A stretch of 64,000 nucleotides of DNA, taken from IMG/VR virus record IMGVR_UViG_3300021197_001546; one strand, given 5' to 3'. The notes beneath the pieces were generated by a model. The model was not told the DNA's origin, ran no database searches, and saw only the letters and a program-made list of their open reading frames with translations. This stretch comes from an uncultured virus (IMG/VR IMGVR_UViG_3300021197_001546). Its lineage: Duplodnaviria > Heunggongvirae > Uroviricota > Caudoviricetes. This document shows positions 1 to 64,000 of this stretch, in pieces (position 1 is the first letter of the stretch; the number at the start of each line of letters is the position of its first letter). Both the position numbers and the translations under genes were made by a program.

Positions 1-145
1 ACACCTTGAACTGTTCCAGTGGATCCATTGAAGGAAGAGACACCTTGAACTGTTCCAGTGGATCCATTGAAGGAAGAGACGCCGTGGACATCTCCAGTCA
101 AACCATTAAACGTCGAAACGCCGTGGACATCTCCAGTCAAACCGT
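1..145 (-). repeat. 36-bp coding tandem repeats (12-aa units VSSFNGSTGTVQG / VSTFNGLTGDVHG)
   Basis: acaccttgaactgttccagtggatccattgaaggaagag x2 and cgccgtggacatctccagtcaaacc x2. Confidence 0.85.
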
Positions 146-770
146 TGAATGTTGTTACGTTGGATTCGCCAACCAATCTGAAGTAAGAATCGTTGTCTGG
201 ATTTCGTCCGTGAACTTTCTTTATGACTTCGTATATGTTACCATTGTAAAAAACAAAGGATCCCTTTTCGTAGATGATATTATTTCCCGAAGTGTCTTTC
301 ATTCCAAAATAGGAAACTGTTGGTGTTTTTTTGTTTTTTACTCTTTGGGAGTTATTCTGTTTTATGCCTTTCCATGCAGCACACCAATGGTTATATCTAA
401 CATTAGCGTTCCATTTGCCGCAATGTCCAACTGTTCCTGTCCCTCCTATCGGTACATTATAGAAACTACAATTGGAACATTGTTGACCTACTGGAGTTCC
501 GCCCTTGCTGGATATACCATAGGCTGAAGGTAGATTTGGGTGATACAATTCTCCGTCGCTATATTGACGCAACGAAACAACCTTTTCCTTGGATTGGGAA
601 ACGGTTGATCTTGAAGGTGTTGCCGATGGAGTACTCGGTGTCCTCGGTGTCCTTGGAGTACTAGGGGTGCTAGGAGTACTAGGGGTGCTAGGAGTACTAG
701 GTTGTGACGGAGTACTTGGCGCAGGAACTGAAGATGGTTGGCTCGGTGAATTGTATCCGTAGTTGCTCAT
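1..770 (-). CDS. Putative virion/fibre protein, truncated at the window edge: PST-rich N-terminus, HiPIP-like 4-Cys motif, then VSSFNGxTGxV repeats
   Basis: Missing from the ORF track because there is no stop in the window. ATG at 770 reads MSNYGYNSPSQPSS(PST)n...QQCSNCSFY...GHCGKWNANVRYNHWCAAW...VTTFNGLTGDVHGVSTFNGLTGDVHGVSSFNGSTGTVQG, open to base 1. Directly downstream of gp5. Confidence 0.8.
   Translation of the reverse strand, partial: MSNYGYNSPSQPSSVPAPSTPSQPSTPSTPSTPSTPSTPRTPRTPSTPSATPSRSTVSQSKEKVVSLRQYSDGELYHPNLPSAYGISSKGGTPVGQQCSNCSFYNVPIGGTGTVGHCGKWNANVRYNHWCAAWKGIKQNNSQRVKNKKTPTVSYFGMKDTSGNNIIYEKGSFVFYNGNIYEVIKKVHGRNPDNDSYFRLVGESNVTTFNGLTGDVHGVSTFNGLTGDVHGVSSFNGSTGTVQGVSSFNGSTGTVQG
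630..720 (-). repeat. Short tandem repeats encoding a PST/PRT linker
   Basis: ggagtactaggggtgcta repeated; translates to PSTPSTPSTPRTPRT. Confidence 0.8.
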
Positions 771-775
771 TTAAA

Positions 776-1762
776 TTATCCCGGTGGGTTGAGATTTACG
801 TTTCCGCCCTCCAAAACAATTTTGGCTCCTGAACCATTCACGATGCTAAGTTTATCCTTAGCACATAAATTGGTTTCTTCACCTTCGGCGCCCAAGTTTA
901 TTTTTTCCTTGGTCTGAACTCCGAAGTTTTTACAATTCACCGTAAAGTCATCTTCTAGTTCAAAGTTTGCTGCTTTACCTTTGAACATGAAATTTTCAGC
1001 CTTAATTGCCACGTTACCGAGGGCTGATATATTTAGGGTTCCTGCCACGAACATATTGTTATTGCCCAAATTAATTTGATATCCATCTCCGACTGACTTG
1101 ATAACCAAAGATCCATCGGGATGAAATTCCACAAAAGATCCCGTGTTATGCATAACATGAATTCTTTCTGCACCCGATGTATCGTCAATTTCTATGACAT
1201 GACCTGTAGTGGATTCGTATACCTTATTATGTGGGTACTTGGGATTGGCAGGAGATGATGGTTCTTTCCATGATCCTGTTGCAGTCTCGACCTCTTCCAG
1301 TTCCATCGACAGATATCGAGGATGAGGTTCTTCCATGTCGTACGGAGACGTTGTTGCTCTCTCATTGGTGTCTGGTTTCCCGTTATATGATTCACGGACG
1401 ATTTTTTCGTATGCAGATGGAACATTAAATCCAACAAGAGGATCGTTCTCGTCAGAATTTATGCCAGGGATGCATCCCATAATGACAGGGGATTGTGCAT
1501 CTTCTCCGTCTAGAAAGAAACCAAAGACATGACTCCCAGGCAAAAACCCAGGCACAGTTTGTCCTTTGCCACGATTTGCCGCACTGGTGATCGGGAAAAT
1601 AGGATGGGCCCATTGAAGTTTCTCTGTTGGTAACTCGGCGAGATCGGGAGTATGAAATCCGTGACATCGAACTCTAGCCCTACCGAGAAACTCGGGATCA
1701 CTAACGTCCTCGACTACTCCCGTAAACCAAACGAAAGATTTGTTTAGTCCTATTTCTTTCAA
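776..1762 (-). CDS. gp5: Baseplate hub/spike gp5-like protein (OB fold plus beta-helix, no lysozyme domain)
   Basis: WFTGVVEDVSDPEFLGRARVRCHGFHT, VFGFFLDGEDAQSPVIMG, YPHNKVYESTTGHVIEIDDTSGAERIHVMH. TTG start overlaps the upstream stop (TTGA). Confidence 0.92.
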   Translation of the reverse strand: MKEIGLNKSFVWFTGVVEDVSDPEFLGRARVRCHGFHTPDLAELPTEKLQWAHPIFPITSAANRGKGQTVPGFLPGSHVFGFFLDGEDAQSPVIMGCIPGINSDENDPLVGFNVPSAYEKIVRESYNGKPDTNERATTSPYDMEEPHPRYLSMELEEVETATGSWKEPSSPANPKYPHNKVYESTTGHVIEIDDTSGAERIHVMHNTGSFVEFHPDGSLVIKSVGDGYQINLGNNNMFVAGTLNISALGNVAIKAENFMFKGKAANFELEDDFTVNCKNFGVQTKEKINLGAEGEETNLCAKDKLSIVNGSGAKIVLEGGNVNLNPPG

Positions 1763-1902
1763 CTCTTATCCGCCCATTTTTCTGCCCACATTTTCCACTC
1801 GTTCAAATCGTCGTCTGAATAGTTTAGGCTACTGAGAGCATCAATTCTTTTTTCGTAATCGCGGATCTCTTCGTGTTCACTCAGGTTCTTCAAGTTTGAC
1901 AT
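1759..1902 (-). CDS. Small hypothetical protein (47 aa)
   Basis: GGAG RBS then ATG at 1902, MSNLKNLSEHEEIRDYEKRIDALSS...WAEKWADKS; stop overlaps the gp5 start. Confidence 0.65.
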   Translation of the reverse strand: MSNLKNLSEHEEIRDYEKRIDALSSLNYSDDDLNEWKMWAEKWADKS

Positions 1903-1911
1903 AATAATCTC

Positions 1912-3186
1912 CTATGGTGTTGGATAACCATCTACACTAAAATTAGAAATTGTCGGTATGGCTTGAGAATACGAATCTGTGCAAGCCTCAACGGTCATTG
2001 TATATCCCATTCCTTTTACAATGTTGTGTTTTACCGACGTAACAATGTAATACCCTGATCTATAATTATCTAGGATCTCTCCGTCAGAAGGAGATCCAGA
2101 TTGCTTCATAAATTCCAGTTTAATTTTATCCCCAACGTTCGTGGAACTACTCCCAGAAACTAGAAACCTAACTCTCTTGTTTAGAAGTGAGTTCAATTGT
2201 GATTTTCTCTTTAGTTGTATGTTACCCGAAAAGATATTAGAGTAACGATGAGAGAAATTTGACATTGTGGAAGCACTTTTAGAAATATCAGGACTGGTTA
2301 GGGGATACCTATTTCCATGAGAGGTCGAATCGAATGCCTCATCGTAGAAGTAATTTATCCCACCAGTTTTTTTGTCTTTGATGTTTGTTTCGTTCAAAAA
2401 TCCAGTATAGACACCATTAACTGTTTCGTCAAGATAATTTTCGTTACCCAAAATAACGATCTCTTGTATTCGGAATCGGGAAGAGAATAAATCGACCCCC
2501 TCATCCATATTATTCTCTCTCGGATCCTCTTGTTCCCAAGAAAAATAACCTCGGGTATTGGTTTGGGAAAACATATTACCAACAGAAACAAAATTCCATC
2601 CATCAAAGGTTTCGAAGAAGAAGAAATTGCAATCGTTTACATTATCCTTTCTCTCCGCGTTTTTCGCCAGATATTGTATATGAGAAAATGGATTGTTGAA
2701 CGGCAAAACTACCGTGTATTCGCCTTCAGTCTGTTCCCGCAATAGTGGCTTACTCGCACCGAAATGCTTAGACCATATAGAGCCTGCAATATCAGAAACT
2801 GTTCCTGTGTATGATCTTGAATTTTTGATTTGCGTATTGATTATCGACTCGGGTGAGATAAATTTAAGATCGTAATACGTTGTTCTTCCATTTTCTCCGA
2901 GTAAAACGTTTTCACGGGAAAACAATCTTAGTTTTAATTCTACTGGATCGTTGTCGGGCGAATAAAATTTTATGTCTAGAGTTTCGTTATTCTTTATAGG
3001 CAGAGAAGAATATAAATCGAGAGCATCGGCGATTCGAATTACACAATACATCGACGGATTGATAAACATGTCCTGATTGATTCGTATATTGACGAACAAA
3101 TCGAGAAGAGAAACCCTGTCACCTGAATCTAGAATCAGATCAAGTTTATCAAGGCGAAAATCATTTCCTTTACTGTATCCACTCAT
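1912..3186 (-). CDS. Baseplate hub protein (gp27-like)
   Basis: Lies between gp53 and gp5; FFFFETFDGWNFVS and C-terminal SGYYIVTSVKH motifs of contractile-tail hub proteins. Confidence 0.75.
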   Translation of the reverse strand: MSGYSKGNDFRLDKLDLILDSGDRVSLLDLFVNIRINQDMFINPSMYCVIRIADALDLYSSLPIKNNETLDIKFYSPDNDPVELKLRLFSRENVLLGENGRTTYYDLKFISPESIINTQIKNSRSYTGTVSDIAGSIWSKHFGASKPLLREQTEGEYTVVLPFNNPFSHIQYLAKNAERKDNVNDCNFFFFETFDGWNFVSVGNMFSQTNTRGYFSWEQEDPRENNMDEGVDLFSSRFRIQEIVILGNENYLDETVNGVYTGFLNETNIKDKKTGGINYFYDEAFDSTSHGNRYPLTSPDISKSASTMSNFSHRYSNIFSGNIQLKRKSQLNSLLNKRVRFLVSGSSSTNVGDKIKLEFMKQSGSPSDGEILDNYRSGYYIVTSVKHNIVKGMGYTMTVEACTDSYSQAIPTISNFSVDGYPTP

Positions 3187-4070
3187 ACGTTAATTAACTC
3201 ATTGAAAGCAGAAACAACAGTCGAAAGATATTCGGGTGCAATCAACTGTATGGAAGTTTTCGCTTCGTTTTTCTTTATTTCATAATCGAAATTGGTCAGA
3301 ACATAATCAACACTTCTGTCTCCACTTAATCCGAGATAAAGACCCAGTCGAGTCTCGTCTATTCTGGGTGCAACATTAGCATATGTACCAGTGGCTGCTG
3401 TTAGTCCAAGGGGTGTTCCATCTGGTGCAGCGAATGCACTTACATGGTCACCCGTTCCAGTTTCAAATCCGTGCAGTCCGTAAAGACCATCTTCAATTCT
3501 TTTTATTTTGGCTTGTTCTATACTCGATCCTCTATAGACCCCGATCAATTGACCTTCAGCGAAGTAAGTGTGTTCTCCACCATCGACCCTGATTCTATAC
3601 AAAGACGGTTCGTGTTCAACAACTCGGGCTCGAACATCAAAATTTTCTTGACGAACACCAAAATCATCGGTGTTGCTGGTAGATAAAAATATAGTTTCGT
3701 CGGCAGAAAAAGTTATGCCAGAAGGTTTCTTATTGTCAGAGGTATCTACCAGATAGAAATATTTACCGAAGTATTTTTTCTTGGCGTAGTTTTCTAGAGA
3801 ATTTGAATCCATAGAAAAATCATAATATGGATTCAATGCTTCGTTTACTAAGAGAACAACCCAAAAATAATCTGATGTGTTATACAGTCGTTTGGAGATG
3901 TTTTCTGGTGTATCTCCCTCACGCAAATCATACTTGATAAAGAATGTGCTGTCTTCTTTTCCTTGGGTCGAAATATTAACACGGCGAAGAATATCTGTTA
4001 CGAGTTTAACCCGAGCAACAGAACCAAAGGTATCTAAGTATTGGAGAATTGGGAATCTATCAAAATACAT
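3183..4070 (-). CDS. gp53: Baseplate wedge subunit
   Basis: MYFDRFP...DILRRV...YDLREGDTPENISKRLY...WVVLLVN; C-terminal TNFDYEIKKNEAK. Confidence 0.9.
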   Translation of the reverse strand: MYFDRFPILQYLDTFGSVARVKLVTDILRRVNISTQGKEDSTFFIKYDLREGDTPENISKRLYNTSDYFWVVLLVNEALNPYYDFSMDSNSLENYAKKKYFGKYFYLVDTSDNKKPSGITFSADETIFLSTSNTDDFGVRQENFDVRARVVEHEPSLYRIRVDGGEHTYFAEGQLIGVYRGSSIEQAKIKRIEDGLYGLHGFETGTGDHVSAFAAPDGTPLGLTAATGTYANVAPRIDETRLGLYLGLSGDRSVDYVLTNFDYEIKKNEAKTSIQLIAPEYLSTVVSAFNELINV

Positions 4071-5443
4071 CAGAAGCCTTCCTCGATATCTTGACGAACA
4101 AGAGGTCTTAGTTCAGAGAATGTCATAGTGACACTAGTTCTGACAGGACTACCATCTTCAAAGGTTGCATTCACACCATTGGGTGTGTAGTCAACGTTAA
4201 TCGCTGTCAGAGCACATCTACCAATTTTATTAAGGAAGAGGTTTTCCGTTACCACCTCACCTGTCTTGCCTGGATTAAATATCTTGTAATATCGAATTTC
4301 AAACTCTGCTGGAATCTCCAAGAAAAAGGAAGTCTTATCGAGACTCGGATGTGAATATTCTCTGAATACTCTGACAATTTTACTAACCTCTACCGCCTCT
4401 TTAGCATTTCTTGGAGCGAGAGAAAATGTAAAATCAAAACTTCTACTGTTCACTCCTTGGAACACTTGTTCCTGTCTTGGATTGATTACCAAACCAGTCA
4501 TTGCTTCGATTGCTTCGTTTGCGTTCAAATTCAAACCGACAATGCTTCCCAAACTATCTGCCATACCGGCAAGTCCTCGCTTTACGCTAGGCATAACAGA
4601 ACTCAAATTTCCCTGTCCCACTTCCATAAGTTGGTTAACCGCAGAGAAATTTACCCCCTGATTGTAACTAATCGTTCCATTGTTGACTATCTTGTTTGGG
4701 ATATACAATGCAACACTTTTCTTTTCCTGTACTGTTGCTGCGGCCAATCGAGTTCGTCCGCTTGATGAGGCAATGGGTTTACCACCGACACCCCGTCTAT
4801 TCTTAATTCCTAGATTCTCAAACTGACTGAATGCTCTTTCTGACGTTGAGTCTAAAAAATTACTCTCCTGTGCCTTCCGCGAATCAGCCGCCGACTTACG
4901 TCTTGCCTCTTCAAGTTTTTCGTTTGCTATTTCCCATGCGGCTCCTGCTCCCGTCCTATCAATATAGCCCACATTCTCACCAAACGTATTCAGAACTCCG
5001 CCTCCGAAGGCGGCTACGTTCGCAAACCCCCGAGAACCAATAGTCGCATTCTGTGCCGCATTAATCATTTGCTGTGAAACCCCGGGGTTGAAGATGCCCC
5101 CACTTAGATACGATGCGGCCCACGCGGCGTAGCCAGGCGATGCCGCTGGGTTCGCAGAAAAGGTTGACTCTATACCGTCGGCCATAAGTTCGTTCGTTAG
5201 TTCTGTTTGTGCATCCATCTTTTCCTTCAGTTGTCTAACCTCACGGGTCAAATTTCTGACTTCAGCGTTGTTTCTTTCGAATATGGTAAACAAAACAAAC
5301 TGATTGTATTCGTCGGTTCCCAGATCAGAAGGATATTGAAGATTTTCACTTTCTTCCCCTCCTTGTAATCTGCCTTCATCGTCTTTGTTCAGTTTAGCAA
5401 AAACAGGATCTATATTTCGTCTACTCGATTTTGCGATAGTCAT
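4070..5443 (-). CDS. gp48: Baseplate tail-tube cap
   Basis: LQYPSDL; INPRQEQVFQGVNSRSFDFTFSLAPRNAKEA; CALTAINVDYTP. Start moved to ATG 5443 behind a CAGGAG RBS. Confidence 0.88.
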   Translation of the reverse strand: MTIAKSSRRNIDPVFAKLNKDDEGRLQGGEESENLQYPSDLGTDEYNQFVLFTIFERNNAEVRNLTREVRQLKEKMDAQTELTNELMADGIESTFSANPAASPGYAAWAASYLSGGIFNPGVSQQMINAAQNATIGSRGFANVAAFGGGVLNTFGENVGYIDRTGAGAAWEIANEKLEEARRKSAADSRKAQESNFLDSTSERAFSQFENLGIKNRRGVGGKPIASSSGRTRLAAATVQEKKSVALYIPNKIVNNGTISYNQGVNFSAVNQLMEVGQGNLSSVMPSVKRGLAGMADSLGSIVGLNLNANEAIEAMTGLVINPRQEQVFQGVNSRSFDFTFSLAPRNAKEAVEVSKIVRVFREYSHPSLDKTSFFLEIPAEFEIRYYKIFNPGKTGEVVTENLFLNKIGRCALTAINVDYTPNGVNATFEDGSPVRTSVTMTFSELRPLVRQDIEEGF

Positions 5444-5465
5444 GTTTTCTCCTGATACATATGGT

Positions 5466-5900
5466 ATGGCATATAAGGGAAAATATAAACCTAAAAATCC
5501 CTCAAAGTATATAGGTGACCCCACAAAAATTATTTACCGTAGTTTGTGGGAAAGACGCTTCATGATCTATTGTGATAATGAAGACAATGTTGTCAAATGG
5601 GGGAGCGAAGAAGTTGTGGTTCCTTACATGTCGCCTATTGATAATAGAATGCATCGTTACTTTGTAGATTTTATAGTAGAAGTGAAACAAAGAAACGGCA
5701 GAAAAAAGACAAAATTAATTGAGGTCAAACCCAAAAAACAATGTTCTCCTCCCAAAAAACAAGAACGCACCACGCGGAGATATATCGGAGAAGTAAAGAC
5801 TTGGGGGGTAAATTCTGCCAAATGGGAAGCGGCTAAAGAGTATGCGGAAAATCGAGGTTGGGATTTCCAGATTCTCACGGAGAAAGAACTCAAGCCATGA
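5466..5900 (+). CDS. gp4: Head completion nuclease
   Basis: MAYKGKYKPKNPSKYIGDPTKIIYRSLWERRFM...HRYFVDF...VNSAKWEAAKEY. Confidence 0.95.
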   Translation: MAYKGKYKPKNPSKYIGDPTKIIYRSLWERRFMIYCDNEDNVVKWGSEEVVVPYMSPIDNRMHRYFVDFIVEVKQRNGRKKTKLIEVKPKKQCSPPKKQERTTRRYIGEVKTWGVNSAKWEAAKEYAENRGWDFQILTEKELKP

Positions 5901-6661
5901 AAGAAATAAGAAAAGACACTTTCATAACGGGTGGAGATAATCCTACCCAGATCAATATCATACACCAACGAAAAATGAAACCCGGACCAAATCTAAGAAA
6001 GCAATTGCTCGACTCTTTACAGAAGGCACCTAAAACCAAAAGAGAACCTAGAGCAAATCAAATTGAAGAAATCTCCCAAGACGATGATGGATTTATCGTT
6101 GATACAATGGAAGAAGCCATCAAGTTTTTTGTGGGGACTATAAACTCGGCGTTTGGTAATTCTGAGTTTACGGCAAATGAAGTGACAGATTTCCTTATGA
6201 CAACAGAGGACTCTGTGAGTGTATACGAAGGATCTCAGGGTGGGATGTTCTTATTCAAATATGAAGCCACCACTGCAAACAAATTAAAATATTATGATCG
6301 ACTTCCTATGGTAATACATCTAGGAAGCACATCAACTGGCTTTTCGGGACTGAATCTTCACTATCTCCCTCCCAGATATAGAATTGCGTTTATGAAAGCG
6401 TTATTTGGGGATCAGAGTTTTGAAGATCTTAATGAGGATGATATCCAAAGTCGCGTGTCTAGAATATCAACCTACAAATTCGTAAAGCCGACATATAAAC
6501 AGTATAAATATGAAGGGATAGCCTCTCGACTTATTCGTATACCACCACAAAACTGGACGCTCGCTTCGTTGTTACCAGTAAGCAGTTTCCAGAAACAATC
6601 TAGACGAAACGTTTGGGATAATTCCATCAAGATGATCAACGACGAAGAAAGAAGGATCTAA
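5897..6661 (+). CDS. gp2: DNA end protector protein
   Basis: KLKYYDRLPMV...GFSGLNLHYLPP.YR; ATGA overlap with the gp4 stop. Confidence 0.88.
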   Translation: MKEIRKDTFITGGDNPTQINIIHQRKMKPGPNLRKQLLDSLQKAPKTKREPRANQIEEISQDDDGFIVDTMEEAIKFFVGTINSAFGNSEFTANEVTDFLMTTEDSVSVYEGSQGGMFLFKYEATTANKLKYYDRLPMVIHLGSTSTGFSGLNLHYLPPRYRIAFMKALFGDQSFEDLNEDDIQSRVSRISTYKFVKPTYKQYKYEGIASRLIRIPPQNWTLASLLPVSSFQKQSRRNVWDNSIKMINDEERRI

Positions 6662-7428
6662 TGCCCCTACCATCCGACAATATAGATTCATACTTCAACG
6701 AATATCAACGTGCAGGAGCACTATATCGTCCCACACGGTTTCAGTTTTACATACCGCAATTACCATTTAAACTTGGCGTCGTTTCAACCGACTTCCGTAA
6801 GGACTTTCAATTTGCATTGGATACTGTATTTTTTCCAGGCAGGAACATTTCAAGTGAACCACTAAAGATTGCTGGACCAATAGAAGAAATTCCATACGAA
6901 GCCACATACAGTGGAGACTTAGATCTGGGTGTTCGTCTTTCGGGTGATTTTAAAGAAAAAGCATTATTTGAAAGTTGGATGGATTTAGTTCTGAACCAAA
7001 GAACTCAAGATTTACAGTATCCCGACGCATACCGTTGTGATGCTTTTGTTCACGGTCTGGATTTGAAAAATCAGACAACCTACATTTTAAAATTGGTAGA
7101 TGTTTGGCCGAAGTCGGTTGCGAGAGTAACTGCTGGACAGGGTCTAATGAACTCTGTTGCAAACATGCAAATTCAACTTGGTTGGAGGCGTTACTACCCA
7201 ATATATCTAGAAAAAACCACATACCACGGCCCCCAACTTGCAAATTTCGTAAAAGACAAAGTCACTGCTCTAAGGAATCAGGGTGCTATAGAAAATCTTC
7301 CTTCTGGTATCGAAATCCCTCTGAGCGAAGGACAGCCTGAGCAGAACTTCCGTCCCAATGAAAACCTTAGTCCATACGCACCTGAAAGTGGACTTCGTCG
7401 ATCTGGTCCTTCAGATAGACCTGATTAA
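6661..7428 (+). CDS. Tail tube / tube-initiator protein (gp19/gp54 family)
   Basis: RPTRFQFY...FPGRNIS...FESWMDLV...LVDVWPKSV; T4-like synteny. Confidence 0.75.
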   Translation: MPLPSDNIDSYFNEYQRAGALYRPTRFQFYIPQLPFKLGVVSTDFRKDFQFALDTVFFPGRNISSEPLKIAGPIEEIPYEATYSGDLDLGVRLSGDFKEKALFESWMDLVLNQRTQDLQYPDAYRCDAFVHGLDLKNQTTYILKLVDVWPKSVARVTAGQGLMNSVANMQIQLGWRRYYPIYLEKTTYHGPQLANFVKDKVTALRNQGAIENLPSGIEIPLSEGQPEQNFRPNENLSPYAPESGLRRSGPSDRPD

Positions 7429-7443
7429 TATTAAACAAATGGA

Positions 7444-8148
7444 GTGAACATGTTACCCAAAGTTGATTTTCCATCCTACTTTGTAAATCTTTCTAGCATA
7501 AAAGAAAAAGTAAAATATAGACCCTACACGATCGCAGAAGAAAAAGTTTTATTGATGGCAAATGAGTCACGAGAAACCAAAGAAATTTTTGATGCCACCG
7601 TGGACATTTGTCAATCCTGTGTGTTGACTGATATCGACATAAAGACTTTACCAATATTCGATCTAGAAAAACTGCTGATTGCAATTCGTTCGAAATCAGT
7701 GGGAGAAGAAATTGAAGTTATGGCATCATGTCCATACTGCGAAGAAAAAACCAAAGTGACAATCAATATAGAAAAAATGGTCACTGATGAAACTGAAGTC
7801 CCGACCAAAAAAATTATGTTGAGTGATACAGTAGGGATATGTCTAGAGTATCCCAATATAGGAACTGCAACTACTAGAGCATTCATTGAAACTATGAGTA
7901 TATCAGATGCAATCGCATGTTGTATTTCTCAGGTGTTCGACGAAAATGAAGTCTTTCCTTTTCACAAAGAAAAACTAGAAGATCAAATTTTGTTCGTAGA
8001 GAGTCTAAGTGCAGAATTCATAAAGACGATAAATGAAGAATTTTTCAACAAGATGCCTATCAATACAATCAACATGGATTACACATGTCCCCATTGTAAA
8101 GAAAAGGTTGAGAGGAGATTCGAAAACTTAATTGATTTTTTTATCTAA
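7444..8148 (+). CDS. gp26: Baseplate hub subunit / tail assembly chaperone (start may be ATG 7450)
   Basis: KVKYRPYTIAEEKVLLMA, FDLEKLLIAIRSKSVGE, two CPxC motifs, C-terminal DFF. Confidence 0.9.
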   Translation: MNMLPKVDFPSYFVNLSSIKEKVKYRPYTIAEEKVLLMANESRETKEIFDATVDICQSCVLTDIDIKTLPIFDLEKLLIAIRSKSVGEEIEVMASCPYCEEKTKVTINIEKMVTDETEVPTKKIMLSDTVGICLEYPNIGTATTRAFIETMSISDAIACCISQVFDENEVFPFHKEKLEDQILFVESLSAEFIKTINEEFFNKMPINTINMDYTCPHCKEKVERRFENLIDFFI

Positions 8149-8318
8149 TGAATGCTCATAGTAATGTGTATGAGCATTTCAAAATGAACCATGAACTAAT
8201 GTATTGGCATAAGTATTCTTTGACTGAGTTAAACGAAATGATTCCGTGGGAGCGAGATGTCTATGTTCAGTTAATCCTGAATGAACTAGAAAAGAAGAAG
8301 AAAAAGAATGAGCATTAA
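8148..8318 (+). CDS. gp51: Baseplate hub assembly catalyst (56 aa, below ORF-track cutoff)
   Basis: MNAHSNVYEHFKMNHELMYWHKYSLTELNEMIPWERDVYVQLIL; the HKYSLTEL..MIPWER motif. Confidence 0.85.
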   Translation: MNAHSNVYEHFKMNHELMYWHKYSLTELNEMIPWERDVYVQLILNELEKKKKKNEH

Positions 8319-9999
8319 AAACTTTCTAGACAAACTAGAACCAAATCAAAATTCTTTCAGACTCAGCAGAAAAAATTCTGGTGGGGGTGGTCCTGTTAGG
8401 CTAAACAACACACGATCACGGTCTCCTCAGCAAGATGTGATAGAAAATATTGGCGAAAGTAAGGACGGTAAGAGTATTTTTCTGGTAGATGCTAAACAAC
8501 TACAATTCGAAAAACCAGTTGTAGGATCGGTGATTAATATCTACAATCCCAAAAAGGTTAATATGGCAGGGACGGGAAAAGGTTCTGCCGATTTTACCTC
8601 GGAAGCAGAAAAGAAAGAGATCGAATTAGAACAAAGACGTAAAAGACGAGAAGAAAAACGAAAACGAAGAATGGCACTATTGACAGGTGGTTCTGTCGCC
8701 GGCGCAGCGACTGGTGATGACGATGAAGATGACGATGACGATGACGGTGGTGGTGGGGGTTTACTAAAAACAATCGAGCGAGGCATCAAAGGAATTGCCG
8801 GTGCAAGTGTGGTCAGATCAGCAATATCAAGAGTTAGAGGTGGACCATCGGTGAGTAAAACACCTACCAAACCATCAACGCCAAAAACTACCAAACCAAC
8901 GCCACCAAGAGCGGGAACTAGAAAGCCGGGAACAGCAGGCTTTGATAAACAAGGGAGATTTCGCGGCGCCGACGGCCGTTTTGCCAAAGCACCAAACCCA
9001 ACAGCAGCAACGAAGTCTAGTCGATTCGCAAAAGTTGGTAAAAATGTATTGAGAGCAGGAGCGATGAGTGCAAGAGGTGCAGGAATGTTGACACGCCTTG
9101 CAGGAGGTCCAGTCGGTGTTCTTCTTATAGGAGCAGAATTGGCCGCTAATGAATACTTAAGAAGATTACAGGAAAGTACGGGGGCACAAGATGTAGCAAA
9201 CGCATCTCATGCTGTCCGTGAGGGGAACACATTCTATACAAATGATCGATCTGAAGTGTTAGGAGAATTTCCAGATGACGCTCCAGACTATGTTCGAAGT
9301 ATTATTACAGACAGAGCAAATTTATTACAGAATACAAGAACAATTGTCGGTTCAGTTAGAGCAGCAAAAGATGCTTTCTTAGCAAATGACGATTCGACAG
9401 GCAGTATGTACCTTAAATCTATAGAAAACTTAAAAGAGGAGAGAGCACGAATTGCAGGCAGAATTGGTGGTATTATGGCGGCAGAAGGACTTATATCAAA
9501 TGCAAACGAAGCATCGTCTTTAGGAAAACTTAGTCCAGGCAGTCTGGGTGGTATCAGTTTTGAGGGTTCAGAAGGGAACCTAGATCTGGCTATGCAACAA
9601 GAACTCAGTAAAATAAAAAAGTCATTTTCGTTCTTCGAATTTATGGATAAAAGTACAGTCGATCAGGCGATGACATCACTGAACACTACTGATTTAGAAT
9701 TACTATCACAAACAGCCTCAAGAAGAAGAAGAAATTATGAAGCATCTAGACCTGCCAGTGAATTATCCACCCCGTCTAGTTCCGCAGAATTTCCTAATAC
9801 TCCAACAGAAAATAATATGATTCAAGGTGGAGCATCAATTGACGGCACACCAATCAACTTGAATTTGAACAACGCACCAAACTTTGTCAGTATGCCACAA
9901 ACATCAGCACCTCTCATCACAAGAGAAGATGACAGCAGAGAAATAAGAGATCTGGTAATAGGAAACGGACAGAACACTGGAAGTTCTGGTTTAGATTAA
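8308..9999 (+). CDS. Putative tail length regulator / tape measure (gp29-like)
   Basis: Follows gp26/gp51; G/A-rich helical segments; low-complexity D and G runs. Confidence 0.5.
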   Translation: MSIKNFLDKLEPNQNSFRLSRKNSGGGGPVRLNNTRSRSPQQDVIENIGESKDGKSIFLVDAKQLQFEKPVVGSVINIYNPKKVNMAGTGKGSADFTSEAEKKEIELEQRRKRREEKRKRRMALLTGGSVAGAATGDDDEDDDDDDGGGGGLLKTIERGIKGIAGASVVRSAISRVRGGPSVSKTPTKPSTPKTTKPTPPRAGTRKPGTAGFDKQGRFRGADGRFAKAPNPTAATKSSRFAKVGKNVLRAGAMSARGAGMLTRLAGGPVGVLLIGAELAANEYLRRLQESTGAQDVANASHAVREGNTFYTNDRSEVLGEFPDDAPDYVRSIITDRANLLQNTRTIVGSVRAAKDAFLANDDSTGSMYLKSIENLKEERARIAGRIGGIMAAEGLISNANEASSLGKLSPGSLGGISFEGSEGNLDLAMQQELSKIKKSFSFFEFMDKSTVDQAMTSLNTTDLELLSQTASRRRRNYEASRPASELSTPSSSAEFPNTPTENNMIQGGASIDGTPINLNLNNAPNFVSMPQTSAPLITREDDSREIRDLVIGNGQNTGSSGLD

Positions 10000-10030
10000 A
10001 AAAACGGACGCCCCGAAAGGCGTCCGTTTT
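9998..10030. terminator. Bidirectional intrinsic terminator
   Basis: aaaacggacgcc-ccgaaa-ggcgtccgtttt between convergent genes. Confidence 0.85.
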
Positions 10031-10050
10031 CAATTCGCACATCTAAGATA

Positions 10051-10947
10051 TCAATCCTCGCTAGCGAGTTGATTGAAGTAGGACATAGCGTCCTTGGTAT
10101 CATCAATCTTAGAGATATCTTCCTCCTCAGTCGATGTGCTAGGAGTAGCAGGCGAAGGACTCACGGTAGCATTGTTTACCGTATCATCTTCCGCAGTTGC
10201 AACTCCACGATCATCACCCAGAAGAACTTCATCAAGGCGGGCCTTGAGTTCGTCATACGACTTGAAGTTCTTGGGATCCGAGAACTCTGCAAGAGGGTAC
10301 TGACTCTTCCAAAGACGCTCAAGTCGTTCATCGTCCCCGTCGTACAGTGCAGCGGGAGACTCGAACTCAGACTTGTCGTAGTTGACGAAGCCAGAAACCT
10401 TACGCACCTTCAACTTGAAGTTTGCGCCACCCCAGTAATCAAAAGGATTTACCTTCTCTTCATCTTGGAATTCAGGATTCATTGCTTCCTGAACCTTGTC
10501 GAAAATCTTCTTTCCAAACTTGAAGAGAAAAATCTTGCCCTCGTTCTGTGGATTTGCGGGATCACTAACCACCAGAATGTTGGACATATAACTGAGTCGT
10601 CGCTTGCGATCCCGTGCGATGTCCTTGTCCGACTCAACTCCACTGTTCCAGAGACGACTGTTCATCTCCGAAACAGGATCCTTCTGACCCAGAGTGGTAA
10701 GAGAGTTCTCAATGTACCACCCGCCAGGGCCCTTGAATCCGTGGTTGTAAACCTTCACCCACGGAATGTCTTCTCCATCACTAGCAGGGAGAAAACGAAT
10801 AACAGCAAAGCCGTTACCAGACTTGTCAAGTTCTGGACGCCAAAGCCGATCATCCTTATATGACTTCTTCTTTTCGCTAGCCTCCATCTCCTTCTGGAGA
10901 TTGTCGAGACTGCCTTCTGAACGCTTCTTAAAATCACTGAAACTCAT
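10051..10947 (-). CDS. gp32: Single-stranded DNA-binding protein
   Basis: DDRLWRPELDKSGNGFAVIRFLP, HGFKGPGGWYIENSLTTLGQKDPV, GANFKLK, FKSYDELK. Confidence 0.97.
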   Translation of the reverse strand: MSFSDFKKRSEGSLDNLQKEMEASEKKKSYKDDRLWRPELDKSGNGFAVIRFLPASDGEDIPWVKVYNHGFKGPGGWYIENSLTTLGQKDPVSEMNSRLWNSGVESDKDIARDRKRRLSYMSNILVVSDPANPQNEGKIFLFKFGKKIFDKVQEAMNPEFQDEEKVNPFDYWGGANFKLKVRKVSGFVNYDKSEFESPAALYDGDDERLERLWKSQYPLAEFSDPKNFKSYDELKARLDEVLLGDDRGVATAEDDTVNNATVSPSPATPSTSTEEEDISKIDDTKDAMSYFNQLASED

Positions 10948-11017
10948 ATGAGTATCCTTTCCGCGAGGTTCTCCCTCGCACTTGAAATACGCTGGGAACT
11001 CCCCAGCACTGAATAGT

Positions 11018-11045
11018 AGTATAGTTTGTTTTGGTGGGATGTCAA
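11018..11045 (-). promoter_or_regulatory. Sigma70-like promoter for gp32
   Basis: TTGACA-N16-TATACT. Confidence 0.7.
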
Positions 11046-11047
11046 CA

Positions 11048-11266
11048 CTAAATCGGAAGTTTTGGAGCAGACGGCAACATATTCAGAATCTCGCCTTCTG
11101 CCTGAATTTTCTCGATTACTGGTTTTGATAAATACTTAGCAGCAATAGCAGGTTCCACATCGTGCTTCTCGCACAGATCGACGATTGCGTCGATGTAAGA
11201 TCCGCCATTTGCTGTTACACTTTCTTGGAGGTCGGTGGTAAATAGTCGTTCAACCTTTTCAAACAT
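11048..11266 (-). CDS. gp33: Late-promoter transcription co-activator
   Basis: SYIDAIVDLCEKHDVEP...LSKPVIEKIQAEG..LNML; AGGAG RBS before ATG 11266. Confidence 0.88.
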   Translation of the reverse strand: MFEKVERLFTTDLQESVTANGGSYIDAIVDLCEKHDVEPAIAAKYLSKPVIEKIQAEGEILNMLPSAPKLPI

Positions 11267-11348
11267 GATAAATCTCCTTTTCACCCAAAGTATAACAAAC
11301 TTTCCGTCCCTCTACAAGTATATATACTAGGAATATTGCACTTACTGC

Positions 11349-13640
11349 ATGGAGTCATCGATGTCAAACACAACAGACAACGTATTCGTAACAACTGGAA
11401 CTTCTGCCGCAGGAGCCGAAGTAGCCACCGATTATGTAAATGTAGGTGGAGTTACTTCACACTACCAGTATATGAAACTAGCCTTTGGTAACGATGGGGC
11501 TGTAACCTACGTTAGCAAGACCTCGGGTAAACATTTACCTGTTGAATTGTTCTCAGGTGGTTCTGCTCTCGGTGTTCAAGGAACCGCACTGAAAACATAT
11601 CTCGATGAATCTGGTATTACTCTAAACGTTTCTGTTAATGCACAGGGTCTCACTGCCATCGCAGTCGAGGGATATTCCACATCAACAACACCTCTCATGG
11701 TTTCAGGAACCACCGCTATCGGTGGAGCCGTAGGAGTCACAGGTAATGTGGCTGTGTCTGGTTCGGTTACTTCTACCGTTTCTGGTGGTGTCACCGTTGG
11801 TGGTTTCACCCAAGCAATCAACCCTCTTCTTGTTTCAGGTACAACCGCAATTGGTGGTGCTATTGGAGTCACAGGAAACGTAGCCGTATCAGGAGCAGTC
11901 ACCTCCACAGTTTCTGGCGGCGTTACGGTCGGTGGTTTCCCTGAAGCAACTGTACCTCTTCTCGTATCGGGTACAACCGCAATTGGTGGTGCAATCGGCG
12001 TTACAGGAAATGTTGCGGTAAGTGCATCCGACTTAGATATCAGAGGACTATCATACGGATCTCTTGGATCGACATTGGCACAGACTGCCACCACAGACTC
12101 AGTTGTTGTTCAAGGTGTCAGCGGAGCATTCCCAGTATCAACACTCATTAGAGGATACTCTGCTGGAAATGATTTAGGAACTGAGATCGGTGCATCTGGT
12201 GACGCTCTCAAAGTAGCCGTAGTTGATGCCGCAATTTCTGCAACCGTAAATGTCGGATCTGAAATCGCAGTCAAGAGCAACAACACTCACTTGCAAGTAT
12301 CTGGAAGTTCCGCTGGTGACTCCCACACGCATCCAGTAATAGTTGCAGGTAAAGCAGGATTCACCGCAATCGGTGTGACTATGGCTTCAGCAGTTGCGGT
12401 AACAGGAACAGTTGCCGTATCTTCCGCAACAGTCACTGCCACCGATCTTGACATTCGAGGTATAACTCTCGGAGCCGTCGGATCGACATTAGCACCAGCC
12501 GCAACCACAGATTCGATTATTGTTCAGGGTGTCTCGGGTGGATTCCCAGTTGGAAATGTTCTTCATGGAATGTCAACGGCAGCGGGTGGTGATCCCATTG
12601 CACTCAGCACCGTTTTCAATGGTAACGTGCCAACTCTTCAGGTTGATTTACTATCGGCAACAGGAATCACAAACACAGCCGCTATTCAGATTCATGGTAG
12701 AAATGATGGTGCAACTACACAACCCGTTTATATCGCAGGAGTAGGTGCAACTAGTGCTAGTGGCGGCGTATCGACAATTGAAGGACTGATTGGTGTGACA
12801 TTTGACATATCAAATGGACTTCCCGTAATAGGAGGAGCAACAGCAGCCATTGGATCGAGTCTGAAGAGTGTTGAAACACTTATGCATGGATTGAGCGGAA
12901 CATTGGTAAGACCAGTTGGAATGTCGGGTGACGCATTCAATGTTAATGTTGTTGGTGCTGCAATCAGTGCAACCATCAGTGATACAGACCTCACAATCTC
13001 AAGTGGAACCGTTGAAGTAAGCGGCGGAACACTCGAAAGGGTTAATATCACAGGTGGAACACTCGACGATGTTACCATCACAGGCGGAACTGTTGGGATT
13101 ACATACGAACATCTCCACGAAATAGAGGGTCTTTCTGGTGGAATCAGTAACATCTACGCGGGTGTCACGGGCATATGTGGATCGGTGGATAGTTTAACAA
13201 CTGCAATCACAATTAGTAACGATAACTTTGGGACTGTTCAAGGTGCGATTACCAGTGTGGATGAGGCATTAGGAATATTAACCGATGCCGCGAACGGTAT
13301 ATTGAATAATAGTATCGGTGCAATCAGTGACAGCCCCGCACCAACTAAAAGAGTTTTTGTTGAATCTACACCGCCAACATCAATAATCACAGAAACAATT
13401 AACGCTAACACGCCACAGGACGGCACCTCCTTCACCTCCGCTAATATTCTTCGAAGTGGGGCAAGAATAAAACTCCACCCCTTAGCGAGCGATATAGTTT
13501 TCATCAATGGTAGTGTCAATTCTGGATACCCACTGTCTGCGGGAGATGAAATTTTCATCGAGACAAGTAACCTTAGTACCATAAATGTATCTTCCGCCGG
13601 CGGCGGAACCAATATGATTGTCTTTGCACTAGGATTCTGA
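11349..13640 (+). CDS. Gly/Val/Thr-rich repetitive putative virion protein
   Basis: Three PLLVSGTTAIGGAIGVTGNVAVS-type repeats and two (S/T)DLDIRG...TTDS..VQGVSG repeats. Confidence 0.65.
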   Translation: MESSMSNTTDNVFVTTGTSAAGAEVATDYVNVGGVTSHYQYMKLAFGNDGAVTYVSKTSGKHLPVELFSGGSALGVQGTALKTYLDESGITLNVSVNAQGLTAIAVEGYSTSTTPLMVSGTTAIGGAVGVTGNVAVSGSVTSTVSGGVTVGGFTQAINPLLVSGTTAIGGAIGVTGNVAVSGAVTSTVSGGVTVGGFPEATVPLLVSGTTAIGGAIGVTGNVAVSASDLDIRGLSYGSLGSTLAQTATTDSVVVQGVSGAFPVSTLIRGYSAGNDLGTEIGASGDALKVAVVDAAISATVNVGSEIAVKSNNTHLQVSGSSAGDSHTHPVIVAGKAGFTAIGVTMASAVAVTGTVAVSSATVTATDLDIRGITLGAVGSTLAPAATTDSIIVQGVSGGFPVGNVLHGMSTAAGGDPIALSTVFNGNVPTLQVDLLSATGITNTAAIQIHGRNDGATTQPVYIAGVGATSASGGVSTIEGLIGVTFDISNGLPVIGGATAAIGSSLKSVETLMHGLSGTLVRPVGMSGDAFNVNVVGAAISATISDTDLTISSGTVEVSGGTLERVNITGGTLDDVTITGGTVGITYEHLHEIEGLSGGISNIYAGVTGICGSVDSLTTAITISNDNFGTVQGAITSVDEALGILTDAANGILNNSIGAISDSPAPTKRVFVESTPPTSIITETINANTPQDGTSFTSANILRSGARIKLHPLASDIVFINGSVNSGYPLSAGDEIFIETSNLSTINVSSAGGGTNMIVFALGF

Positions 13641-13641
13641 T

Positions 13642-16140
13642 ATGCCACTAAATCAAACAAATTATGTAGAAAGCCGCGGAGAACTTTTCCCCTACAATTC
13701 TGAGTATGGGGGTCAACGTCGAGTTCGATCAAATTATCTTTTTCGATCGGCGGATAATAAAGAAGTTAAGGTCGATGGAGTCAATATCACTTTCACAAAT
13801 GCAGTGACACTAGATTCCAATTCACAAACCATTCAAAATTCTTGGCCCATAGAAATTGGCGGTAATGTGCCGACCACACTCAATGGTGGTGATAACATTT
13901 GGAGTGTTACTCATTTTAGGGATTCGAATCTGTTAACTATCATCATAAAAGGTGATAAGGTGGTGAATGGAGATTATACGCTCGACCAACAGGAAGAAGA
14001 CAAAGAAATTTATGATGCATATAAAGCAGATCTAGAAAATATTCTAAGCGATACTTCTACCTCTGGTGATGGACTAATAGAAAACTTTTTTGGTTTCAAT
14101 TGGGGAAGTATAAACGGGAATGATGCAACGGATGTCGTTAGCGAAGCAATTGAAGTAACAACGGGTCCATCAGAGTCGGCGGCCTCTGGCGCTTCTCGCC
14201 GAGAATTTCGAGTTACTATCGAACTCGAAAACAATCAGCAATTTGATTTTTATGGCGCACAAGATAATTGGGTAGTACTGTCTAATGACAGCGGTACTGA
14301 TGGTGATGGAATCATTGAATGGAAGCCCACATTAACTACCAATACAGTAATAGGAAATCTTCTTTCGTGTACATCTGCTATACGACTTAATCCACCAGAG
14401 TATATCGAAGTGATGGATAATGTCGGATCGGTCTCTCTGGGGAAATATCTAGTAAAAGACACTGAAAACGACGACTTCATTTTAATGACCGAGCGTCGTG
14501 ACGGTCAAGATTTCCCTTCCGGAACATTCTCCAACTGCAAAATTTCAAGTATCAATCTACAACCAAGATTACGAGTTAAATATAAATTACCAGATCCGAG
14601 CGATCCAACACCAGATCCACCGCAAGAAACCGAAACTTACAGGTTCTATTCGCAGCCCTCGGGTACCGGATATAAAAATTTGGCCACAAATTCTTCTATC
14701 GACGCAAACCAAAAGATTGAAATAGACGGTCCCCCAGACCCCTCGGCTGTCCCTAATAATACCACTTTCCTCGACGGAAGGGACGCGGACGCCACGTCTG
14801 ATCCTCCTACCACCCCTATCACCGAGATATTTGGCGTTGGTGCATCTCGTACTATCAACGGCCTCAATTTTGGTGGAAACTTACCTTTCGGTGTAAAAAC
14901 ACAAACCGAAGATCTTTCCTCGGCGGGCGGACCTGTAAGATCAAGAAAAACCCCGTGGAGAAAAGGTTACAGAGCAATCAATAGGTTTACACCAAAAGAA
15001 GCCACGATAAGAAAGGTTCAAACGAGTTCTGGCGTGGATGGTTACATGAGAGCAAATCTGACCCTTAGTGTCGCACAATCGAATCAAGACAATCTGAGCA
15101 TAAATACCCCCGAAGCGATTCTACACAAACCAATATTGTGTCAATGGGATAGCACGGTCAGCGGAAGTCACGGCAAAAATCAAATATGTTTTGGTGCAAC
15201 ACCATTCAAGAATTCCGATGGTACGGAGATCCTAGACCTTCTATCGAGTGCGGACAGTTTTGGCGGAGCGAACACCCCATCCGCAAAATTCTTCATGAGA
15301 AGTGGACCGGCCCACACTCTCGAACGAGAAGATCATATCGGGAATTCGACGAACGGTTATGTTCTAGAGTCGAGCAATCCTAATACCATAACATTCTTTG
15401 CAGACATGGCGGATGCGGACACCAGATCGCTCGGAACTCGACCCCCATACGATTTCACAGGTAAGGTCTCTACCAGATACGGTGTAATTCCAGCGTACTC
15501 AGGAGAAATATTAGCAGCCGATAATGACATGGGCAATCAAGAGACACCCGATTTTGGATTCATAGAATTCAACTACACCAACACTACTGATTTGTCATTG
15601 ATTGATAAATTTGCTGTCTTTATTGACATCAGTGAAACTGACGAGGTCTTACGATGGAACGGACTAAACTATGACCCACTTGAGATGTGGAAAGGAACTT
15701 TTGCCTCACTGAAAGTTACGAACGTAACCAAGGGTACAAGTGTTTCTATTCCCAATACCAATTGTGTTATGAAGAAAGATAGTAAAACCAACTATGTTGT
15801 AGTTATGCACACGGACATGGGTAATGCTAGTGGTTTTGTAATCGATACAGACGATAAAATCACGGTAGAATTTTTGAATAAGAAAGTATTGAGAGACTTC
15901 GATACTAATGCTATTCCTAGCGATCCTACCACCGTATATGTGCCTATTGAGTATCGTCCATTAGAAAAGGAAGGTATGGACGATATCTTCTTCACCAAGG
16001 CCGAATCCCGACTATCAGACTTCACAATCTCTAGTGATGGTACGGTAGACGGAAACATCACCATCAATTACGACGGTGATGTTCCAGACGGTACACAATT
16101 CAGATTGTTCATCGAAGAGGACGAAGAAGGATCTCCGTGA
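13642..16140 (+). CDS. Large acidic hypothetical protein, probably structural
   Basis: 832-aa ORF immediately after the previous gene; D/N/T/G-rich. Confidence 0.6.
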   Translation: MPLNQTNYVESRGELFPYNSEYGGQRRVRSNYLFRSADNKEVKVDGVNITFTNAVTLDSNSQTIQNSWPIEIGGNVPTTLNGGDNIWSVTHFRDSNLLTIIIKGDKVVNGDYTLDQQEEDKEIYDAYKADLENILSDTSTSGDGLIENFFGFNWGSINGNDATDVVSEAIEVTTGPSESAASGASRREFRVTIELENNQQFDFYGAQDNWVVLSNDSGTDGDGIIEWKPTLTTNTVIGNLLSCTSAIRLNPPEYIEVMDNVGSVSLGKYLVKDTENDDFILMTERRDGQDFPSGTFSNCKISSINLQPRLRVKYKLPDPSDPTPDPPQETETYRFYSQPSGTGYKNLATNSSIDANQKIEIDGPPDPSAVPNNTTFLDGRDADATSDPPTTPITEIFGVGASRTINGLNFGGNLPFGVKTQTEDLSSAGGPVRSRKTPWRKGYRAINRFTPKEATIRKVQTSSGVDGYMRANLTLSVAQSNQDNLSINTPEAILHKPILCQWDSTVSGSHGKNQICFGATPFKNSDGTEILDLLSSADSFGGANTPSAKFFMRSGPAHTLEREDHIGNSTNGYVLESSNPNTITFFADMADADTRSLGTRPPYDFTGKVSTRYGVIPAYSGEILAADNDMGNQETPDFGFIEFNYTNTTDLSLIDKFAVFIDISETDEVLRWNGLNYDPLEMWKGTFASLKVTNVTKGTSVSIPNTNCVMKKDSKTNYVVVMHTDMGNASGFVIDTDDKITVEFLNKKVLRDFDTNAIPSDPTTVYVPIEYRPLEKEGMDDIFFTKAESRLSDFTISSDGTVDGNITINYDGDVPDGTQFRLFIEEDEEGSP

Positions 16141-16163
16141 TCAGTCTTCGTTTCAAGTTTTAA

Positions 16164-16373
16164 TTATCGTGCCCTTGCCCACTCTCGATCAAGTCTCCGA
16201 ACGTTCTCTTTACCCTTTGCGATAAAGAGTTCACTGTCGCACTTGTGACTGTAGATAACTCGAGCAATGATAGGCGTAGAATTCTTATCTACACACTTGA
16301 CACAATACTCGGTATCGGGGATTGCTTCGAGACGGGCGGGGGCGATTGGATTTTCACATTCCAAGCAGATCAT
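16164..16373 (-). CDS. DksA/TraR C4-type zinc finger protein
   Basis: CLECENPIAPARLEAIPDTEYCVKC. Confidence 0.85.
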   Translation of the reverse strand: MICLECENPIAPARLEAIPDTEYCVKCVDKNSTPIIARVIYSHKCDSELFIAKGKENVRRLDREWARAR

Positions 16374-16549
16374 AATATTCTCTAGGGCAGGGGCCGTGGT
16401 CGGCCCCAGTCCTGATACCTTCCAGATAGGTTCGTTAAATAATGCGGATTACGTTTTAGTCGTTTTAGGTATAGTCTACGACGGCGAGAAAGCAGGAGTC
16501 GTTTGAGCATTTAGGTATCTCTTTTGGTTTAAAGGGATCACCTTATATA

Positions 16550-16777
16550 TCATTTGCTCATCCGATCACGGTACTGTTTTGGGTTTTCCCAGAGGCGAAC
16601 ATTGCCCATAAGATCTCTCTTGCACTTCCAGATCATACCACACATTGCGAATAAAGCAAGCGACATTCCGTATTCAATCGGAATAATTTTTGCCACCATT
16701 AAGATACCAAGAAAGGCATTCATCGTGCTCATAATCAGGAGCATTGTCATGGCATATTCTTGTTCACGCATTGTCAT
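16550..16777 (-). CDS. Small membrane protein
   Basis: Two hydrophobic segments; overlaps the upstream ORF. Confidence 0.6.
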   Translation of the reverse strand: MTMREQEYAMTMLLIMSTMNAFLGILMVAKIIPIEYGMSLALFAMCGMIWKCKRDLMGNVRLWENPKQYRDRMSK

Positions 16778-16979
16778 TGATCCTATCCAAGAGTAGGTTC
16801 CACTTCATCAGTTCGGTTTCGTGTTCGGTGATTTTCATATCCACAATCTGACGCAAACGAACACTATCGTACGAATAAGCACCACCTAAGCCACCTTCGT
16901 TCTTGATAAAAACGATATCACGATCGGGGTGATTATGAATCTGATATGGTCCAGTAAAGTCATGAATTTCATCTTTCAT
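16764..16979 (-). CDS. Hypothetical protein
   Basis: Part of an ATGA-coupled ORF chain. Confidence 0.6.
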   Translation of the reverse strand: MKDEIHDFTGPYQIHNHPDRDIVFIKNEGGLGGAYSYDSVRLRQIVDMKITEHETELMKWNLLLDRINDNA

Positions 16980-17236
16980 GATCCTACCTTCCTTACCTTG
17001 TTGTCGCTACGAGAAAGCATCCACATCACACCGTTTTCATCTTCCCAGACCCAGTAAACGGGTTGAGTTGGATCTTCGATACGAACCAGCCACAGTTGAG
17101 TAGTTGCTTGCTGGATCTCTTGATTCTCTTCGAGTTCCTTCTTGGTATCATCCCAACGAAAGAAAAAGGTCATCGAAACCAAAAGAGAAATCAGTGAAAC
17201 GACCACTAGAAGTTCTAGTGTGCTGAATCCTCTCAT
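16976..17236 (-). CDS. Prepilin-type N-terminal cleavage/methylation domain protein
   Basis: MRG-FSTLELLVVVSLISLLVSM matches a class III signal (G-1, F+1, E+5, hydrophobic helix); ATGA-coupled on both sides. Confidence 0.8.
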   Translation of the reverse strand: MRGFSTLELLVVVSLISLLVSMTFFFRWDDTKKELEENQEIQQATTQLWLVRIEDPTQPVYWVWEDENGVMWMLSRSDNKVRKVGS

Positions 17237-17526
17237 TTGTGCCACCTTCGGTATTCTTCGTTTGCGGCAGCAGCCTCATCTTTCGCATACCATTCGCTAT
17301 AGATGATCACTGCTTCTTCGCTATGGGGGTAGTCAGACGTTGCCTCACGCTCTACGATGTTCTGTCCGTTCTCGGACACCCATGCATCGAACTCGTCCGT
17401 CCAGCGACACTGATCGTCTCTACCGATGATCTTACCAGTGATGAAGCAGATGTCCTCAGCACTGATCCAGTCTTCAACAATCTTAGGCAGAACCTTCTTC
17501 ATAGTCTTTTCATTCATACGAGCCAC
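17233..17526 (-). CDS. Hypothetical protein
   Basis: Coupled ORF in an early operon. Confidence 0.6.
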   Translation of the reverse strand: MARMNEKTMKKVLPKIVEDWISAEDICFITGKIIGRDDQCRWTDEFDAWVSENGQNIVEREATSDYPHSEEAVIIYSEWYAKDEAAAANEEYRRWHK

Positions 17527-17702
17527 TTTCCTCTCTTGATAACTCTGGTTTCCAGAATTTCCTGTCCACGCTTGTGCATGTTTCGTTGCTTGGTGATGCC
17601 TTTTCCGTAAGCGGTTTCAGGAATACCACGATGTTCACGAATGGCAGAACCTTCGCGTTCTGCCTCCAAATCAAACTGATCAATATGTCGCTTCTTGTTC
17701 AT
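17514..17702 (-). CDS. Small hypothetical protein, probably leaderless
   Basis: ATG lies 6 nt after a -10 box. Confidence 0.6.
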   Translation of the reverse strand: MNKKRHIDQFDLEAEREGSAIREHRGIPETAYGKGITKQRNMHKRGQEILETRVIKRGKWLV

Positions 17703-17708
17703 GACTAT

Positions 17709-17736
17709 AGTCTATCATAGATTCTAGACTTGTCAA
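17709..17736 (-). promoter_or_regulatory. Sigma70-like promoter
   Basis: TTGACA-N16-TAGACT with a TG extension. Confidence 0.65.
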
Positions 17737-17972
17737 ATGGTAAGGAGAGAGATTGTCGTTTCCTCGTTCTGCCTAATCTTCACGATCAAAGTGCCTTTTG
17801 TGATTAGGCTCTTTGTGAGGCTCTCTCCTTGACGTATATTGAGTCCCTGAGTGTCCCGTAGAGCGTCTGTGTCGTCCTCGTAGTGAACAACCACCCTTCG
17901 CTCCTCCGTGTCCTCTAGGAGCGTCCTGAGAGGGATCTGAGGAGTCGTATGGACGACGATACGGTTACTCAT
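17733..17972 (-). CDS. Hypothetical protein
   Basis: ATGA-coupled to the upstream beta-sandwich gene. Confidence 0.55.
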   Translation of the reverse strand: MSNRIVVHTTPQIPLRTLLEDTEERRVVVHYEDDTDALRDTQGLNIRQGESLTKSLITKGTLIVKIRQNEETTISLLTI

Positions 17973-18421
17973 CGCGTGACATCAGGAGACACACGGAAGC
18001 GTCCCTCGATGATCCTCGTAACGGTTCCAGAGGAGTCTGTGAGTTCGAGATCGTAGTGGTGCTGCCCTTCTGGGACGTTCTTCATGGTAGCAGAATCTGC
18101 CTGAATAAAAATGCCTCCTGTAGCACCTTCTGTGACTCCGACCGAAGAGGCATTCAAAAAGATGCCTCCTGTTCCTGCCGTCCCCGCAAAAGTGGCACCT
18201 GCCACATACTCACCAGTCGAGCCTCCACCTGTCACTCCGCGTTCTCCAGTATTACCTTGGAGATGTAGAATGATCTTGGAGGTCTTGGTGGATCTACGAA
18301 CCTGCATGTCAGCAGTATAGCCACTCAGGTTGATACCCGTGGTTCCTGCTGTTTGATATTCAAGAAACAACTTGAACGTTGCTCCACGATCTATATCTAA
18401 ATTATGTCGTGCTGCTGGCAT
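17969..18421 (-). CDS. Virion beta-sandwich (BppU/LtfC-like adaptor) protein
   Basis: NLDIDRGATF...INLSGYTADMQVR...YDLELTDSSGTVTRIIEGRFRVSPDVTR. Confidence 0.7.
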   Translation of the reverse strand: MPAARHNLDIDRGATFKLFLEYQTAGTTGINLSGYTADMQVRRSTKTSKIILHLQGNTGERGVTGGGSTGEYVAGATFAGTAGTGGIFLNASSVGVTEGATGGIFIQADSATMKNVPEGQHHYDLELTDSSGTVTRIIEGRFRVSPDVTR

Positions 18422-18430
18422 GTGATTCTC

Positions 18431-18649
18431 CTAAAGTCCTAAGACAATTCTAATTCTTGACCAAAGACCTGGCATATCTTCTGGATTTTTTTCTGCCCTC
18501 TTAGCAGCCCTGCTTACTTCAGCATCAGTTAAAAGAATCCACTTTGCAACCCCGTCCACTCTAATGCGAGTTGGCCAGTAATGGTTTGCTTCCGTGGAAT
18601 ACTTTTTGTCTTTGTTTGTGCTTCTGCTATTCATAGTAGTGTTCTCCAC
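18431..18649 (-). CDS. Hypothetical protein
   Basis: LLTDAEVSRAAKRAEKNPED; TAAATA late-type box at 18653-18658. Confidence 0.6.
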   Translation of the reverse strand: MENTTMNSRSTNKDKKYSTEANHYWPTRIRVDGVAKWILLTDAEVSRAAKRAEKNPEDMPGLWSRIRIVLGL

Positions 18650-18664
18650 TACTATTTAGGAAAA

Positions 18665-18750
18665 TACGGTCGGTGGGACTCGAACCCACAAGAGGTTTTA
18701 CCCTCGTCGGATTTTAAGTCCGATGCGTATGCCAATTCCGCCACGACCGC
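18665..18750 (-). tRNA. tRNA-Leu(UAA)
   Basis: Cloverleaf GCGGTCG...CT-TAA-AA, long variable arm, GTTCGAGT; no encoded CCA. Confidence 0.93.
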
Positions 18751-18902
18751 AACTTATTCAACGAATCTTCTTACCGTTTCCAGACCGAGAAGTTCGTGAT
18801 GCTGCATTTCCCTTTCGGGAGGGCTTCGCCTTCTTGGAGCCCTTCATCATGTTGTTAACGTGCTTAGACTGCTGTGAATTCATCTTTGCCATCGTGTTCC
18901 TT

Positions 18903-19268
18903 TCATAGAAGTTCAATACCTGAATTGGTAGTATAGTAGATTCTGTCGAAGAGTGCAATAGACCAAGGTAAACAAAATCTACAAGGTTTACTCATTCTCA
19001 TGTCACCGAATCTATTGTATCTAAAATTGAGAAGTGCTAAATTATCTTTCGGTCCTTTGTAACGAAGAAGTGCATCCAATTCGGAATGCACTTCATCGAA
19101 TCTATAACCATACTTCTTTGCCATCGGGTGCGTGCGAAAGTGGTTCGTGCCAACCGACACGATCTCGTTCTTTCGAACGATAATCGAAACATGCTTCTTC
19201 GGTCTCGGGATCTCTAGAGACACAGGAAGAGCGACATCTTTCACTTTATTAATGGTTCTAAGATTCAT
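18903..19268 (-). CDS. Cytidine/deoxycytidylate deaminase-like zinc protein
   Basis: HSELDAL (HxE) and SKPCRFC (PCxxC). Confidence 0.8.
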   Translation of the reverse strand: MNLRTINKVKDVALPVSLEIPRPKKHVSIIVRKNEIVSVGTNHFRTHPMAKKYGYRFDEVHSELDALLRYKGPKDNLALLNFRYNRFGDMRMSKPCRFCLPWSIALFDRIYYTTNSGIELL

Positions 19269-19416
19269 GATTAAAAAGTACCCTGCGTTATTACAGACAA
19301 ATGCGCAGCCCTCGTGTTCTTTATAGTGCAGATCGGATCGTTCATGCTAACTCTTGCCATACGAGATTCGCAAGTATACGGCACACTACCTAAGAGCGAC
19401 TTAGGATTTTCAACAA

Positions 19417-19489
19417 CTCCACGGGCTGGACTCGAACCAGCAACCTTGCGGTTAACAGCCGCACGCACTACCAATTGTGCTACCGTGGA
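19417..19489 (-). tRNA. tRNA-Asn(GUU)
   Basis: TCCACGG...GCGGCT-GTT-AACCGC...GTTCGAGT...CCGTGGAG. Confidence 0.93.
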
Positions 19490-19509
19490 AACACTGCCCT
19501 CCGAAGGAA

Positions 19510-19583
19510 CACGGGCGGCAGGACTCGAACCTGCGACCTGCGGATTAGAAGTCCGCTGCTCTATCCAACTGAGCCACGCCCGC
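19510..19583 (-). tRNA. tRNA-Arg(UCU)
   Basis: GCGGGCG TGGCTCAGTTGGATAGAGC...CT-TCT-AA...GTTCGAGT. Confidence 0.93.
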
Positions 19584-19589
19584 TTATGT

Positions 19590-19895
19590 CTACTCGGTTA
19601 GAGTAAGTGCTGGCCCGCTCACGGTTCCCTTGGGAGGAACAACGAGACCGCTACCGAACGCCGTGTTATACTCATTCATGAGTTCATCGTGGGGCTTGAT
19701 ACTGAAGAGAATGAAGTTCTTCGAGATCGTAATAGGCCCATCATGATCCGCATAGGGGAGCCACGGAGCAAGTCCAATACTCTGATTTCCCGTAGGAAGA
19801 ATCAGACAGGGTTTTTCAATCTTGAATTCGGTTTCCTCTTCAGTCACCGTTGCGAGAATCTCTTCGCCGCTTGTCAGTCGTAGAATCTTTACCAT
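19590..19895 (-). CDS. Conserved T4-like small Sm/LSm-like protein
   Basis: KILRLTSGEEILA...GLAPWLPY...YNTAFGSGLVVP. Confidence 0.7.
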   Translation of the reverse strand: MVKILRLTSGEEILATVTEEETEFKIEKPCLILPTGNQSIGLAPWLPYADHDGPITISKNFILFSIKPHDELMNEYNTAFGSGLVVPPKGTVSGPALTLTE

Positions 19896-20007
19896 TGGTT
19901 TTCTTTCCTTTTTTCTTTCCGAAAATTGCTTCGTAGTTCTTGGAATACGCTTCCCGATCTACTTTCCTATATTTATCACCTTTACCCGCACCGTGTTGTC
20001 CACCCAT
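19840..20007 (-). CDS. Small basic hypothetical protein
   Basis: GAGGAG RBS, ATG 20007, GAGKGDKYRKVDREAYSKNYEAIFGK. Confidence 0.6.
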   Translation of the reverse strand: MGGQHGAGKGDKYRKVDREAYSKNYEAIFGKKKGKKTNGKDSTTDKRRRDSRNGD

Positions 20008-20088
20008 ATTCAGTCTCCTCAAAAGAAAACCGCCGGCGAGTTCCAAGCAGCCGAAACCGTGGTCGCCCGCCGGCGGTGTTGATTTAAT

Positions 20089-20279
20089 GGGACTCAGGGT
20101 TATTGTATACCTGAAGAAAGCAGCACGAACGTACAATGTCAGTAGTAACCTGCTTCCACCACTCCACACATCCCGCTAAGGATCATCTCATACAAGCATT
20201 TCTGCATCATACGGACAGGTCGCTAAACCATTTGGAGTTTGCACTATCCCCATTCGTAGAGGATTATTATGCGAGTCCC
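20089..20279 (-). ncRNA. Candidate ~190-nt multi-helix structured RNA
   Basis: GGGACUC/GAGUCCC closing helix with several internal stems; own promoter upstream and a hairpin plus U-run downstream. Confidence 0.6.
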
Positions 20280-20335
20280 GTGTGGGAGGTAATTAGTCTC
20301 CCGCACATTATTTCTTATTCACTTGTCATACGAGT

Positions 20336-20363
20336 ATTATACTCGTAGTGGTGGGTTTGTCAA
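20336..20363 (-). promoter_or_regulatory. Sigma70-like promoter
   Basis: TTGACA-N16-TATAAT. Confidence 0.8.
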
Positions 20364-20385
20364 CCCTGTTCTCAAACTTTTTTTC

Positions 20386-20547
20386 TCACTCCTTCCGCCA
20401 CGGACAAGAAGGTCCGATCAGCAGAAGAGTAGGAACCCAAAGACCGATGAAGGTTCCGAGAGTTGCATCCGTCTGGTAAACCCAGATAGAAAGAAGAATT
20501 GAAATGAACGCCAAAATGTAAAGAATCTTTCCGAATACCTTAAGCAT
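20386..20547 (-). CDS. Small two-TM membrane protein (53 aa)
   Basis: MLKVFGKILYILAFISILLSIWVY...GTFIGLWVPTLLLIG; AGGAG RBS. Confidence 0.65.
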   Translation of the reverse strand: MLKVFGKILYILAFISILLSIWVYQTDATLGTFIGLWVPTLLLIGPSCPWRKE

Positions 20548-20550
20548 GTT

Positions 20551-21150
20551 CTACTCCTTGTTCCAAAGAACATTCAATGTCTTATCATAAACCATGAGGA
20601 AGCGATGCTTCCTACTTCTATCGCGCCACTCTCCGTCGAGTCCGCTCATCTTACCTCTACTATGCTTGACGAATGATCCGTCTTCCTGTTTGATCCAGAA
20701 GTCTTTCTTCGGCGCCGTCATTCCATAGTAATCAAAATTTGCTGCTCTATAAATGGTTCCTTCGTGGTAGTCGGCGTCTGCGTAACTCAGGACCGCTCTA
20801 ACCATAGTTGTCTGTCGCAACCTTCGCAGACATCTCGAAACGAACCATGTCGCCATATTTTTTTCACTTCGTTGGATGGAGGGGTGCAGACACAACCTGC
20901 TAAGTTCAAAAAGCCCGTCCTGTTGATCACGTTGTAATCCGAAGGCTGACTGGGCCAATTCGGGAACTGGTAGTCCCGTGAAAATACATACCCCAAGACT
21001 TCCTTCTGATGAGATTGGTTCGTCTTTGAAGAGTCCATAATTGTATCCAGACTTGAAACCTTTGGAGTGATCCTTGAGATAGTGATACTGAAGGAGCAAG
21101 CCCTCCGCATCTTTCTTACCGATCGGATCAATAGTGAAATCACTTTTCAT
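20551..21150 (-). CDS. Mom-like (GNAT-fold) DNA modification protein
   Basis: YHYL...ELSRLCL...WFVSRCLR...VLSYAD...HEGTIYRAANFDYYG. Confidence 0.8.
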   Translation of the reverse strand: MKSDFTIDPIGKKDAEGLLLQYHYLKDHSKGFKSGYNYGLFKDEPISSEGSLGVCIFTGLPVPELAQSAFGLQRDQQDGLFELSRLCLHPSIQRSEKNMATWFVSRCLRRLRQTTMVRAVLSYADADYHEGTIYRAANFDYYGMTAPKKDFWIKQEDGSFVKHSRGKMSGLDGEWRDRSRKHRFLMVYDKTLNVLWNKE

Positions 21151-21152
21151 AA

Positions 21153-21225
21153 AGCGGGTGAACGGACTCGAACCGTCAACATTTAGATTGGAAATCTAAC
21201 ACTCTACCAATTGAGTTACACCCGC
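21153..21225 (-). tRNA. tRNA-Gly(UCC)
   Basis: GCGGGTGTAACTCAATTGGTAGAGT...TT-TCC-AA...GTTCGAGT...CACCCGCT. Confidence 0.93.
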
Positions 21226-21284
21226 ATAAAGAGGGAGCCAGGTGCCCCTCCGACACCTGGCTCCCGTACTACTCGTTCTGAATA

Positions 21285-21554
21285 TCAGAGAGAGTAGCGG
21301 TTACCTTCGGCGTCGTAACCGTAGGTTCGACTGCCAGGATGGGTATCCTCCATGAAGTAACGGGTCATGCCCGTAGCGGTGGACTGGCTGGTGATTTCCC
21401 AGTTACCGAACGCCTCGACCTGCGAACGAATGTCGCTGATGGTGGCTCGAAGGTTACCGACACCGAAGCGGCTCTTGGCTTCGTTCGGAGTGAGTCCCTT
21501 GCCGCTGGCGAGGTAGTTGATGACACGGCGCTTCTTGGTGAGAGTGTTGTTCAT
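21285..21554 (-). CDS. Small helix-turn-helix protein
   Basis: VINYLASGKGLTPNEAKSRFGVGNLRATISDIR. Confidence 0.75.
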   Translation of the reverse strand: MNNTLTKKRRVINYLASGKGLTPNEAKSRFGVGNLRATISDIRSQVEAFGNWEITSQSTATGMTRYFMEDTHPGSRTYGYDAEGNRYSL

Positions 21555-21636
21555 AACACAATGCTCCAGTTGTGGATGCTTGTTTAAGGTTAAGAGTCTT
21601 GGAATCGCATCCGTGTTCCTTGACTCGACTTCGTAT

Positions 21637-21664
21637 ATTATACAGTGGTTGAACGGTTTGTCAA
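21637..21664 (-). promoter_or_regulatory. Sigma70-like promoter
   Basis: TTGACA-N16-TATAAT. Confidence 0.8.
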
Positions 21665-21838
21665 CCCTTTGGGGTAGTTTTTCGCAATAAAGTTCATCAC
21701 GATTTGCTTCGCGTACTGTTCTGCCGAAACATTATTCTCGGCGGCAATGTCGATAAGAACATTGATGTGTTCTTGTGGCAGTTGCATGGTGACGGGAAAA
21801 TTCATGAGTTCAGATTTCTCAATTTGAGTGTTTTCCAT
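21638..21838 (-). CDS. Small hypothetical protein (possibly ribbon-helix-helix)
   Basis: VTMQLPQEHINVLIDIAAENNVSAEQYAKQIV. Confidence 0.5.
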   Translation of the reverse strand: MENTQIEKSELMNFPVTMQLPQEHINVLIDIAAENNVSAEQYAKQIVMNFIAKNYPKGLTNRSTTV

Positions 21839-21840
21839 AA

Positions 21841-21913
21841 TGGCTCCGCTGGGACTCGAACCCAGAACGTTCGGCTTAAAAGGCCGCTACTCTACCAATT
21901 GAGTTACAGAGCC
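21841..21913 (-). tRNA. tRNA-Lys(UUU)
   Basis: GGCTCTGTAACTCAATTGGTAGAGT...CT-TTT-AA...GTTCGAGT. Confidence 0.93.
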
Positions 21914-22132
21914 AGTGTGCGGGTGGCGAGTCCGCGTAACGCCAGGGTTTGACCTAAGATCCCTAAACTTGGATGCCTGTTGATTGTTCCGAGTAAGTCG
22001 ATCGAACTCGGGCTGGGGAGAACCCCCAACGGTGCCTATAGTATATCCATAGGTTAATCATACATAACGGACAAAAGTTTAAATGTGTTTCAGGTCGGTC
22101 CAAGTCATCACTGTCTCCGTTGGTGAGTCTTT

Positions 22133-22160
22133 ATTATATCATCATCGGATGGTTTGTCAA
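22133..22160 (-). promoter_or_regulatory. Sigma70-like promoter
   Basis: TTGACA-N16-TATAAT. Confidence 0.8.
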
Positions 22161-22166
22161 CCCACT

Positions 22167-22739
22167 TCAGGAAATTCCCGAAGAAAACCAATCAGGCATT
22201 TGTGAGGGTTGCTTCCATGTGGCAAAACGACGCTTCTCCATGATGTAGTATCGCCTATAGGCAACAATAGAGGCACGAATAGAATTGCCTGGTACTTTGC
22301 AGTGATCAGGCATAGCCTGTGGAAAGGCAGTCTGTCTGTGGTCCTCTGGAATCCCCGATGGGGGATAGCACTGACACCACTCAATGAGGGACTGGGATCC
22401 GTGTCTGCGTCCGTAGCGTCTCGTATACTCGTCACAGAGAGCGAGACCGTGGTCTGCGAGCCAGCGGTAGTTCCCCAGCGTCTCCCGCGCCCAGATGGTG
22501 CAGGGGTGGTTCATCATAGTAGCACGATAAAGCAGAGTGTTGTCAGCCTCATCAGTCGGATGCGACCATCGCTGAATACGCCTGCCATTCTTCGAGTAAT
22601 CAATGTAGGGATCTCCATCGAGCATACGGTGAACCGTCGAGAGCATTTGTGCCGTCTCGACAGGCATTTTGACGACATGCTTGTCGCACATCTCACGGGC
22701 AGATTGAAAAGGTGAATCGTGAAGGGCAAAGATGTTCAT
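22167..22739 (-). CDS. Pyrimidine-dimer DNA glycosylase (DenV-like)
   Basis: MNIFAL...CDKHVVKMPVETAQMLST...NHPCTIWARE...EYTRRYGRRH...PQAMPD. Confidence 0.85.
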   Translation of the reverse strand: MNIFALHDSPFQSAREMCDKHVVKMPVETAQMLSTVHRMLDGDPYIDYSKNGRRIQRWSHPTDEADNTLLYRATMMNHPCTIWARETLGNYRWLADHGLALCDEYTRRYGRRHGSQSLIEWCQCYPPSGIPEDHRQTAFPQAMPDHCKVPGNSIRASIVAYRRYYIMEKRRFATWKQPSQMPDWFSSGIS

Positions 22740-23104
22740 TTCGGAAGTGGTGCCTCATAGAAGACTTTGATGTTTAGTGCCTTTGCAAGTGCCAACTCCG
22801 CATTGGCACCTTTGCTCTTTTCCCAACCAGACATCATATAGATCGCTGTGCAATCGTCACAGATCGCAACCATGTCTCGCTTGAGAGCAGCACGCATGAA
22901 TTCGTGATCCTCGTAGCAGTTGTCGGGATCAAACTCGTATGATGGTGATGTGGGTTTGCCTTGATCACGGTCAAGTTCTGCTGGATTGATTACATGCCAA
23001 CCCTGCTCCAGAAGCACACGGGCGCATCGGTCGAAGGCAGGGTAGTTGTAGTTCTCGAACCCACGCATGGGTCCAGCAACATAAATTGTTGGTTCTCGTT
23101 CCAT
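22736..23104 (-). CDS. Nucleoside 2-deoxyribosyltransferase-like (DUF4406-type) protein
   Basis: IYVAGPMRG..NYNYPAF...INPAE...AIYMMSGWEKSKGANAE. Confidence 0.85.
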   Translation of the reverse strand: MEREPTIYVAGPMRGFENYNYPAFDRCARVLLEQGWHVINPAELDRDQGKPTSPSYEFDPDNCYEDHEFMRAALKRDMVAICDDCTAIYMMSGWEKSKGANAELALAKALNIKVFYEAPLPK

Positions 23105-23120
23105 GATAAAAAATCTCCAA

Positions 23121-23193
23121 TGGGTTGGGGGAGACTCGAACTCCCGAAAATAACGTTATAAGCGTTACTGCTGATGCCATCCGCTTCCAACCC
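23121..23193 (-). tRNA. tRNA-Ile(UAU) with atypical D-arm
   Basis: GGGTTGG/CCAACCC acceptor, TAACG-CTTATAA-CGTTA anticodon arm, GGGAG-TTCGAGT-CTCCC T-arm; A at position 8. Confidence 0.8.
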
Positions 23194-23203
23194 TCACATA
23201 CGA

Positions 23204-23231
23204 ATTATAGTATACAGATCGTGCTTGTCAA
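23204..23231 (-). promoter_or_regulatory. Sigma70-like promoter
   Basis: TTGACA-N16-TATAAT directly upstream of tRNA-Ile. Confidence 0.8.
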
Positions 23232-23245
23232 GAGGTTTCCTCAAA

Positions 23246-26200
23246 TTATGGTGCAGGAACATCAAAAACGGACGCTGCATTCGCTACGCTAGTAGGCACA
23301 ACCATCGTAACCAGCGTATCCTCTACAGCCCAATTCTGGGGAGCGAACCAGGCAGAGTAGTTACCACCCGCCAGGTCGTACCCGAAGTGGTTCGCTCCAA
23401 CATTCTTGGCATTCTCTTCTGCTTTCATTCGACCAACCACGGCGCCGTCTCGAATGATCTCGTAGACTAGTGTCTGTTGAGACCCGATTGACGAATTCAG
23501 ATTGTAGTACGAACTCGTAATGGTGGGGAGATTGGTGTTGAAGGTAGGGCCGTCATTGGCTGGAGCATACAGAACATAGATCTCAGGGAAGTTATAGGAC
23601 TCATCCGTTCCATTCCCATCGACATCGGCGTTCGCACTTAGCGAAGTATATGTCTGATTGCCATCGCCATCGGTGAAGTCGGGAGCAGAAAGAACATCAA
23701 AGGTTCTTAATGATGATGTGGCTGGAGGCGTAGTGTGCCTTGCAGAACCTAGAAGGTCTGGGTGGCTGTTCTTATCGAAGACCTCGACCATATCGGGTGT
23801 CAAGAACTTGTGACCAATATTGTCACCATAGAAGCCAGGGTTGAACTGACCATCGAAGTTTATAATCTTGATCATCATAATTGAGTCTGCATTGATGTTG
23901 GCAGTATCGGTTTCGAACATCACTGAACCAGAATTGGCCGCGTTGGCTGTTCCTGATCCTTCTGTACCATCACCAAATATCTCATCGATCACTTCACCTC
24001 CGCCTCCGCCTCCACTAGACTCAGGAATTGGGATGTAATCAATGTCGAAGAAGAATTCCGACTCACCGAATACTTGTGTGCCGTTGTCGTTCTGCGTGCA
24101 GTTGTTGAAAATATGATTACGAATATCTTGCATTACAGATGCTGAAAGTATATTTGTCGCCACGCCGCCGAAGAAGGTGTTTCTCCATATAATACTATGT
24201 CCACTACTGGCAGAGTCTTCTTTAATGTACGAAAGACTGCCCGAAGGTAGTCCTTCTGCACTAAATGTGTGTGTAGAAACTACCGACCCATCTGCGGCCC
24301 GAATAGTAAGATTGATTCCATAGAAATTGTCAAACCACAAATCTCGTCTAGCCCTATTAGTCGTATTAAACGCTCCGAAGAGGAGTTTTATTTGGGCACC
24401 GATCGTCTCACCAGCGTCATCATTGAGATCAAGGAACGATAAACTGTTTATGTCAATGTTCCCATCAACGTTGGTACCGGAGTCTCCTTCGGCTACCGAG
24501 GGAGGGAAATGATTCGTCGAATCCGTAAATTCGTCACCCTTTGTTTCGCTAATAGATGTGAAGTTGTCAACATTCCCGTATGGATCGGTGTCCGAAAGTC
24601 GGTCTTCAAAGTAACTGAACTTCATTTGATTGTTGGCGCCGACATCGGGAACATCGTTGACATCGACTGCACTGGTGATCGCGGTGTCCACCACGACGCC
24701 GTCGCTGTTGTTTAACTCAACACGAACTAGAAGTTGTTCGCTACCACCAGAACTAACTTCAGGAACTGTAAAGTCGGCACTAGAATTGCTGCTGAAATCC
24801 TGAGAATCGGCAATATCCGAGGAGGTAGGGAATCTTAATTCAAATCTATACTGAGGATTCACAACATCCGTAGATGTTGCTCTTGCCGTAATCGTTGTTC
24901 CCTCATTCACCTCAGTTGGGTTCCCATCAATAGTGACATTGACAGTTCCCACAGTATCTGGTTGAACGGAGAAACTCTCGCTAAATGTTACACTATCGGT
25001 GCTACCATCGTCAGTATCTAAACTATTTACAATCGTAAGTTCTGCGACGAAGTTCTGTCCTTCGGTTCCCTGTGGAATAGGAGCAGTCAGTCTACCGTCA
25101 GGTGTCGTGCCCGATCCTGTCCAAGTGAACGTATCTAGTACAGTACCATCAAGAGAATAAGTGACAGTGAATTGATCATTGTCAAGAATAGTTGTGACGC
25201 CGTTTCTTCTCGGGACACCATCCATGGCACCATGATCAAACTGAAAGGTCTCGCCCTCTCTGATAAATGGTGCGTTTATGATAGTAAATGCTGGGAATGC
25301 TGGATCATTAATATCATCCATGACAACATACGGAGTTTGAATTTGCCATGTGTAGGTAACGGTGAGAGGATCACCAGCAGCATTATCGACAACGTGAATG
25401 ATCTGATCATTTTCGCTCTCAGTAATTGCCGATCCGCCCGCTGAATCCGAGATATAAGCATCAGTCAGTGTAACTTCAATGAACGATTCATTATCAGGAT
25501 ACGTTAGTTGATCATCGGGAGTTTGTGCAATCGTATTTTCATCCCAACTGGAAGCACGAACAAGAAGATTACATTGCTGGTTTCCCGTTGTGTGGGCCCA
25601 TTGGGCGATATCGAGAACATCTACCTCAAAAACATTTCCTTGATTGCTATTTTGCTGGGTAGTGAATGCTGTGTTCGAAATTTGAAATGTGGGGTGTCCA
25701 TTTTCAGGAATGGCTGGGTCGTGTATGCCGTCAATGAGTAGAGCATACCCACCACCAGAAATACCATAACCGATATGACCGTAATATTCCTCGGGAGCGC
25801 CTGGATCTCCATCGATTGTGTTGGATCCAGTGGTGGTGAAGTTACCAACGTTAATTTGCTCTTCCATTTTATCCGACGGTTCGGGTCGATCAAACCTTCT
25901 GGTATTTTGTCCAACACCGATTGGATTCGGAGGAAGTATTCCGCCCGCCATTCTCCACCACCGTTTGCCTGGTTCAGGTACTACAACAATGCCGGTACCT
26001 GTATCAAACGGAACTTCTTTCTCATCTCCATCTTTCGTATTCCATGTAGCATTCTCATTCGAATCTTGAGGAAGAACTAAGATCTCTGCATTGACCGCCG
26101 AAGGCCAAATATTAGCAGTAGTGTTTTCCCCATAGAGATCACCGAGATCTTGATCGTATGGTGTCATATCTAATTTGGCTTCGGTGATGATGGCACCAGC

Positions 26201-26623
26201 AGGGATCCCAGAAAGATCAAAGTACAGGGCACTTCGAGAAGGACCAACTTCAGTATAGGTTAACGCACCACTGATGGGTGGTTGATGAATACCACCCGAT
26301 CCCTCGACTGGTGAACCAACAGGATTACCACCGTTACCTTCTTGTACAACATTGCTGTTGGCACCTTCTACATTCTCAGTAGCGAGTCCAACAGCGAGCC
26401 AAGGTTCCGTTTTATAATTTGTATCATCACCTTTAACACAAGTTAGACTCTCTGGATCCAAGACAATATCGGGATCCATAAGAGGACTACCCTTATAGTG
26501 CAACGTTGTGTCCCCGATTGGGTTGAGACAAACCTCAACGGCTTCGGGTGTTGGTATTACATTTTTCTTTCTCTTTGCCCGATCTTGACGAAAACTGGGC
26601 TTTAATTCTCTTAATGCCGCCAT
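23246..26623 (-). CDS. Large acidic putative virion protein with DNRLRE-like and Ig-like domains
   Basis: SRSALYFDLSGIPAGAIITEAKL...ENATWN; Ig-like VNEGTTITARAT...PQYRF; TATACATA upstream at 26650-26657. Confidence 0.7.
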   Translation of the reverse strand: MAALRELKPSFRQDRAKRKKNVIPTPEAVEVCLNPIGDTTLHYKGSPLMDPDIVLDPESLTCVKGDDTNYKTEPWLAVGLATENVEGANSNVVQEGNGGNPVGSPVEGSGGIHQPPISGALTYTEVGPSRSALYFDLSGIPAGAIITEAKLDMTPYDQDLGDLYGENTTANIWPSAVNAEILVLPQDSNENATWNTKDGDEKEVPFDTGTGIVVVPEPGKRWWRMAGGILPPNPIGVGQNTRRFDRPEPSDKMEEQINVGNFTTTGSNTIDGDPGAPEEYYGHIGYGISGGGYALLIDGIHDPAIPENGHPTFQISNTAFTTQQNSNQGNVFEVDVLDIAQWAHTTGNQQCNLLVRASSWDENTIAQTPDDQLTYPDNESFIEVTLTDAYISDSAGGSAITESENDQIIHVVDNAAGDPLTVTYTWQIQTPYVVMDDINDPAFPAFTIINAPFIREGETFQFDHGAMDGVPRRNGVTTILDNDQFTVTYSLDGTVLDTFTWTGSGTTPDGRLTAPIPQGTEGQNFVAELTIVNSLDTDDGSTDSVTFSESFSVQPDTVGTVNVTIDGNPTEVNEGTTITARATSTDVVNPQYRFELRFPTSSDIADSQDFSSNSSADFTVPEVSSGGSEQLLVRVELNNSDGVVVDTAITSAVDVNDVPDVGANNQMKFSYFEDRLSDTDPYGNVDNFTSISETKGDEFTDSTNHFPPSVAEGDSGTNVDGNIDINSLSFLDLNDDAGETIGAQIKLLFGAFNTTNRARRDLWFDNFYGINLTIRAADGSVVSTHTFSAEGLPSGSLSYIKEDSASSGHSIIWRNTFFGGVATNILSASVMQDIRNHIFNNCTQNDNGTQVFGESEFFFDIDYIPIPESSGGGGGGEVIDEIFGDGTEGSGTANAANSGSVMFETDTANINADSIMMIKIINFDGQFNPGFYGDNIGHKFLTPDMVEVFDKNSHPDLLGSARHTTPPATSSLRTFDVLSAPDFTDGDGNQTYTSLSANADVDGNGTDESYNFPEIYVLYAPANDGPTFNTNLPTITSSYYNLNSSIGSQQTLVYEIIRDGAVVGRMKAEENAKNVGANHFGYDLAGGNYSAWFAPQNWAVEDTLVTMVVPTSVANAASVFDVPAP

Positions 26624-26660
26624 AGATGATCTCCTATTGGAACCATCATTATGTATATAA

Positions 26661-26731
26661 CTGTCCCGCCTAGATTCGAACTAGGACTGTTTGTACCAAA
26701 AACAAAAGTGCTACCATTACACTACGGGACA
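26661..26731 (-). tRNA. tRNA-Gln(UUG)
   Basis: TGTCCCG TAGTGTAATGGTAGCAC...TT-TTG-GT...GTTCGAAT...CGGGACAG. Confidence 0.9.
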
Positions 26732-26739
26732 AATCTCAT

Positions 26740-27048
26740 TCAACCCTCATCAGAAGACACGAAATCGAACTCAGTTTGGTTCGGATCTTCTTTACTCAAG
26801 ACAATACTACACTTCTTATTCATGACATGACCATTCTCATTCACACGAAGATAGTTTGACTTCTGCCGATCAAGATCATTGCCGAGACGGTAGTTCACCT
26901 GCAAGAGACCGGCTTTGTCAATGATAGGCCACCCTCCCTCGGAAGTGAAGGAAGACATAATTTCTTCCGCATGTTCTACCGCTCGGTCCTTGTCATGTCC
27001 AACTGGAATATCAATGTGAAGTCGGTAACCATTAAAATCACTCATCAC
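26740..27048 (-). CDS. Hypothetical protein
   Basis: Coupled ORF. Confidence 0.6.
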   Translation of the reverse strand: MMSDFNGYRLHIDIPVGHDKDRAVEHAEEIMSSFTSEGGWPIIDKAGLLQVNYRLGNDLDRQKSNYLRVNENGHVMNKKCSIVLSKEDPNQTEFDFVSSDEG

Positions 27049-27280
27049 GCTTTTCCTTTCGCCGTGCTTTCGGCCTTGCTTTATACGATCTTGGTGTTTC
27101 CTTCGTCATGGGAAGATTCTCTCTCATGAGTAACATAACCTTCGCAAGATCTTTGTATCCTATTTCATCCAGAAGATACTTCTCGTAAGCAATGACCGCG
27201 GCTTCGCCAATCTCGATAAGATCTTCTAGCCAACGATCTCTGTCTTCGGGATAACTAAACGAATCTTTCTTCTTAGCCAT
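27038..27280 (-). CDS. Hypothetical protein
   Basis: AGGAG RBS; 80-aa ORF. Confidence 0.6.
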   Translation of the reverse strand: MAKKKDSFSYPEDRDRWLEDLIEIGEAAVIAYEKYLLDEIGYKDLAKVMLLMRENLPMTKETPRSYKARPKARRKEKRDE

Positions 27281-27341
27281 CTGTGATCTCCTTGAATCAC
27301 AGTCGTCACTTTATCATACTATAAAGACTGTATGGATATGT

Positions 27342-27566
27342 TTACGCAACATTCTCTAAGATAGATTCACGGGCTACCATGGCGGCAATCTCTGATATTG
27401 TTTCTGGTATTTCAATTGTATCTAAGTGATCGTATCTACAACAAACATATTGAATGCAGTCATAAATCTCTTTCGAGAATTTGACAGGGATATACTTATC
27501 CCCATGCTTTTCGAATACGCCATAGTCACCATCGTACCAGTCTACACCTACAAATTTACCAGCCAT
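27342..27566 (-). CDS. Hypothetical protein
   Basis: GGAGG RBS; 74-aa ORF. Confidence 0.6.
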   Translation of the reverse strand: MAGKFVGVDWYDGDYGVFEKHGDKYIPVKFSKEIYDCIQYVCCRYDHLDTIEIPETISEIAAMVARESILENVA

Positions 27567-27577
27567 AATGGGCCTCC

Positions 27578-27835
27578 TTAGATTAGAAGTTGTGGTGTGG
27601 AAAACTTATTGACCGAGTCTACACGGAACGATCGCCACTCTTGGAGATCAGTATCGAAGACACGGACAGTATCAGGATTCGGTGGGGTAGGAGAAACTTC
27701 CGTCAGTTGCTGACGTTCGGGAAGACGATCGGGATGAAGTGTACAATGCATCTCTCGCATCGAACCATCCTTCTTTTCAAAGACCACCGTACATACGCCT
27801 CGGTGAAGTTGATCTACCATTGTTTCTCTGTTCAT
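27578..27835 (-). CDS. WYL_2/SH3-fold small protein
   Basis: VCTVVFEKKDGSMREMHCTL...VFDTDLQEWRSFRVDSV. Confidence 0.8.
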   Translation of the reverse strand: MNRETMVDQLHRGVCTVVFEKKDGSMREMHCTLHPDRLPERQQLTEVSPTPPNPDTVRVFDTDLQEWRSFRVDSVNKFSTPQLLI

Positions 27836-27884
27836 AACTCACTACTCCTTTTTATTTAGGGTTATGGATACTGTTGACACAGAA

Positions 27885-27912
27885 ATTATAACACCATTTT
27901 AAAATCTGTCAA
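27885..27912 (-). promoter_or_regulatory. Sigma70-like promoter
   Basis: TTGACA-N16-TATAAT. Confidence 0.8.
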
Positions 27913-27964
27913 GTAAAAAGAGACGCTTTCGCGTCTCTCTCTACGGGGATCATTTTGTTTTAGT

Positions 27965-28387
27965 TCAATCGATTTTCAGATTACCGAGAACCTTTTCCCA
28001 ATAGGATTGTGTAGCCTTCTTGCGATAACCGTTCGGCCCGCCGTTGTGAATACGAGCGATATCCTCCATCGTAGCCGTACGTCCCAGTCGTCGCTCAATC
28101 GCGTACCGATCCATATAGGCATTCACGATCTTCTCGGAATACTCACGGTTGAAACAGTCTTCGTACTTCCCACCAATGCTCTTATCGAATTGTACTGCAT
28201 CCTTCCAATAGGAACGCCAAATCTGATACGGACCGATGGCGTTTCCGTTGTCACCCACCGCAGAGTCATTATTACCCGACTCGACGATGCGAATTGCATC
28301 CATGAGTCGGCGAGGAACCTCCGCATTAGCGAGAGTCGAACAAAGAATACCAACGGCGAGAAGCGAGAGAGAAGTCTTCATGTTCAT
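27965..28387 (-). CDS. i-type (destabilase-like) lysozyme with a Sec signal peptide
   Basis: MKTSLSLLAVGILCSTLANA signal; AIRIVESG...GPYQIWRSYWKDA...ARIHNGGPNG...YWEKV. Confidence 0.85.
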   Translation of the reverse strand: MNMKTSLSLLAVGILCSTLANAEVPRRLMDAIRIVESGNNDSAVGDNGNAIGPYQIWRSYWKDAVQFDKSIGGKYEDCFNREYSEKIVNAYMDRYAIERRLGRTATMEDIARIHNGGPNGYRKKATQSYWEKVLGNLKID

Positions 28388-28538
28388 CCAATCCAGACAA
28401 TTTCGGAGGAGGAAGGAGCGTCCTTCCTCCAGTTTCGACGATCCCTCTTGGGATCACGATCCTTCGACGACCAAGTCTTGGCTCTGTTGTTGGGTCGAGC
28501 CTTATCACCACGCCATCCAGTCTTCTGCTTTCTCTGCA

Positions 28539-28721
28539 TCACTTCTTCTTTCTATCCAACACCTTGTTGATCTGGTTGAACCAGTGGTTCGTGAAATATA
28601 GTGTACCAAACATGGCACCAACAATAAGAAACGGAACGATTTCGGACATGAGAGCATCCTTTGCCATATCGGCGAGAAGTGAATCTATCATTGGATCAAT
28701 CCTTGGGATTGGAATTATCAA
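28539..28721 (-). CDS. Small single-TM protein
   Basis: IVPFLIVGAMFGTLYF followed by a basic tail. Confidence 0.5.
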   Translation of the reverse strand: MIIPIPRIDPMIDSLLADMAKDALMSEIVPFLIVGAMFGTLYFTNHWFNQINKVLDRKKK

Positions 28722-28992
28722 GAAATTCCTGAAGAAACTTGGCGTGCTGACTGGCGTTCGATCGGAATTCTCGATCCGCCCAGAGATCGAAGTAGTCCAC
28801 CTTGTCCTTGAGGAGTCGAAACACCATCGTTTCGGTCGTCTGTTCGTTCTCTACACTCGACACGCGGAAGTGATGATCTCCAACGCGCCAGTTACTAGCG
28901 AACCGAGCGCCGCGGAGCGGTCCTTCAGGCGCCTTGTCATCGTGAACAACGCCGGCGAATTTCACCATCTTGCTGGTATCAACCATTTTCAT
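28696..28992 (-). CDS. Hypothetical protein
   Basis: GAGG RBS before ATG 28992 (MKMVDTSK...). Confidence 0.55.
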   Translation of the reverse strand: MKMVDTSKMVKFAGVVHDDKAPEGPLRGARFASNWRVGDHHFRVSSVENEQTTETMVFRLLKDKVDYFDLWADREFRSNASQHAKFLQEFLDNSNPKD

Positions 28993-28996
28993 TTCC

Positions 28997-29239
28997 TCAA
29001 AAGGGGCAGTCATCGAGATCCAGTTCCATGTCGTCCAGCACGCCAGGAGCGAACGCATCCATAGACTGTTCCTCGATCGGAAGATTACGGTATTCCTCGT
29101 CGGAAAGTTCACCGTCCCAATCATCGCTCCATCGACCGACGCCATCTTCGTCCACAATCCAGTGGGCGATGTCCTGATCAGCCCGCGAATCGGCGTCGAG
29201 AATGTCTGCGTTGTAGTCATCGGGGTTGTAGAATTGCAT
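28997..29239 (-). CDS. Acidic hypothetical protein
   Basis: MQFYNPDDYNADILDADS... Confidence 0.55.
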   Translation of the reverse strand: MQFYNPDDYNADILDADSRADQDIAHWIVDEDGVGRWSDDWDGELSDEEYRNLPIEEQSMDAFAPGVLDDMELDLDDCPF

Positions 29240-29243
29240 CAGT

Positions 29244-29543
29244 TCACCATCCTTCGTTGGAGTCGTGGCGGGACACAGCGTCCCAAGTCGGTTCGATCGG
29301 ATCCCATCCGCCGTCGTAGTCGTCGTCGTTCGATTCGGTGGAATCGTACTTCTTCTGCTCACGCATCACGCAGTCGTCGAGGTAGTCGCCGAGTTGCGCC
29401 TTAGTGTAGATTCCGTACTCCGCCCAGTGATCGAGATCATCGGTGAGGAGGAAACCACCCTTGGCATCGGCGTTGATCGTCTTGATGTAGTGACGGAGAT
29501 CGATGGCATCGGCAGCGGTTTGGTTCTTGGATCGGTCGTTCAT
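29244..29543 (-). CDS. Hypothetical early protein
   Basis: GGAGG RBS; LTDDLDHWAEYGIYTKAQL. Confidence 0.6.
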   Translation of the reverse strand: MNDRSKNQTAADAIDLRHYIKTINADAKGGFLLTDDLDHWAEYGIYTKAQLGDYLDDCVMREQKKYDSTESNDDDYDGGWDPIEPTWDAVSRHDSNEGW

Positions 29544-29544
29544 A

Positions 29545-29772
29545 TCAGTTGTCCTCCACGAAGACACCGCGAGCGGTGCAGAAATCTTCCCAGTTCTCAT
29601 AGGTGATGGTGGAATCGGGATTGATGCAGATGGTCCGAGCAGCGGATTCACTGATCATCGCTTCGGAACCATCGTCGGTGTTGACGATGACGAAGACGCG
29701 ATTCCCGTCGTCGTCGCAGACGCAGACTTCGAGCCAAGAAGAGACCCAGTAGTTGTTGACGATATTGTCCAT
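29545..29772 (-). CDS. Hypothetical early protein
   Basis: First ORF after the 29826-29853 promoter. Confidence 0.55.
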   Translation of the reverse strand: MDNIVNNYWVSSWLEVCVCDDDGNRVFVIVNTDDGSEAMISESAARTICINPDSTITYENWEDFCTARGVFVEDN

Positions 29773-29825
29773 GTTCGGTTTCCGTTAGGACTCAGAGGAT
29801 TGGGGAGACTTTCTCCCACAGGTAT

Positions 29826-29898
29826 ATTATACCATACTCCAGCAGGAAGTCAACCCACTAGAACAATATATCCCAAATTGTGGATCAATTGTGGATAA
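29826..29898 (-). promoter_or_regulatory. Sigma70-like promoter with upstream tandem DnaA-box-like sites
   Basis: TTGACT-N16-TATAAT; TTATCCACA (29890-29898) and TGATCCACA (29879-29887) on the minus strand. Confidence 0.75.
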
Positions 29899-30305
29899 CT
29901 TTTATTGGTTATTGGACTAAAATCAAGGGTTTTCCCTTGACACCCATTATAGGACCTATGAACCTCCTCCGAAGTTCTCTGGGCCCATCCGCCATCCAGG
30001 TCCGCTTCGAGAACCAGAATTTGATTCCGGTCCGCCCGATTTTTCATCATCATCGGCGTCATTCTTCGTCTGCCGTACTGGCACTCGATAACGACATTCC
30101 TGCCCAAATCCATTCACGCCAGTCTCCCACTTCCACTTTCGATCCTTTGCGATCTTCGTGCGAAGTGCCTTTAGCAGTTTAATGGAATCTTCATGGCCAG
30201 TAATGACCACATCAATCTGTTCTACAATATCGTGAGGATCAGTCATTCTTCTTCTCAGTTTCCTTTTCATCGCGGTCACGCGCCACGTCGCCGCTTTCGT
30301 ATCGA

Positions 30306-30710
30306 TCAGACATTGCCGCATCTCCAGTATTCATCGGCCAGTTCGTATTGCAGTTGAGTCGCTTCACGTTCGCCTTCGCCCTTCCAGTGTCCGCGTTCCC
30401 ACTGCCACAAGTGTACGCATTCGTGGAACACCGTAGCGAGCATATCGCGTACCGACTGATCGATTGCCACATCGATCACATAATCCACATCGTCGCTATG
30501 ATCCCACTCGTAGCACAAACCGTAGCAGCCCATCTGCTTGTACGTTTTTGCATTCACGGTAATGCCTACCTTCTGAACATTTAGGTCCAATCGGTTACCA
30601 TTCCACTGCATGTTGAATCGTGCGAGAAACCAACACACAGCATCGTGCATCATCTCGGACTGTTCATTGGAACAATTGGAAGGGAATCCGACTTCATACT
30701 TCTTCTTCAT
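30306..30710 (-). CDS. HExxH zinc metallopeptidase-like protein
   Basis: MLATVFHECVHLWQW...EREA. Confidence 0.75.
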   Translation of the reverse strand: MKKKYEVGFPSNCSNEQSEMMHDAVCWFLARFNMQWNGNRLDLNVQKVGITVNAKTYKQMGCYGLCYEWDHSDDVDYVIDVAIDQSVRDMLATVFHECVHLWQWERGHWKGEGEREATQLQYELADEYWRCGNV

Positions 30711-30972
30711 GAATCCTCCCGAATGTCTATAACTACAGGGGTTTCGTAGTTGAATTCATCAGACGACTTGTAGAAGTTATACAGGGCATCACCGATAGCA
30801 ACGCCATCGCCACTCCAAGTGTAGGTTTCAGATGGATCCGAATCCATCTCGTATATGACCGTGTAGTTCTTCATTCACTTATCTCGACGAATGGACCAGA
30901 GAATGCAGACAGTGAACACCAAACAACACACGGTGACGGTATTGAGAATGAGAGAGATACTATCAGAATTCA

Positions 30973-31140
30973 TCATCGCTTCTTACTCTCCTTCTCAATA
31001 CGGCGAGAGATCTTCGCCCGCTGCTTCTCAGCACGCAGGTTGTGAGAGTCCAGATGAGCCAGTTGCTCAGTGGGGGAGAGGTCTGCCCAGTGGGCGTTAC
31101 GTTCTTCGGCTTCTTGCCGCTTGATTGACTTACTCTTCAT
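30973..31140 (-). CDS. Small basic hypothetical protein (55 aa)
   Basis: AAGGA RBS; MKSKSIKRQEAEERNAHWADLSPTEQLAHLD. Confidence 0.55.
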   Translation of the reverse strand: MKSKSIKRQEAEERNAHWADLSPTEQLAHLDSHNLRAEKQRAKISRRIEKESKKR

Positions 31141-31172
31141 GGAATGATCCTTTCATCAGAGAGTGTCTTTTT

Positions 31173-31350
31173 AGGAGTCCCGTAGTAGGAGTCCCGTGGA
31201 TGTTTTTTTAGGGGTCCCTTATGGGAGTCCCTTGCGAGATTCAGATTGTATCAGATTAGGAGTCCCGTGTCTAGGAGTCCCTAGACGAAAAACCTAAAAA
31301 GATGTTTTTTAGAGACTCGGTGCTAGCAACGTGGGCCCCATAGGGGTCCC
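31173..31350 (+). repeat. Seven co-oriented RGGRGTCCC repeats in a non-coding gap
   Basis: Copies start at 31173, 31187, 31210, 31223, 31258, 31273 and 31342. Confidence 0.85.
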
Positions 31351-31378
31351 AAGTCGCTGGCACTGTTGCCTGACGCTA

Positions 31379-31771
31379 TTAGGCGAGGATTGACTCTACC
31401 ATCGGGACATTCTCCTCGGGAATATCACTATCGGCTTGGGCTTCCAGATGTCGAAGTTCCTGACGATGCGCCTCTACCATCTCTTCTTCGAGTCCGTCTC
31501 GATAGTTACGATACGCGGCGAGTTCTGGCACGCGGTAGGTGCCACGCTTCACAGCACGGGAAATGTCCTTCACGATCCATGCAGGCGCCCATGCGATGCC
31601 GTTGTCGTTAGCGATCTTCTTCAGGGCGCCCCGCGTCATCTCGTATGCGTCCGTGCCGCATTCACGGTCAAGAATGTGAATGAATTCTTGCTGCTTCTTC
31701 TTGAGAACAGTGTACAGGGCGGGATCGACGTTGGTGAGATCGGTGGTCATGGTGTTGCTTTCAGTGTTCAT
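31379..31771 (-). CDS. Hypothetical protein resembling the N-terminal domain of the nearby AAA ATPase
   Basis: LKKKQQEFI...IANDNGIAWAPAWIVKD...RGTYRVPEL. Confidence 0.65.
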   Translation of the reverse strand: MNTESNTMTTDLTNVDPALYTVLKKKQQEFIHILDRECGTDAYEMTRGALKKIANDNGIAWAPAWIVKDISRAVKRGTYRVPELAAYRNYRDGLEEEMVEAHRQELRHLEAQADSDIPEENVPMVESILA

Positions 31772-31781
31772 GGTGTTGCTT

Positions 31782-32045
31782 TCAGTCTGATTCGAGGGCG
31801 GCAGTGATATCAGCAGCCCAGTGTGTGAATTCGTCAATGATTTCTTCTTCGTCTTCGCTGAGATGGGATTCTCCCACCATATCCAGCAGTCGCATGTTCA
31901 TCCCTATCTGCACCATCTGTAGGGCAGCGTCGATGACTCGATCCTTCAGTCGTTGTACCTCGGGATCATCGCAGTCGATGGTTTCCATCATCTTCCACAT
32001 GGTATTCAACTGGTCGGAGATTTCGGCAGTGTTATCTACTTTCAC
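31782..32045 (-). CDS. Hypothetical protein
   Basis: GTGA-coupled ORF. Confidence 0.55.
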   Translation of the reverse strand: MKVDNTAEISDQLNTMWKMMETIDCDDPEVQRLKDRVIDAALQMVQIGMNMRLLDMVGESHLSEDEEEIIDEFTHWAADITAALESD

Positions 32046-32183
32046 AGTGCGAAGTCCTCGCCGTAGACATCGATCACCTCGTAGGTGTCAAAGTCGCCAG
32101 GAATGCCATCGTAGTTTTCTTCGATGGTTGGATCCAGAGTAGGATCAATGGTCGGATCGTGTGGCATTGACATAGTTACGCTT

Positions 32184-33536
32184 TCAGCCTCGCGGCATCG
32201 GAGTGTAGGTGTTCCAGTAGTCTCGGTCACGCGACCAGACATCGACGGTGATCGTCCACTTGCGAGCGTTCTCGTCCCAGCGGGCGCCACGAACCTTGAC
32301 TTCGTCCTTCTGGGAGTAAGTCGTGGAGAGATCGAGAATCGCATCGTCGTCGAGATCCTCGATATTGACGGTCGTATCGATGGTATCGTCCATCTTCGCG
32401 TAGAAGTCGCGGAATGCAGTGGCAGTCTCGTCATCGAAGCGAGCGAGCGCCATGTTGATTGCGGTTTCTCGATCCTTGAAGATGGCAAAAGCCTTGCAGA
32501 TGTTTTCCAATCGACGGGTCGTGATGATCTCATCGACGATCTCATCGCGGAATGCCTTGCGAATGGTATCCGCCCAGTCGGTGAGCATCTTCGCAAAGTC
32601 GGTATCGACATTGCCGAATGCCTTCATCTTCTTGATGAGAATCTTCTTCTCAGTACCCTTCGGAGCGTACTCCTGCTCGAGAGTCCAGTCGAATCGGTCG
32701 AGCATCGCTTCGTTCATGATGTTCGTACCAGCGAACCTACCATCATCGGAACCCTTGCCCTTCGTGTTCGCAGTGGCGAAGATGGTAAAACCATCGGCAG
32801 GAGTGACGAATTCGTTGATCTTCTTAAGGAAGACACCCTTACCTTCGAGAACCGACTGGAGACACATCATCAGATGCGTACCGAGATCGATCTCGTCGAT
32901 CAGGAGAACCGCGCCACGTCGCATCGCAGCGACAACGGGTCCATCCTGCCAGACGGTTTCGCCGTTGATGAGTCGGAATCCACCGAGCAGATCGTCTTCG
33001 TCCGTGGCGCTGGTGATGTTGACACGGAAGCATTCTCGCTTCAGTCTCGCACATGCTTGCATGATCATCGTGGTCTTGCCGTTACCCGACAATCCCGTAA
33101 CGTACATCGGAGCGAACATCCCGCTCTTGATCACGGTTTCGACGGTATCGTGGTTTCCCCACGGAACATACGTCTTCAGGGTATCAGGAATGAGGGTAGC
33201 AGCACCCGCAGTCATACCACGAATCGCGGAAAGTTCTGCCACGGGAGCAGGATTACCCTTCGGAGCAGAAGTCGCGGCAGGAACGGTCTTGTCACGTTCC
33301 ATAGCACGGTCGAATGCTTCTGCATTCTGTTCACCGATGGTATCGTTGAGTCCTGGCACGATGAACATACCACGTTCGTCGGTTCGACACTCGGAATTCT
33401 GCACGATCCACGCGGGAGCGTACTTCATACCGAGATCGTTAGCGACTGCGACGAGGTCGCTTCGCTTCGCAGGGCTGGAGAGTCCAGCAGCACGACACGC
33501 ATCGACGAATTTTTGGTTCTTGGAAGAAAGTTTCAA
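32184..33536 (-). CDS. MoxR/CbbQ-type (phage 'CobS'-like) AAA+ ATPase with a C-terminal DUF5710-like domain
   Basis: Walker A GLSGNGKT, Walker B LLIDEID, ATANTKGKGSDDGRF, NEAMLDRF, ITTRRL. Start set at TTG 33536 because it must lie downstream of the 33592-33619 promoter. Confidence 0.9.
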   Translation of the reverse strand: MKLSSKNQKFVDACRAAGLSSPAKRSDLVAVANDLGMKYAPAWIVQNSECRTDERGMFIVPGLNDTIGEQNAEAFDRAMERDKTVPAATSAPKGNPAPVAELSAIRGMTAGAATLIPDTLKTYVPWGNHDTVETVIKSGMFAPMYVTGLSGNGKTTMIMQACARLKRECFRVNITSATDEDDLLGGFRLINGETVWQDGPVVAAMRRGAVLLIDEIDLGTHLMMCLQSVLEGKGVFLKKINEFVTPADGFTIFATANTKGKGSDDGRFAGTNIMNEAMLDRFDWTLEQEYAPKGTEKKILIKKMKAFGNVDTDFAKMLTDWADTIRKAFRDEIVDEIITTRRLENICKAFAIFKDRETAINMALARFDDETATAFRDFYAKMDDTIDTTVNIEDLDDDAILDLSTTYSQKDEVKVRGARWDENARKWTITVDVWSRDRDYWNTYTPMPRG

Positions 33537-33591
33537 GGAGGGTTTCCTGTTAGGGTTCTGTTTTTCGCGGTTTCCTTCCCGCGACAAGTCA

Positions 33592-33619
33592 ATTATACCA
33601 CAATCCAGCCCCAAGGCAA
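33592..33619 (-). promoter_or_regulatory. Sigma70-like promoter for the AAA ATPase
   Basis: TTGCCT-N16-TATAAT. Confidence 0.7.
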
Positions 33620-33848
33620 CCCATTCATGCGATATAAGCCCAAATTGGTGAGAAATATGACGTAAGTACCTGTCAGATAGGGGTTTAGCGTCCGAAAAAG
33701 AGTTTTCCACAAGGATATCGGACGTTTCGAGCGACGAGTATAGAAGGAACGCGCCCGCACGCACGCGAATACCATAAAAAATGCCTCTTGTCAACCGAAT
33801 TTCGCCGAAAACGAGAAAAATACTCGATTTTTGACCAATTTTCTGGAG

Positions 33849-33921
33849 TTATCCACAAATTATCCACATTTACAGGAATATTCCCTAAATGGGTTGCCTT
33901 GAGCGTGGAATATGCTATAAT
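33849..33921 (+). promoter_or_regulatory. Tandem DnaA boxes plus sigma70-like promoter
   Basis: TTATCCACA at 33849 and 33860; TTGCCT-N16-TATAAT at 33894-33921. Confidence 0.8.
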
Positions 33922-33927
33922 ATACGC

Positions 33928-36057
33928 ATGAGCAACACGAAAACCGCATCCAAGTCGATTCTCGCTCGTCTCCTTGCGAGCGAAGATCTCTCCGTCGTCC
34001 ACGATCCGTCTGCACAGACTGCATCCTTCGATCTGAAGGATAGAACGCTTCGTCTGCCCGTGTGGCAGGAGATGTCGAACAGTCTGTACGATATGCTCGT
34101 CGGTCACGAAGTCGCTCATGCCCTCTACACTCCAGGCGAAGACTGGCAGACCGAGATCGAAACGCTTGCATCCATGCATGGCGTACCGTATCGCATCGCA
34201 CAGATGTATGTGAACGTCATCGAAGACGCTCGTATCGAGCGTATGATCAAGTCGAAGTTCCCCGGACTCCGTCGAGACTTCCTCAATGCGTATGTGGACC
34301 TCATGAACCGCGATCTCTTCGACCTCGACGGTCGATCGATTCGAGACCTTCCGCTCATCGACCGATTGAACCTCGAATTCAAGGTTGGATTGCATGCGGG
34401 CGAAGCGATTCCTTTCTCCTCGACCGAATGCGTCTGGGTGAAGCGTATCGAAAACGCGACCGAGTGGTCCGACGTTCTCGAAATCGCTCATGATCTTCTC
34501 TCTAGCATCATCGCCGAGAACGAGGAACAGCAGGACGAAGAATCCGACGAAGTCGGCGAGGAATCGGGAGAGAGTAGCGACTCGGAGTCGGACCAGCAGC
34601 AACGCGGCGATTCGACCGATGAAGAATCCGACGAATCGGGTTCCACTGGTGGTTCCGACTCCGAGGGCGACGACGATTCCGACGCTAGTGGTAGTGGTGA
34701 CGAATCCTCCTCCGAGACTGGCGACGACGATAGTACTTCCGAGGATGTCCAGCAGGGTACGAACGTACCCGAATCCATCACGCAGGACGCATTCTCCAAG
34801 GTTTCCGACTCTCTTCGAGAAGAGGGTAGCGGATACTATGAACCGCGAGAAATCGTTCTCGATCCGATCGATATGGATTGGAACATCGTGGATTATAAGA
34901 CCTGCCACCGTCTTCTCTCCAGCCACTGGGCATCGATTGCGGACAACGGCAAGAGGGTTTCCGATACTCTCTGCCAGGATGTCGTTCGCAAGTCGAAGCC
35001 GACCGTCAATACGCTGGTGAAGCAATTCGAGATGAAGAAGCAGGCAGACCAGCATAAGCGAGTCCAGATCTCGAAGTCGGGTGTTCTCGATACCGTGAAG
35101 ATGATGAACTACAAGTGGTCCGAGGATGTTTTCCGCAAGAATACCACGGTTCGTGAGGGTAAGAACCACGGACTCGTCATGTTCCTCGACTGGTCTGGTA
35201 GCATGTGCAACCAGATCACCGAGACGATGGAACAGTTGATTCAACTGGTTCTCTTCTGCAAGAAGGTCAACATTCCGTTCGAAGTGTACGCTTTCACCAG
35301 CGCCTCCCCGATGTCATTCGGGAAGGAAGAACGAAACGTATGGGATGACGAAAACCACGATTTCACGCTGCTGAATCTCTTCTCCAGCCGCATGAACAAG
35401 CGAGAATTCCAAGAGTCGCTGCTCAACAACTATGCCCTTGCCCACTCACAGGCATGGGACACTGCTTGTACCCCGAGCGTCCACCGTGCATTCGGTCTCG
35501 GTGGTACTCCTCTGAACGAAGCGATTCTGGGTGCTATCAGCATCGTCCCGAAGTTCAAGAAGGAAAACAATGTCCAGATTGTGAACACTGTTTTTCTCAC
35601 GGACGGATGCGGCAACGGTATGCATATGCCCATGAACGGTACGCTGAAGATCAAGGGTGACCGCATCGGTGTCAAGGTGACGAAGGACGCTACCAACATG
35701 CTGACCGAACTGCTCCGCGAGCGTACGGGAAGTAAGATTGTGAACTTCTTTCTCACCGACTGGACTCCTGCCAAGTTGACCCGCCACGGTAGTGGATACT
35801 TCAACTACGACGATCGTCTCGTCGAAGAGGGTGTCAAGACTTGGAAGAAGCATAACTACGCTATCGCCACGAACGATCGACAGGGATGGGATGAACAGTA
35901 CCTCGTCCGTGTCACGAGCGTGAACAACGACGGCGTGATGACTAACGTCGCCGATGACGCTACCGCTGCCAAGAAGAAGAATGCTTTTCTCAAGAGCATG
36001 GGAGCGAAGATGACCAGCCGAGTTGTCCTCGGACGGTTCATCGACCAGATTGCCTGA
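33928..36057 (+). CDS. Peptidase-like/vWA domain protein (CobT-like partner of the AAA ATPase)
   Basis: LVGHEVAHALYT, NVIEDARIE, acidic linker, MIDAS DWSGSM...GGTPLNEA...FLTDG; ATG 6 nt after the -10 box. Confidence 0.9.
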   Translation: MSNTKTASKSILARLLASEDLSVVHDPSAQTASFDLKDRTLRLPVWQEMSNSLYDMLVGHEVAHALYTPGEDWQTEIETLASMHGVPYRIAQMYVNVIEDARIERMIKSKFPGLRRDFLNAYVDLMNRDLFDLDGRSIRDLPLIDRLNLEFKVGLHAGEAIPFSSTECVWVKRIENATEWSDVLEIAHDLLSSIIAENEEQQDEESDEVGEESGESSDSESDQQQRGDSTDEESDESGSTGGSDSEGDDDSDASGSGDESSSETGDDDSTSEDVQQGTNVPESITQDAFSKVSDSLREEGSGYYEPREIVLDPIDMDWNIVDYKTCHRLLSSHWASIADNGKRVSDTLCQDVVRKSKPTVNTLVKQFEMKKQADQHKRVQISKSGVLDTVKMMNYKWSEDVFRKNTTVREGKNHGLVMFLDWSGSMCNQITETMEQLIQLVLFCKKVNIPFEVYAFTSASPMSFGKEERNVWDDENHDFTLLNLFSSRMNKREFQESLLNNYALAHSQAWDTACTPSVHRAFGLGGTPLNEAILGAISIVPKFKKENNVQIVNTVFLTDGCGNGMHMPMNGTLKIKGDRIGVKVTKDATNMLTELLRERTGSKIVNFFLTDWTPAKLTRHGSGYFNYDDRLVEEGVKTWKKHNYAIATNDRQGWDEQYLVRVTSVNNDGVMTNVADDATAAKKKNAFLKSMGAKMTSRVVLGRFIDQIA

Positions 36058-36080
36058 TCCGCTCATAATCAGGTGATTGG

Positions 36081-36105
36081 AACCCCTTAGAAATAAGGGG
36101 TTTTT
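36081..36105 (+). terminator. Intrinsic terminator
   Basis: aacccctta-gaaa-taaggggttttt. Confidence 0.8.
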
Positions 36106-36107
36106 CA

Positions 36108-36115
36108 TATAAATA
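36108..36115 (+). promoter_or_regulatory. T4-type late promoter
   Basis: TATAAATA 17 nt before ATG 36133. Confidence 0.75.
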
Positions 36116-36132
36116 GTGTAGGGAGATACACC

Positions 36133-36429
36133 ATGAAGAAAGTAAACGTTGAAACCTACCCAGTAGTAGAAGTTGTTTGGGTAGACGCCGTTGAAGAGGG
36201 TGGCATTGGATGGAATGACTTGGCTGGCATGCTGAGAGAGGCGAAGAAGGCGTGTCCAGTGATGAACACAGTAGGGTACTTAGTCCACAAGGGTGACGAT
36301 CACATTGCCATACTCAGCACTATAGGCACAGATGATTGCAGCACGCTAGAGAAGATCCCCAGTGGTTTCCTCCGCTCCATCACCGTCCTCCGCGAACCCA
36401 AACCATCAAAAGGCACAAAACGCATTTAG
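36133..36429 (+). CDS. Conserved phage hypothetical protein
   Basis: VEVVWVDA...GW...TVGYL...IP pattern; GGAG RBS. Confidence 0.7.
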   Translation: MKKVNVETYPVVEVVWVDAVEEGGIGWNDLAGMLREAKKACPVMNTVGYLVHKGDDHIAILSTIGTDDCSTLEKIPSGFLRSITVLREPKPSKGTKRI

Positions 36430-36659
36430 CCCTTTTATTATACCTTTATTTAATACCCCATTTTTACCCACGTTCCCCCACAAATCACCACAATCCTCCC
36501 TAAATAGCCTAAAACGAGGATTCGTCCCATCGGAATAGGTGGCGTCAGTGTTTTTGATAACACTCCCCATGCCCTCTCTGTGCCCTCATACAGAACCTAT
36601 TTCGGTGGGTTTTTTATTGAAAAAATCTCAAAAAAACCTCTAAAAAGACTCCCTATGGG

Positions 36660-36687
36660 TTGACATATCCTCTCGTTATGGTATAAT
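36660..36687 (+). promoter_or_regulatory. Sigma70-like promoter
   Basis: TTGACA-N16-TATAAT with a TG extension. Confidence 0.8.
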
Positions 36688-36767
36688 AGACGCATGGACA
36701 TGAGGACAGCGATTCCCCAACGGTTGGTGGTTTCTCTTCCCTAGTCCTAACTCATAAGGGGTCTATC

Positions 36768-37793
36768 ATGACCAGCAATCGTTTCAAGAATGTCAGTGGC
36801 GTCAAGTTCGTGGGTAAGAAGAGAATCAATCTTCTCGATATCGGAATGAAGATTACTTGCAATGCGGCAAGATCGAGTGGTATCGACAATTCTCATGTCA
36901 CCAGCATCGTAGACAACATTCGGGAAAATGGTATTCTCGAACATCTTCCTCGTCCCGTTGTGGAAGTGTTGACTCCCTCCAAGAGCAGGGCATACAAAAT
37001 CAAGACGGGCACACGATATGTCCTCCACGATGGACATCATCGGCTGAATGCAATGGATATTCTTCAGTTCAATGATGCGGAGTTCGATGTCGTTGAATGT
37101 GATGATGAGAATGCTCGTCGGGCTCTTCAGATTGCGATGAACACTCATCCGCCCGCGAAGAGTGCGAGCCAGTTGGACTACACAAACTGGTTGAGTGGAT
37201 GTGTGGCAAGCAAGGTGATTCAGAACACTCAGACGGCATTCACGGCTGCATTGGAGACTCTTGCTCCTACCCTTGCCGCTACCGTGAAGACGAAGATCAT
37301 CACCGATGCAATCAAGATCAATGGTGCCAAGATTCAGTGGTTGAATTGGGGTGTCAAGAAGGCAGCAGAGTACCTCGCGGGGTATGGTCTGGTGGAGAGT
37401 GCGAAGTGGAATCCGAAGACTGGACGATATGGTGCAGTCATGACCGCAGAGGCAGAGTGGCGTGTCCTTGGACGGGCGCTGGAGAATTTCGTGAACCCCG
37501 ATCCGAACGGGAACCTCTACACTCCCACCGATATCGTGATCAAGGTGCATCTCAAGGGTGACAATGATGCCGCAGAGAAGCGTCGAGCGGTTCGGGATAG
37601 TGCGAATGAAATCATGGCGAACATGCTCGCTGCTGCTGGAGTGGATGAGTTCCCGAACGGGTATCCGATTCGCTTCGTCGCCTATCTTCCGCAGGACTTG
37701 AGTGATGAGGGGATGAAGGAGAGCGAAGATAAGTTCTACCCGATCTGCACCGACCCCAGCAGTCCCGACTACGAGTCGATCGACGGTGCATGA
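36768..37793 (+). CDS. ParB/Sulfiredoxin-like N-terminal domain protein
   Basis: IVDNIRENG...PRPVV...YVLHDGHHRLNAM. Confidence 0.7.
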   Translation: MTSNRFKNVSGVKFVGKKRINLLDIGMKITCNAARSSGIDNSHVTSIVDNIRENGILEHLPRPVVEVLTPSKSRAYKIKTGTRYVLHDGHHRLNAMDILQFNDAEFDVVECDDENARRALQIAMNTHPPAKSASQLDYTNWLSGCVASKVIQNTQTAFTAALETLAPTLAATVKTKIITDAIKINGAKIQWLNWGVKKAAEYLAGYGLVESAKWNPKTGRYGAVMTAEAEWRVLGRALENFVNPDPNGNLYTPTDIVIKVHLKGDNDAAEKRRAVRDSANEIMANMLAAAGVDEFPNGYPIRFVAYLPQDLSDEGMKESEDKFYPICTDPSSPDYESIDGA

Positions 37794-37831
37794 TCATCGA
37801 CAACCCAACATCTGAATAGAGTGTAAGAAGG

Positions 37832-37856
37832 ACCCCACCGAAAGGTGGGGTTTTTC
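37832..37856 (+). terminator. Intrinsic terminator
   Basis: accccacc-gaaa-ggtggggtttttc. Confidence 0.8.
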
Positions 37857-37906
37857 TATACATAGTACATGGCAAATAAGAGAAAACCACAAGGGATGGA
37901 GACTGA

Positions 37907-39604
37907 ATGGCAAAGTGGAATAGGAGAACTTCGTATCAGTCGGGAGAGATTGTCGATCACATTGGTAGACAATGGATTGCACAAACGGCTAGCACGAATG
38001 TAATTCCAGGCCGAGACTTTCGTTCATGGACAGTGGTGAACGCCCCCGTCGATCCAGATCCCATTCAAGAAAGAAGACCAGGCGCTGGTTTTGGTGAGGA
38101 TTCTTCTGGTAACTCTATCATTCAAACTCCACGTTCTGAAATATCAACGCCACTTCTTGTGCCACCTTCACTACCTTCGGGGTTAACCACACTCATTCCA
38201 GGTCATAACGAGTACGTCAGCAGTGTAGTTGATAATACTTTATGTCGCAGTTATTCTTTTGTCCAGTTTGCATCATTTTGGTTCGATGACGAGCCTCTAG
38301 ATCTTCCCGCCAGGGGAAATGAAATGAGTAGTGATTACATTCGGGATTTGTGGGTAGATATTGTTTCCCAGATGGTATTAAATAGTCTTCAGGAAACGGG
38401 TCACAAGAACGGGAAGGCTGTTTGTATCGACATCGAAGACACAGGTGTCGATAGACCATTAACAGCACAGGATATGAGTTACAATTCATACTTGACATCA
38501 AACTCCACACGATTTAACAAGTTCCCGTACTATGAAGATCGTGATTCCTCTGTTCGAGAGAGTTTCTTGAATAATGGCGGCACGTTCACGTTTGATACTC
38601 CTGCATCAGAGGCACTTCCGCGAGCCGCATATGCTGTTCGTACTGTAACACAACGAGTACTAGAAAAATATCCAAACAGTCCTGTCGGTTGGTACAACAT
38701 AGGAATCAATGCATACATCCCAGGCGAGGAGGGGATCGAAACTAGTGATCTTCCTGCTCTTCAATCGTGGATGTCATATCTCAAGGCACCCAACCCAAAT
38801 GCCCCTGAGTATAGAAAATTATACACGAGGCAAGCATTCGATCATATGTCGTTTTGTTTCATACCTATTTACCCTGGCGCTGGTAAGGAGTGGCCAAACC
38901 CTGCGTTTGCAGGTAAGCATTATTATAAAAGATTTGGTGGGCCGAACAGTAAACTTGGTAACTTCCTAAACGAAATATCGAGGTCAACCGAGGGAACTTC
39001 TCTGCGTAGTAAGATTGTCCCAGGCTTTACGTCACGGTGGATCTATACAGGAGATACAGGTAGTCTCGTCACAGATAATAAAACTTGGAGTCAATATGTG
39101 GCAGAGGGTAACCAGTTACAAGGTCCAAACTTCTTACCAGTAGAGGATTGGCAATTTCAGGACTACACTGCGGGAGAGTTTGCGGTCGATGATCAACCAC
39201 CAAGCAGAATACCAATGCTTCCTCGTGAGGCGAAAGAGTTTTATGGTTGGTTAGGATACGAATCACAAAAGAATTGGCAAACAAATAAACCAACAGGATT
39301 TAGTAATATGATTTGGGGATGGTGGGACGGAGATATCATGCCGAGTGTTGCATGGAAAGGAAAAGAAATATCATGGATTCCCCGAGTAGCATGGTCGCGT
39401 GGGACACTAGAAAACAACTTCAGGAATGGAAATATCGATCAGTTCATGAGAACGGTTCTTGCGTCGGGATACAAGAGTTACTTGGAGGGTGATTTTCGCC
39501 CTCAAAACAGAGCAGCGTTCTCGCCTGAAGATCTTGTGTGGTTTGATTCTTACGTTGAAACATTTCACCGACTATTCCATTATCGTGGCTCTGTTGAGAT
39601 CTAA
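37907..39604 (+). CDS. Late protein: CBM5/12-like N-terminus plus putative TIM-barrel glycoside hydrolase
   Basis: WNRRTSYQSGEIVDHIGRQWIA...PG...W; AVCIDIE...YPNSPVGWY...FIPIY; TATACATA upstream. Confidence 0.6.
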   Translation: MAKWNRRTSYQSGEIVDHIGRQWIAQTASTNVIPGRDFRSWTVVNAPVDPDPIQERRPGAGFGEDSSGNSIIQTPRSEISTPLLVPPSLPSGLTTLIPGHNEYVSSVVDNTLCRSYSFVQFASFWFDDEPLDLPARGNEMSSDYIRDLWVDIVSQMVLNSLQETGHKNGKAVCIDIEDTGVDRPLTAQDMSYNSYLTSNSTRFNKFPYYEDRDSSVRESFLNNGGTFTFDTPASEALPRAAYAVRTVTQRVLEKYPNSPVGWYNIGINAYIPGEEGIETSDLPALQSWMSYLKAPNPNAPEYRKLYTRQAFDHMSFCFIPIYPGAGKEWPNPAFAGKHYYKRFGGPNSKLGNFLNEISRSTEGTSLRSKIVPGFTSRWIYTGDTGSLVTDNKTWSQYVAEGNQLQGPNFLPVEDWQFQDYTAGEFAVDDQPPSRIPMLPREAKEFYGWLGYESQKNWQTNKPTGFSNMIWGWWDGDIMPSVAWKGKEISWIPRVAWSRGTLENNFRNGNIDQFMRTVLASGYKSYLEGDFRPQNRAAFSPEDLVWFDSYVETFHRLFHYRGSVEI

Positions 39605-39632
39605 ATAGTAAGTAACTTCTAGGAGATTCGTC

Positions 39633-42600
39633 ATGGCAGAGTTTTCCACATCAAACGATTCACCGTTCAACGTGACAGATGATATGTCAAGAGTAACGGC
39701 GAAAATTAAAATCACAAAACCAGGCGAAACCTCGATCGAAAGATCGGCTACTGTTTTTGCGCCAGTGGATTCCGAGTACGAAGATCTTCGGAACTTCCAT
39801 AATGAAATCGATGAGGTGATTCTGACCCTGAGTAGAGATACATCGGTCGATCCAATATGGGATGAGCCTGGTGCAATGTCAGAAAGTGAGTATCCTGTTA
39901 TAGACTTCGAGGGCAGAAAGTTTGCTCGGACGTATGCGGATTGGATACAGGCACAAGACGATGTTCTAAATGGTATCGATCCAGTGGCTCCGTGGGGGTC
40001 TAATAAACCGTCATTAGGGTATCCAAGATTCGGACCTTGCCGAATGAAGATAAAAAACGCTACAGTTCGCGGTGGTGTTCTGATGAATCAAGGATGGGAG
40101 TCTGTACCAGATCCCAACGATTCTGGCACTAACATATGGCGAACAGACGCAGACGTGAACTGGATTTCTGATTCTCGCATCACCATGATTGACGATGACA
40201 TTCCTGAATCAGATCCTGTCGCCTCAATTTACCCGTTTTTCGTGGACACGGGAGACTCAGAGGTCAATAATATCATTCAAAAATTCCGTTACAACTACTC
40301 AGAGGCCCATTGGATCCGAATCGATAAGCAGAGTGAAGGTGAATCTTACGGAAGGATCCACACCAAATTCGGCGACGAAGCACCCTTTGGTATTGATCCT
40401 GTTGTCCGCGGCTGGAAATTATACGATACTCATGGATTTACTAACGGTATCGAGGTTCCTTTCGGCCAGAACGCCGACGGTAATGATGTAACAGAAACTA
40501 TGTACGGTGTTCGCTTCTATGACGAGTTGATCGAGGAAAACGGCGGAGACGCAGCAGAACCTTTCTTGCTTCAAGCAGCGGGATTTATTTCAGACGGGAT
40601 AGTGGGTGAGTTTCCAGTAACTGATAGTCCCAGTGGTGAGACTATCGACGAACATCGCCTGAAACCAGCGTTCATTTTCAGAAAATCAGATCGATGCGAC
40701 TACACCGATTATCACGTTCAAACTGACACCAGAGGTAGAGAACCAACATACGAAAAATTCATCGAAGTTTATAAAGATGGTTTCATATACACTCAGATGG
40801 TCCACACATCAAAAAGTTCTAGTCTCAATTCAGTTAAAGCCGATCCAGTATCAAATCCACTTAAAGTAATTAAGGAAAGCGAAACTCATGTGATGGTGAG
40901 TTTCGAGAATTTACCAGAGTCAAATTTCTCCGATGGAGTTGAATACGTTCCATACCCACGGCAAAGAGATTACCTCAAAGGTAAATCAATGACAACCACC
41001 TTGGCTGGGACTTATTTTTCAAGGCCTACAATATTAGGCTTCACTGTGAGTGACCCCGACAGAAGGCAACTAATAGAAGATGCTCTTGGGGCTGATGACT
41101 TCACATACAATGTGGAGACTGGAGAAGGGCGAAAAGAAACAATAATCTCACACGCAGATGCGAACGTAGTAGGTAGTGCGGTCATAGTCGAATACAGCAG
41201 AAATAAAATTTGGTCTGATGGTAATATTTACGGCGACTACGTTAAAATTGACAACACATTAAATGATTACGGAAAATCATTTTTCAGATTTGAAGATGAC
41301 CCTACTACACCCGAAGACGAATATGATCCAGACATAACAACAAGTGGCGGTATGCAATACAATGGTTACTATGAGTTTCTGTTTGTTGGTCCAAATAAAA
41401 TACCTCTAGAGGAAGGTGAGTTTCGTTTTGACATCACCGATAAGAAGTTATACTACAGACCTAAACATGGTAACACACCAAACAAGGTTATAATTTCTAT
41501 GGGAAGAGTCACTGTCGCAAGAGTAACTGACAATTCAGATTTTATCTTAGAAAATTGCAACCTTGCTCTAGGTTCCTTTGCCATAGTGAATGCCGGCGGG
41601 GCACATGCGAGATGTCAATTTCGAAATTGTTATGCAAGGAATGCTGGTAACTTACAACACGGTGGTGTAGTATACTTTGATGATAGTATCGCCGAGAACA
41701 TGGTATTCCGAGGTCTAGCAGTCACGGACGGTAGCAAAATCAGAAGAAGTATGATTCTGAACGCACAGAATCAATCTGGTTGTCTTCTCCAGTGTTTAGA
41801 TGATAATGATCCTATACGAGAAAGTGAAATTCGAGATTCCTTCTTTTACATGGGAGCAACTACTCACGGTCAAGGGTTCTCTGCTTACAAAAATTCTTAT
41901 CTGAAGTGTGCCATACAGCATAATATTTTCTATGACTGCAAGAGATCACACTCTGCACAGCCTGGATCACAGGCTAATGCGAACGCAGAACGGGGCACCT
42001 ATCTATTGGATAACAATCTATTCTGGTTAGATAGATTAATTTTCCCCGCAAGTGCTGGACAGAAGCATATTTCTCACCAGACGGGGGATGGCGAGCAGGA
42101 TATTAGCAGTCACCCCCCATCACCTGCCGATCCCGAACCGAATGTCGTTGAATATGGTGATCAAGTAGAGCAGATGATTATAAGCAGAAATACCCTTCTA
42201 TACAATACTAAATGGATCACCGATCCCACGTTAGTGAATGGTGAGAACTATGGGCAAGACTTACCCAACTTCTTCGGGCTTGGTATTGACAGAAATGTAA
42301 ATAGTCGTGTGTGGCTTTCGAATACAATCTCTCCATTTTTCAATGTACCAAACACTTTTACTATCGTAGACGAAAGAGAGAACGACGCGGACTTCCCTCT
42401 TGGGTGGAACGGAGGAATCGACGCGGCGGGATGTTGGATTCAGGATGATACAAAATATAATGTAGGTGGGAGTACGGGAACATCGCTGATCGAAAATTGG
42501 GTAGATACTTTCCCTGTAGATGAAGTTTTACCTCACGACACCTCTACCTCGGGTGAGGCTATAGCAACCGATGGAGGACGTTCTGGAATTCGATGGCAGA

Positions 42601-43307
42601 ACGTATGGGAGGTTGAAGGAACTACGTCTATATTAAACAGAGACGAAATCAAAAGAATTTTCGAAGAAAAAGACCGTCTATGGTTTGAAAAATACCCAGT
42701 AGAGGCCGGCCTAACAGAACCTCTAAAGCAACGAAATTCCGCAGCGGGACCGTACTACCCATGTGATTTGTTTGCTGACAGCAGCAGTGGCGGCGGTGGT
42801 GGTGGATCAACAACTCTGCCAGGCGAATATGTGTGGACGGACAGTCAGAGTTCATGGAACGGAACACCTCTCCTTGAAGACGGAACAGATTCTCCTGGCG
42901 AGTTCTGGGACTCGATGGTCCCCGGGAAGTTTTGGTCCAGAGAAGCAGGAGCATCAGGCCGAGGTCTCGTCCTTCCGTTCAGCGATTCCACGTCGAAGGA
43001 TCAATATCTATCCTATGTAAACGATGATGAAGGTAATCAAATCCGAAAAGTAAAAATTCACTTTGATATTGTCAATCCACCAGAAACTTCTGTTTACATT
43101 GCAGGGGAACGAGTAACAATAATTTGGCCCGACGATGCTTCAACCTACGGCTTAGGTTCGATTAGACGAGCGACCGATACTTCTGTTATACATGATCGAG
43201 TTAGCAGCGGGCAGGACCTCTGGCCATTCAGCGGGGATTCTGGTGATCCAGAGTGGCCAGGAGAAAAAGTAATTGTTAGCATGGAATGGGAAGAAATAAC
43301 ACCATGA
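39633..43307 (+). CDS. Large late protein with a putative right-handed beta-helix
   Basis: THGQGFSAYKNSY...QHNIFYDC...LDNNLF...SRNTL rung pattern; TAAATA at 39602. Confidence 0.65.
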   Translation: MAEFSTSNDSPFNVTDDMSRVTAKIKITKPGETSIERSATVFAPVDSEYEDLRNFHNEIDEVILTLSRDTSVDPIWDEPGAMSESEYPVIDFEGRKFARTYADWIQAQDDVLNGIDPVAPWGSNKPSLGYPRFGPCRMKIKNATVRGGVLMNQGWESVPDPNDSGTNIWRTDADVNWISDSRITMIDDDIPESDPVASIYPFFVDTGDSEVNNIIQKFRYNYSEAHWIRIDKQSEGESYGRIHTKFGDEAPFGIDPVVRGWKLYDTHGFTNGIEVPFGQNADGNDVTETMYGVRFYDELIEENGGDAAEPFLLQAAGFISDGIVGEFPVTDSPSGETIDEHRLKPAFIFRKSDRCDYTDYHVQTDTRGREPTYEKFIEVYKDGFIYTQMVHTSKSSSLNSVKADPVSNPLKVIKESETHVMVSFENLPESNFSDGVEYVPYPRQRDYLKGKSMTTTLAGTYFSRPTILGFTVSDPDRRQLIEDALGADDFTYNVETGEGRKETIISHADANVVGSAVIVEYSRNKIWSDGNIYGDYVKIDNTLNDYGKSFFRFEDDPTTPEDEYDPDITTSGGMQYNGYYEFLFVGPNKIPLEEGEFRFDITDKKLYYRPKHGNTPNKVIISMGRVTVARVTDNSDFILENCNLALGSFAIVNAGGAHARCQFRNCYARNAGNLQHGGVVYFDDSIAENMVFRGLAVTDGSKIRRSMILNAQNQSGCLLQCLDDNDPIRESEIRDSFFYMGATTHGQGFSAYKNSYLKCAIQHNIFYDCKRSHSAQPGSQANANAERGTYLLDNNLFWLDRLIFPASAGQKHISHQTGDGEQDISSHPPSPADPEPNVVEYGDQVEQMIISRNTLLYNTKWITDPTLVNGENYGQDLPNFFGLGIDRNVNSRVWLSNTISPFFNVPNTFTIVDERENDADFPLGWNGGIDAAGCWIQDDTKYNVGGSTGTSLIENWVDTFPVDEVLPHDTSTSGEAIATDGGRSGIRWQNVWEVEGTTSILNRDEIKRIFEEKDRLWFEKYPVEAGLTEPLKQRNSAAGPYYPCDLFADSSSGGGGGGSTTLPGEYVWTDSQSSWNGTPLLEDGTDSPGEFWDSMVPGKFWSREAGASGRGLVLPFSDSTSKDQYLSYVNDDEGNQIRKVKIHFDIVNPPETSVYIAGERVTIIWPDDASTYGLGSIRRATDTSVIHDRVSSGQDLWPFSGDSGDPEWPGEKVIVSMEWEEITP

Positions 43308-46300
43308 ACTATAAAGATATAACAGGCGCACCAAACGCTTCACAACTCAATCTCTCCAACTTCAGTGACCAGATCCCTGTCGGATCTAGCATTCGGTGTA
43401 TTGTTACTGCTGAAGGACTATTAGCAGATCGTACACCAGAAACTATAGAAGTAAACACCAACGCTGTTCTTGTGACCGAACCATCGGGGCCAGGTGCGGA
43501 TCCTCCGCCCACGATCGAAAGTCTTTCTCTTACTTCGTGGGAAGTCGGATCACCTGTAACTGGAACGGCAATAATTGATTATGTTGGTGGAACCTCCTTG
43601 CAAGACTTATTGGATGATGGTTGGAGTGTCAATTGGGAGTGGTCATTTGAAAATTTTGAAGGTGACGACGGAGAGTCAACCGATGCAAACATCGATGGGA
43701 TCTGGAAAATTGAGCCTGGAGATATGCCATTCCGTGACGATGAACATGGTATTGAATACTCATTCCAAGATTATGCTAATGTAGACCGTGGTATTTTTAA
43801 TGATCATGTTCCAGATATACTATTCAAGCCCAAGAATGCACAAGAAGTAATCAGGATCTTGAATTATTGTGATGCAGAGTCGAAAGAATTTAGAGTAAGA
43901 TCAGGAACTCACAGTTACAACGGCGAAGGAACTGGTGATGGTGTTGTAATCATTGACATGAGACTGATCGATACCGTTACGGTAGACACCACGAATGAAT
44001 GGATGGATGTTGGTGGTGGTGCTACTCTTTGGCAGACGAACGCCGCACTTGATTATGAACCTGCTGATCCGACCGCGAGTTCGTCCTACGGAGAAACTGA
44101 CACACAAGAATATAATAATGTGCGTCAATCGACTGGATATTGGACACCATCAGGATCATGCCCCCATGTTGGGTTTTCTAGTGTGGCATCAGGAGGAGGA
44201 ATTTCTGGTTATCCCAATAGAGTAGGACTCATGTGTGATTTAATCCTAGAAATTGACATCGTAATACCAAAAAGCGGCGGTGGTTATCAAGAGGTTACCG
44301 CAACCGCAACGAACCAGTATAGCGATTTGTTGGACGGTATCCGTGGACTTGGCAATTCTTCACTTGGAATTATCACACGAATTAGAAGTAAAATATTAGA
44401 ACGAAGAAATACCCACTTCATGAGAGTTGGTCTATCGTGGAGATACGGACAGCATTTCAATGCGGATGATGAAAATTTGTGGGCCATTCATAATCTCAAT
44501 AATGAACCTGATTTCTGGGAAAATGCACACGAGACCGATGAATGGAAATTTGGTAAGGCTGTTTATACCTCATACCAAGATCTATTGATGGGAAACGAGA
44601 CCTGGCCCGATGATCATCCCGAAGCGAGTTTACGGGGAGAAGAAATATGGCCTCACGGTGAAACAAACGGTATCGATGGTACGTTTTATATGTGGGCGAA
44701 TCATAGTAATCCCGGTGTTGGTTGGGATTATTCTATCACTTACCATATTCAACTAGATTGCTTTGACGGCGATCATGGAACAGTGCCTGATCCTAATAAT
44801 TCTGCGACTCCAGTACCCGCACACATGTACTATCTCGCAAATGAAATTGTGGAGAGAGCGATTGCAAAACAAACTGGGGATGAGTTTGAAAGATTCCGAG
44901 AAGGAACAGAGAGGGGGACCCCTACTAATGCTATAAGATATCAATATGTGACCGGTCCTGAGACACAAGGGATCTCTGACTGGATGAATCCTGTTACGAA
45001 CGATGTAATAAAACAAACGAATGGTAGTGCTGGGGAGGCATGGTCCACGAACGGGGCATTAACAATACCGAATAACTCACCCAACGACGAAGCGGTGGCA
45101 GAAGCGACGTTCCAGTTTTATAGAGATATTATAACCGATATCAATCCACTAGCGAACCCAACGGGATCAGGCAAAGAAGGTATATACTATAGATTCTATA
45201 CTCACTCTTCTTGTCCTAATGGTCCTGTTGCAGATCCTCAGATTCATACGCATGATCTGGCCAAAGATGTTCTTGGATGGAGAGATCGTCCAAATGAAAT
45301 ACAATTATATGAAGCGTACCCTGGCTCTCAAGAGGCGCAGTTCTGGGATAAAACCACCCACGAACTAACTGATCTAGGTAAACAATTCCAGCAAAGAAGA
45401 GTACAGTATTTCAATGAGATGATTTCATTGTACGGCGGCGACGATCCGAGATCATATATTGGTTACATAGACAGTATGGTCAACCATTATACTCTTCCTA
45501 ATGGAAATCCAATTGATGTTAATAAATTCTACTATGGTGATGGTGGGGTTACTAATTTAACTACACTGAAAGACAAGTACGATCCTTCGGATAAATTTCC
45601 AACGGGACCAGTAATGAAAACAATTGATATCGGTGAACTACCGAGTTCCTCTATGGCGAGATTAGAAGATGGTGGTGTAGATCCGAAGGATTGGGCTCCA
45701 TTCGCATTATCAGGTTTGGTTTACGATGCCTCCGAGCCTTTCAACTATCCCGTTTCTGGTAGATTTATAACACCACCGTATTTTGCACATGATGACGATG
45801 ATCACAAGTATATTAGTATAGTTGCGCCTCCGTATCAGGGGGTAATAGATGATGGTAGTGGCACACTGAGATATAATAAACTTGATAGAATTGAATTTTA
45901 CTTGAATGGTGACATCAGTAAGGTAATAGTCACCGAACCCGAGAGTGTAACCAGAGGGTATGACTGCTATACCGTAGAACACCCTTTCGATTTAACGACC
46001 TCTGATACAATGAAAAAAACAAATGAAGTGCGAGCCATCATTTATTATGAAAAGGGCGAACCAAGAATACTTCAGGGTATGGTGGAACCAAATGTAGACA
46101 TCAATCCCCTCGATGGAGATGGAATCCCGATCGCCGAACTCGTTGGAGTTCAAGATCCAAAAGCCATTACGATGTCTGCCGATTTCTCATGGAACAACAG
46201 AGGATGTTTCATAGGAAAATATGAGGATTATTATGTTGGTCCCCTTGGCAACGACGGTAATGATGGAAAATTAAGTCCGGTGCTGACTCCTTCTGAGGCG

Positions 46301-47908
46301 TATGCAAAAGCATATGCGAACGGTCATACGAACATAAGAGTAAACAATTCACATGTATGCACTATTGGAGACGAACTAGGACCAAACGCAGATCTAACGG
46401 GACCAGCGGCTGCATATACTGGATATGATCTAACTCAATTCTTTAAAGAGGGTCGAGGACTGGACTACAACGGCACGTCGGGGACTCCGGTAGGAGGAGA
46501 TCCCAGTGACTTCGTTCACCGAGAAACCCTACCTGCTATAGTTCAAGGCGGTGAGATGTGGGTGAACAACCTTGCCGCGACCATCACATTCGCACATGGT
46601 GCATTATTCAAGAACTGTAATATGATATTGAATGCAAGTGTAGGGTCAACTAATAAGGGATATACTTATTTTCTTAGAAATAAAAATAAGGGGGATAGGT
46701 TCAGAAGATGGACTGACTACTGTGCCGTCATGTTCGATGGTTGCACTATTGGACCAAAAGAGAAAACCGATAGTAAGGGTGGAGGCTTCGGATCAATAGA
46801 AGATCATTCATACAGGGACACTGTTGGAGGATATTCATTGACTCTTTCTGATAATGGTTCTTATTACACGGGAAACAACGCAGCGTATAATTGTACCATA
46901 AATTACGGAGTCGGGAACTCAGGACAAGAGATGGTAGATTGTGATATGATCTGTCCACCAACTCAAAATGATATTGTTAACTATACAATGATCGTAAATA
47001 CAAACATCTATGATGTCAACAAGCACTACTATCCGTGGGGTTCTCTGGGAAGTCCAGACGGTGCTGGTGCTGGAGAAGAATCGGTCGAATTTGGCGTACC
47101 TATTTCTAAGGATAGAGCAGATAATCTGGGCCTGCATAATACCTTATCATACAGTGAGACCTACTCAAACACACAAACATCTATAGCGGAACGAATCCCA
47201 TACACTAACAATCCTACAGAATTCAACTCAGTACATTTACCCTACGATAAGGGATTTTGGCCAGACTATACAATGGCAGGCATAAAGGGGGTGGACCGAC
47301 TAGATGGGTCCCCCGCGACACTGAACCAGACAAATATCAATATGTCCGGGATAAGTAGATATGATACAGCAGATCCACTTTCACCTTGGTATGGTAAAAA
47401 ATTCAATGACAATCCAAGAGATCCTCACTTTGATGTGCAACAATTCAATGAAGTACGGAAAAATGTAATCGTTCACCGAATGAAAGTAGAATCAGCCAGA
47501 GGAAATTTCCAAGGAATATTCACCGCAGACGAGGCACGTATCGAGTCGGGTGCTTTTTGGAATATAACATGGAATGCCCCCGGTAATCAAGGACAGTCGA
47601 TGATGCTTATTGGCTCGACGGACGAAAATAACAACAACCCATCGATTCCGACAGGACAGTTCATACACTACGGGCCTGATATTTTTGCGTTCGAGGGCAC
47701 CAATGTATTCCTCCCCAGAGATGTCATGAGCAATGGTACCAACGACAACAAGGATGTTTGGATTTATGATAAGAATCTGGATGGAGACTGGACCAGTATT
47801 AGAGAATGGAATGATAGTTTGACTACAGGAGCAGTTCATGAAGTATCCAGATCGGCACCACTAACAGGTCTACGCTATACGCAAGTCAAGATACCAGACA
47901 TAGATTAA
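43304..47908 (+). CDS. Giant late protein: Ig-like N-terminus, FAD-linked BBE/AA7-like oxidase domain, beta-helix-like C-terminus
   Basis: VRSGTHSY, IIDMRLI, VGGGATL, PSGSCPHVG, GLMCDLI, DLLDGIRGLG..LGIIT, YIGYID...YYG...LKDKYDP. ATGA-coupled start at 43304. Confidence 0.8.
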   Translation: MNYKDITGAPNASQLNLSNFSDQIPVGSSIRCIVTAEGLLADRTPETIEVNTNAVLVTEPSGPGADPPPTIESLSLTSWEVGSPVTGTAIIDYVGGTSLQDLLDDGWSVNWEWSFENFEGDDGESTDANIDGIWKIEPGDMPFRDDEHGIEYSFQDYANVDRGIFNDHVPDILFKPKNAQEVIRILNYCDAESKEFRVRSGTHSYNGEGTGDGVVIIDMRLIDTVTVDTTNEWMDVGGGATLWQTNAALDYEPADPTASSSYGETDTQEYNNVRQSTGYWTPSGSCPHVGFSSVASGGGISGYPNRVGLMCDLILEIDIVIPKSGGGYQEVTATATNQYSDLLDGIRGLGNSSLGIITRIRSKILERRNTHFMRVGLSWRYGQHFNADDENLWAIHNLNNEPDFWENAHETDEWKFGKAVYTSYQDLLMGNETWPDDHPEASLRGEEIWPHGETNGIDGTFYMWANHSNPGVGWDYSITYHIQLDCFDGDHGTVPDPNNSATPVPAHMYYLANEIVERAIAKQTGDEFERFREGTERGTPTNAIRYQYVTGPETQGISDWMNPVTNDVIKQTNGSAGEAWSTNGALTIPNNSPNDEAVAEATFQFYRDIITDINPLANPTGSGKEGIYYRFYTHSSCPNGPVADPQIHTHDLAKDVLGWRDRPNEIQLYEAYPGSQEAQFWDKTTHELTDLGKQFQQRRVQYFNEMISLYGGDDPRSYIGYIDSMVNHYTLPNGNPIDVNKFYYGDGGVTNLTTLKDKYDPSDKFPTGPVMKTIDIGELPSSSMARLEDGGVDPKDWAPFALSGLVYDASEPFNYPVSGRFITPPYFAHDDDDHKYISIVAPPYQGVIDDGSGTLRYNKLDRIEFYLNGDISKVIVTEPESVTRGYDCYTVEHPFDLTTSDTMKKTNEVRAIIYYEKGEPRILQGMVEPNVDINPLDGDGIPIAELVGVQDPKAITMSADFSWNNRGCFIGKYEDYYVGPLGNDGNDGKLSPVLTPSEAYAKAYANGHTNIRVNNSHVCTIGDELGPNADLTGPAAAYTGYDLTQFFKEGRGLDYNGTSGTPVGGDPSDFVHRETLPAIVQGGEMWVNNLAATITFAHGALFKNCNMILNASVGSTNKGYTYFLRNKNKGDRFRRWTDYCAVMFDGCTIGPKEKTDSKGGGFGSIEDHSYRDTVGGYSLTLSDNGSYYTGNNAAYNCTINYGVGNSGQEMVDCDMICPPTQNDIVNYTMIVNTNIYDVNKHYYPWGSLGSPDGAGAGEESVEFGVPISKDRADNLGLHNTLSYSETYSNTQTSIAERIPYTNNPTEFNSVHLPYDKGFWPDYTMAGIKGVDRLDGSPATLNQTNINMSGISRYDTADPLSPWYGKKFNDNPRDPHFDVQQFNEVRKNVIVHRMKVESARGNFQGIFTADEARIESGAFWNITWNAPGNQGQSMMLIGSTDENNNNPSIPTGQFIHYGPDIFAFEGTNVFLPRDVMSNGTNDNKDVWIYDKNLDGDWTSIREWNDSLTTGAVHEVSRSAPLTGLRYTQVKIPDID

Positions 47909-47944
47909 TCTAAATACAATGAAAGACAAGATTGGGATAACACC

Positions 47945-50668
47945 ATGACGAATTTACCACCATCATCTTCAGGTCAGTTGAATTTAGCAGAATCCAGCCT
48001 GTTCATTGATGCTGGATTGCCTTGGCCTCTCCCAGCGGGAACTACAATAAAATGTATAGTTTCGGCCGCTGGTAGGATTGACGATGAGATTTGGGGTGAA
48101 ATAGATGGTGTAATTGATCTCAGTACAGCGTCCATCAGTATTGAAGAACCAGCCGAATCTGCCTCTAAATTTGTAGGATCGCTGACTCTGAATCTTTCGG
48201 ACATAATCACAACTGACGCTAATGCCAGCGTTCAAATTACAGATGATAATTACGACAACGTGGTATGGAAAGTATCTTCACGTCAGGAAACAACACCATC
48301 AGTTCCGTCAGGCGCCCGTTTCTTTACTGACATGAAACCAGTGGTACATTGGTTAGATCCAGGCTGGGAAGACTACGCGGAAGGACAAGAGGTTACTGTT
48401 CGACTTGCAGCAGAACATGTATATGGTATCGAAAGAATCGTGTTCACTACTAATGGTATCAGTAAATCAGTAACTACAAGAGACGGTGATGGATATTTTA
48501 GTCACACATATGTTCAACCGTTAGGTGAAGCAATAACAACTGCAACCGTAACACCGAACACGGCAGGTGTGGATATGGTGATGACGGGTAATACAGATAT
48601 CAATGATGCAGTTGGAGATCAGGACGGTCTTGTACTTGGTGGCATAAGAGGTTTTGTGACGTATGGAGGAAGGGTGGTTGATGTGGTTGACGTAGTGACT
48701 CAAGAAGAATTAAAGGATGCTCTTGATAGTCTCGTCGATGGAACCACACCCACTATAATCAATATCAATACGCCTGGTGTTTACTATCTGGCAGACGGCA
48801 ACGGTGATGATGAAAGACCAATTCCGACCAATGGTTGGGTTCGAATTCGTGGCACAGTTGACGGAGTTCAGTTCGCAAACCGATATGATAAATGCGATGT
48901 AGTTGGTCAAACTATCTCGAACAGAATTAAAAACTCTTACACTTATGAGTTCCAGGCTCTAGGATTCGAGAATGTAGAGTTTATTCAAGAAGGTAGATCT
49001 CAATTAGACTACGGAATAAATGCCAGCACTGGCGATCCATTCTTTAAAGAGCAATTGATATCACTTGCACCAGACATTTCACGAAACGAGAGTTTCAAAA
49101 CTAAACTGTATTATAAAAATTGTGTGTTTACTGGATGTGTTGAATACAGACCTGTGCTACCGAAAAATGACATCGATGAGGATCTGAATGGTACTCCAAT
49201 TGTTGATTATTCGGCTCCGAGGGATCTTCCCAATCCGACCGATCCGACCGTCTCCATTCAGGTCGGCGGTGCGGCCGGGGTAAACTATGAACTTGAACCA
49301 AGGAATGAAGACAGAGAATTTGACACAACTAACTCAAACTTCATGTCACCAGATACCCCTGTAATAGATGATTGGATCGACTCAAACGATGCAAAATGGG
49401 TAATCGACTGCACGGCAGACAATTTGGGAGTTGATAGTCCTATTCGAGGAAGACAGAAACAGTATGTCCTTGTTAGAGATATTCAGGTGGGAAATGTCGC
49501 GGATGACATTCTAACCAACACCGCGTGCTGTCTTGATATTAACATCGAAAATTTCAATGGAGGCGGAGATCCTCCTTCTCCTATGCACTCCGACCTATGG
49601 CAGGCATTCACGAACTTAACCGATGGTAGAGTCTATGGTAATATTCTACTCAAGAATATAACCTGTTGGATGGCATGGGAAGACGACGGAGACGCCAAGA
49701 AAGGTGCAGGACAGGCAATTTTCTGCGATGGTAACTGGGGAGGTGGAGTTGATGGTTTTGTTGTTATGGATTGTGAAATTGCATGTTCCGTAGGAACAGT
49801 GAAATTGAAGTTTAGACCCCACGAACAGACGATAAAGAATATGGTTTTCAGTGATTCGTCTCTGCTCAGAACAGGCGATCTCTGGGTCGGTCCCTCTAAC
49901 GATGACCCGAACCCACCTTACGGTGATGTCTTGTTTAGGAATTGTAAAAACGGTAGAAGCACGGACGCTCCAATATATGTGCCAGGTAATAGTGTCACAA
50001 ACCCTGAATTTGACGACAACCCTCTATCGGATTGGCGTGCAGATGGAACCCCCATTCCATATTGGTCACCATATAACGTACATATTCTTGGCGAGGGAGA
50101 CGAGTTTGCCTCAGAGCAGGGGGATGGAATACCAGAAGGCAGTCGGTCCATTTTATTAGATGGATGGGTTGCAGATCTCTCCGACGCAGAAACTGTTATA
50201 AGTGTTCCAGACGGTACAGTAGTGTTCCGTGCGCCATATGATATACCCAATGATACTTTTATGGGTGTTGCTGGCGGTGCAAAAATAGGATTAGTGGGAG
50301 CGGGCGAGGCTGGAAGCCGACTTGCATTTACTTTCGATGCGAGAAGTCAACAAGATGCATGGATAAGTGATTTTAATGGAAACACTGAGGGATTAGATGG
50401 ATTTGATGGAATCAAAATTACAGACGAGACAACTAATGAGAGTTGGAATTTCCTTATCGACAACCCCGATGACAATTCATTCGTGACTAGTGGACCCAGC
50501 GACGGAACTTATGCCAGATTATTGGAGAATGTAAGTGACGAGGGGCCGTCGCTGCAATCGGTATTACAAAATAACGTGGGACCATTCACTGTAGGGTCGG
50601 TGCCAAGATCATCAGCGACAAGACTACCAAACATCAAGGATGACAATGGTGGTTCGACTCCTCGTTGA
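47945..50668 (+). CDS. Large late protein with a putative beta-helix, paralogous to the C-half of 43304-47908
   Basis: GIERIVFTTNG, HSDLWQAF...GQAIF; TAAATA at 47911. Confidence 0.65.
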   Translation: MTNLPPSSSGQLNLAESSLFIDAGLPWPLPAGTTIKCIVSAAGRIDDEIWGEIDGVIDLSTASISIEEPAESASKFVGSLTLNLSDIITTDANASVQITDDNYDNVVWKVSSRQETTPSVPSGARFFTDMKPVVHWLDPGWEDYAEGQEVTVRLAAEHVYGIERIVFTTNGISKSVTTRDGDGYFSHTYVQPLGEAITTATVTPNTAGVDMVMTGNTDINDAVGDQDGLVLGGIRGFVTYGGRVVDVVDVVTQEELKDALDSLVDGTTPTIININTPGVYYLADGNGDDERPIPTNGWVRIRGTVDGVQFANRYDKCDVVGQTISNRIKNSYTYEFQALGFENVEFIQEGRSQLDYGINASTGDPFFKEQLISLAPDISRNESFKTKLYYKNCVFTGCVEYRPVLPKNDIDEDLNGTPIVDYSAPRDLPNPTDPTVSIQVGGAAGVNYELEPRNEDREFDTTNSNFMSPDTPVIDDWIDSNDAKWVIDCTADNLGVDSPIRGRQKQYVLVRDIQVGNVADDILTNTACCLDINIENFNGGGDPPSPMHSDLWQAFTNLTDGRVYGNILLKNITCWMAWEDDGDAKKGAGQAIFCDGNWGGGVDGFVVMDCEIACSVGTVKLKFRPHEQTIKNMVFSDSSLLRTGDLWVGPSNDDPNPPYGDVLFRNCKNGRSTDAPIYVPGNSVTNPEFDDNPLSDWRADGTPIPYWSPYNVHILGEGDEFASEQGDGIPEGSRSILLDGWVADLSDAETVISVPDGTVVFRAPYDIPNDTFMGVAGGAKIGLVGAGEAGSRLAFTFDARSQQDAWISDFNGNTEGLDGFDGIKITDETTNESWNFLIDNPDDNSFVTSGPSDGTYARLLENVSDEGPSLQSVLQNNVGPFTVGSVPRSSATRLPNIKDDNGGSTPR

Positions 50669-50700
50669 TACTAAATATGATAGAACCCACGGACTAATCA

Positions 50701-53700
50701 ATGATTAAGACAATAAACACCACCAATCCTATACTATCATTAAGTAATCAGTCTCTAATCGAGAGTGCCGGTCTCCCTTATCCTCTTCCAAACGGAACGA
50801 GCATATCGTGCAAGGTAATTGCTATTGGGGTGGATGATCTCAATCGCCCAAAAACTATAGAAAGCGAGACGCCTATTGTCAGGGTGGTAGCAGATTCGGA
50901 TCCAGGCGGAGATCCAGATGCACTGTTTCTCGATGACAGTCTTGCTGTATCTTTGGATTGGATTACAGAAAACGGTATGGCTACGGTCCAAATCGACAAT
51001 GGTGTTTACGATGCCATTGAGTGGGAGGTAACAGAAACCGCTCAAGCAGACAATCCACGCAGCGGTAATTTCCCAAATGAAATTGGAGTCAATCGAGGTA
51101 TTGCTACAAATTGGGAAACATGGTCAACATTTAAGAATGAAGTCGATAGTGGCGTGACTGATTTTGGGGGTCGTGCGTTTTACACTGACGCGGATGATAG
51201 AGACAGCATGACACTGCCTTCTGGTGTTACTATAAAAAACGCACAGTTCGCCGGCGGACCTAGATTAGATTGGTCATTTGACGATACTTCTGGTTACTGG
51301 GTCGCAGATCTTCCCTTGGACGGTGTGCCTGGCGATCGAGACGATCTATCGAGAGTAACTTCCTCTGCCTTGGACCCCCTTTGTATTCCAAGACTACAAA
51401 AAAATGTTCCCTTTCAAGCATGTTGGCCCATCAACCCCTATGATGATGTTTGGCCGTGGGACATAGGTTTATGGACAGAAAGTAGTGGTGGGTTCTGGAT
51501 TTCTGGTGCAAAGGGTGATGCAAACTCGATGCCGCCTGGTGGTGAATTTACGGTCGATAATTATCGAGCAACAAATATTGACACAAAATCGTGTGATGTG
51601 TTGACGGAGATATTTTGTAACGCAGAGCCAGGAGAATGTGGTGAGGCAACTTCTTCGCAATATCAATCGGGTAGTCTATCCATACTTGATTATAATCTAT
51701 ACAAGGGTGAAATACGAGGGCTTAAATTTACCGAAGCATCCATCGGAGCGTCTCGACTAGCAGAGTTGGATGCCATTTTTAGTCGTAACGATGCCTCTAA
51801 CATCCACATGATCATAAACTCTGATGCAAATGTTACCAAAGATTATAAATGTAGTGTTTGGTTGACAGAAGGAGACGCAGATCCAACAGGAACAGTGCTT
51901 CAAGCGGGAGAAAGATTCTTGGGGGTTCCTGGCACGTTGAATGCCGCCGGCCAGGCTGGTTCTTACAATTGGAACGGCTATATGCACTTCATTCTTACGG
52001 GAGATAAGGAGTTCATACAAGGTCGGGCCAATAAGTTTGCAGTAGAATATAATGGTGCTGGTAATCCTGGCAAGATATACTACAACCCACCAAACAATGA
52101 CTGGTTAGACGGTTCGGGTAATCCAGAGGCACTATATCCCGTTTCAACCACACTCTTTAACAATGATAATAATGTTGGTTGGGAAAATTGTGTTTTTCAC
52201 ACACAAGGTCAATTTTCAAGTTCTCCCGGTTTTATCATTCCAAACGGTGATGTAACAATGAAGAATTGTTTGTTCTTTGGTTGCACGATGATTGGCAGAA
52301 GCGGAAGATGGAACGCCGAGAGCAACTATTTTTGGTATCCGAACTTTAGTGGATTCCGTGGAATAGCACACGGATCACAGTTCAAAAATAATAATTTCTA
52401 TGGCTTACCAAGACAGAGTGCGATATACGCTAGTGGCACCGTGGGTGATCCTCAGGCAGACGGAAAAGTTCATCCCGTGCCGATGCAAGAAAGTATATTC
52501 GAAGGAAATTTCTTTGACATCACGTTCTCCAATCACGGTCAGGGTATATCTCTATATTTCAACGCATGGGGCAATGCAAATGTAAAAAATAATATTTTCC
52601 TCAATTGCGGGACTGCGATGTCATATCAACCTGCTTCGGCTGCTCTATCTGATCGGAACCCGTGGACTGGGAAGATGGTGTTTGAGAACAATTTAGTCAT
52701 CTATCAACAAAACTTCGGGAAAGGTCTGGGAGGTGGACAATCAACTTGGGCATTCAATGGTAAATCTGATGCACATATGCCTCCCGTTGTAGAAACGAAC
52801 TATGAAGTATTTAATCATGACCCAGTAAATAATCAAGATATACAGCAAGTAAGATATTGGAATAACACATGTATCGTTGATTTCAACCACCCATCTTGGT
52901 CCGATGGAGTTCTTCCAGAACGAACCATATCAAGTCTAGCCGATGGTTATAGAATAACCAAGGCAAAACATAGAAACTCTCAAGTTGTTTTTGCCAATAA
53001 TTTGGTTGTTGGTGCTGAAATTGTTCCAAATTCCGCTCAAAGTCAGTACGATCCACCTGTCTCCCAATTGCCCCCCAACAAGGGACATGTTCACTTTAAC
53101 AATTTAGTAACAAGGACAGACGGGGACGAAGTTGGAGGATCCTTCAACACATATGGGTATTATGATGCCAGATTCTCCAATGAAGAGCATGAAAGATTAT
53201 CACAGGCATATGATTTCGAGAACAACGAGGTAATCAATAGTACCACAACGGGTGCCCGTGATGGAGGGAAAATCGGTGTTCGTTGGGCACAGTATCCAAC
53301 GAAAGATGAATTAAAAACCATACCCATTAATTGGGCAGACACTTATGTGGGCAATGAAACAATTGATCGGTGGGGCGGAACCTCACAAGCAGAATATGAG
53401 AATGAACTTACTACATTCATCGACGCTGGGAACCGCGACCCACTGACCGTCAGTGGTGGAGATCAAAGACCATATGCTAATACTCCTACCTTAGTTCAGC
53501 AGGTGCTGATAGAAAGAGTAGACGGTAACGAGGTTGCGACTACCATTGTTGAGGATGAAGAAGTTTTTCAGTTTGCTCAAGATGGGAATGCTGATGTCGT
53601 GTTCACCACAAACGGTGCAAATGATGTCACTGTGTGTTGGTTTTGGCACGGAAATCATGCCGCTGAAGAAAACGATATCAATGGAAATCCTTGGGGTGCA

Positions 53701-54030
53701 ACGACAACTCCCACCAATGACAGAGTTTCATTCCCAAGTGACGGACGACGACTAGAGTATTATGATGCTTATGAAATAAGATTTGTCTATACCAGTGCAG
53801 ATGGAACCACTGTAAATGGCAGTGTGGGTGATGAGTATTCTTTCAAATTGTCTCCCGAAGGCGATCAGGTGTACGGTGTGCCAGTGGGAGAGATTTCAGT
53901 TAATGGACAACCGGCATATCTAAAAATTAATGGCTCAGGGTCAGATCAGGTCGGATCTGCGAATGGTATCCCATCATGGAACGTCGGAGATACGGTAGAG
54001 TATTTCATTTACAGGTTAGATCCAGCATAA
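50701..54030 (+). CDS. Large late protein with a putative beta-helix, paralogous to 39633-43307
   Basis: NHGQGISLYFNAW...KNNIFLNC...FENNL...WNNT...ARDGGKIGVRW; TAAATA at 50672. Confidence 0.65.
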   Translation: MIKTINTTNPILSLSNQSLIESAGLPYPLPNGTSISCKVIAIGVDDLNRPKTIESETPIVRVVADSDPGGDPDALFLDDSLAVSLDWITENGMATVQIDNGVYDAIEWEVTETAQADNPRSGNFPNEIGVNRGIATNWETWSTFKNEVDSGVTDFGGRAFYTDADDRDSMTLPSGVTIKNAQFAGGPRLDWSFDDTSGYWVADLPLDGVPGDRDDLSRVTSSALDPLCIPRLQKNVPFQACWPINPYDDVWPWDIGLWTESSGGFWISGAKGDANSMPPGGEFTVDNYRATNIDTKSCDVLTEIFCNAEPGECGEATSSQYQSGSLSILDYNLYKGEIRGLKFTEASIGASRLAELDAIFSRNDASNIHMIINSDANVTKDYKCSVWLTEGDADPTGTVLQAGERFLGVPGTLNAAGQAGSYNWNGYMHFILTGDKEFIQGRANKFAVEYNGAGNPGKIYYNPPNNDWLDGSGNPEALYPVSTTLFNNDNNVGWENCVFHTQGQFSSSPGFIIPNGDVTMKNCLFFGCTMIGRSGRWNAESNYFWYPNFSGFRGIAHGSQFKNNNFYGLPRQSAIYASGTVGDPQADGKVHPVPMQESIFEGNFFDITFSNHGQGISLYFNAWGNANVKNNIFLNCGTAMSYQPASAALSDRNPWTGKMVFENNLVIYQQNFGKGLGGGQSTWAFNGKSDAHMPPVVETNYEVFNHDPVNNQDIQQVRYWNNTCIVDFNHPSWSDGVLPERTISSLADGYRITKAKHRNSQVVFANNLVVGAEIVPNSAQSQYDPPVSQLPPNKGHVHFNNLVTRTDGDEVGGSFNTYGYYDARFSNEEHERLSQAYDFENNEVINSTTTGARDGGKIGVRWAQYPTKDELKTIPINWADTYVGNETIDRWGGTSQAEYENELTTFIDAGNRDPLTVSGGDQRPYANTPTLVQQVLIERVDGNEVATTIVEDEEVFQFAQDGNADVVFTTNGANDVTVCWFWHGNHAAEENDINGNPWGATTTPTNDRVSFPSDGRRLEYYDAYEIRFVYTSADGTTVNGSVGDEYSFKLSPEGDQVYGVPVGEISVNGQPAYLKINGSGSDQVGSANGIPSWNVGDTVEYFIYRLDPA

Positions 54031-54077
54031 ATCAGATACATAATAATGAATGGTCTCCACCCACTTGAGTAATAATT

Positions 54078-57000
54078 ATGTCCGTAGAAGAAACTCACAA
54101 TTTTAAATATGATCCATACACAGAATTTGTCACGCTTTCAGCAGACTTAATTTTTGATTCTTCTGTGGTTGATAATATAGAGCAAGAATTTCCTGTCCCG
54201 CAGTTAGACAGAAGAATTGCGATATCTCATGCGACAGAGGGAACTGCAAGAGTTCCGTATGCAATACAAAATTACTCTAGAGGAGAAACATTCATAATCT
54301 CCTCTGCTGATTGTAGTGCAGATGATGGTACTAATATAACTTCGTTTGTAAATACAACAACAGAAACTATTACCAGTACATTTGAGGCGTTTCTGGATCA
54401 GCAAGACGAATTTGGAATTGACCGTTCAACTTATCTAAATTCCAATTCAACGGGAACTGTTCTACTTAACATCGAACACCCATATTCTCTTGTTAATACC
54501 GACGAGATCGAGCAGATCGATCTGGTAAATTTTGCCGTAGGTATTATGAATAGAATACTTGCCATAAAATCACTACTTCCAAATATTAAAGTCGGTGTAT
54601 TAGGTTTGGGTCAACCACATCCACTCGGTGACGAGAGTAGCCTATTTTCTTCGTATCAATCTATACTTTCGATGACCCCTCACCCCGACGATTCTAGTAT
54701 TAAAATAATTGAATTGGTAGATTTGATAACTCCTGTTCTATATCAAGTTCAGGAACGAGGAACCGAAGAATGGAATAAGATATATCGAGGTGAACGATCT
54801 ATTCACATGAAAACAATATCTGATATTCTCCAATCATCAGGGAATAATAAACCGATCAAACCTGTAATGGCTTTTGAATATCAATCTGGTCCCCATGACG
54901 GAGACGATGCATCAGTTCTTAATAGAAATGAAATGCTCCTGTGTGATTCTAAAGATTTTATCTTTGTAGAAAACTCCCCGTCAGAATTCGATACTGCAAC
55001 AGGAAAAAGAATTGATCTGCTCAATACCATATATGATTCTGTCAGCGGATCAAATGGCATCATGATGTTAGATCAGGTGTTCCATAGAGACAACAAATAC
55101 AAATCCAATCTGGTAGAAGAAAACCCATTCAAAGAATGGCCAGGTGGATCTGTACTACAACAAGTATATCAAAAAAGACGCATGGATATCTGGTCTGATA
55201 ATAGAATAGGATTCTTATTTGGTGGTAATGAAATAGATTCAACCGTCTCCCTTGATGGAACAACTATCGATTTTAATTCAGATGCGTCCAAGAGTCTGCT
55301 CATGTCTTTGAGTGAAGGTGATTACAGAGCGTACATCGACGAATACGTCCAAAATGTCTTTTCGTACATCAACAAAAACCTTATCCTATCAAAGTTTAAA
55401 AGAGCAAAAGAACCACAGAATATTCTATGTCTCGACATACAACATAAATTATTCGACATGATGTTCAGTTCAGAAGTTGGTGGTTGGGGAATCAGAAATG
55501 GTGTTACTGCTAGAGACATCGACAATGAAGTACCTCACGATAACGGGACATATCAACCTATAGAAATGTTCTTTGATCTTGATGATCCCACAAAACCTTT
55601 TGGTTCCTGTAGTCCTAATTTCAGATTCTATATCATACAAGACGCTCTTGTTCGAATTTCGAACATGATGAGAGGTATGGTTGGCCACAATAGAGTCACC
55701 ATCTACAACGCGCCATTCAATATTGTTCCAGAAGATATCTTGAACTTGATTGACCCTAGTAAAAACAACTTAGGCGAGACTGAGTTACAAAACGCATTCA
55801 ATTACGCATGGAATAGCCGAGATCTGAAACCGCTAACTGACGCGGTAGGATATTCTTTTCATGGTTGGCAACCATCACCACCAGCACACAAGAAAAATCT
55901 GTTTGACTCTCTAGTCACAACCTATGCTAACGTGGTAGGTGAACGTGGAATTCTTTTGTGTGGGACTTACTACAACGCATACGATGCTGGCACTAATCTC
56001 ATAGACTTTACCCAAGACGGGTGGTCGGGTCTTGATCTTTCGTATAGAGGAACAGGAGAATACACAACGGCAGGAAACGATGTGGGAGTCGGATTCTACC
56101 CAATCAACGGCGGTGTTATCAAGTACATCGCAGAACAGATTAATGATAAAGGCGTGCTAGGTGTCATTTTACCTGAGTTTGATATCAGCAATGCGATCAC
56201 AAATAAATTAGATCTGAATCAAGCGGATGTGATGAATAATTCTTTAGGTCCCGCTCAAGGACATATCTACACCGTAGATCAAACTGACACTGATACTCAC
56301 AGAAAAAACAAGAAGATGTTTTATCAGTGGTATTTCGGTAATCAACTAGGAGGTCTGATTGAATCTCCGTTACCCCTCAATATAATCGCAAATGAAACAC
56401 ATTTCTTCAAGCCAGACAGAAGACCGATGTTCATTCATTATTGGGCAGCGAACGGTAGTCGTGATGTTTGGAAACTGAACAGCCAAAATGTGGCCACAAA
56501 TACACCTCCCGCATGGTTAACAAATCCAAATGCAACTAGTGCAGAACAAGATTATATCTGGTGGTGGAAAGAAAACATTGGCGAAAAACTTTATGAACTC
56601 GGTGCAAGAAGGATTACAGTTCGTGATCCAAACGGAGACACACCGGGATTAAATCAGAGAGGCTTCGGAATTCCAGCATCCAACTGGACGACGGGCGAAT
56701 CGTTTGCTGGTCACAAATTCAACGATGCCGATAACTACTTTGATGATACCGCATATGAACCACCATTCTATGATACCATACTTACTCCTGATGAACCTGA
56801 TCGAGTAAATGGGACTTTACAGGATCGATCCGAGTCATGGAAAAAGTATATCAAACCTTGGCTGTTAGAAAAACAAGCCTTAGGTGATCCTATTGATTTT
56901 CGAATCTACGATGGGTATCAGGTTGTCATGTTCGGAGAAGAGAATGGAACATTAGACAGAGATCCCGAATCTAAAATAGCGGTTCCTGCCTCCGGTAATC

Positions 57001-59747
57001 TTGCATTGAGAATTTTCGATCAAGATGATGTCTGGTTAGACGGAAATAATCCACGATTTGATTTACTTCAACCAATACCCGATTTTACAAACCTTGATCA
57101 TGTGAGCATGAAAGAATCGGAAGCGATTTCTTGGAGAGACTTGATTGGCGTAAACGGTATGGTTGTGGATAAGGCTTCAGGTGCCGCATCTACTAGTCGT
57201 CCGTCTGGATTCTTTGACTTTTATTACGACAGAGGAATGGGTGTCATGGGCGAAGCAGTTCCTATGGCATGGGGAACCGCTCCAGGCCCACCCGCAAATC
57301 CAGATTTAATTACTGCCGCTCCTTACATGGCACAATATTTAAAGCCAGGGGCCGTGTCGGGTAATTTTTGGGGCGCTGAGGCGAATGATACAACAGACGG
57401 ATCAAGAAGATGGGAATACCAGAATTTTGATGAGAGCAATACAGAGGTTCATTGTGTCGGACTTTGGGGATATAACGGGAGCGGAAACGGTTTCAATGTT
57501 CCCTATAAAATCCCAGGCACTGGCGGGACAGGAGAACCGCCCGCAGAGTATGACATGGTAGCACTAAAAAATCATATCGACGAAATAATGGACAGGGGCT
57601 TCGTTTTTAGTACAGGACTGATTCCATTCGTCGGAGCATTAGAACCCGAAAAAAGAAACCGAGAAGAAATCATACGCTACATCTGCTCCACTCAAGGGCA
57701 GGGTGGCAGAAAAGATATTCCAGCAGATCTTTCTGCTATACCATACGAAAACCCTCAATCAGTGTCTCATGAAAGAATCAGTTCTCTTCAATATAACGAT
57801 GATCTAAGAATCAACAGTATGATCGCCGGTGACGGAAGAGGATTGCTGGGTGCTCCGGGTGCCCAAAACGGGCCGGCCGCATCGAACTTCATCGATATAA
57901 CTCCCGATAACCGATACACAACTCCGGTCATACCTTCAACTGTTGAAGAACACGCAAGACAATGTGCTCTGGGTGTAATCGCAAGAATAATTACTAAAGG
58001 GAATCCAGAAAAACCATGTCTTTTCTTGTATGGAATAGGAAGTAATACCATGCCAGAATGTGCATACTTCGACGAAAAGTCGTTCGAAGAAGGATCAGGT
58101 CAGGTTGGAGGAGATCTAAATCAATGGTTTAAAGACAACAGTGTGGAAATATCAAGATCTAGAACATACACTCAAGTACGTTCGGACTATGACGATGACC
58201 CAAATGCATACAGAGCAAGTCCTGTTGGGCCCAGATTATATTTCCATGAAGATGACGCACTTGAGACTCATTACGAATTCGCTGGTGGTGTATCTCATCA
58301 AGTTTATGAACCAATTTCCTATGATAGTTGGCAAAATGGAGGTGAAAATTTAGCAGAGGATTTAGGGATCGATGTCGGAGAACTGAAAACAAAATATCCA
58401 ATTACTCCTTACAGGGCATGGACTCCGTGGATGAGTAACGGAATCGAACACATGAAGAGATGGGTGGATTCTTTCTGTAAAACTTATAAAGAAGAACAGG
58501 CATACTGGAGTGATAGTGGTATCACTATCGCCGACCCACACAGATTCATGATCAATACCGACCCTGGCTTCTCCCCGCAAATCTACGCACAGAGCCCCTT
58601 TGTTGATTTTGCTCTCATGAAGAAAGATCCAAGATTTTCAACTGAAGTTATTCCTGGCTGGGGGAGAACACTACAGCAAATGCAGGATGCTACTCCATAC
58701 GCTGCGTTGAATATTGCACCAGAAGCGACTGCTGCTGATGGCGTTGGTCAAGAAATATCATGCGGAACATGGGACTGGGTAGGCAACAGTAACGGAGGAA
58801 AAGTAGGAGAAATTTTTACATCTAATTTCACATCACCCGACGGCCGACCCGTTCCTTTCCCACAGAAAACGGGTGACGGAAAATGGTGGCCGAGATCCGA
58901 TGCGAATCCTTGGTGGTTGCCGAATCGGGGTCAAGCCCCCTCCACCTTCGGCAGAAGACGGTATGATCTGATCACATTTGAAAATTGGTTGCACGGTATT
59001 CTACATGTAGCAAAACAGGGAGCCGCTCAAGAGGGATTGTTTAAACCCTTCCGATCTCATTTTCCCCATGTTGGTTGTACTGACTACAACGACACTACAT
59101 CCTCGGACCCCGTACCACGAGATTCTGTAAAAAAATGGGGAACCGGCCGCTCCGAAGACGATGGTGCAGTTTACGACTACAATCTATTCGTAGATGATAT
59201 TGCGACTCCGATGATGTATAAACCACCATACGCTGAATGGCAAGATAAAGATGGCAATTCGTATCCTGATGAGTTTGAAAGGAGATTGTTCTACTGGTCT
59301 GAAACTATTGACAGAATACTCAATAGCGACATGAACCAGACTCTAATAGGAACTTCAATTAGTCCCTATGATCCCGAAGGATCTTTCCGTTTCACTCCAT
59401 CTGGCAGGAATATAATTCCTTGGGTTCACACACCAACTGCGAATCCGACATCTGAAAATCCACCAGAAACAAATGAAACTTTTGCAGAGTTTGTAACTAT
59501 GCTGTCGGAAAAGGGCATCAAAGAAATTATTACATGGATAGGGCCTTTTACACCCGCCGGCGAGATTCATGCTTTGCCCCAAGTACCATTATCTACTGGA
59601 GGAAGGAATGTCTTTGGTGGTATGGAGGAATTTATAAACCCAACGGACGGTCCTGATCCTGGCCAGGACGACGGTCCAGATCCTGGCGGCGGTGGAGGTG
59701 GTGGAGGTGGTGGTCCTGGCTCTACGCCTGGAGGACCACGACCCTAA
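54078..59747 (+). CDS. Giant late protein (1889 aa) with several putative glycoside-hydrolase-like barrels
   Basis: VLLNIEHP...LLPNIKVG...DLITPVLY and similar later motifs; TACATA at 54037. Confidence 0.55.
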   Translation: MSVEETHNFKYDPYTEFVTLSADLIFDSSVVDNIEQEFPVPQLDRRIAISHATEGTARVPYAIQNYSRGETFIISSADCSADDGTNITSFVNTTTETITSTFEAFLDQQDEFGIDRSTYLNSNSTGTVLLNIEHPYSLVNTDEIEQIDLVNFAVGIMNRILAIKSLLPNIKVGVLGLGQPHPLGDESSLFSSYQSILSMTPHPDDSSIKIIELVDLITPVLYQVQERGTEEWNKIYRGERSIHMKTISDILQSSGNNKPIKPVMAFEYQSGPHDGDDASVLNRNEMLLCDSKDFIFVENSPSEFDTATGKRIDLLNTIYDSVSGSNGIMMLDQVFHRDNKYKSNLVEENPFKEWPGGSVLQQVYQKRRMDIWSDNRIGFLFGGNEIDSTVSLDGTTIDFNSDASKSLLMSLSEGDYRAYIDEYVQNVFSYINKNLILSKFKRAKEPQNILCLDIQHKLFDMMFSSEVGGWGIRNGVTARDIDNEVPHDNGTYQPIEMFFDLDDPTKPFGSCSPNFRFYIIQDALVRISNMMRGMVGHNRVTIYNAPFNIVPEDILNLIDPSKNNLGETELQNAFNYAWNSRDLKPLTDAVGYSFHGWQPSPPAHKKNLFDSLVTTYANVVGERGILLCGTYYNAYDAGTNLIDFTQDGWSGLDLSYRGTGEYTTAGNDVGVGFYPINGGVIKYIAEQINDKGVLGVILPEFDISNAITNKLDLNQADVMNNSLGPAQGHIYTVDQTDTDTHRKNKKMFYQWYFGNQLGGLIESPLPLNIIANETHFFKPDRRPMFIHYWAANGSRDVWKLNSQNVATNTPPAWLTNPNATSAEQDYIWWWKENIGEKLYELGARRITVRDPNGDTPGLNQRGFGIPASNWTTGESFAGHKFNDADNYFDDTAYEPPFYDTILTPDEPDRVNGTLQDRSESWKKYIKPWLLEKQALGDPIDFRIYDGYQVVMFGEENGTLDRDPESKIAVPASGNLALRIFDQDDVWLDGNNPRFDLLQPIPDFTNLDHVSMKESEAISWRDLIGVNGMVVDKASGAASTSRPSGFFDFYYDRGMGVMGEAVPMAWGTAPGPPANPDLITAAPYMAQYLKPGAVSGNFWGAEANDTTDGSRRWEYQNFDESNTEVHCVGLWGYNGSGNGFNVPYKIPGTGGTGEPPAEYDMVALKNHIDEIMDRGFVFSTGLIPFVGALEPEKRNREEIIRYICSTQGQGGRKDIPADLSAIPYENPQSVSHERISSLQYNDDLRINSMIAGDGRGLLGAPGAQNGPAASNFIDITPDNRYTTPVIPSTVEEHARQCALGVIARIITKGNPEKPCLFLYGIGSNTMPECAYFDEKSFEEGSGQVGGDLNQWFKDNSVEISRSRTYTQVRSDYDDDPNAYRASPVGPRLYFHEDDALETHYEFAGGVSHQVYEPISYDSWQNGGENLAEDLGIDVGELKTKYPITPYRAWTPWMSNGIEHMKRWVDSFCKTYKEEQAYWSDSGITIADPHRFMINTDPGFSPQIYAQSPFVDFALMKKDPRFSTEVIPGWGRTLQQMQDATPYAALNIAPEATAADGVGQEISCGTWDWVGNSNGGKVGEIFTSNFTSPDGRPVPFPQKTGDGKWWPRSDANPWWLPNRGQAPSTFGRRRYDLITFENWLHGILHVAKQGAAQEGLFKPFRSHFPHVGCTDYNDTTSSDPVPRDSVKKWGTGRSEDDGAVYDYNLFVDDIATPMMYKPPYAEWQDKDGNSYPDEFERRLFYWSETIDRILNSDMNQTLIGTSISPYDPEGSFRFTPSGRNIIPWVHTPTANPTSENPPETNETFAEFVTMLSEKGIKEIITWIGPFTPAGEIHALPQVPLSTGGRNVFGGMEEFINPTDGPDPGQDDGPDPGGGGGGGGGGPGSTPGGPRP

Positions 59748-59750
59748 TCA

Positions 59751-60017
59751 TTAAGGTCGCCGCTGTTCGTCTAGACTCTTGCGAATCCAGAGAAGATCCG
59801 TCTTGATTTCCGCTAGATCAGCACGAATTTCCATACGGAAAGATTCGGCAGTGTCTAATCGAGAATCTAATTCTTTAATTTCTTCTTCGATGTTATCGAT
59901 TCTTGCAGAGTAATTAGCATCTTTTACTGCTGTATTCCACACAAAAGTTGCGAGCGTTAGTGCCCACGCCACCAACATACCAATTACACTCCAATTGGTT
60001 TTGGTCTGTGTCGTCAT
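59751..60017 (-). CDS. Small TM plus coiled-coil protein
   Basis: MTTQTKTNWSVIGMLVAWALTLATFVW followed by a heptad pattern. Confidence 0.6.
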   Translation of the reverse strand: MTTQTKTNWSVIGMLVAWALTLATFVWNTAVKDANYSARIDNIEEEIKELDSRLDTAESFRMEIRADLAEIKTDLLWIRKSLDEQRRP

Positions 60018-60166
60018 GTACGAGTCACCTTTCAATTTTGAAGTTAGACACATTATATAGTGGGTAGAGAAAGTCCCCACGCTACATATAACGATGATCA
60101 CACAAATAAAATTCTGATTTCTATCTAACGCCCATATTGTGGGCGTTTTCTATTGGAAGGGGATCT

Positions 60167-60694
60167 ATGAGAGATAGACAGGTTTTGCTTCTCAACGCCT
60201 CAGAAGAGGTTCTCCGTGTAGTAGATTGGCAGAAAGCAGTTATCTTACTCATGACAGGTAAGGCAATATCACCTTACATGAAAATTAAAGAATACCAAAT
60301 ACAAAGCACCAGTGGCACATATAGATTACCGAAGGTATTGATGCTTTCTCAGTATGTGAGTATACCACACAAAGAAAATTTACCCACTCGCCGAAACGTA
60401 TTGGCGAGAGACAAGTGGACATGTCAATATTGCAACCGAGGCAGTAAAGACAGGACAAAAATGACAATTGATCACGTTATGCCTAAATCCAGAGGAGGAG
60501 ATTCCTCGTGGACGAACTTGGTTGCAGCATGTGAACGGTGTAATTCCCTGAAAGGGAATAAAACACCCAAGGAATGCAATATGAATCTGAAGAAAAAGCC
60601 ATTCCGACCAACATCAATTCAAATGCATCTATCTCGTCTATCAGGAAATGTTTTAGACGAATGGACCCACTGGTTGAATAAAAAAAATGACTAA
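60167..60694 (+). CDS. HNH endonuclease
   Basis: VLLLNAS...RRNVLARDKWTCQYC...TIDHVMPKSRGG.SSWTNLVAACERCNSLKG. Confidence 0.92.
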   Translation: MRDRQVLLLNASEEVLRVVDWQKAVILLMTGKAISPYMKIKEYQIQSTSGTYRLPKVLMLSQYVSIPHKENLPTRRNVLARDKWTCQYCNRGSKDRTKMTIDHVMPKSRGGDSSWTNLVAACERCNSLKGNKTPKECNMNLKKKPFRPTSIQMHLSRLSGNVLDEWTHWLNKKND

Positions 60695-60723
60695 ATAGTT
60701 ATACCCCAACGGAGAAACTACAA

Positions 60724-63380
60724 ATGGCTAAATCATTCTTTGACTTACGAAACGATATCTTTGAAACGCTCACCGAGGCATCCGCCATCGAGAGAAGAGC
60801 AGAACGTGAACAGAAGCAAGCAGACATGGCAAAAGTCGCTGCTGATCAAGATCGCAAAAGAAGAAGAGCCAGGGAGGCACGAGCAGACTATCGACGAGAT
60901 ACTAAGCGTGCAATGGAATCGGTAGAAAATATCGAAGAAGGACCAGCACACCAGAACCCTCTCAAGACTGCCTTCGGTGGTATGAGGGATGCCCAGAAGA
61001 CTCCTTCCATGCAGGCATACTATGCTAAGGTCAAGAAGGATCAAGCAGCCCGTGCTACGAAAACAGCAGCGGAACGTGAGAAGGAAAGATTAGCGAGACG
61101 AGAAGAAGTCGAGCAGGTNNNNNNNNNNNNNNNNNNNNNNNNNNNNNNNNNNNNNNNNNNNNNNNNNNNNNNNNNNNNNNNNNNNNNNNNNNNNNNNNNN
61201 NNNNNNNNNNNNNNNNNNGCAAAGGTCGGTGATACCGTTCACCTCGGACACGCCACTAAAGGCGGTTCTGGTGTCAAGGGTAAGGTCGTAAAGATTGATG
61301 GTAAAAACGTCCACATCAAGAACGACAAGGGTGCGATGTTCAAGGGTCCAATGGATCGCGTTACCGTAGGTGAAGCAATCAAGTATGATTCTGCTGGGGA
61401 CTCAACAGGAACCGTCACTGGTAAAGGTAAGCGAGATCGCGGAGCAGGTGGTGAAGTCAAGGTCACTTATAAGGGTTCCGACACCTACAAGGATGGTGCG
61501 AAACTTCCAATCAAGGCAAGAGACATTGGTAGACTTATCAAGACTGCTCGGAAGAAGGACACCAAACCATACGATTCCCGCAACCTGAAGAACCCCCGTC
61601 TCACCAGAGATCATGTTGAGCATGGTGTGGATGAGGGTATCGAAAACATGACTCCCGCACAGGAACGTGACGCAGACCGCAGACTCAAACCAACTCGCGC
61701 CACTGTCGCTAAGGTAAGACTTCGTGCAGGAGAGAAGGATGTTGCGAAGAGCGTAAAGAAGCATCAGTCCGAGAAGGGTGGAAACCCAGGCAACACCAAG
61801 AAGCGTAGAATCCGTGATCTCCGTCTTCGGGATCATGTTGAACTCGAAGAGGCAAAGTCCAAGGATATCGTCAAGGGTCTTACCGACATGGACGGTCCCT
61901 TCACCGTTGTTGCCATCAAGAACAACAAGGTGATCAAGCAAGAAGGCACCAAGATGCGAAACATGCTTCCCGCCATCGTCAAGATGATGCGTAAGGAAGT
62001 CGGTGTCAATGTTACTATCGGTATTGAGGACAGAAAAGGAACCATTCGCGGCACCTTCAAGGAAGATGTCGAACTAAAGGAATCCTTTGAGTTCCAATTC
62101 GCAGACAAAGAAACCGCACAGGAGTTCATGCGAGAAATCTCACAGAAAAGATTAGGATCTTCGACTGGAACCAGTGATGGTAAGGTCAGGACAGAGGGTC
62201 CAGCAGGAGCAGGTGTCGGTAGTCCAACACGGGCGCATCAGCAGATGGCAAAGATCATGAAGAAGCATGGTGGTAAACTACTACGCACAGACGAGGGCCC
62301 TCGCATGAAGAGAGTCTTCAAGGAAGATGTCGAACAGGTTGATGAACTCAGTGCAAAGGCATTGAAGAAATATAGAGTCAAGTCTATGAAAGATCGTGAA
62401 GATACCGTTCGTCAGGGTTATGATCCCTCGACAGGACAACTCGATCCGAAGTCAGAGAAGAGAAGAAAGAAGAGACTCGCAGGATTCTCCAAAGCGAAGA
62501 AGAAGTTAGTTGCCGCAGCAGAGGATGTCGAACAGGTTGANNNNNNNNNNNNNNNNNNNNNNNNNNNNNNNNNNNNNNNNNNNNNNNNNNNNNNNNNNNN
62601 NNNNNNNNNNNNNNNNNNNNNNNNNNNNNNNNNNNNNNNNAGGGTTATGATCCCTCGACAGGACAACTCGATCCGAAGTCAGAGAAGAGAAGAAAGAAGA
62701 GACTCGCAGGATTCTCCAAAGCGAAGAAGAAGTTAGTTGCCGCAGCAGAGGATGTCGAACAGGTTGACGAACTCAAGAAGTCCACTCTCATGAGTTACAA
62801 GGATAAGGCTAAGAAGAGTGAACGAAGCGGTAGAGACACAGGGTTCGAGGGTGAAACCTCATCCGAACGAGAAGCAGGCGTTCGACAGGTGAAGAAAAGA
62901 GTAAGGGGTATTGATCGTGCAACCAAGAAACTCGTCGCTCGTCAATATGAAGATGTCGAACAGGTTGATGAAGTCTCGTCAGACACCCTTCGGTCTTATG
63001 TCCACAAGAGAAGAGGACAAGTTCAGAGTGATCTCTATACTGGCAAGCACTCCCCAAAGACTAACAAGAAAGCAAAGGGCGTATCTGCTGCACTCTCTCG
63101 TCTTGATGCCCGCAAGAACAACCTAGAGCCAAAACTCAAGAGGGAAGAAGTCGAGCAGGTTGATGAACTCAAGGTAAAAACCTTAAGATCCTACATCAGC
63201 AAGGCACAGAAGGACAACACCAAACGTGTCACCCGAATGGCAGACAAACCAGATCATATGCCTACGGACAAGGGTGAGATGGACAAGTTACGAAAGCGAC
63301 AAAAGGGTGTGGTAAAGGCGAAGACCGATATCGACATGCGTAAGATCGCTGGTAAAGACTACAGAAAGCGAATGAAATGA
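60724..63380 (+). CDS. Basic repeat-punctuated protein, probably an internal head polyprotein; likely one gene broken by scaffold gaps
   Basis: Recurrent E(D/E)VEQVDE(L/V) linkers between K/R-rich modules. After the second gap the frame reads EDVEQVDELKKSTL straight into the 62790 ORF. TAAATA at 60692. Confidence 0.6.
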
Positions 63381-63970
63381 GATTCCGATTCGCAATCAAT
63401 GAAGAGGGCGGTGCAGGAGAAGAAGGCACCAAGAAACTCCTCAAGCGTTATAAGAAAGACACTCCTGGCGAGAAGATGTGTGAGAAGGTCTATGCCGACT
63501 CGGGTCTTGGTAAGTGGTTTGGAGCAGGAGGAAAAGGTGGAGTCGGTAAAGGTGGATGGGATAGATATAACACTAAGGGTGAACGTCTCGGTAAGTGCGG
63601 AGACGGCAAACCAGGCGAGGGAACTCCCAAGTGTCTGTCCGCCAATAAAGCACGCCGACTGAAGGCCAAAGGTGGGAAGTCTGAAATTGCAAACGCAGTC
63701 AAGAGAAAGAAAGCAAAAGATCCAGTGAGGGATAAACCTGGCACTGGAAACAAACCAGTCAATGTCTCCAATAGATTAGACAAGAAGGAAAGCGTCATGA
63801 AATTACCCAACGGATACCTTACAGAGAAGAACAAACCAACCGATCCCAAGAAGTGGGCTGCTGCCGTATCAAAGGCAAAATCCAAGTTTGATGTCTATCC
63901 ATCTGCATACGCAAACGCATATGCATCCAAAGAATATAAGGCCGCCGGCGGGAGTTGGATAAAAGCATGA
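63377..63970 (+). CDS. Basic hypothetical protein, possibly an internal head protein
   Basis: ATGA-coupled; WAAAVSKAKSKFDVYPSAYANAYASKEYKAAGGSW. Confidence 0.65.
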   Translation: MRFRFAINEEGGAGEEGTKKLLKRYKKDTPGEKMCEKVYADSGLGKWFGAGGKGGVGKGGWDRYNTKGERLGKCGDGKPGEGTPKCLSANKARRLKAKGGKSEIANAVKRKKAKDPVRDKPGTGNKPVNVSNRLDKKESVMKLPNGYLTEKNKPTDPKKWAAAVSKAKSKFDVYPSAYANAYASKEYKAAGGSWIKA

Positions 63971-64000
63971 AGTTACCAAAAGGAAAACTAAACGAATGCT

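Follow-up and report, generated by a model that had tools for sequence, protein, structure and literature searches.

The window analysed here, a 64-kb stretch of DNA from an uncultured virus, encodes on its minus strand an 86-aa protein with a conserved prepilin-type N-terminus. The corresponding gene is genuine and strongly constrained. Its product could well mimic a type IV pilin in miniature, engaging the prepilin peptidase of the host along with its type IV filament machinery so as to disable or alter the latter, a reading to which we give about an even chance. The predicted architecture comprises a basic 3-residue leader (M-R-G/A), a 23-residue hydrophobic alpha1-N segment with a Glu at position +5 of the mature protein, an amphipathic helix that would continue as far as residue 54 or so, and a head of 32 residues with three strands. 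A first-pass annotation of the DNA had reported an ORF of this length starting with MRG, and we find it at the same place (Table 1). The N-terminus of its product reads MRGFSTLELLVVVSLISLLVSM.

Table 1. Features of the pilin-like gene and its surroundings in the window.
Feature	Position	Strand	Remarks
Sigma-70-like promoter	17709..17736	minus	TTGACA-16-TAGACT, TG-extended; 6 nt from the -10 hexamer to the ATG of the 62-aa ORF
62-aa basic ORF	17514..17702	minus	first in the operon
Upstream 97-aa ORF	17233..17526	minus	stop overlaps the pilin-like start by ATGA
Pilin-like ORF	16976..17236	minus	86 aa; ATG at 17236, stop codon 16976-16978
Leader M-R-G	17228..17236	minus	3 residues; putative prepilin-peptidase cut after Gly3, between 17228 and 17227
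Hydrophobic alpha1-N segment F4-F26	17159..17227	minus	Glu8 (mature +5) at 17213-17215
R-W-D-D-T-K-K-E-L block	17132..17158	minus	adjoins the membrane helix; R27, W28, D29, D30, K32, K33 and L35 invariant in alignments A1 (25 sequences) and A2 (48 sequences)
C-terminal Trp-rich head, residues 55-86	16979..17074	minus	three beta-strands predicted (AlphaFold2)
Downstream 71-aa ORF	16764..16979	minus	ATGA overlap with the pilin-like stop
75-aa hydrophobic ORF	16550..16777	minus	probably a two-helix membrane protein, judged from sequence
DksA/TraR-type C4 zinc-finger protein	16164..16373	minus	PF01258, 32.6 bits; phrog_54; closes the conserved cassette

The conservation of the gene was assessed with relatives from ENA, JGI, Tara, NCBI and Logan marine assemblies, on contigs of up to 164 kb. 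All 80 candidates are homologues at E <= 0.01; they are 60-100% identical and nearly all exactly 86 aa long. The ORF has 86 codons in each of the 17 sequences compared at the codon level, namely the window and 16 loci (excluded were L014, which is identical to L013, the cut L019, and L002, a Chloroflexota locus set aside as not a relative because its match spans 25 residues only). In this set, dS is usable for 121 of 136 pairs, and their median dN/dS is 0.126, with values of 0.225 for residues 1-27 versus 0.088 for residues 28-86. All 13 sequences inspected for their start have the ATG, preceded at 5-12 nt by a purine-rich stretch. A second possible start, in frame and three codons earlier, would give 89 aa (it is a GTG in the window) and occurs in only 8 of the 13. 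Hence, the 86-aa form with the 3-residue leader is the conserved form. A chance ORF, or a mis-called frame that yields no protein, might be suspected from the short length, from the lack of a PHROG family and from a tblastn search of the window protein against 50,697 phage records, which returned no match even at E 10. We hold this to be vanishingly unlikely, since the low dN/dS, the constant length, the kept start codon, the 80 homologues and the conserved coupling to the neighbouring genes make up a pattern that already refutes it.

The gene belongs to a tightly packed series of minus-strand ORFs, which encode in order proteins of 62 aa, 97 aa, the pilin-like 86 aa, 71 aa, 75 aa and 42 aa, followed by a DksA/TraR zinc finger. 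The translational coupling that had been proposed for this operon is borne out by ATGA overlaps with both neighbours, the 97-aa and the 71-aa ORFs. In 18 related loci (17 IMG/VR loci and L001), the stretch from the 62-aa ORF to dksA is found again as a cassette, with the dksA-type gene downstream in 17 of them. The ATGA junction with the 97-aa ORF is found in 13 of the 18, the other five being contig ends, one rearrangement (L008) and one gap (L009). Across loci where the neighbours drop to 39-47% identity, the pilin-like gene remains 78-98% identical. The downstream ORF was also considered as a spanin and rejected, as it has neither a signal peptide nor a lipobox.

The view that the gene is phage-encoded agrees with its surroundings. 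The window is part of a T4-like myovirus, with homologues of gp32, gp33, the gp5 OB domain, gp26, gp48 and gp53, a homologue of T4 endonuclease V, a Mom-family protein, a CobS-like AAA ATPase, giant tail-fibre-like ORFs, seven tRNAs and a GC content of 45%. An identical pilin-like protein is encoded on a contig of 160,713 bp. No cultured phage is close: the core proteins share only 36-65% of their residues with counterparts in cyanophages, pelagiphages and Methylophilales phages alike (about 55-65% for gp32, 37% for gp26 and 46-59% for the CobS-like ATPase), and a 7.9-kb DNA query (14000-21900) matches cultured phages at tRNA genes only. With such diverged core proteins and DNA matches restricted to tRNA genes, we conclude that the phage represents an uncultured lineage. 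The 64-kb window contains no prepilin peptidase or other pilus gene. The first-pass annotation had also read the N-terminus as a weak clue to a Planctomycetota host, and nothing supports this: the motif is generic, and the closest homologues, whose taxonomy was a check put forward at the time, come from marine metagenomes. The only relative in a cellular bin is L001, a 6.2-kb contig of a Flavobacteriales MAG that consists wholly of the phage cassette; the MAG, which is incomplete, showed no prepilin peptidase (PF01478), no other pilin and no gp32. The only Planctomycete-like match of our profile search (P0092, whose Planctomycete character we presume from its sequence pattern) covers profile positions 2-25 alone.

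A regular expression for a class III-like N-terminus has a single match in the six-frame translation of the 64 kb, at the 86-aa ORF, and none in 30 mononucleotide shuffles. The motif was counted in the 76 of the 80 homologues that have an intact N-terminus, the other four being truncated gene calls. Glu occupies position +5 in all 76, position +1 is F in 74 and Y in 2, position +2 is S throughout, and the leader has 3 residues in 69. At -1, only two residues occur, G (29 relatives) and A (47). The class III (prepilin-type) motif claimed at the outset is therefore well founded: we looked for its loss among homologues and found it conserved in the 76 intact N-termini and in seven distant relatives described below.

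A class III signal has about 21 hydrophobic residues after the cut site, broken by the Glu at +5. According to the parts of Berry and Pelicic (PMC4471445) on which we draw, bacterial leaders have 6-26 residues and invariably end in a Gly that is absolutely critical for processing. The same parts state that the limits on leader length are no longer strict, shortening being possible in some systems, and that insertion into the membrane requires no more than the class III signal; cleavage proceeds without Glu5, whereas homopolymer assembly needs it (PMC4471445). The window copy has the Gly at -1 (M-R-G, then F) as well as the hydrophobic stretch with its Glu at +5 (F4-F26, E8). Since bacterial leaders invariably end in Gly in that account (PMC4471445), the Ala that 47 of 76 relatives have at -1 is a real departure from the bacterial rule. 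Given this Ala and the 3-residue leader, most members of the family may be cut poorly or not at all. A Gly-to-Ala change in a Pseudomonas pilin reportedly still permits reduced cleavage. In our reading, the confinement of position -1 to the two smallest residues points to a contact with the peptidase pocket, and the protein is a candidate substrate that may be cut, cut slowly, or merely bound by the prepilin peptidase. That the 3-residue leader and the common Ala at -1 deviate from this rule had not been noticed in the earlier annotation.

These features also bear on a narrower reading, in which the protein would be a slow or non-cleavable pseudo-substrate that acts as a peptidase decoy and leaves the host prepilins (T4P, T2SS, competence) unprocessed. 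A position -1 that is confined to G/A, implying pocket contact, yet mostly holds the disfavoured Ala, together with a minimal leader, is what one would expect from such a decoy under the leader rules given in the consulted parts of PMC4471445, and the operon lies behind a strong sigma-70-like promoter. However, stoichiometric action would demand very high expression, and both the invariant Glu at +5, dispensable for processing in the same account (PMC4471445), and the conserved head would be left unexplained. We find this explanation quite improbable.

The annotation had suggested a check with the Pfam N_methyl and prepilin HMMs, and its outcome is divided. The window copy stays under both cut-offs, with 15.7 bits against TIGR02532 (cut-off 16.3) and 12.4 bits against Pfam N_methyl (PF07963, cut-off 21.2), whereas the L001 copy, which is 84% identical, reaches 24.6 bits against TIGR02532 and thus passes. 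Among 48 aligned relatives, about 10 reach the cut-off of TIGR02532 and about 4 that of Pfam N_methyl. The NCBIfam families matched by at least 21 of the 48 are all pilin or pseudopilin families, among them PRK10506/PpdA (47 relatives), GspH (44), ComGE (41) and TIGR02532 (34). The window protein scores highest with the models of two minor pilin families, GspH and PpdA. Its alpha1-N segment F4-F26 is the part that N_methyl/TIGR02532 and the N-terminal portions of the GspH, PpdA and ComGD/E models match. Outside the pilins, the protein resembles no family of Pfam, PHROG or NCBIfam. A profile search of PDB sequences gave weak matches only, and those that can be interpreted are all pilin N-termini (geopilin, PilA).

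An exhaustive profile search of 1.84 billion representatives returned 18 matches at E <= 0.001. Seven of these are genuine distant relatives: P0082, P0084, P0085, P0087, P0088 and P0093, of 85-119 aa, and P0095, of 155 aa. All seven keep the G/A at -1, the Glu at +5 and a head motif, ATxELWLxRI...W.W.DE.G, and at the N-terminus they come close to the canonical GF[ST]L[IL]ELL. The Pfam N_methyl threshold is passed by P0087, P0093 and P0095, and that of Pfam GspH by P0095; P0087 and P0093, which have 3-residue leaders, are thus two of the six short distant relatives that pass PF07963. A search of viral contigs with P0085 found nothing. Two groups of matches were discarded. The giant proteins P0081, P0089-91 and P0094 (862-5,830 aa) are artefacts, as their totals are sums over 5-27 LVIVD, NHL or other repeats at about 4.5 bits per repeat. 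The bacterial loci retrieved by a genome search with P0093 are generic pilins caught through MRGFTLLE and not specific relatives; most of the 12 translated loci of that search have a DPWG motif, which we take to be GspG-type.

The head is less easily placed. Against the window copy, PF12019 (GspH) gives no match at E <= 1, and TIGR01708 gives 22.9 bits (cut-off 80) over residues 2-48 only. The family of P0095, a GspH/FimT-like marine family, has ten members, of which 8 have Pfam GspH and one is named as a GspH/FimT pseudopilin of Congregibacter. An hhalign comparison with this family gave 95% probability (E 2.6e-8) over 81 columns. When the N-terminal helix was removed from both alignments, the register was the same, with a probability of 0.7% and an E-value of 0.076. 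Membership in the GspH/FimT family, for which the match is lost upon trimming, is hence not established, and the trimmed result makes the GspH link a lead and not a result. As far as sequence comparison goes, the 32-residue head is without demonstrated pilin ancestry, and the pilin resemblance is confined to the N-terminal half.

AlphaFold2 predicts a helix over residues 6-54 followed by strands at 61-65, 71-75 and 81-84/85, with a pLDDT of 72 when only close relatives are aligned versus 82 (pTM 0.52) with a broader alignment. The alpha1 helix of pilins has about 53 residues, the same length as the predicted helix. There is no pilin among the matches listed by Foldseek against the PDB (both models) or by the wide VIA-align search (first model), where the long helix dominates; the listed matches are coiled coils for this helix and, at E > 0.4, three-stranded sheets that are WW-like. 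This dominance makes the fold searches uninformative, and they are no evidence against a pilin fold. The ESM Atlas offered leads only, with scores of 0.81-0.85 that lie under the meaningful level.

This contrast between a pilin-like N-terminus and a head of its own is compatible with an uncleaved signal-anchor protein, whose N-terminus, derived from a captured pilin gene, would serve as a membrane anchor for a small periplasmic head with a target outside the filaments. Such a protein might block the DNA injection or the peptidoglycan attack of superinfecting phages, or sense superinfection. T4 Imm and Sp block DNA injection and peptidoglycan attack, and the T4 antiholin RI senses superinfection. 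In favour of an anchor are the RWDDTKKEL block, the most invariant stretch of the protein, and the Trp-rich head (both are separate from the pilin motif, and dN/dS is lower there), the lack of a pilin fold match, the loss of significant GspH similarity once the helix is removed, and the presence two genes downstream of a gene for a probable two-helix membrane protein. The 3-residue leader and the Ala that 47 of 76 relatives carry at -1 also speak against efficient processing, going by the rules in the parts of PMC4471445 used here. However, a plain anchor needs neither the Glu at +5 nor a position -1 restricted to G/A, both of which hold in 76 of 76 relatives and in the seven distant ones, and the protein resembles no Pfam, PHROG or NCBIfam family other than pilins. 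Overall, we regard this explanation, the main rival, as possible, on the unlikely side, and retain the pilin mimic as our preferred reading.

The promoter that had been claimed ahead of the operon holds up. The site at 17736..17709 is the top sigma-70-like match in the region 15800-19000, agreeing at 10 of 12 positions; the region has 8 sigma-70-like sites, against 4.2 +/- 1.9 in shuffles. In four diverged loci the same geometry is found with other sequence (TTGACA-16-TATAAT + 6 nt + ATG), while other loci have at this position a tRNA gene and a Shine-Dalgarno sequence instead. That the geometry is kept in the four loci despite the different sequence supports a functional sigma-70-type promoter. 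Such a promoter makes early expression probable, a timing read from the promoter type only; of the "early operon" claimed before, the operon behind a sigma-70-type promoter stands. The first cistron, the 62-aa ORF, is possibly leaderless. In one metatranscriptome run, contigs of relatives span 16587-17228 and 17527-17704; contigs of an RNA library do not prove transcription, and the stretches without cover carry no meaning. The second of these contigs, of 178 nt, stops at 17704, which places its end two bases before the start codon of the 62-aa ORF, and contigs cannot prove transcript ends.

If the protein is a pilin mimic, its action could be pictured as follows. The host RNA polymerase would transcribe the gene from the sigma-70-type promoter soon after infection, and the protein would enter the inner membrane in the manner of a prepilin, presumably with its head in the periplasm. 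The host prepilin peptidase would recognise it, and might cleave it, through the small residue at -1. Through the alpha1-N/Glu5 interface it would then enter or jam the type IV pilus, the T2SS pseudopilus or the competence pilus, whichever is its target. Most likely, the infected cell would lose its pili or have them altered, and the phage might benefit by the exclusion of pilus-dependent competitors or by the shutdown of a costly host machine. The earlier idea of a decoy that serves superinfection exclusion is plausible in this respect. T4-like myoviruses usually adsorb to LPS or porins, not to pili, and self-exclusion through depiliation is for this reason not an obvious benefit. In a more specific and speculative version, which we think unlikely, the protein would be a minimal pilin that works as a "chain-terminator": with its 3-residue leader and mostly an Ala at -1, it would have evolved into a poor substrate, made from a leaderless early transcript and still bound by the peptidase and the assembly platform, and would halt all type IV filament machines of the cell together (pili, type II secretion and DNA uptake).

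T4 Imm and Sp are small membrane or periplasmic superinfection-exclusion proteins, and Tip and Aqs1 are phage inhibitors of the pilus motor PilB. Like the pilin mimic proposed here, they are small and early and alter the envelope or the pili of the infected cell to exclude phages. To our knowledge, none of the four has a class III signal or any sequence or motif relationship to the 86-aa protein, and the PilB inhibitors are cytoplasmic.

The closest functional precedent is found in prophages. The FimU mimics of F10-like Pseudomonas phages (P-FimU) are built into pili and block tip-binding phages, and FimU overexpression disrupts pilus assembly, according to the parts of Sztanko et al. (Cell Rep 2026, PMC12952977) on which we rely. 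P-FimU and the 86-aa protein have in common that they are phage-encoded, carry a pilin-type N-terminus and involve, putatively in the case of the latter, the host pilus machinery, with phage competition as the proposed purpose (PMC12952977, same parts); the best HMM matches of the 86-aa protein also fall in the same class of minor pilins (GspH/FimU/FimT/PpdA). They differ in that P-FimU is full-size with extra loops, expressed from prophages, and shown in those parts to be incorporated and protective (PMC12952977), whereas the 86-aa protein is about half that size, belongs to a virulent-type T4-like genome, has G/A at -1 and a 3-residue leader, and its role is inferred. This precedent raises the alternative of a functional replacement pilin that would be processed and built into a host filament without disabling it, altering the phage-binding surface or giving the infected cell some useful property. 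Besides P-FimU itself (PMC12952977), the invariant Glu at +5, which is needed for filament docking according to the consulted parts of PMC4471445, and the ranking of minor pilins (GspH, PpdA, ComGD/E) at the top of the HMM matches point in this direction. Yet a head of about 32 residues is far below the size of the minor-pilin models (139-169 positions), the GspH link fails the trimmed control, most members have Ala at -1, and a virulent phage has a single latent period for remodelled pili to pay off. We consider such a replacement improbable and keep to the mimic that disables or alters the machinery.

Pilin-like genes of virulent phages have been listed as well. Table S3 of PMC12952977, as far as the material seen by us goes, includes truncated PilA of 59-65 aa in Pseudomonas Nankokuvirus phages and PilA-related proteins of 127-157 aa in Vibrio, Aeromonas (T4-like Biquartavirus) and Synechococcus (ACG-2014f, S-CAM7) phages, those of the T4-like Aeromonas and Synechococcus phages having 127-152 aa. 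Incorporation into pili or a block of their assembly is proposed there as superinfection exclusion (PMC12952977). The resemblance to our case lies in the presence of pilin-like genes in lytic phages, marine T4-like ones included, and in a function that is likewise only proposed. The truncated PilA forms of the table keep mainly the N-terminal helix (PMC12952977, Table S3), and the 86-aa protein, which retains a small conserved head, is neither helix-only nor full-size. The empty tblastn search mentioned above indicates a sequence family separate from the pilins of cultured phages. With the cellular GspH/FimT/FimU/PpdA proteins (PF12019, TIGR01708, PRK10506) the 86-aa protein shares the class III-type N-terminus and the alpha1 helix, and differs from them in having about half the length, no second beta-sheet and a similarity that is not significant without the helix. 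Finally, the archaeal provirus SNJ2 encodes pilins, PilA1 and PilA2, that are processed and assembled by the host machinery (PMC12426801, in the parts used here). These are also virus-encoded pilin-type proteins that rely on host machinery, but they are archaeal, temperate and full pilins that form the dominant functional pili and a receptor for another virus, in a relationship described in these parts as mutualistic and not inhibitory (PMC12426801). In the literature outside subscription journals, we found no description of the 86-aa family, and pilin-like genes of pelagic T4-like phages appear there only in Table S3 of PMC12952977.

The interpretation as decoy or exclusion factor is the current working model for phage pilin-like genes and not a new idea. 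Experimental proof of phage pilin mimicry came only in 2026, in Pseudomonas prophages, and for virulent phages the record is a short list of database matches, as far as the accessed parts of PMC12952977 go. To this, the 86-aa family adds an independent, strongly conserved and very small case from uncultured marine T4-like phages, distinguished by its miniature size, its 3-residue leader and the G/A at -1. The alternation of G and A at the cleavage site, combined with the 3-residue leader, is a clean natural experiment on what the prepilin peptidase needs for recognition. If the protein blocks type IV filaments, marine infection would also switch off pili, secretion or DNA uptake, which bears on gene transfer as well as on competition between phages; otherwise, it is just another small membrane protein made by a phage. 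Should the chain-terminator version be true, the gene would be a general device for host takeover and competitor exclusion in the ocean, carried by a widespread family of abundant uncultured marine T4-like phages, and would provide a natural minimal inhibitor scaffold. DNA near-identical to that of the window is found in seawater and marine metagenomes of 12 studies.

The promoter of the minus-strand cassette of small genes stands close to its first gene, with only 6 nt between the -10 hexamer and the ATG of the 62-aa ORF (window 17700-17736, minus strand). The same 6-nt spacing occurs upstream of the homologue of this ORF in four diverged loci carrying the cassette (L006, L011, L016 and L019), where the promoter reads TTGACA-16-TATAAT and is unlike the window's in sequence. 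Because this short distance is found in the window and in all four loci, the sequences suggest that the 62-aa ORF is a leaderless first cistron. Position 17704 is the end of a 178-nt metatranscriptome contig, an assembled contig that can prove neither transcription nor its ends. Four other related loci (L001, L009, L012 and L013) have, in place of this promoter, a tRNA gene together with a Shine-Dalgarno sequence.

The order of the cassette genes is rearranged in locus L008 (IMGVR_UViG_3300025652_000896), which has successively the 62-aa ORF, the pilin-like gene, dksA, the 75-aa ORF and the 97-aa ORF. Despite this rearrangement, its pilin-like gene is still 86% identical and is therefore not dependent on coupling to the 97-aa ORF. 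Locus L001 (DKPV01000026.1, 6,173 bp), which was binned into a Flavobacteriales MAG, consists throughout of the phage small-gene cassette. Either this phage fragment was assigned to the wrong bin, or the contig is a slight hint of the host; besides the phage gene itself, the MAG has no match to TIGR02532, the model of prepilin-type N-termini. Run X7 ("organism A"), which is filed under an organism name and not as a metagenome, contains roughly half of the words sampled from 16100-18000, and contigs in this run span the whole interval. The run may come from a culture or from a host-associated sample in which a relative of this phage was present.

The motif of the pilin-like head, L-W-L-x-R-I-E-D-P-x-Q-P, resembles the core of LVIVD repeats, L-A-V-I-D-I-S-D-P-x-N-P. 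We compared it with proteins from the exhaustive profile search, P0081 (5,830 aa) and the LVIVD-repeat proteins P0089, P0090 and P0094, and did not call homology to such repeats, since the match to each repeat, at about 4.5 bits, is too weak.

Features of the minus-strand neighbourhood and of the plus-strand structural-gene region
Feature	Position	Strand	Match or remark
150-aa Gly-rich ORF	17969-18421	-	phrog_1084, E 1.2e-23; just upstream of promoter
Mom-family protein	20551-21150	-	PF25680
T4 endonuclease V-type pyrimidine-dimer glycosylase	22167-22739	-	
DUF4406 protein	22736-23104	-	
140-aa ORF	27965-28387	-	Pfam Destabilase PF05497, 57 bits, E 2.4e-15
1,540-aa ORF	43286-47908	+	FAD_binding_4 PF01565, residues 176-255, 51.8 bits
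HNH endonuclease ORF	60137-60694	+	PF14279/PF01844

A second, weaker match of the Gly-rich ORF is to phrog_3304 ("L-shaped tail fiber protein assembly"). The Mom-family, glycosylase and DUF4406 genes are interspersed in one minus-strand block with seven tRNA genes (Leu, Asn, Arg, Gly, Lys, Ile, Gln). The Destabilase family, matched by the 140-aa ORF, is that of the invertebrate i-type lysozymes; a lysozyme of this type would be uncommon in a phage. On the plus strand, the 1,540-aa ORF belongs to an array of giant tail-fibre-like genes, and the oxidoreductase module predicted inside this putative fibre protein is odd. The HNH ORF, which is flanked by large structural genes, probably encodes a homing endonuclease.

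Follow-up and report, generated by a model that had tools for sequence, protein, structure and literature searches.

The minus strand of the window, the whole 64,000-nucleotide stretch of viral DNA analysed here, encodes a real structured RNA that is a divergent, uncatalogued branch of the manA family (RF01745). In a cmscan search the complete Rfam manA model (positions 1-192 of 192) aligned to 20305-20084 with 49.1 bits (E 1.4e-11 on 601 bases; 1.5e-9 on the 64-kb window), and the alignment keeps every manA helix, in the family order. An earlier note, made from the letters of this DNA, had pointed to a likeness to manA with the motifs possibly in a different order. The full-length covariance-model match bears out the likeness, and the order of the helices proved to be the same as in manA. 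The gathering threshold of RF01745 is 55.2 bits, of which the window falls short; at the Rfam curated thresholds only tRNAs are listed for the window, and standard annotation therefore overlooks this RNA. On the 601 bases around the element no other Rfam family was found at E ≤ 10, barring two chance-level matches. The earlier note held that a full-length Rfam match would take away the novelty of the element: the match does lower it, but it is sub-threshold and falls on a separate branch that the catalogue lacks. From the manA consensus signatures compared (GGGaGUG, CUGAAUAA, the GUGGUG loop, GGUAUACA.UAAUCC and CCUCCCAC), the window keeps GGGA, AUAAUAA, GGUAUACAAUAACC and UCCCA, and is altered in its junction strands and at the GUGGUG and UUACCAG loops. 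Four motifs of the branch gave no match in the 2010 manA seed alignment, where gap characters could mask them.

Table 1. Features of the manA-type transcription unit and of the two reading frames that follow it
Feature	Position in the window	Strand	Remarks
Sigma-70-type promoter, TTGACA-N16-TATAAT	20363..20336	minus	12/12 consensus match; -35 box TTGACA 20363-20358, 16-nt spacer, -10 box TATAAT 20341-20336
A-rich 5' leader	20307..20329	minus	un- or weakly paired in folds; conservation below that of the core
5' hairpin, 9 bp, GUGCGGGAG/CUCCCACAC	20306..20280	minus	one C-A mismatch in the window
manA-type core, 191 nt	20279..20089	minus	Rfam alignment, consensus fold and pair counts
Closing stem GGGACUC/GAGUCCC	20279-20273 / 20095-20089	minus	
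First hairpin inside the closing stem	20272-20241	minus	
Junction stem	20238-20233 with 20166-20161	minus	bears three hairpins
Junction hairpins	20229-20218; 20216-20185; 20183-20170	minus	GAAA loop 20202-20199 in the second
Long hairpin	20156-20117	minus	
Terminal hairpin	20113-20096	minus	
Intrinsic terminator	20077..20021	minus	12-bp G+C-rich stem (20077-20066 with 20040-20029), inner UUCG-capped extension, then U-run UUUUCUUUU (20029-20021)
Small basic ORF, 55 aa, GKGD...NYE.IFGKK	19843..20007	minus	GAGGAG ribosome-binding site 20020-20015
Sm/LSm-fold protein (DUF6561)	19590..19895	minus	directly before tRNA-Arg

The element is flanked by transcription signals of its own (Table 1). The promoter described earlier was confirmed with all its positions and, judging from the sequence, transcription probably starts near 20329. 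Six perfect TTGACA-N16-18-TATAAT sites occur in the 64-kb window against 0.01 expected from shuffles. Five of these, all minus-strand and spread over 20336-27912, head short units within the tRNA region, and the sixth is on the plus strand at 36660-36687. The promoter scan gave no second minus-strand promoter between 20336 and the downstream tRNA-Arg and tRNA-Asn genes. At the other end of the RNA, an 11-nt spacer separates the 3' end of the closing stem from the terminator hairpin. Of the terminator as first described, the 12-bp stem and the U-run stand, whereas the UUCG caps the inner imperfect extension and not the 12-bp stem. The minimum-energy fold contains both the core and the terminator, at pair probabilities of 0.996 and 0.998, and in folding of the nascent transcript the 5' arm of the terminator pairs locally only, without pairing to the core. 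A mutually exclusive sensor/terminator pairing, as in a riboswitch platform, was looked for by folding and not found.

Folding supports the minus strand, the one favoured from the beginning: its fold reaches -103.6 kcal/mol (z = -3.91) and none of 100 shuffles was as good, whereas the plus strand gives z = -1.02, equalled by 18 of 100 shuffles. About ten G-U pairs of the consensus would be A-C mismatches if read on the plus strand. The 5' hairpin and the closing stem lie on the minus strand where they had been placed, and the energy fold, like the consensus fold built from 15 relatives, reproduces all the inner helices named earlier. Pairing of AAUGG (20232-20228) with the CCAUU of the 3' tail (canonical GGUGG/CCACC) as a pseudoknot was rejected: it competes both with helix 6 and with the closing stem, which never varies, and it does not hold in several relatives. 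In agreement with the earlier statement that no credible ORF covers the element, only mechanical ORFs of 27-109 aa overlap the region; the relatives L070 and L033 carry single-base deletions inside the element that break any frame, and coding is thus ruled out.

Relatives of the RNA were collected by scanning a degenerate pattern of the 3' hairpin over IMG/VR. The 84 loci obtained comprise 15 of the window's branch (14 full and one cut) and 69 of canonical type. The 15 branch loci are 87-96% identical to the window across the RNA, and 95% in the core, with both flanks unalignable. Two further scans with core motifs added 15 real contigs; three candidates (L120, L135 and L138), matching the 16-mer hairpin only, were discarded as chance. 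A covariance model, R1, built from 15 sequences and run on 33 sources, finds 30 copies including the window, the 29 further loci being on IMG/VR viral contigs; 24 of the copies are distinct. When these 24 are aligned, 98.6% of the cells are paired, and compensatory changes on both sides are found in 25 of the 69 pairs. The covariation score is 0.266, as against 0.06-0.08 with slid partners, and was reached by none of 500 shuffles. The compensatory changes affect all nine pairs of the 5' hairpin, including the one that is a C-A mismatch in the window, five of the six pairs of the junction stem, and also the long hairpin; the closing stem and two small hairpins are invariant across the branch. 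The GAAA of the helix-7 loop is present in 22 of the 24 distinct sequences, the exceptions being L109 and L103.

The two models separate the branch from the rest of the family. With R1, branch members score 251-278 bits; its remaining 31 matches are canonical manA loci and score 9-34 bits. With RF01745, nine of ten canonical loci score 153-177 bits (L021 was unmatched) and nine of ten branch loci 46.5-54.9 bits. For further real members, a single Rfam search at E ≤ 1 recovered three of 14 (45.7-51.5 bits) and missed the remaining 11. The Rfam manA model hence misses a whole clade of its family. A quick RF01745 search of five related contigs, which recovered one of the five known copies, is excluded from these counts. 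Eleven exact 17-mer matches in bacterial and archaeal genomes were all due to chance, and a weak partial match (L150, 14 bits) is an ordinary terminator hairpin. The branch, in this survey, is restricted to viral contigs.

In canonical manA the helices are the same in number and order. The 5' hairpin is followed by the closing stem (GGGA.../...UCCC), one hairpin, the three-hairpin junction, the long hairpin and, last, the terminal hairpin with its GGUAUACA.UAA.CC. Canonical and branch RNAs are alike carried by marine T4-like phages, have a near-consensus promoter just upstream and display a covarying complementarity between their last two hairpins. Under the Rfam model the branch scores some 100 bits less, below the threshold. 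The differences cluster in the central junction, where the middle hairpin has grown to 13 bp and ends in a GAAA loop. The GUGGUG loop gives way to a hairpin with the loop U[UAGC]G, which is present twice (20229-20218 and 20183-20170). This loop is invariant in 24/24 distinct sequences, and a complementary partner for it, sought within the RNA, was not found. The surroundings differ as well, since the branch RNA is followed by a terminator and sits in tRNA/tmRNA clusters, whereas canonical copies mostly lie 21-50 nt before start codons, without a terminator, as leaders would.

The window belongs to a T4-type myovirus, as indicated by a gp5 OB domain and the T4 tail-tube cap. Its baseplate tail-tube cap protein shares no more than 31% identity with that of any cultured phage, which places the carriers of the branch far from the cultured cyanophages, and the DNA of the region gave no match against 50,697 phage records. 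The RNA is located among the seven minus-strand tRNA genes of the window (18664-26732). In the window and in all five relatives with long flanks, it is embedded in the tRNA cluster in the orientation of the tRNAs, with tRNA-Lys/Gly on one side and tRNA-Arg on the other. A tRNA gene is found within 600 nt in 11 of 15 branch loci and in 18 of 69 other loci, and the 34 tRNAs found are all co-oriented with the RNA. The next gene varies among relatives and may be the small basic ORF, tRNA-Gly, tRNA-Glu, tRNA-Gln or another small ORF. The promoter of the window recurs, again perfect, 20-27 nt 5' of the start of the RNA model in 16 of the 30 branch loci. The other 14 lack it, and in some of them the RNA directly follows another stable RNA gene. 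In L103 it begins 17 nt after a phage tmRNA without a promoter of its own, and L110 is similar; the same-strand tmRNA genes directly upstream are at 63-405 in L103 (129 bits) and 276-358 in L110. A hairpin of -25 kcal/mol or below occurs within 75 nt 3' of the RNA in 25 of the 30 branch loci, a count made without a random-window control. These downstream hairpins have no common sequence; some are accompanied by a U-run, and other loci have a tRNA at 55-66 nt.

Among canonical-type loci, a promoter matching at least 11 of 12 consensus positions is present at the RNA start in 46 of the 53 loci with enough upstream sequence. The next gene in the 69 loci is gp32 (35 loci), a tRNA within 51 nt (14), a small acidic protein (7), DUF6561 (3), a glycosyltransferase (2), PurS (1), or another or none (7). 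The manA element precedes gp32 by 28-93 nt of A/U-rich spacer in those 35 loci (L001, L003, L006, L010 and 31 more); the gp32 of L001 was identified by Pfam with E 1e-39. The placement recalls gene 32 of T4, which has a structured, self-regulated leader. In the 14 loci abutting a tRNA (L002, L004, L008, L012, L013, L018, L020, L026, L036, L041, L051, L062, L077 and L079), a co-oriented tRNA-Asn, -Gly, -Asp or -Tyr begins 7-51 nt after manA, too close for an expression platform to fit in between; a mere 2 nt separates the Rfam manA match of L012 from the tRNA match. The literature search found no paper linking manA with gp32 or gene 32 and no mention of manA beside tRNA genes, and both placements bear on the function of the family. 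Two of these loci also have a glnA RNA (glutamine riboswitch) above threshold about 240-290 nt upstream of the canonical manA, at 144-192 in L012 and 1015-1063 in L077.

For sixteen years manA has been filed as a probable cis-regulator with no known ligand. The branch described here supplies a natural transcription unit, with promoter and terminator, detached from mRNA and placed among tRNA and tmRNA genes, and this placement argues for an RNA that works in the cell as a free molecule. Given the frequent promoter of its own, the terminator that does not overlap the fold and the tRNA/tmRNA cluster, the element is most likely a free-standing RNA. In the model that we propose, a host-type early promoter would drive the synthesis of a structured RNA of about 300 nt, and the intrinsic terminator would end the transcript. 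The 224-nt body (20309-20086), corresponding to the divergent manA branch, would be released as a free-standing stable molecule and would not work as a 5'-UTR switch. In the window the terminator would define its 3' end; in relatives where the RNA abuts tRNAs or a tmRNA, tRNA-processing enzymes would do so. The compact fold would then bind copies of itself by loop-loop contacts, as canonical manA does in a cryo-EM preprint of July 2026 (10.64898/2026.07.01.735769). A free-standing manA-type RNA gene whose product self-associates like canonical manA is, in our judgement, the probable reading.

The original proposal for manA was a different one, a riboswitch-like leader or attenuator acting in cis. 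Here the RNA would sense a metabolite or a protein and set the read-through of the 20077-20021 terminator, thereby controlling the small basic ORF, the Sm-like gene and tRNA-Arg/Asn. We regard this as unlikely, though it has several observations on its side. The promoter scan detected no other promoter-like site on the strand between 20336 and the downstream tRNAs, so that tRNA-Arg and tRNA-Asn may need terminator read-through. Some read-through is therefore likely, which leaves space for a cis role. The small basic ORF occurs within the downstream flank of about 500 nt in many branch loci, and canonical copies stand just before gp32, PurS, DUF6561 and other genes. A classical riboswitch, however, requires a structure that competes with the terminator, and there is no alternative pairing between core and terminator in the window. 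The terminators are wholly different among relatives beside an invariant core, which makes a conserved antiterminator impossible; this, together with the coexistence of core and terminator, is why the element is read as a free-standing stable RNA. Its position is not that of a 5'-UTR either, as the terminator stands between the RNA of the window and the next ORF. In relatives a tRNA comes next or a tmRNA abuts the RNA, and the 14 canonical-type loci with a tRNA 7-51 nt after the RNA speak in the same sense. Rfam and Weinberg et al. 2010 (PMC2864571, in the part available) classed manA as a likely cis-regulator, but no ligand of manA is reported in the literature found.

The RNA could also act on the polymerase that transcribes it. 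RNAs of the kind known from HK022 put and the Bacillus EAR element promote processive antitermination, and a promoter-proximal manA-type RNA might likewise carry its own polymerase past the terminator and through the hairpin-rich tRNA cluster. The near-consensus promoter at a fixed short distance (46/53 canonical-type and 16/30 branch loci), downstream genes of any kind, tRNAs included, and a strong terminator placed directly after the RNA and before genes without a detected promoter would all fit such a role. Against it, 14 of the 30 branch loci are promoterless, some lying directly behind another stable RNA gene, and the known antiterminator RNAs are far smaller than the multi-junction manA-type fold of 190-225 nt. 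The property found for manA in the available part of the preprint, self-assembly, is quite a different one, and we consider antitermination improbable. The last alternative, that the element is no functional RNA but a fortuitous fold, the remains of a mobile element or an overlooked gene for a small protein, could appeal to the mechanical ORFs of 27-109 aa that overlap the region. It is contradicted by the 25/69 covarying pairs, the 95% identity of the core next to unalignable flanks, the frame-breaking deletions and the full-length match to a curated RNA family, and it hardly deserves credit.

For the free-standing RNA, self-association is suggested by the properties of canonical manA. According to the available part of the cryo-EM preprint (10.64898/2026.07.01.735769), manA builds RNA-only assemblies, namely an icosahedral cage of 60 subunits as well as decamers and octamers. 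Their building blocks are pentamers, held by the kissing loops L5-L7', L8-L9' and L3-L8' and by a GNRA loop-receptor contact. Assembly was observed in vitro, and that part of the text gives no biological role and does not mention tRNA. In 42 of the 44 distinct family sequences that we aligned, the loop of the last hairpin has its complement at a constant position in the penultimate hairpin, and the letters differ from subgroup to subgroup: AUUGUA/UACAAU in the window's branch, and UCGUA/UACGA, UAAUGUA/UACAUUA or ACUGUA/UACAGU elsewhere. Taken singly these complementarities are short, shuffled loops being as good in 3-60% of trials, and they partly overlap a predicted stem. Our guess is that they correspond to the L8-L9 contact of the preprint. 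The loop of the 5' hairpin, ACUAAUUAC in the window, contains the self-complementary UAAUUA, and a self-complementary stretch of at least 4 nt (UAAUUA, GAUC etc.) is present in this loop in 24/24 branch and 8/20 canonical sequences. The covarying loop complementarity, the GAAA loop and the self-complementary 5' loop are consistent with the assembly described in the preprint, and self-assembly of the branch RNA is plausible. The branch unit gives exact ends for assembly constructs.

Downstream of the terminator, the small basic ORF found no family match in Pfam, PHROG or NCBIfam, and its homologues lie within the downstream flanks of about 500 nt in many branch loci. Its 3' end overlaps by 53 nt the start of the Sm-like ORF, which matches Pfam DUF6561 below threshold (E 3.3e-4) and PHROG 527 with E 2e-19. 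The predicted model of the latter protein (pLDDT 78.8) has an Sm fold; its best natural Foldseek match is the Sm-like 3BY7 (E 1.6e-6, TM 0.70/0.91). The row of RNA, small basic ORF and Sm-like gene recurs in the window and six branch contigs. DUF6561 is also the first ORF after canonical manA in L039, L050 and L083, and follows manA and two tRNAs in L026 and L041. In five cultured cyanophages, by comparison, the nearest above-threshold DUF6561 gene lies about 5-27 kb from the single detected manA, within 3 kb in none of the five, and the linkage to the Sm-like gene is therefore not general. The row before tRNA-Arg, together with the solved Sm-like relative, described in the accessible text as a pentamer and still uncharacterised (PMC3710371, PMC12152347), gives rise to a further idea. 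An RNA-protein particle might be built, in which manA-type RNA in five-fold blocks, like those of canonical manA in the preprint, is capped or nucleated by the Sm-like protein, with the terminator U-tail as a handle. Early in infection, stable RNAs or a host factor would be sequestered or protected by such a particle. We mention it as a very speculative proposal, with little chance of being right.

Stable RNAs other than tRNAs are known from the tRNA regions of other phages. The large structured ROOL and GOLLD RNAs, whose genes often lie close to tRNA genes in phages or prophages, are reported to form RNA-only multimeric cages; the theme is like that of the manA cages, but ROOL and GOLLD far exceed manA in length and are separate Rfam families. 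In T4, rnaC and rnaD (species 1 and 2; NC_000866), of 139 and 119 nt, are non-tRNA stable RNAs that lie on the tRNA strand at the end of the cluster, abutting tRNA-Arg, which is the same kind of placement as that of the window's RNA. They were rejected as relatives for lack of likeness in sequence or structure: R1 with filters off gave nothing above 8 bits on the T4 region, and the Rfam manA model did not match rnaC or rnaD.

Sequence words from the element are also present in RNA libraries. Among 24 runs from 21 studies, 22 are on record as RNA and contain 13-36% of the sampled words. Contigs of all four runs examined cover the core, partly, and two of them continue upstream past the -10 box; as evidence of transcription these contigs are weak and cannot prove it. 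A contig of 252 nt and depth 10 runs into adapter sequence at 20298, where it ends. The flanks at 19950-20077 are uncovered, but as relatives differ there this is uninformative on the transcript ends.

Other genes and a possible gene remnant accompany the RNA in the tRNA region. In L019, L015, L005 and L080, about 10-125 nt after the RNA and before tRNA-Gly, a stretch contains GGTTCGACTC, which resembles a tRNA T-arm, and may represent a decayed tRNA or another small RNA. In the window, the tRNA genes of the minus strand are interleaved with genes for a Mom-family protein (PF25680, E 5e-21; 20551-21150, minus) and a pyrimidine-dimer glycosylase homologue (PF03013; 22167-22739, minus).
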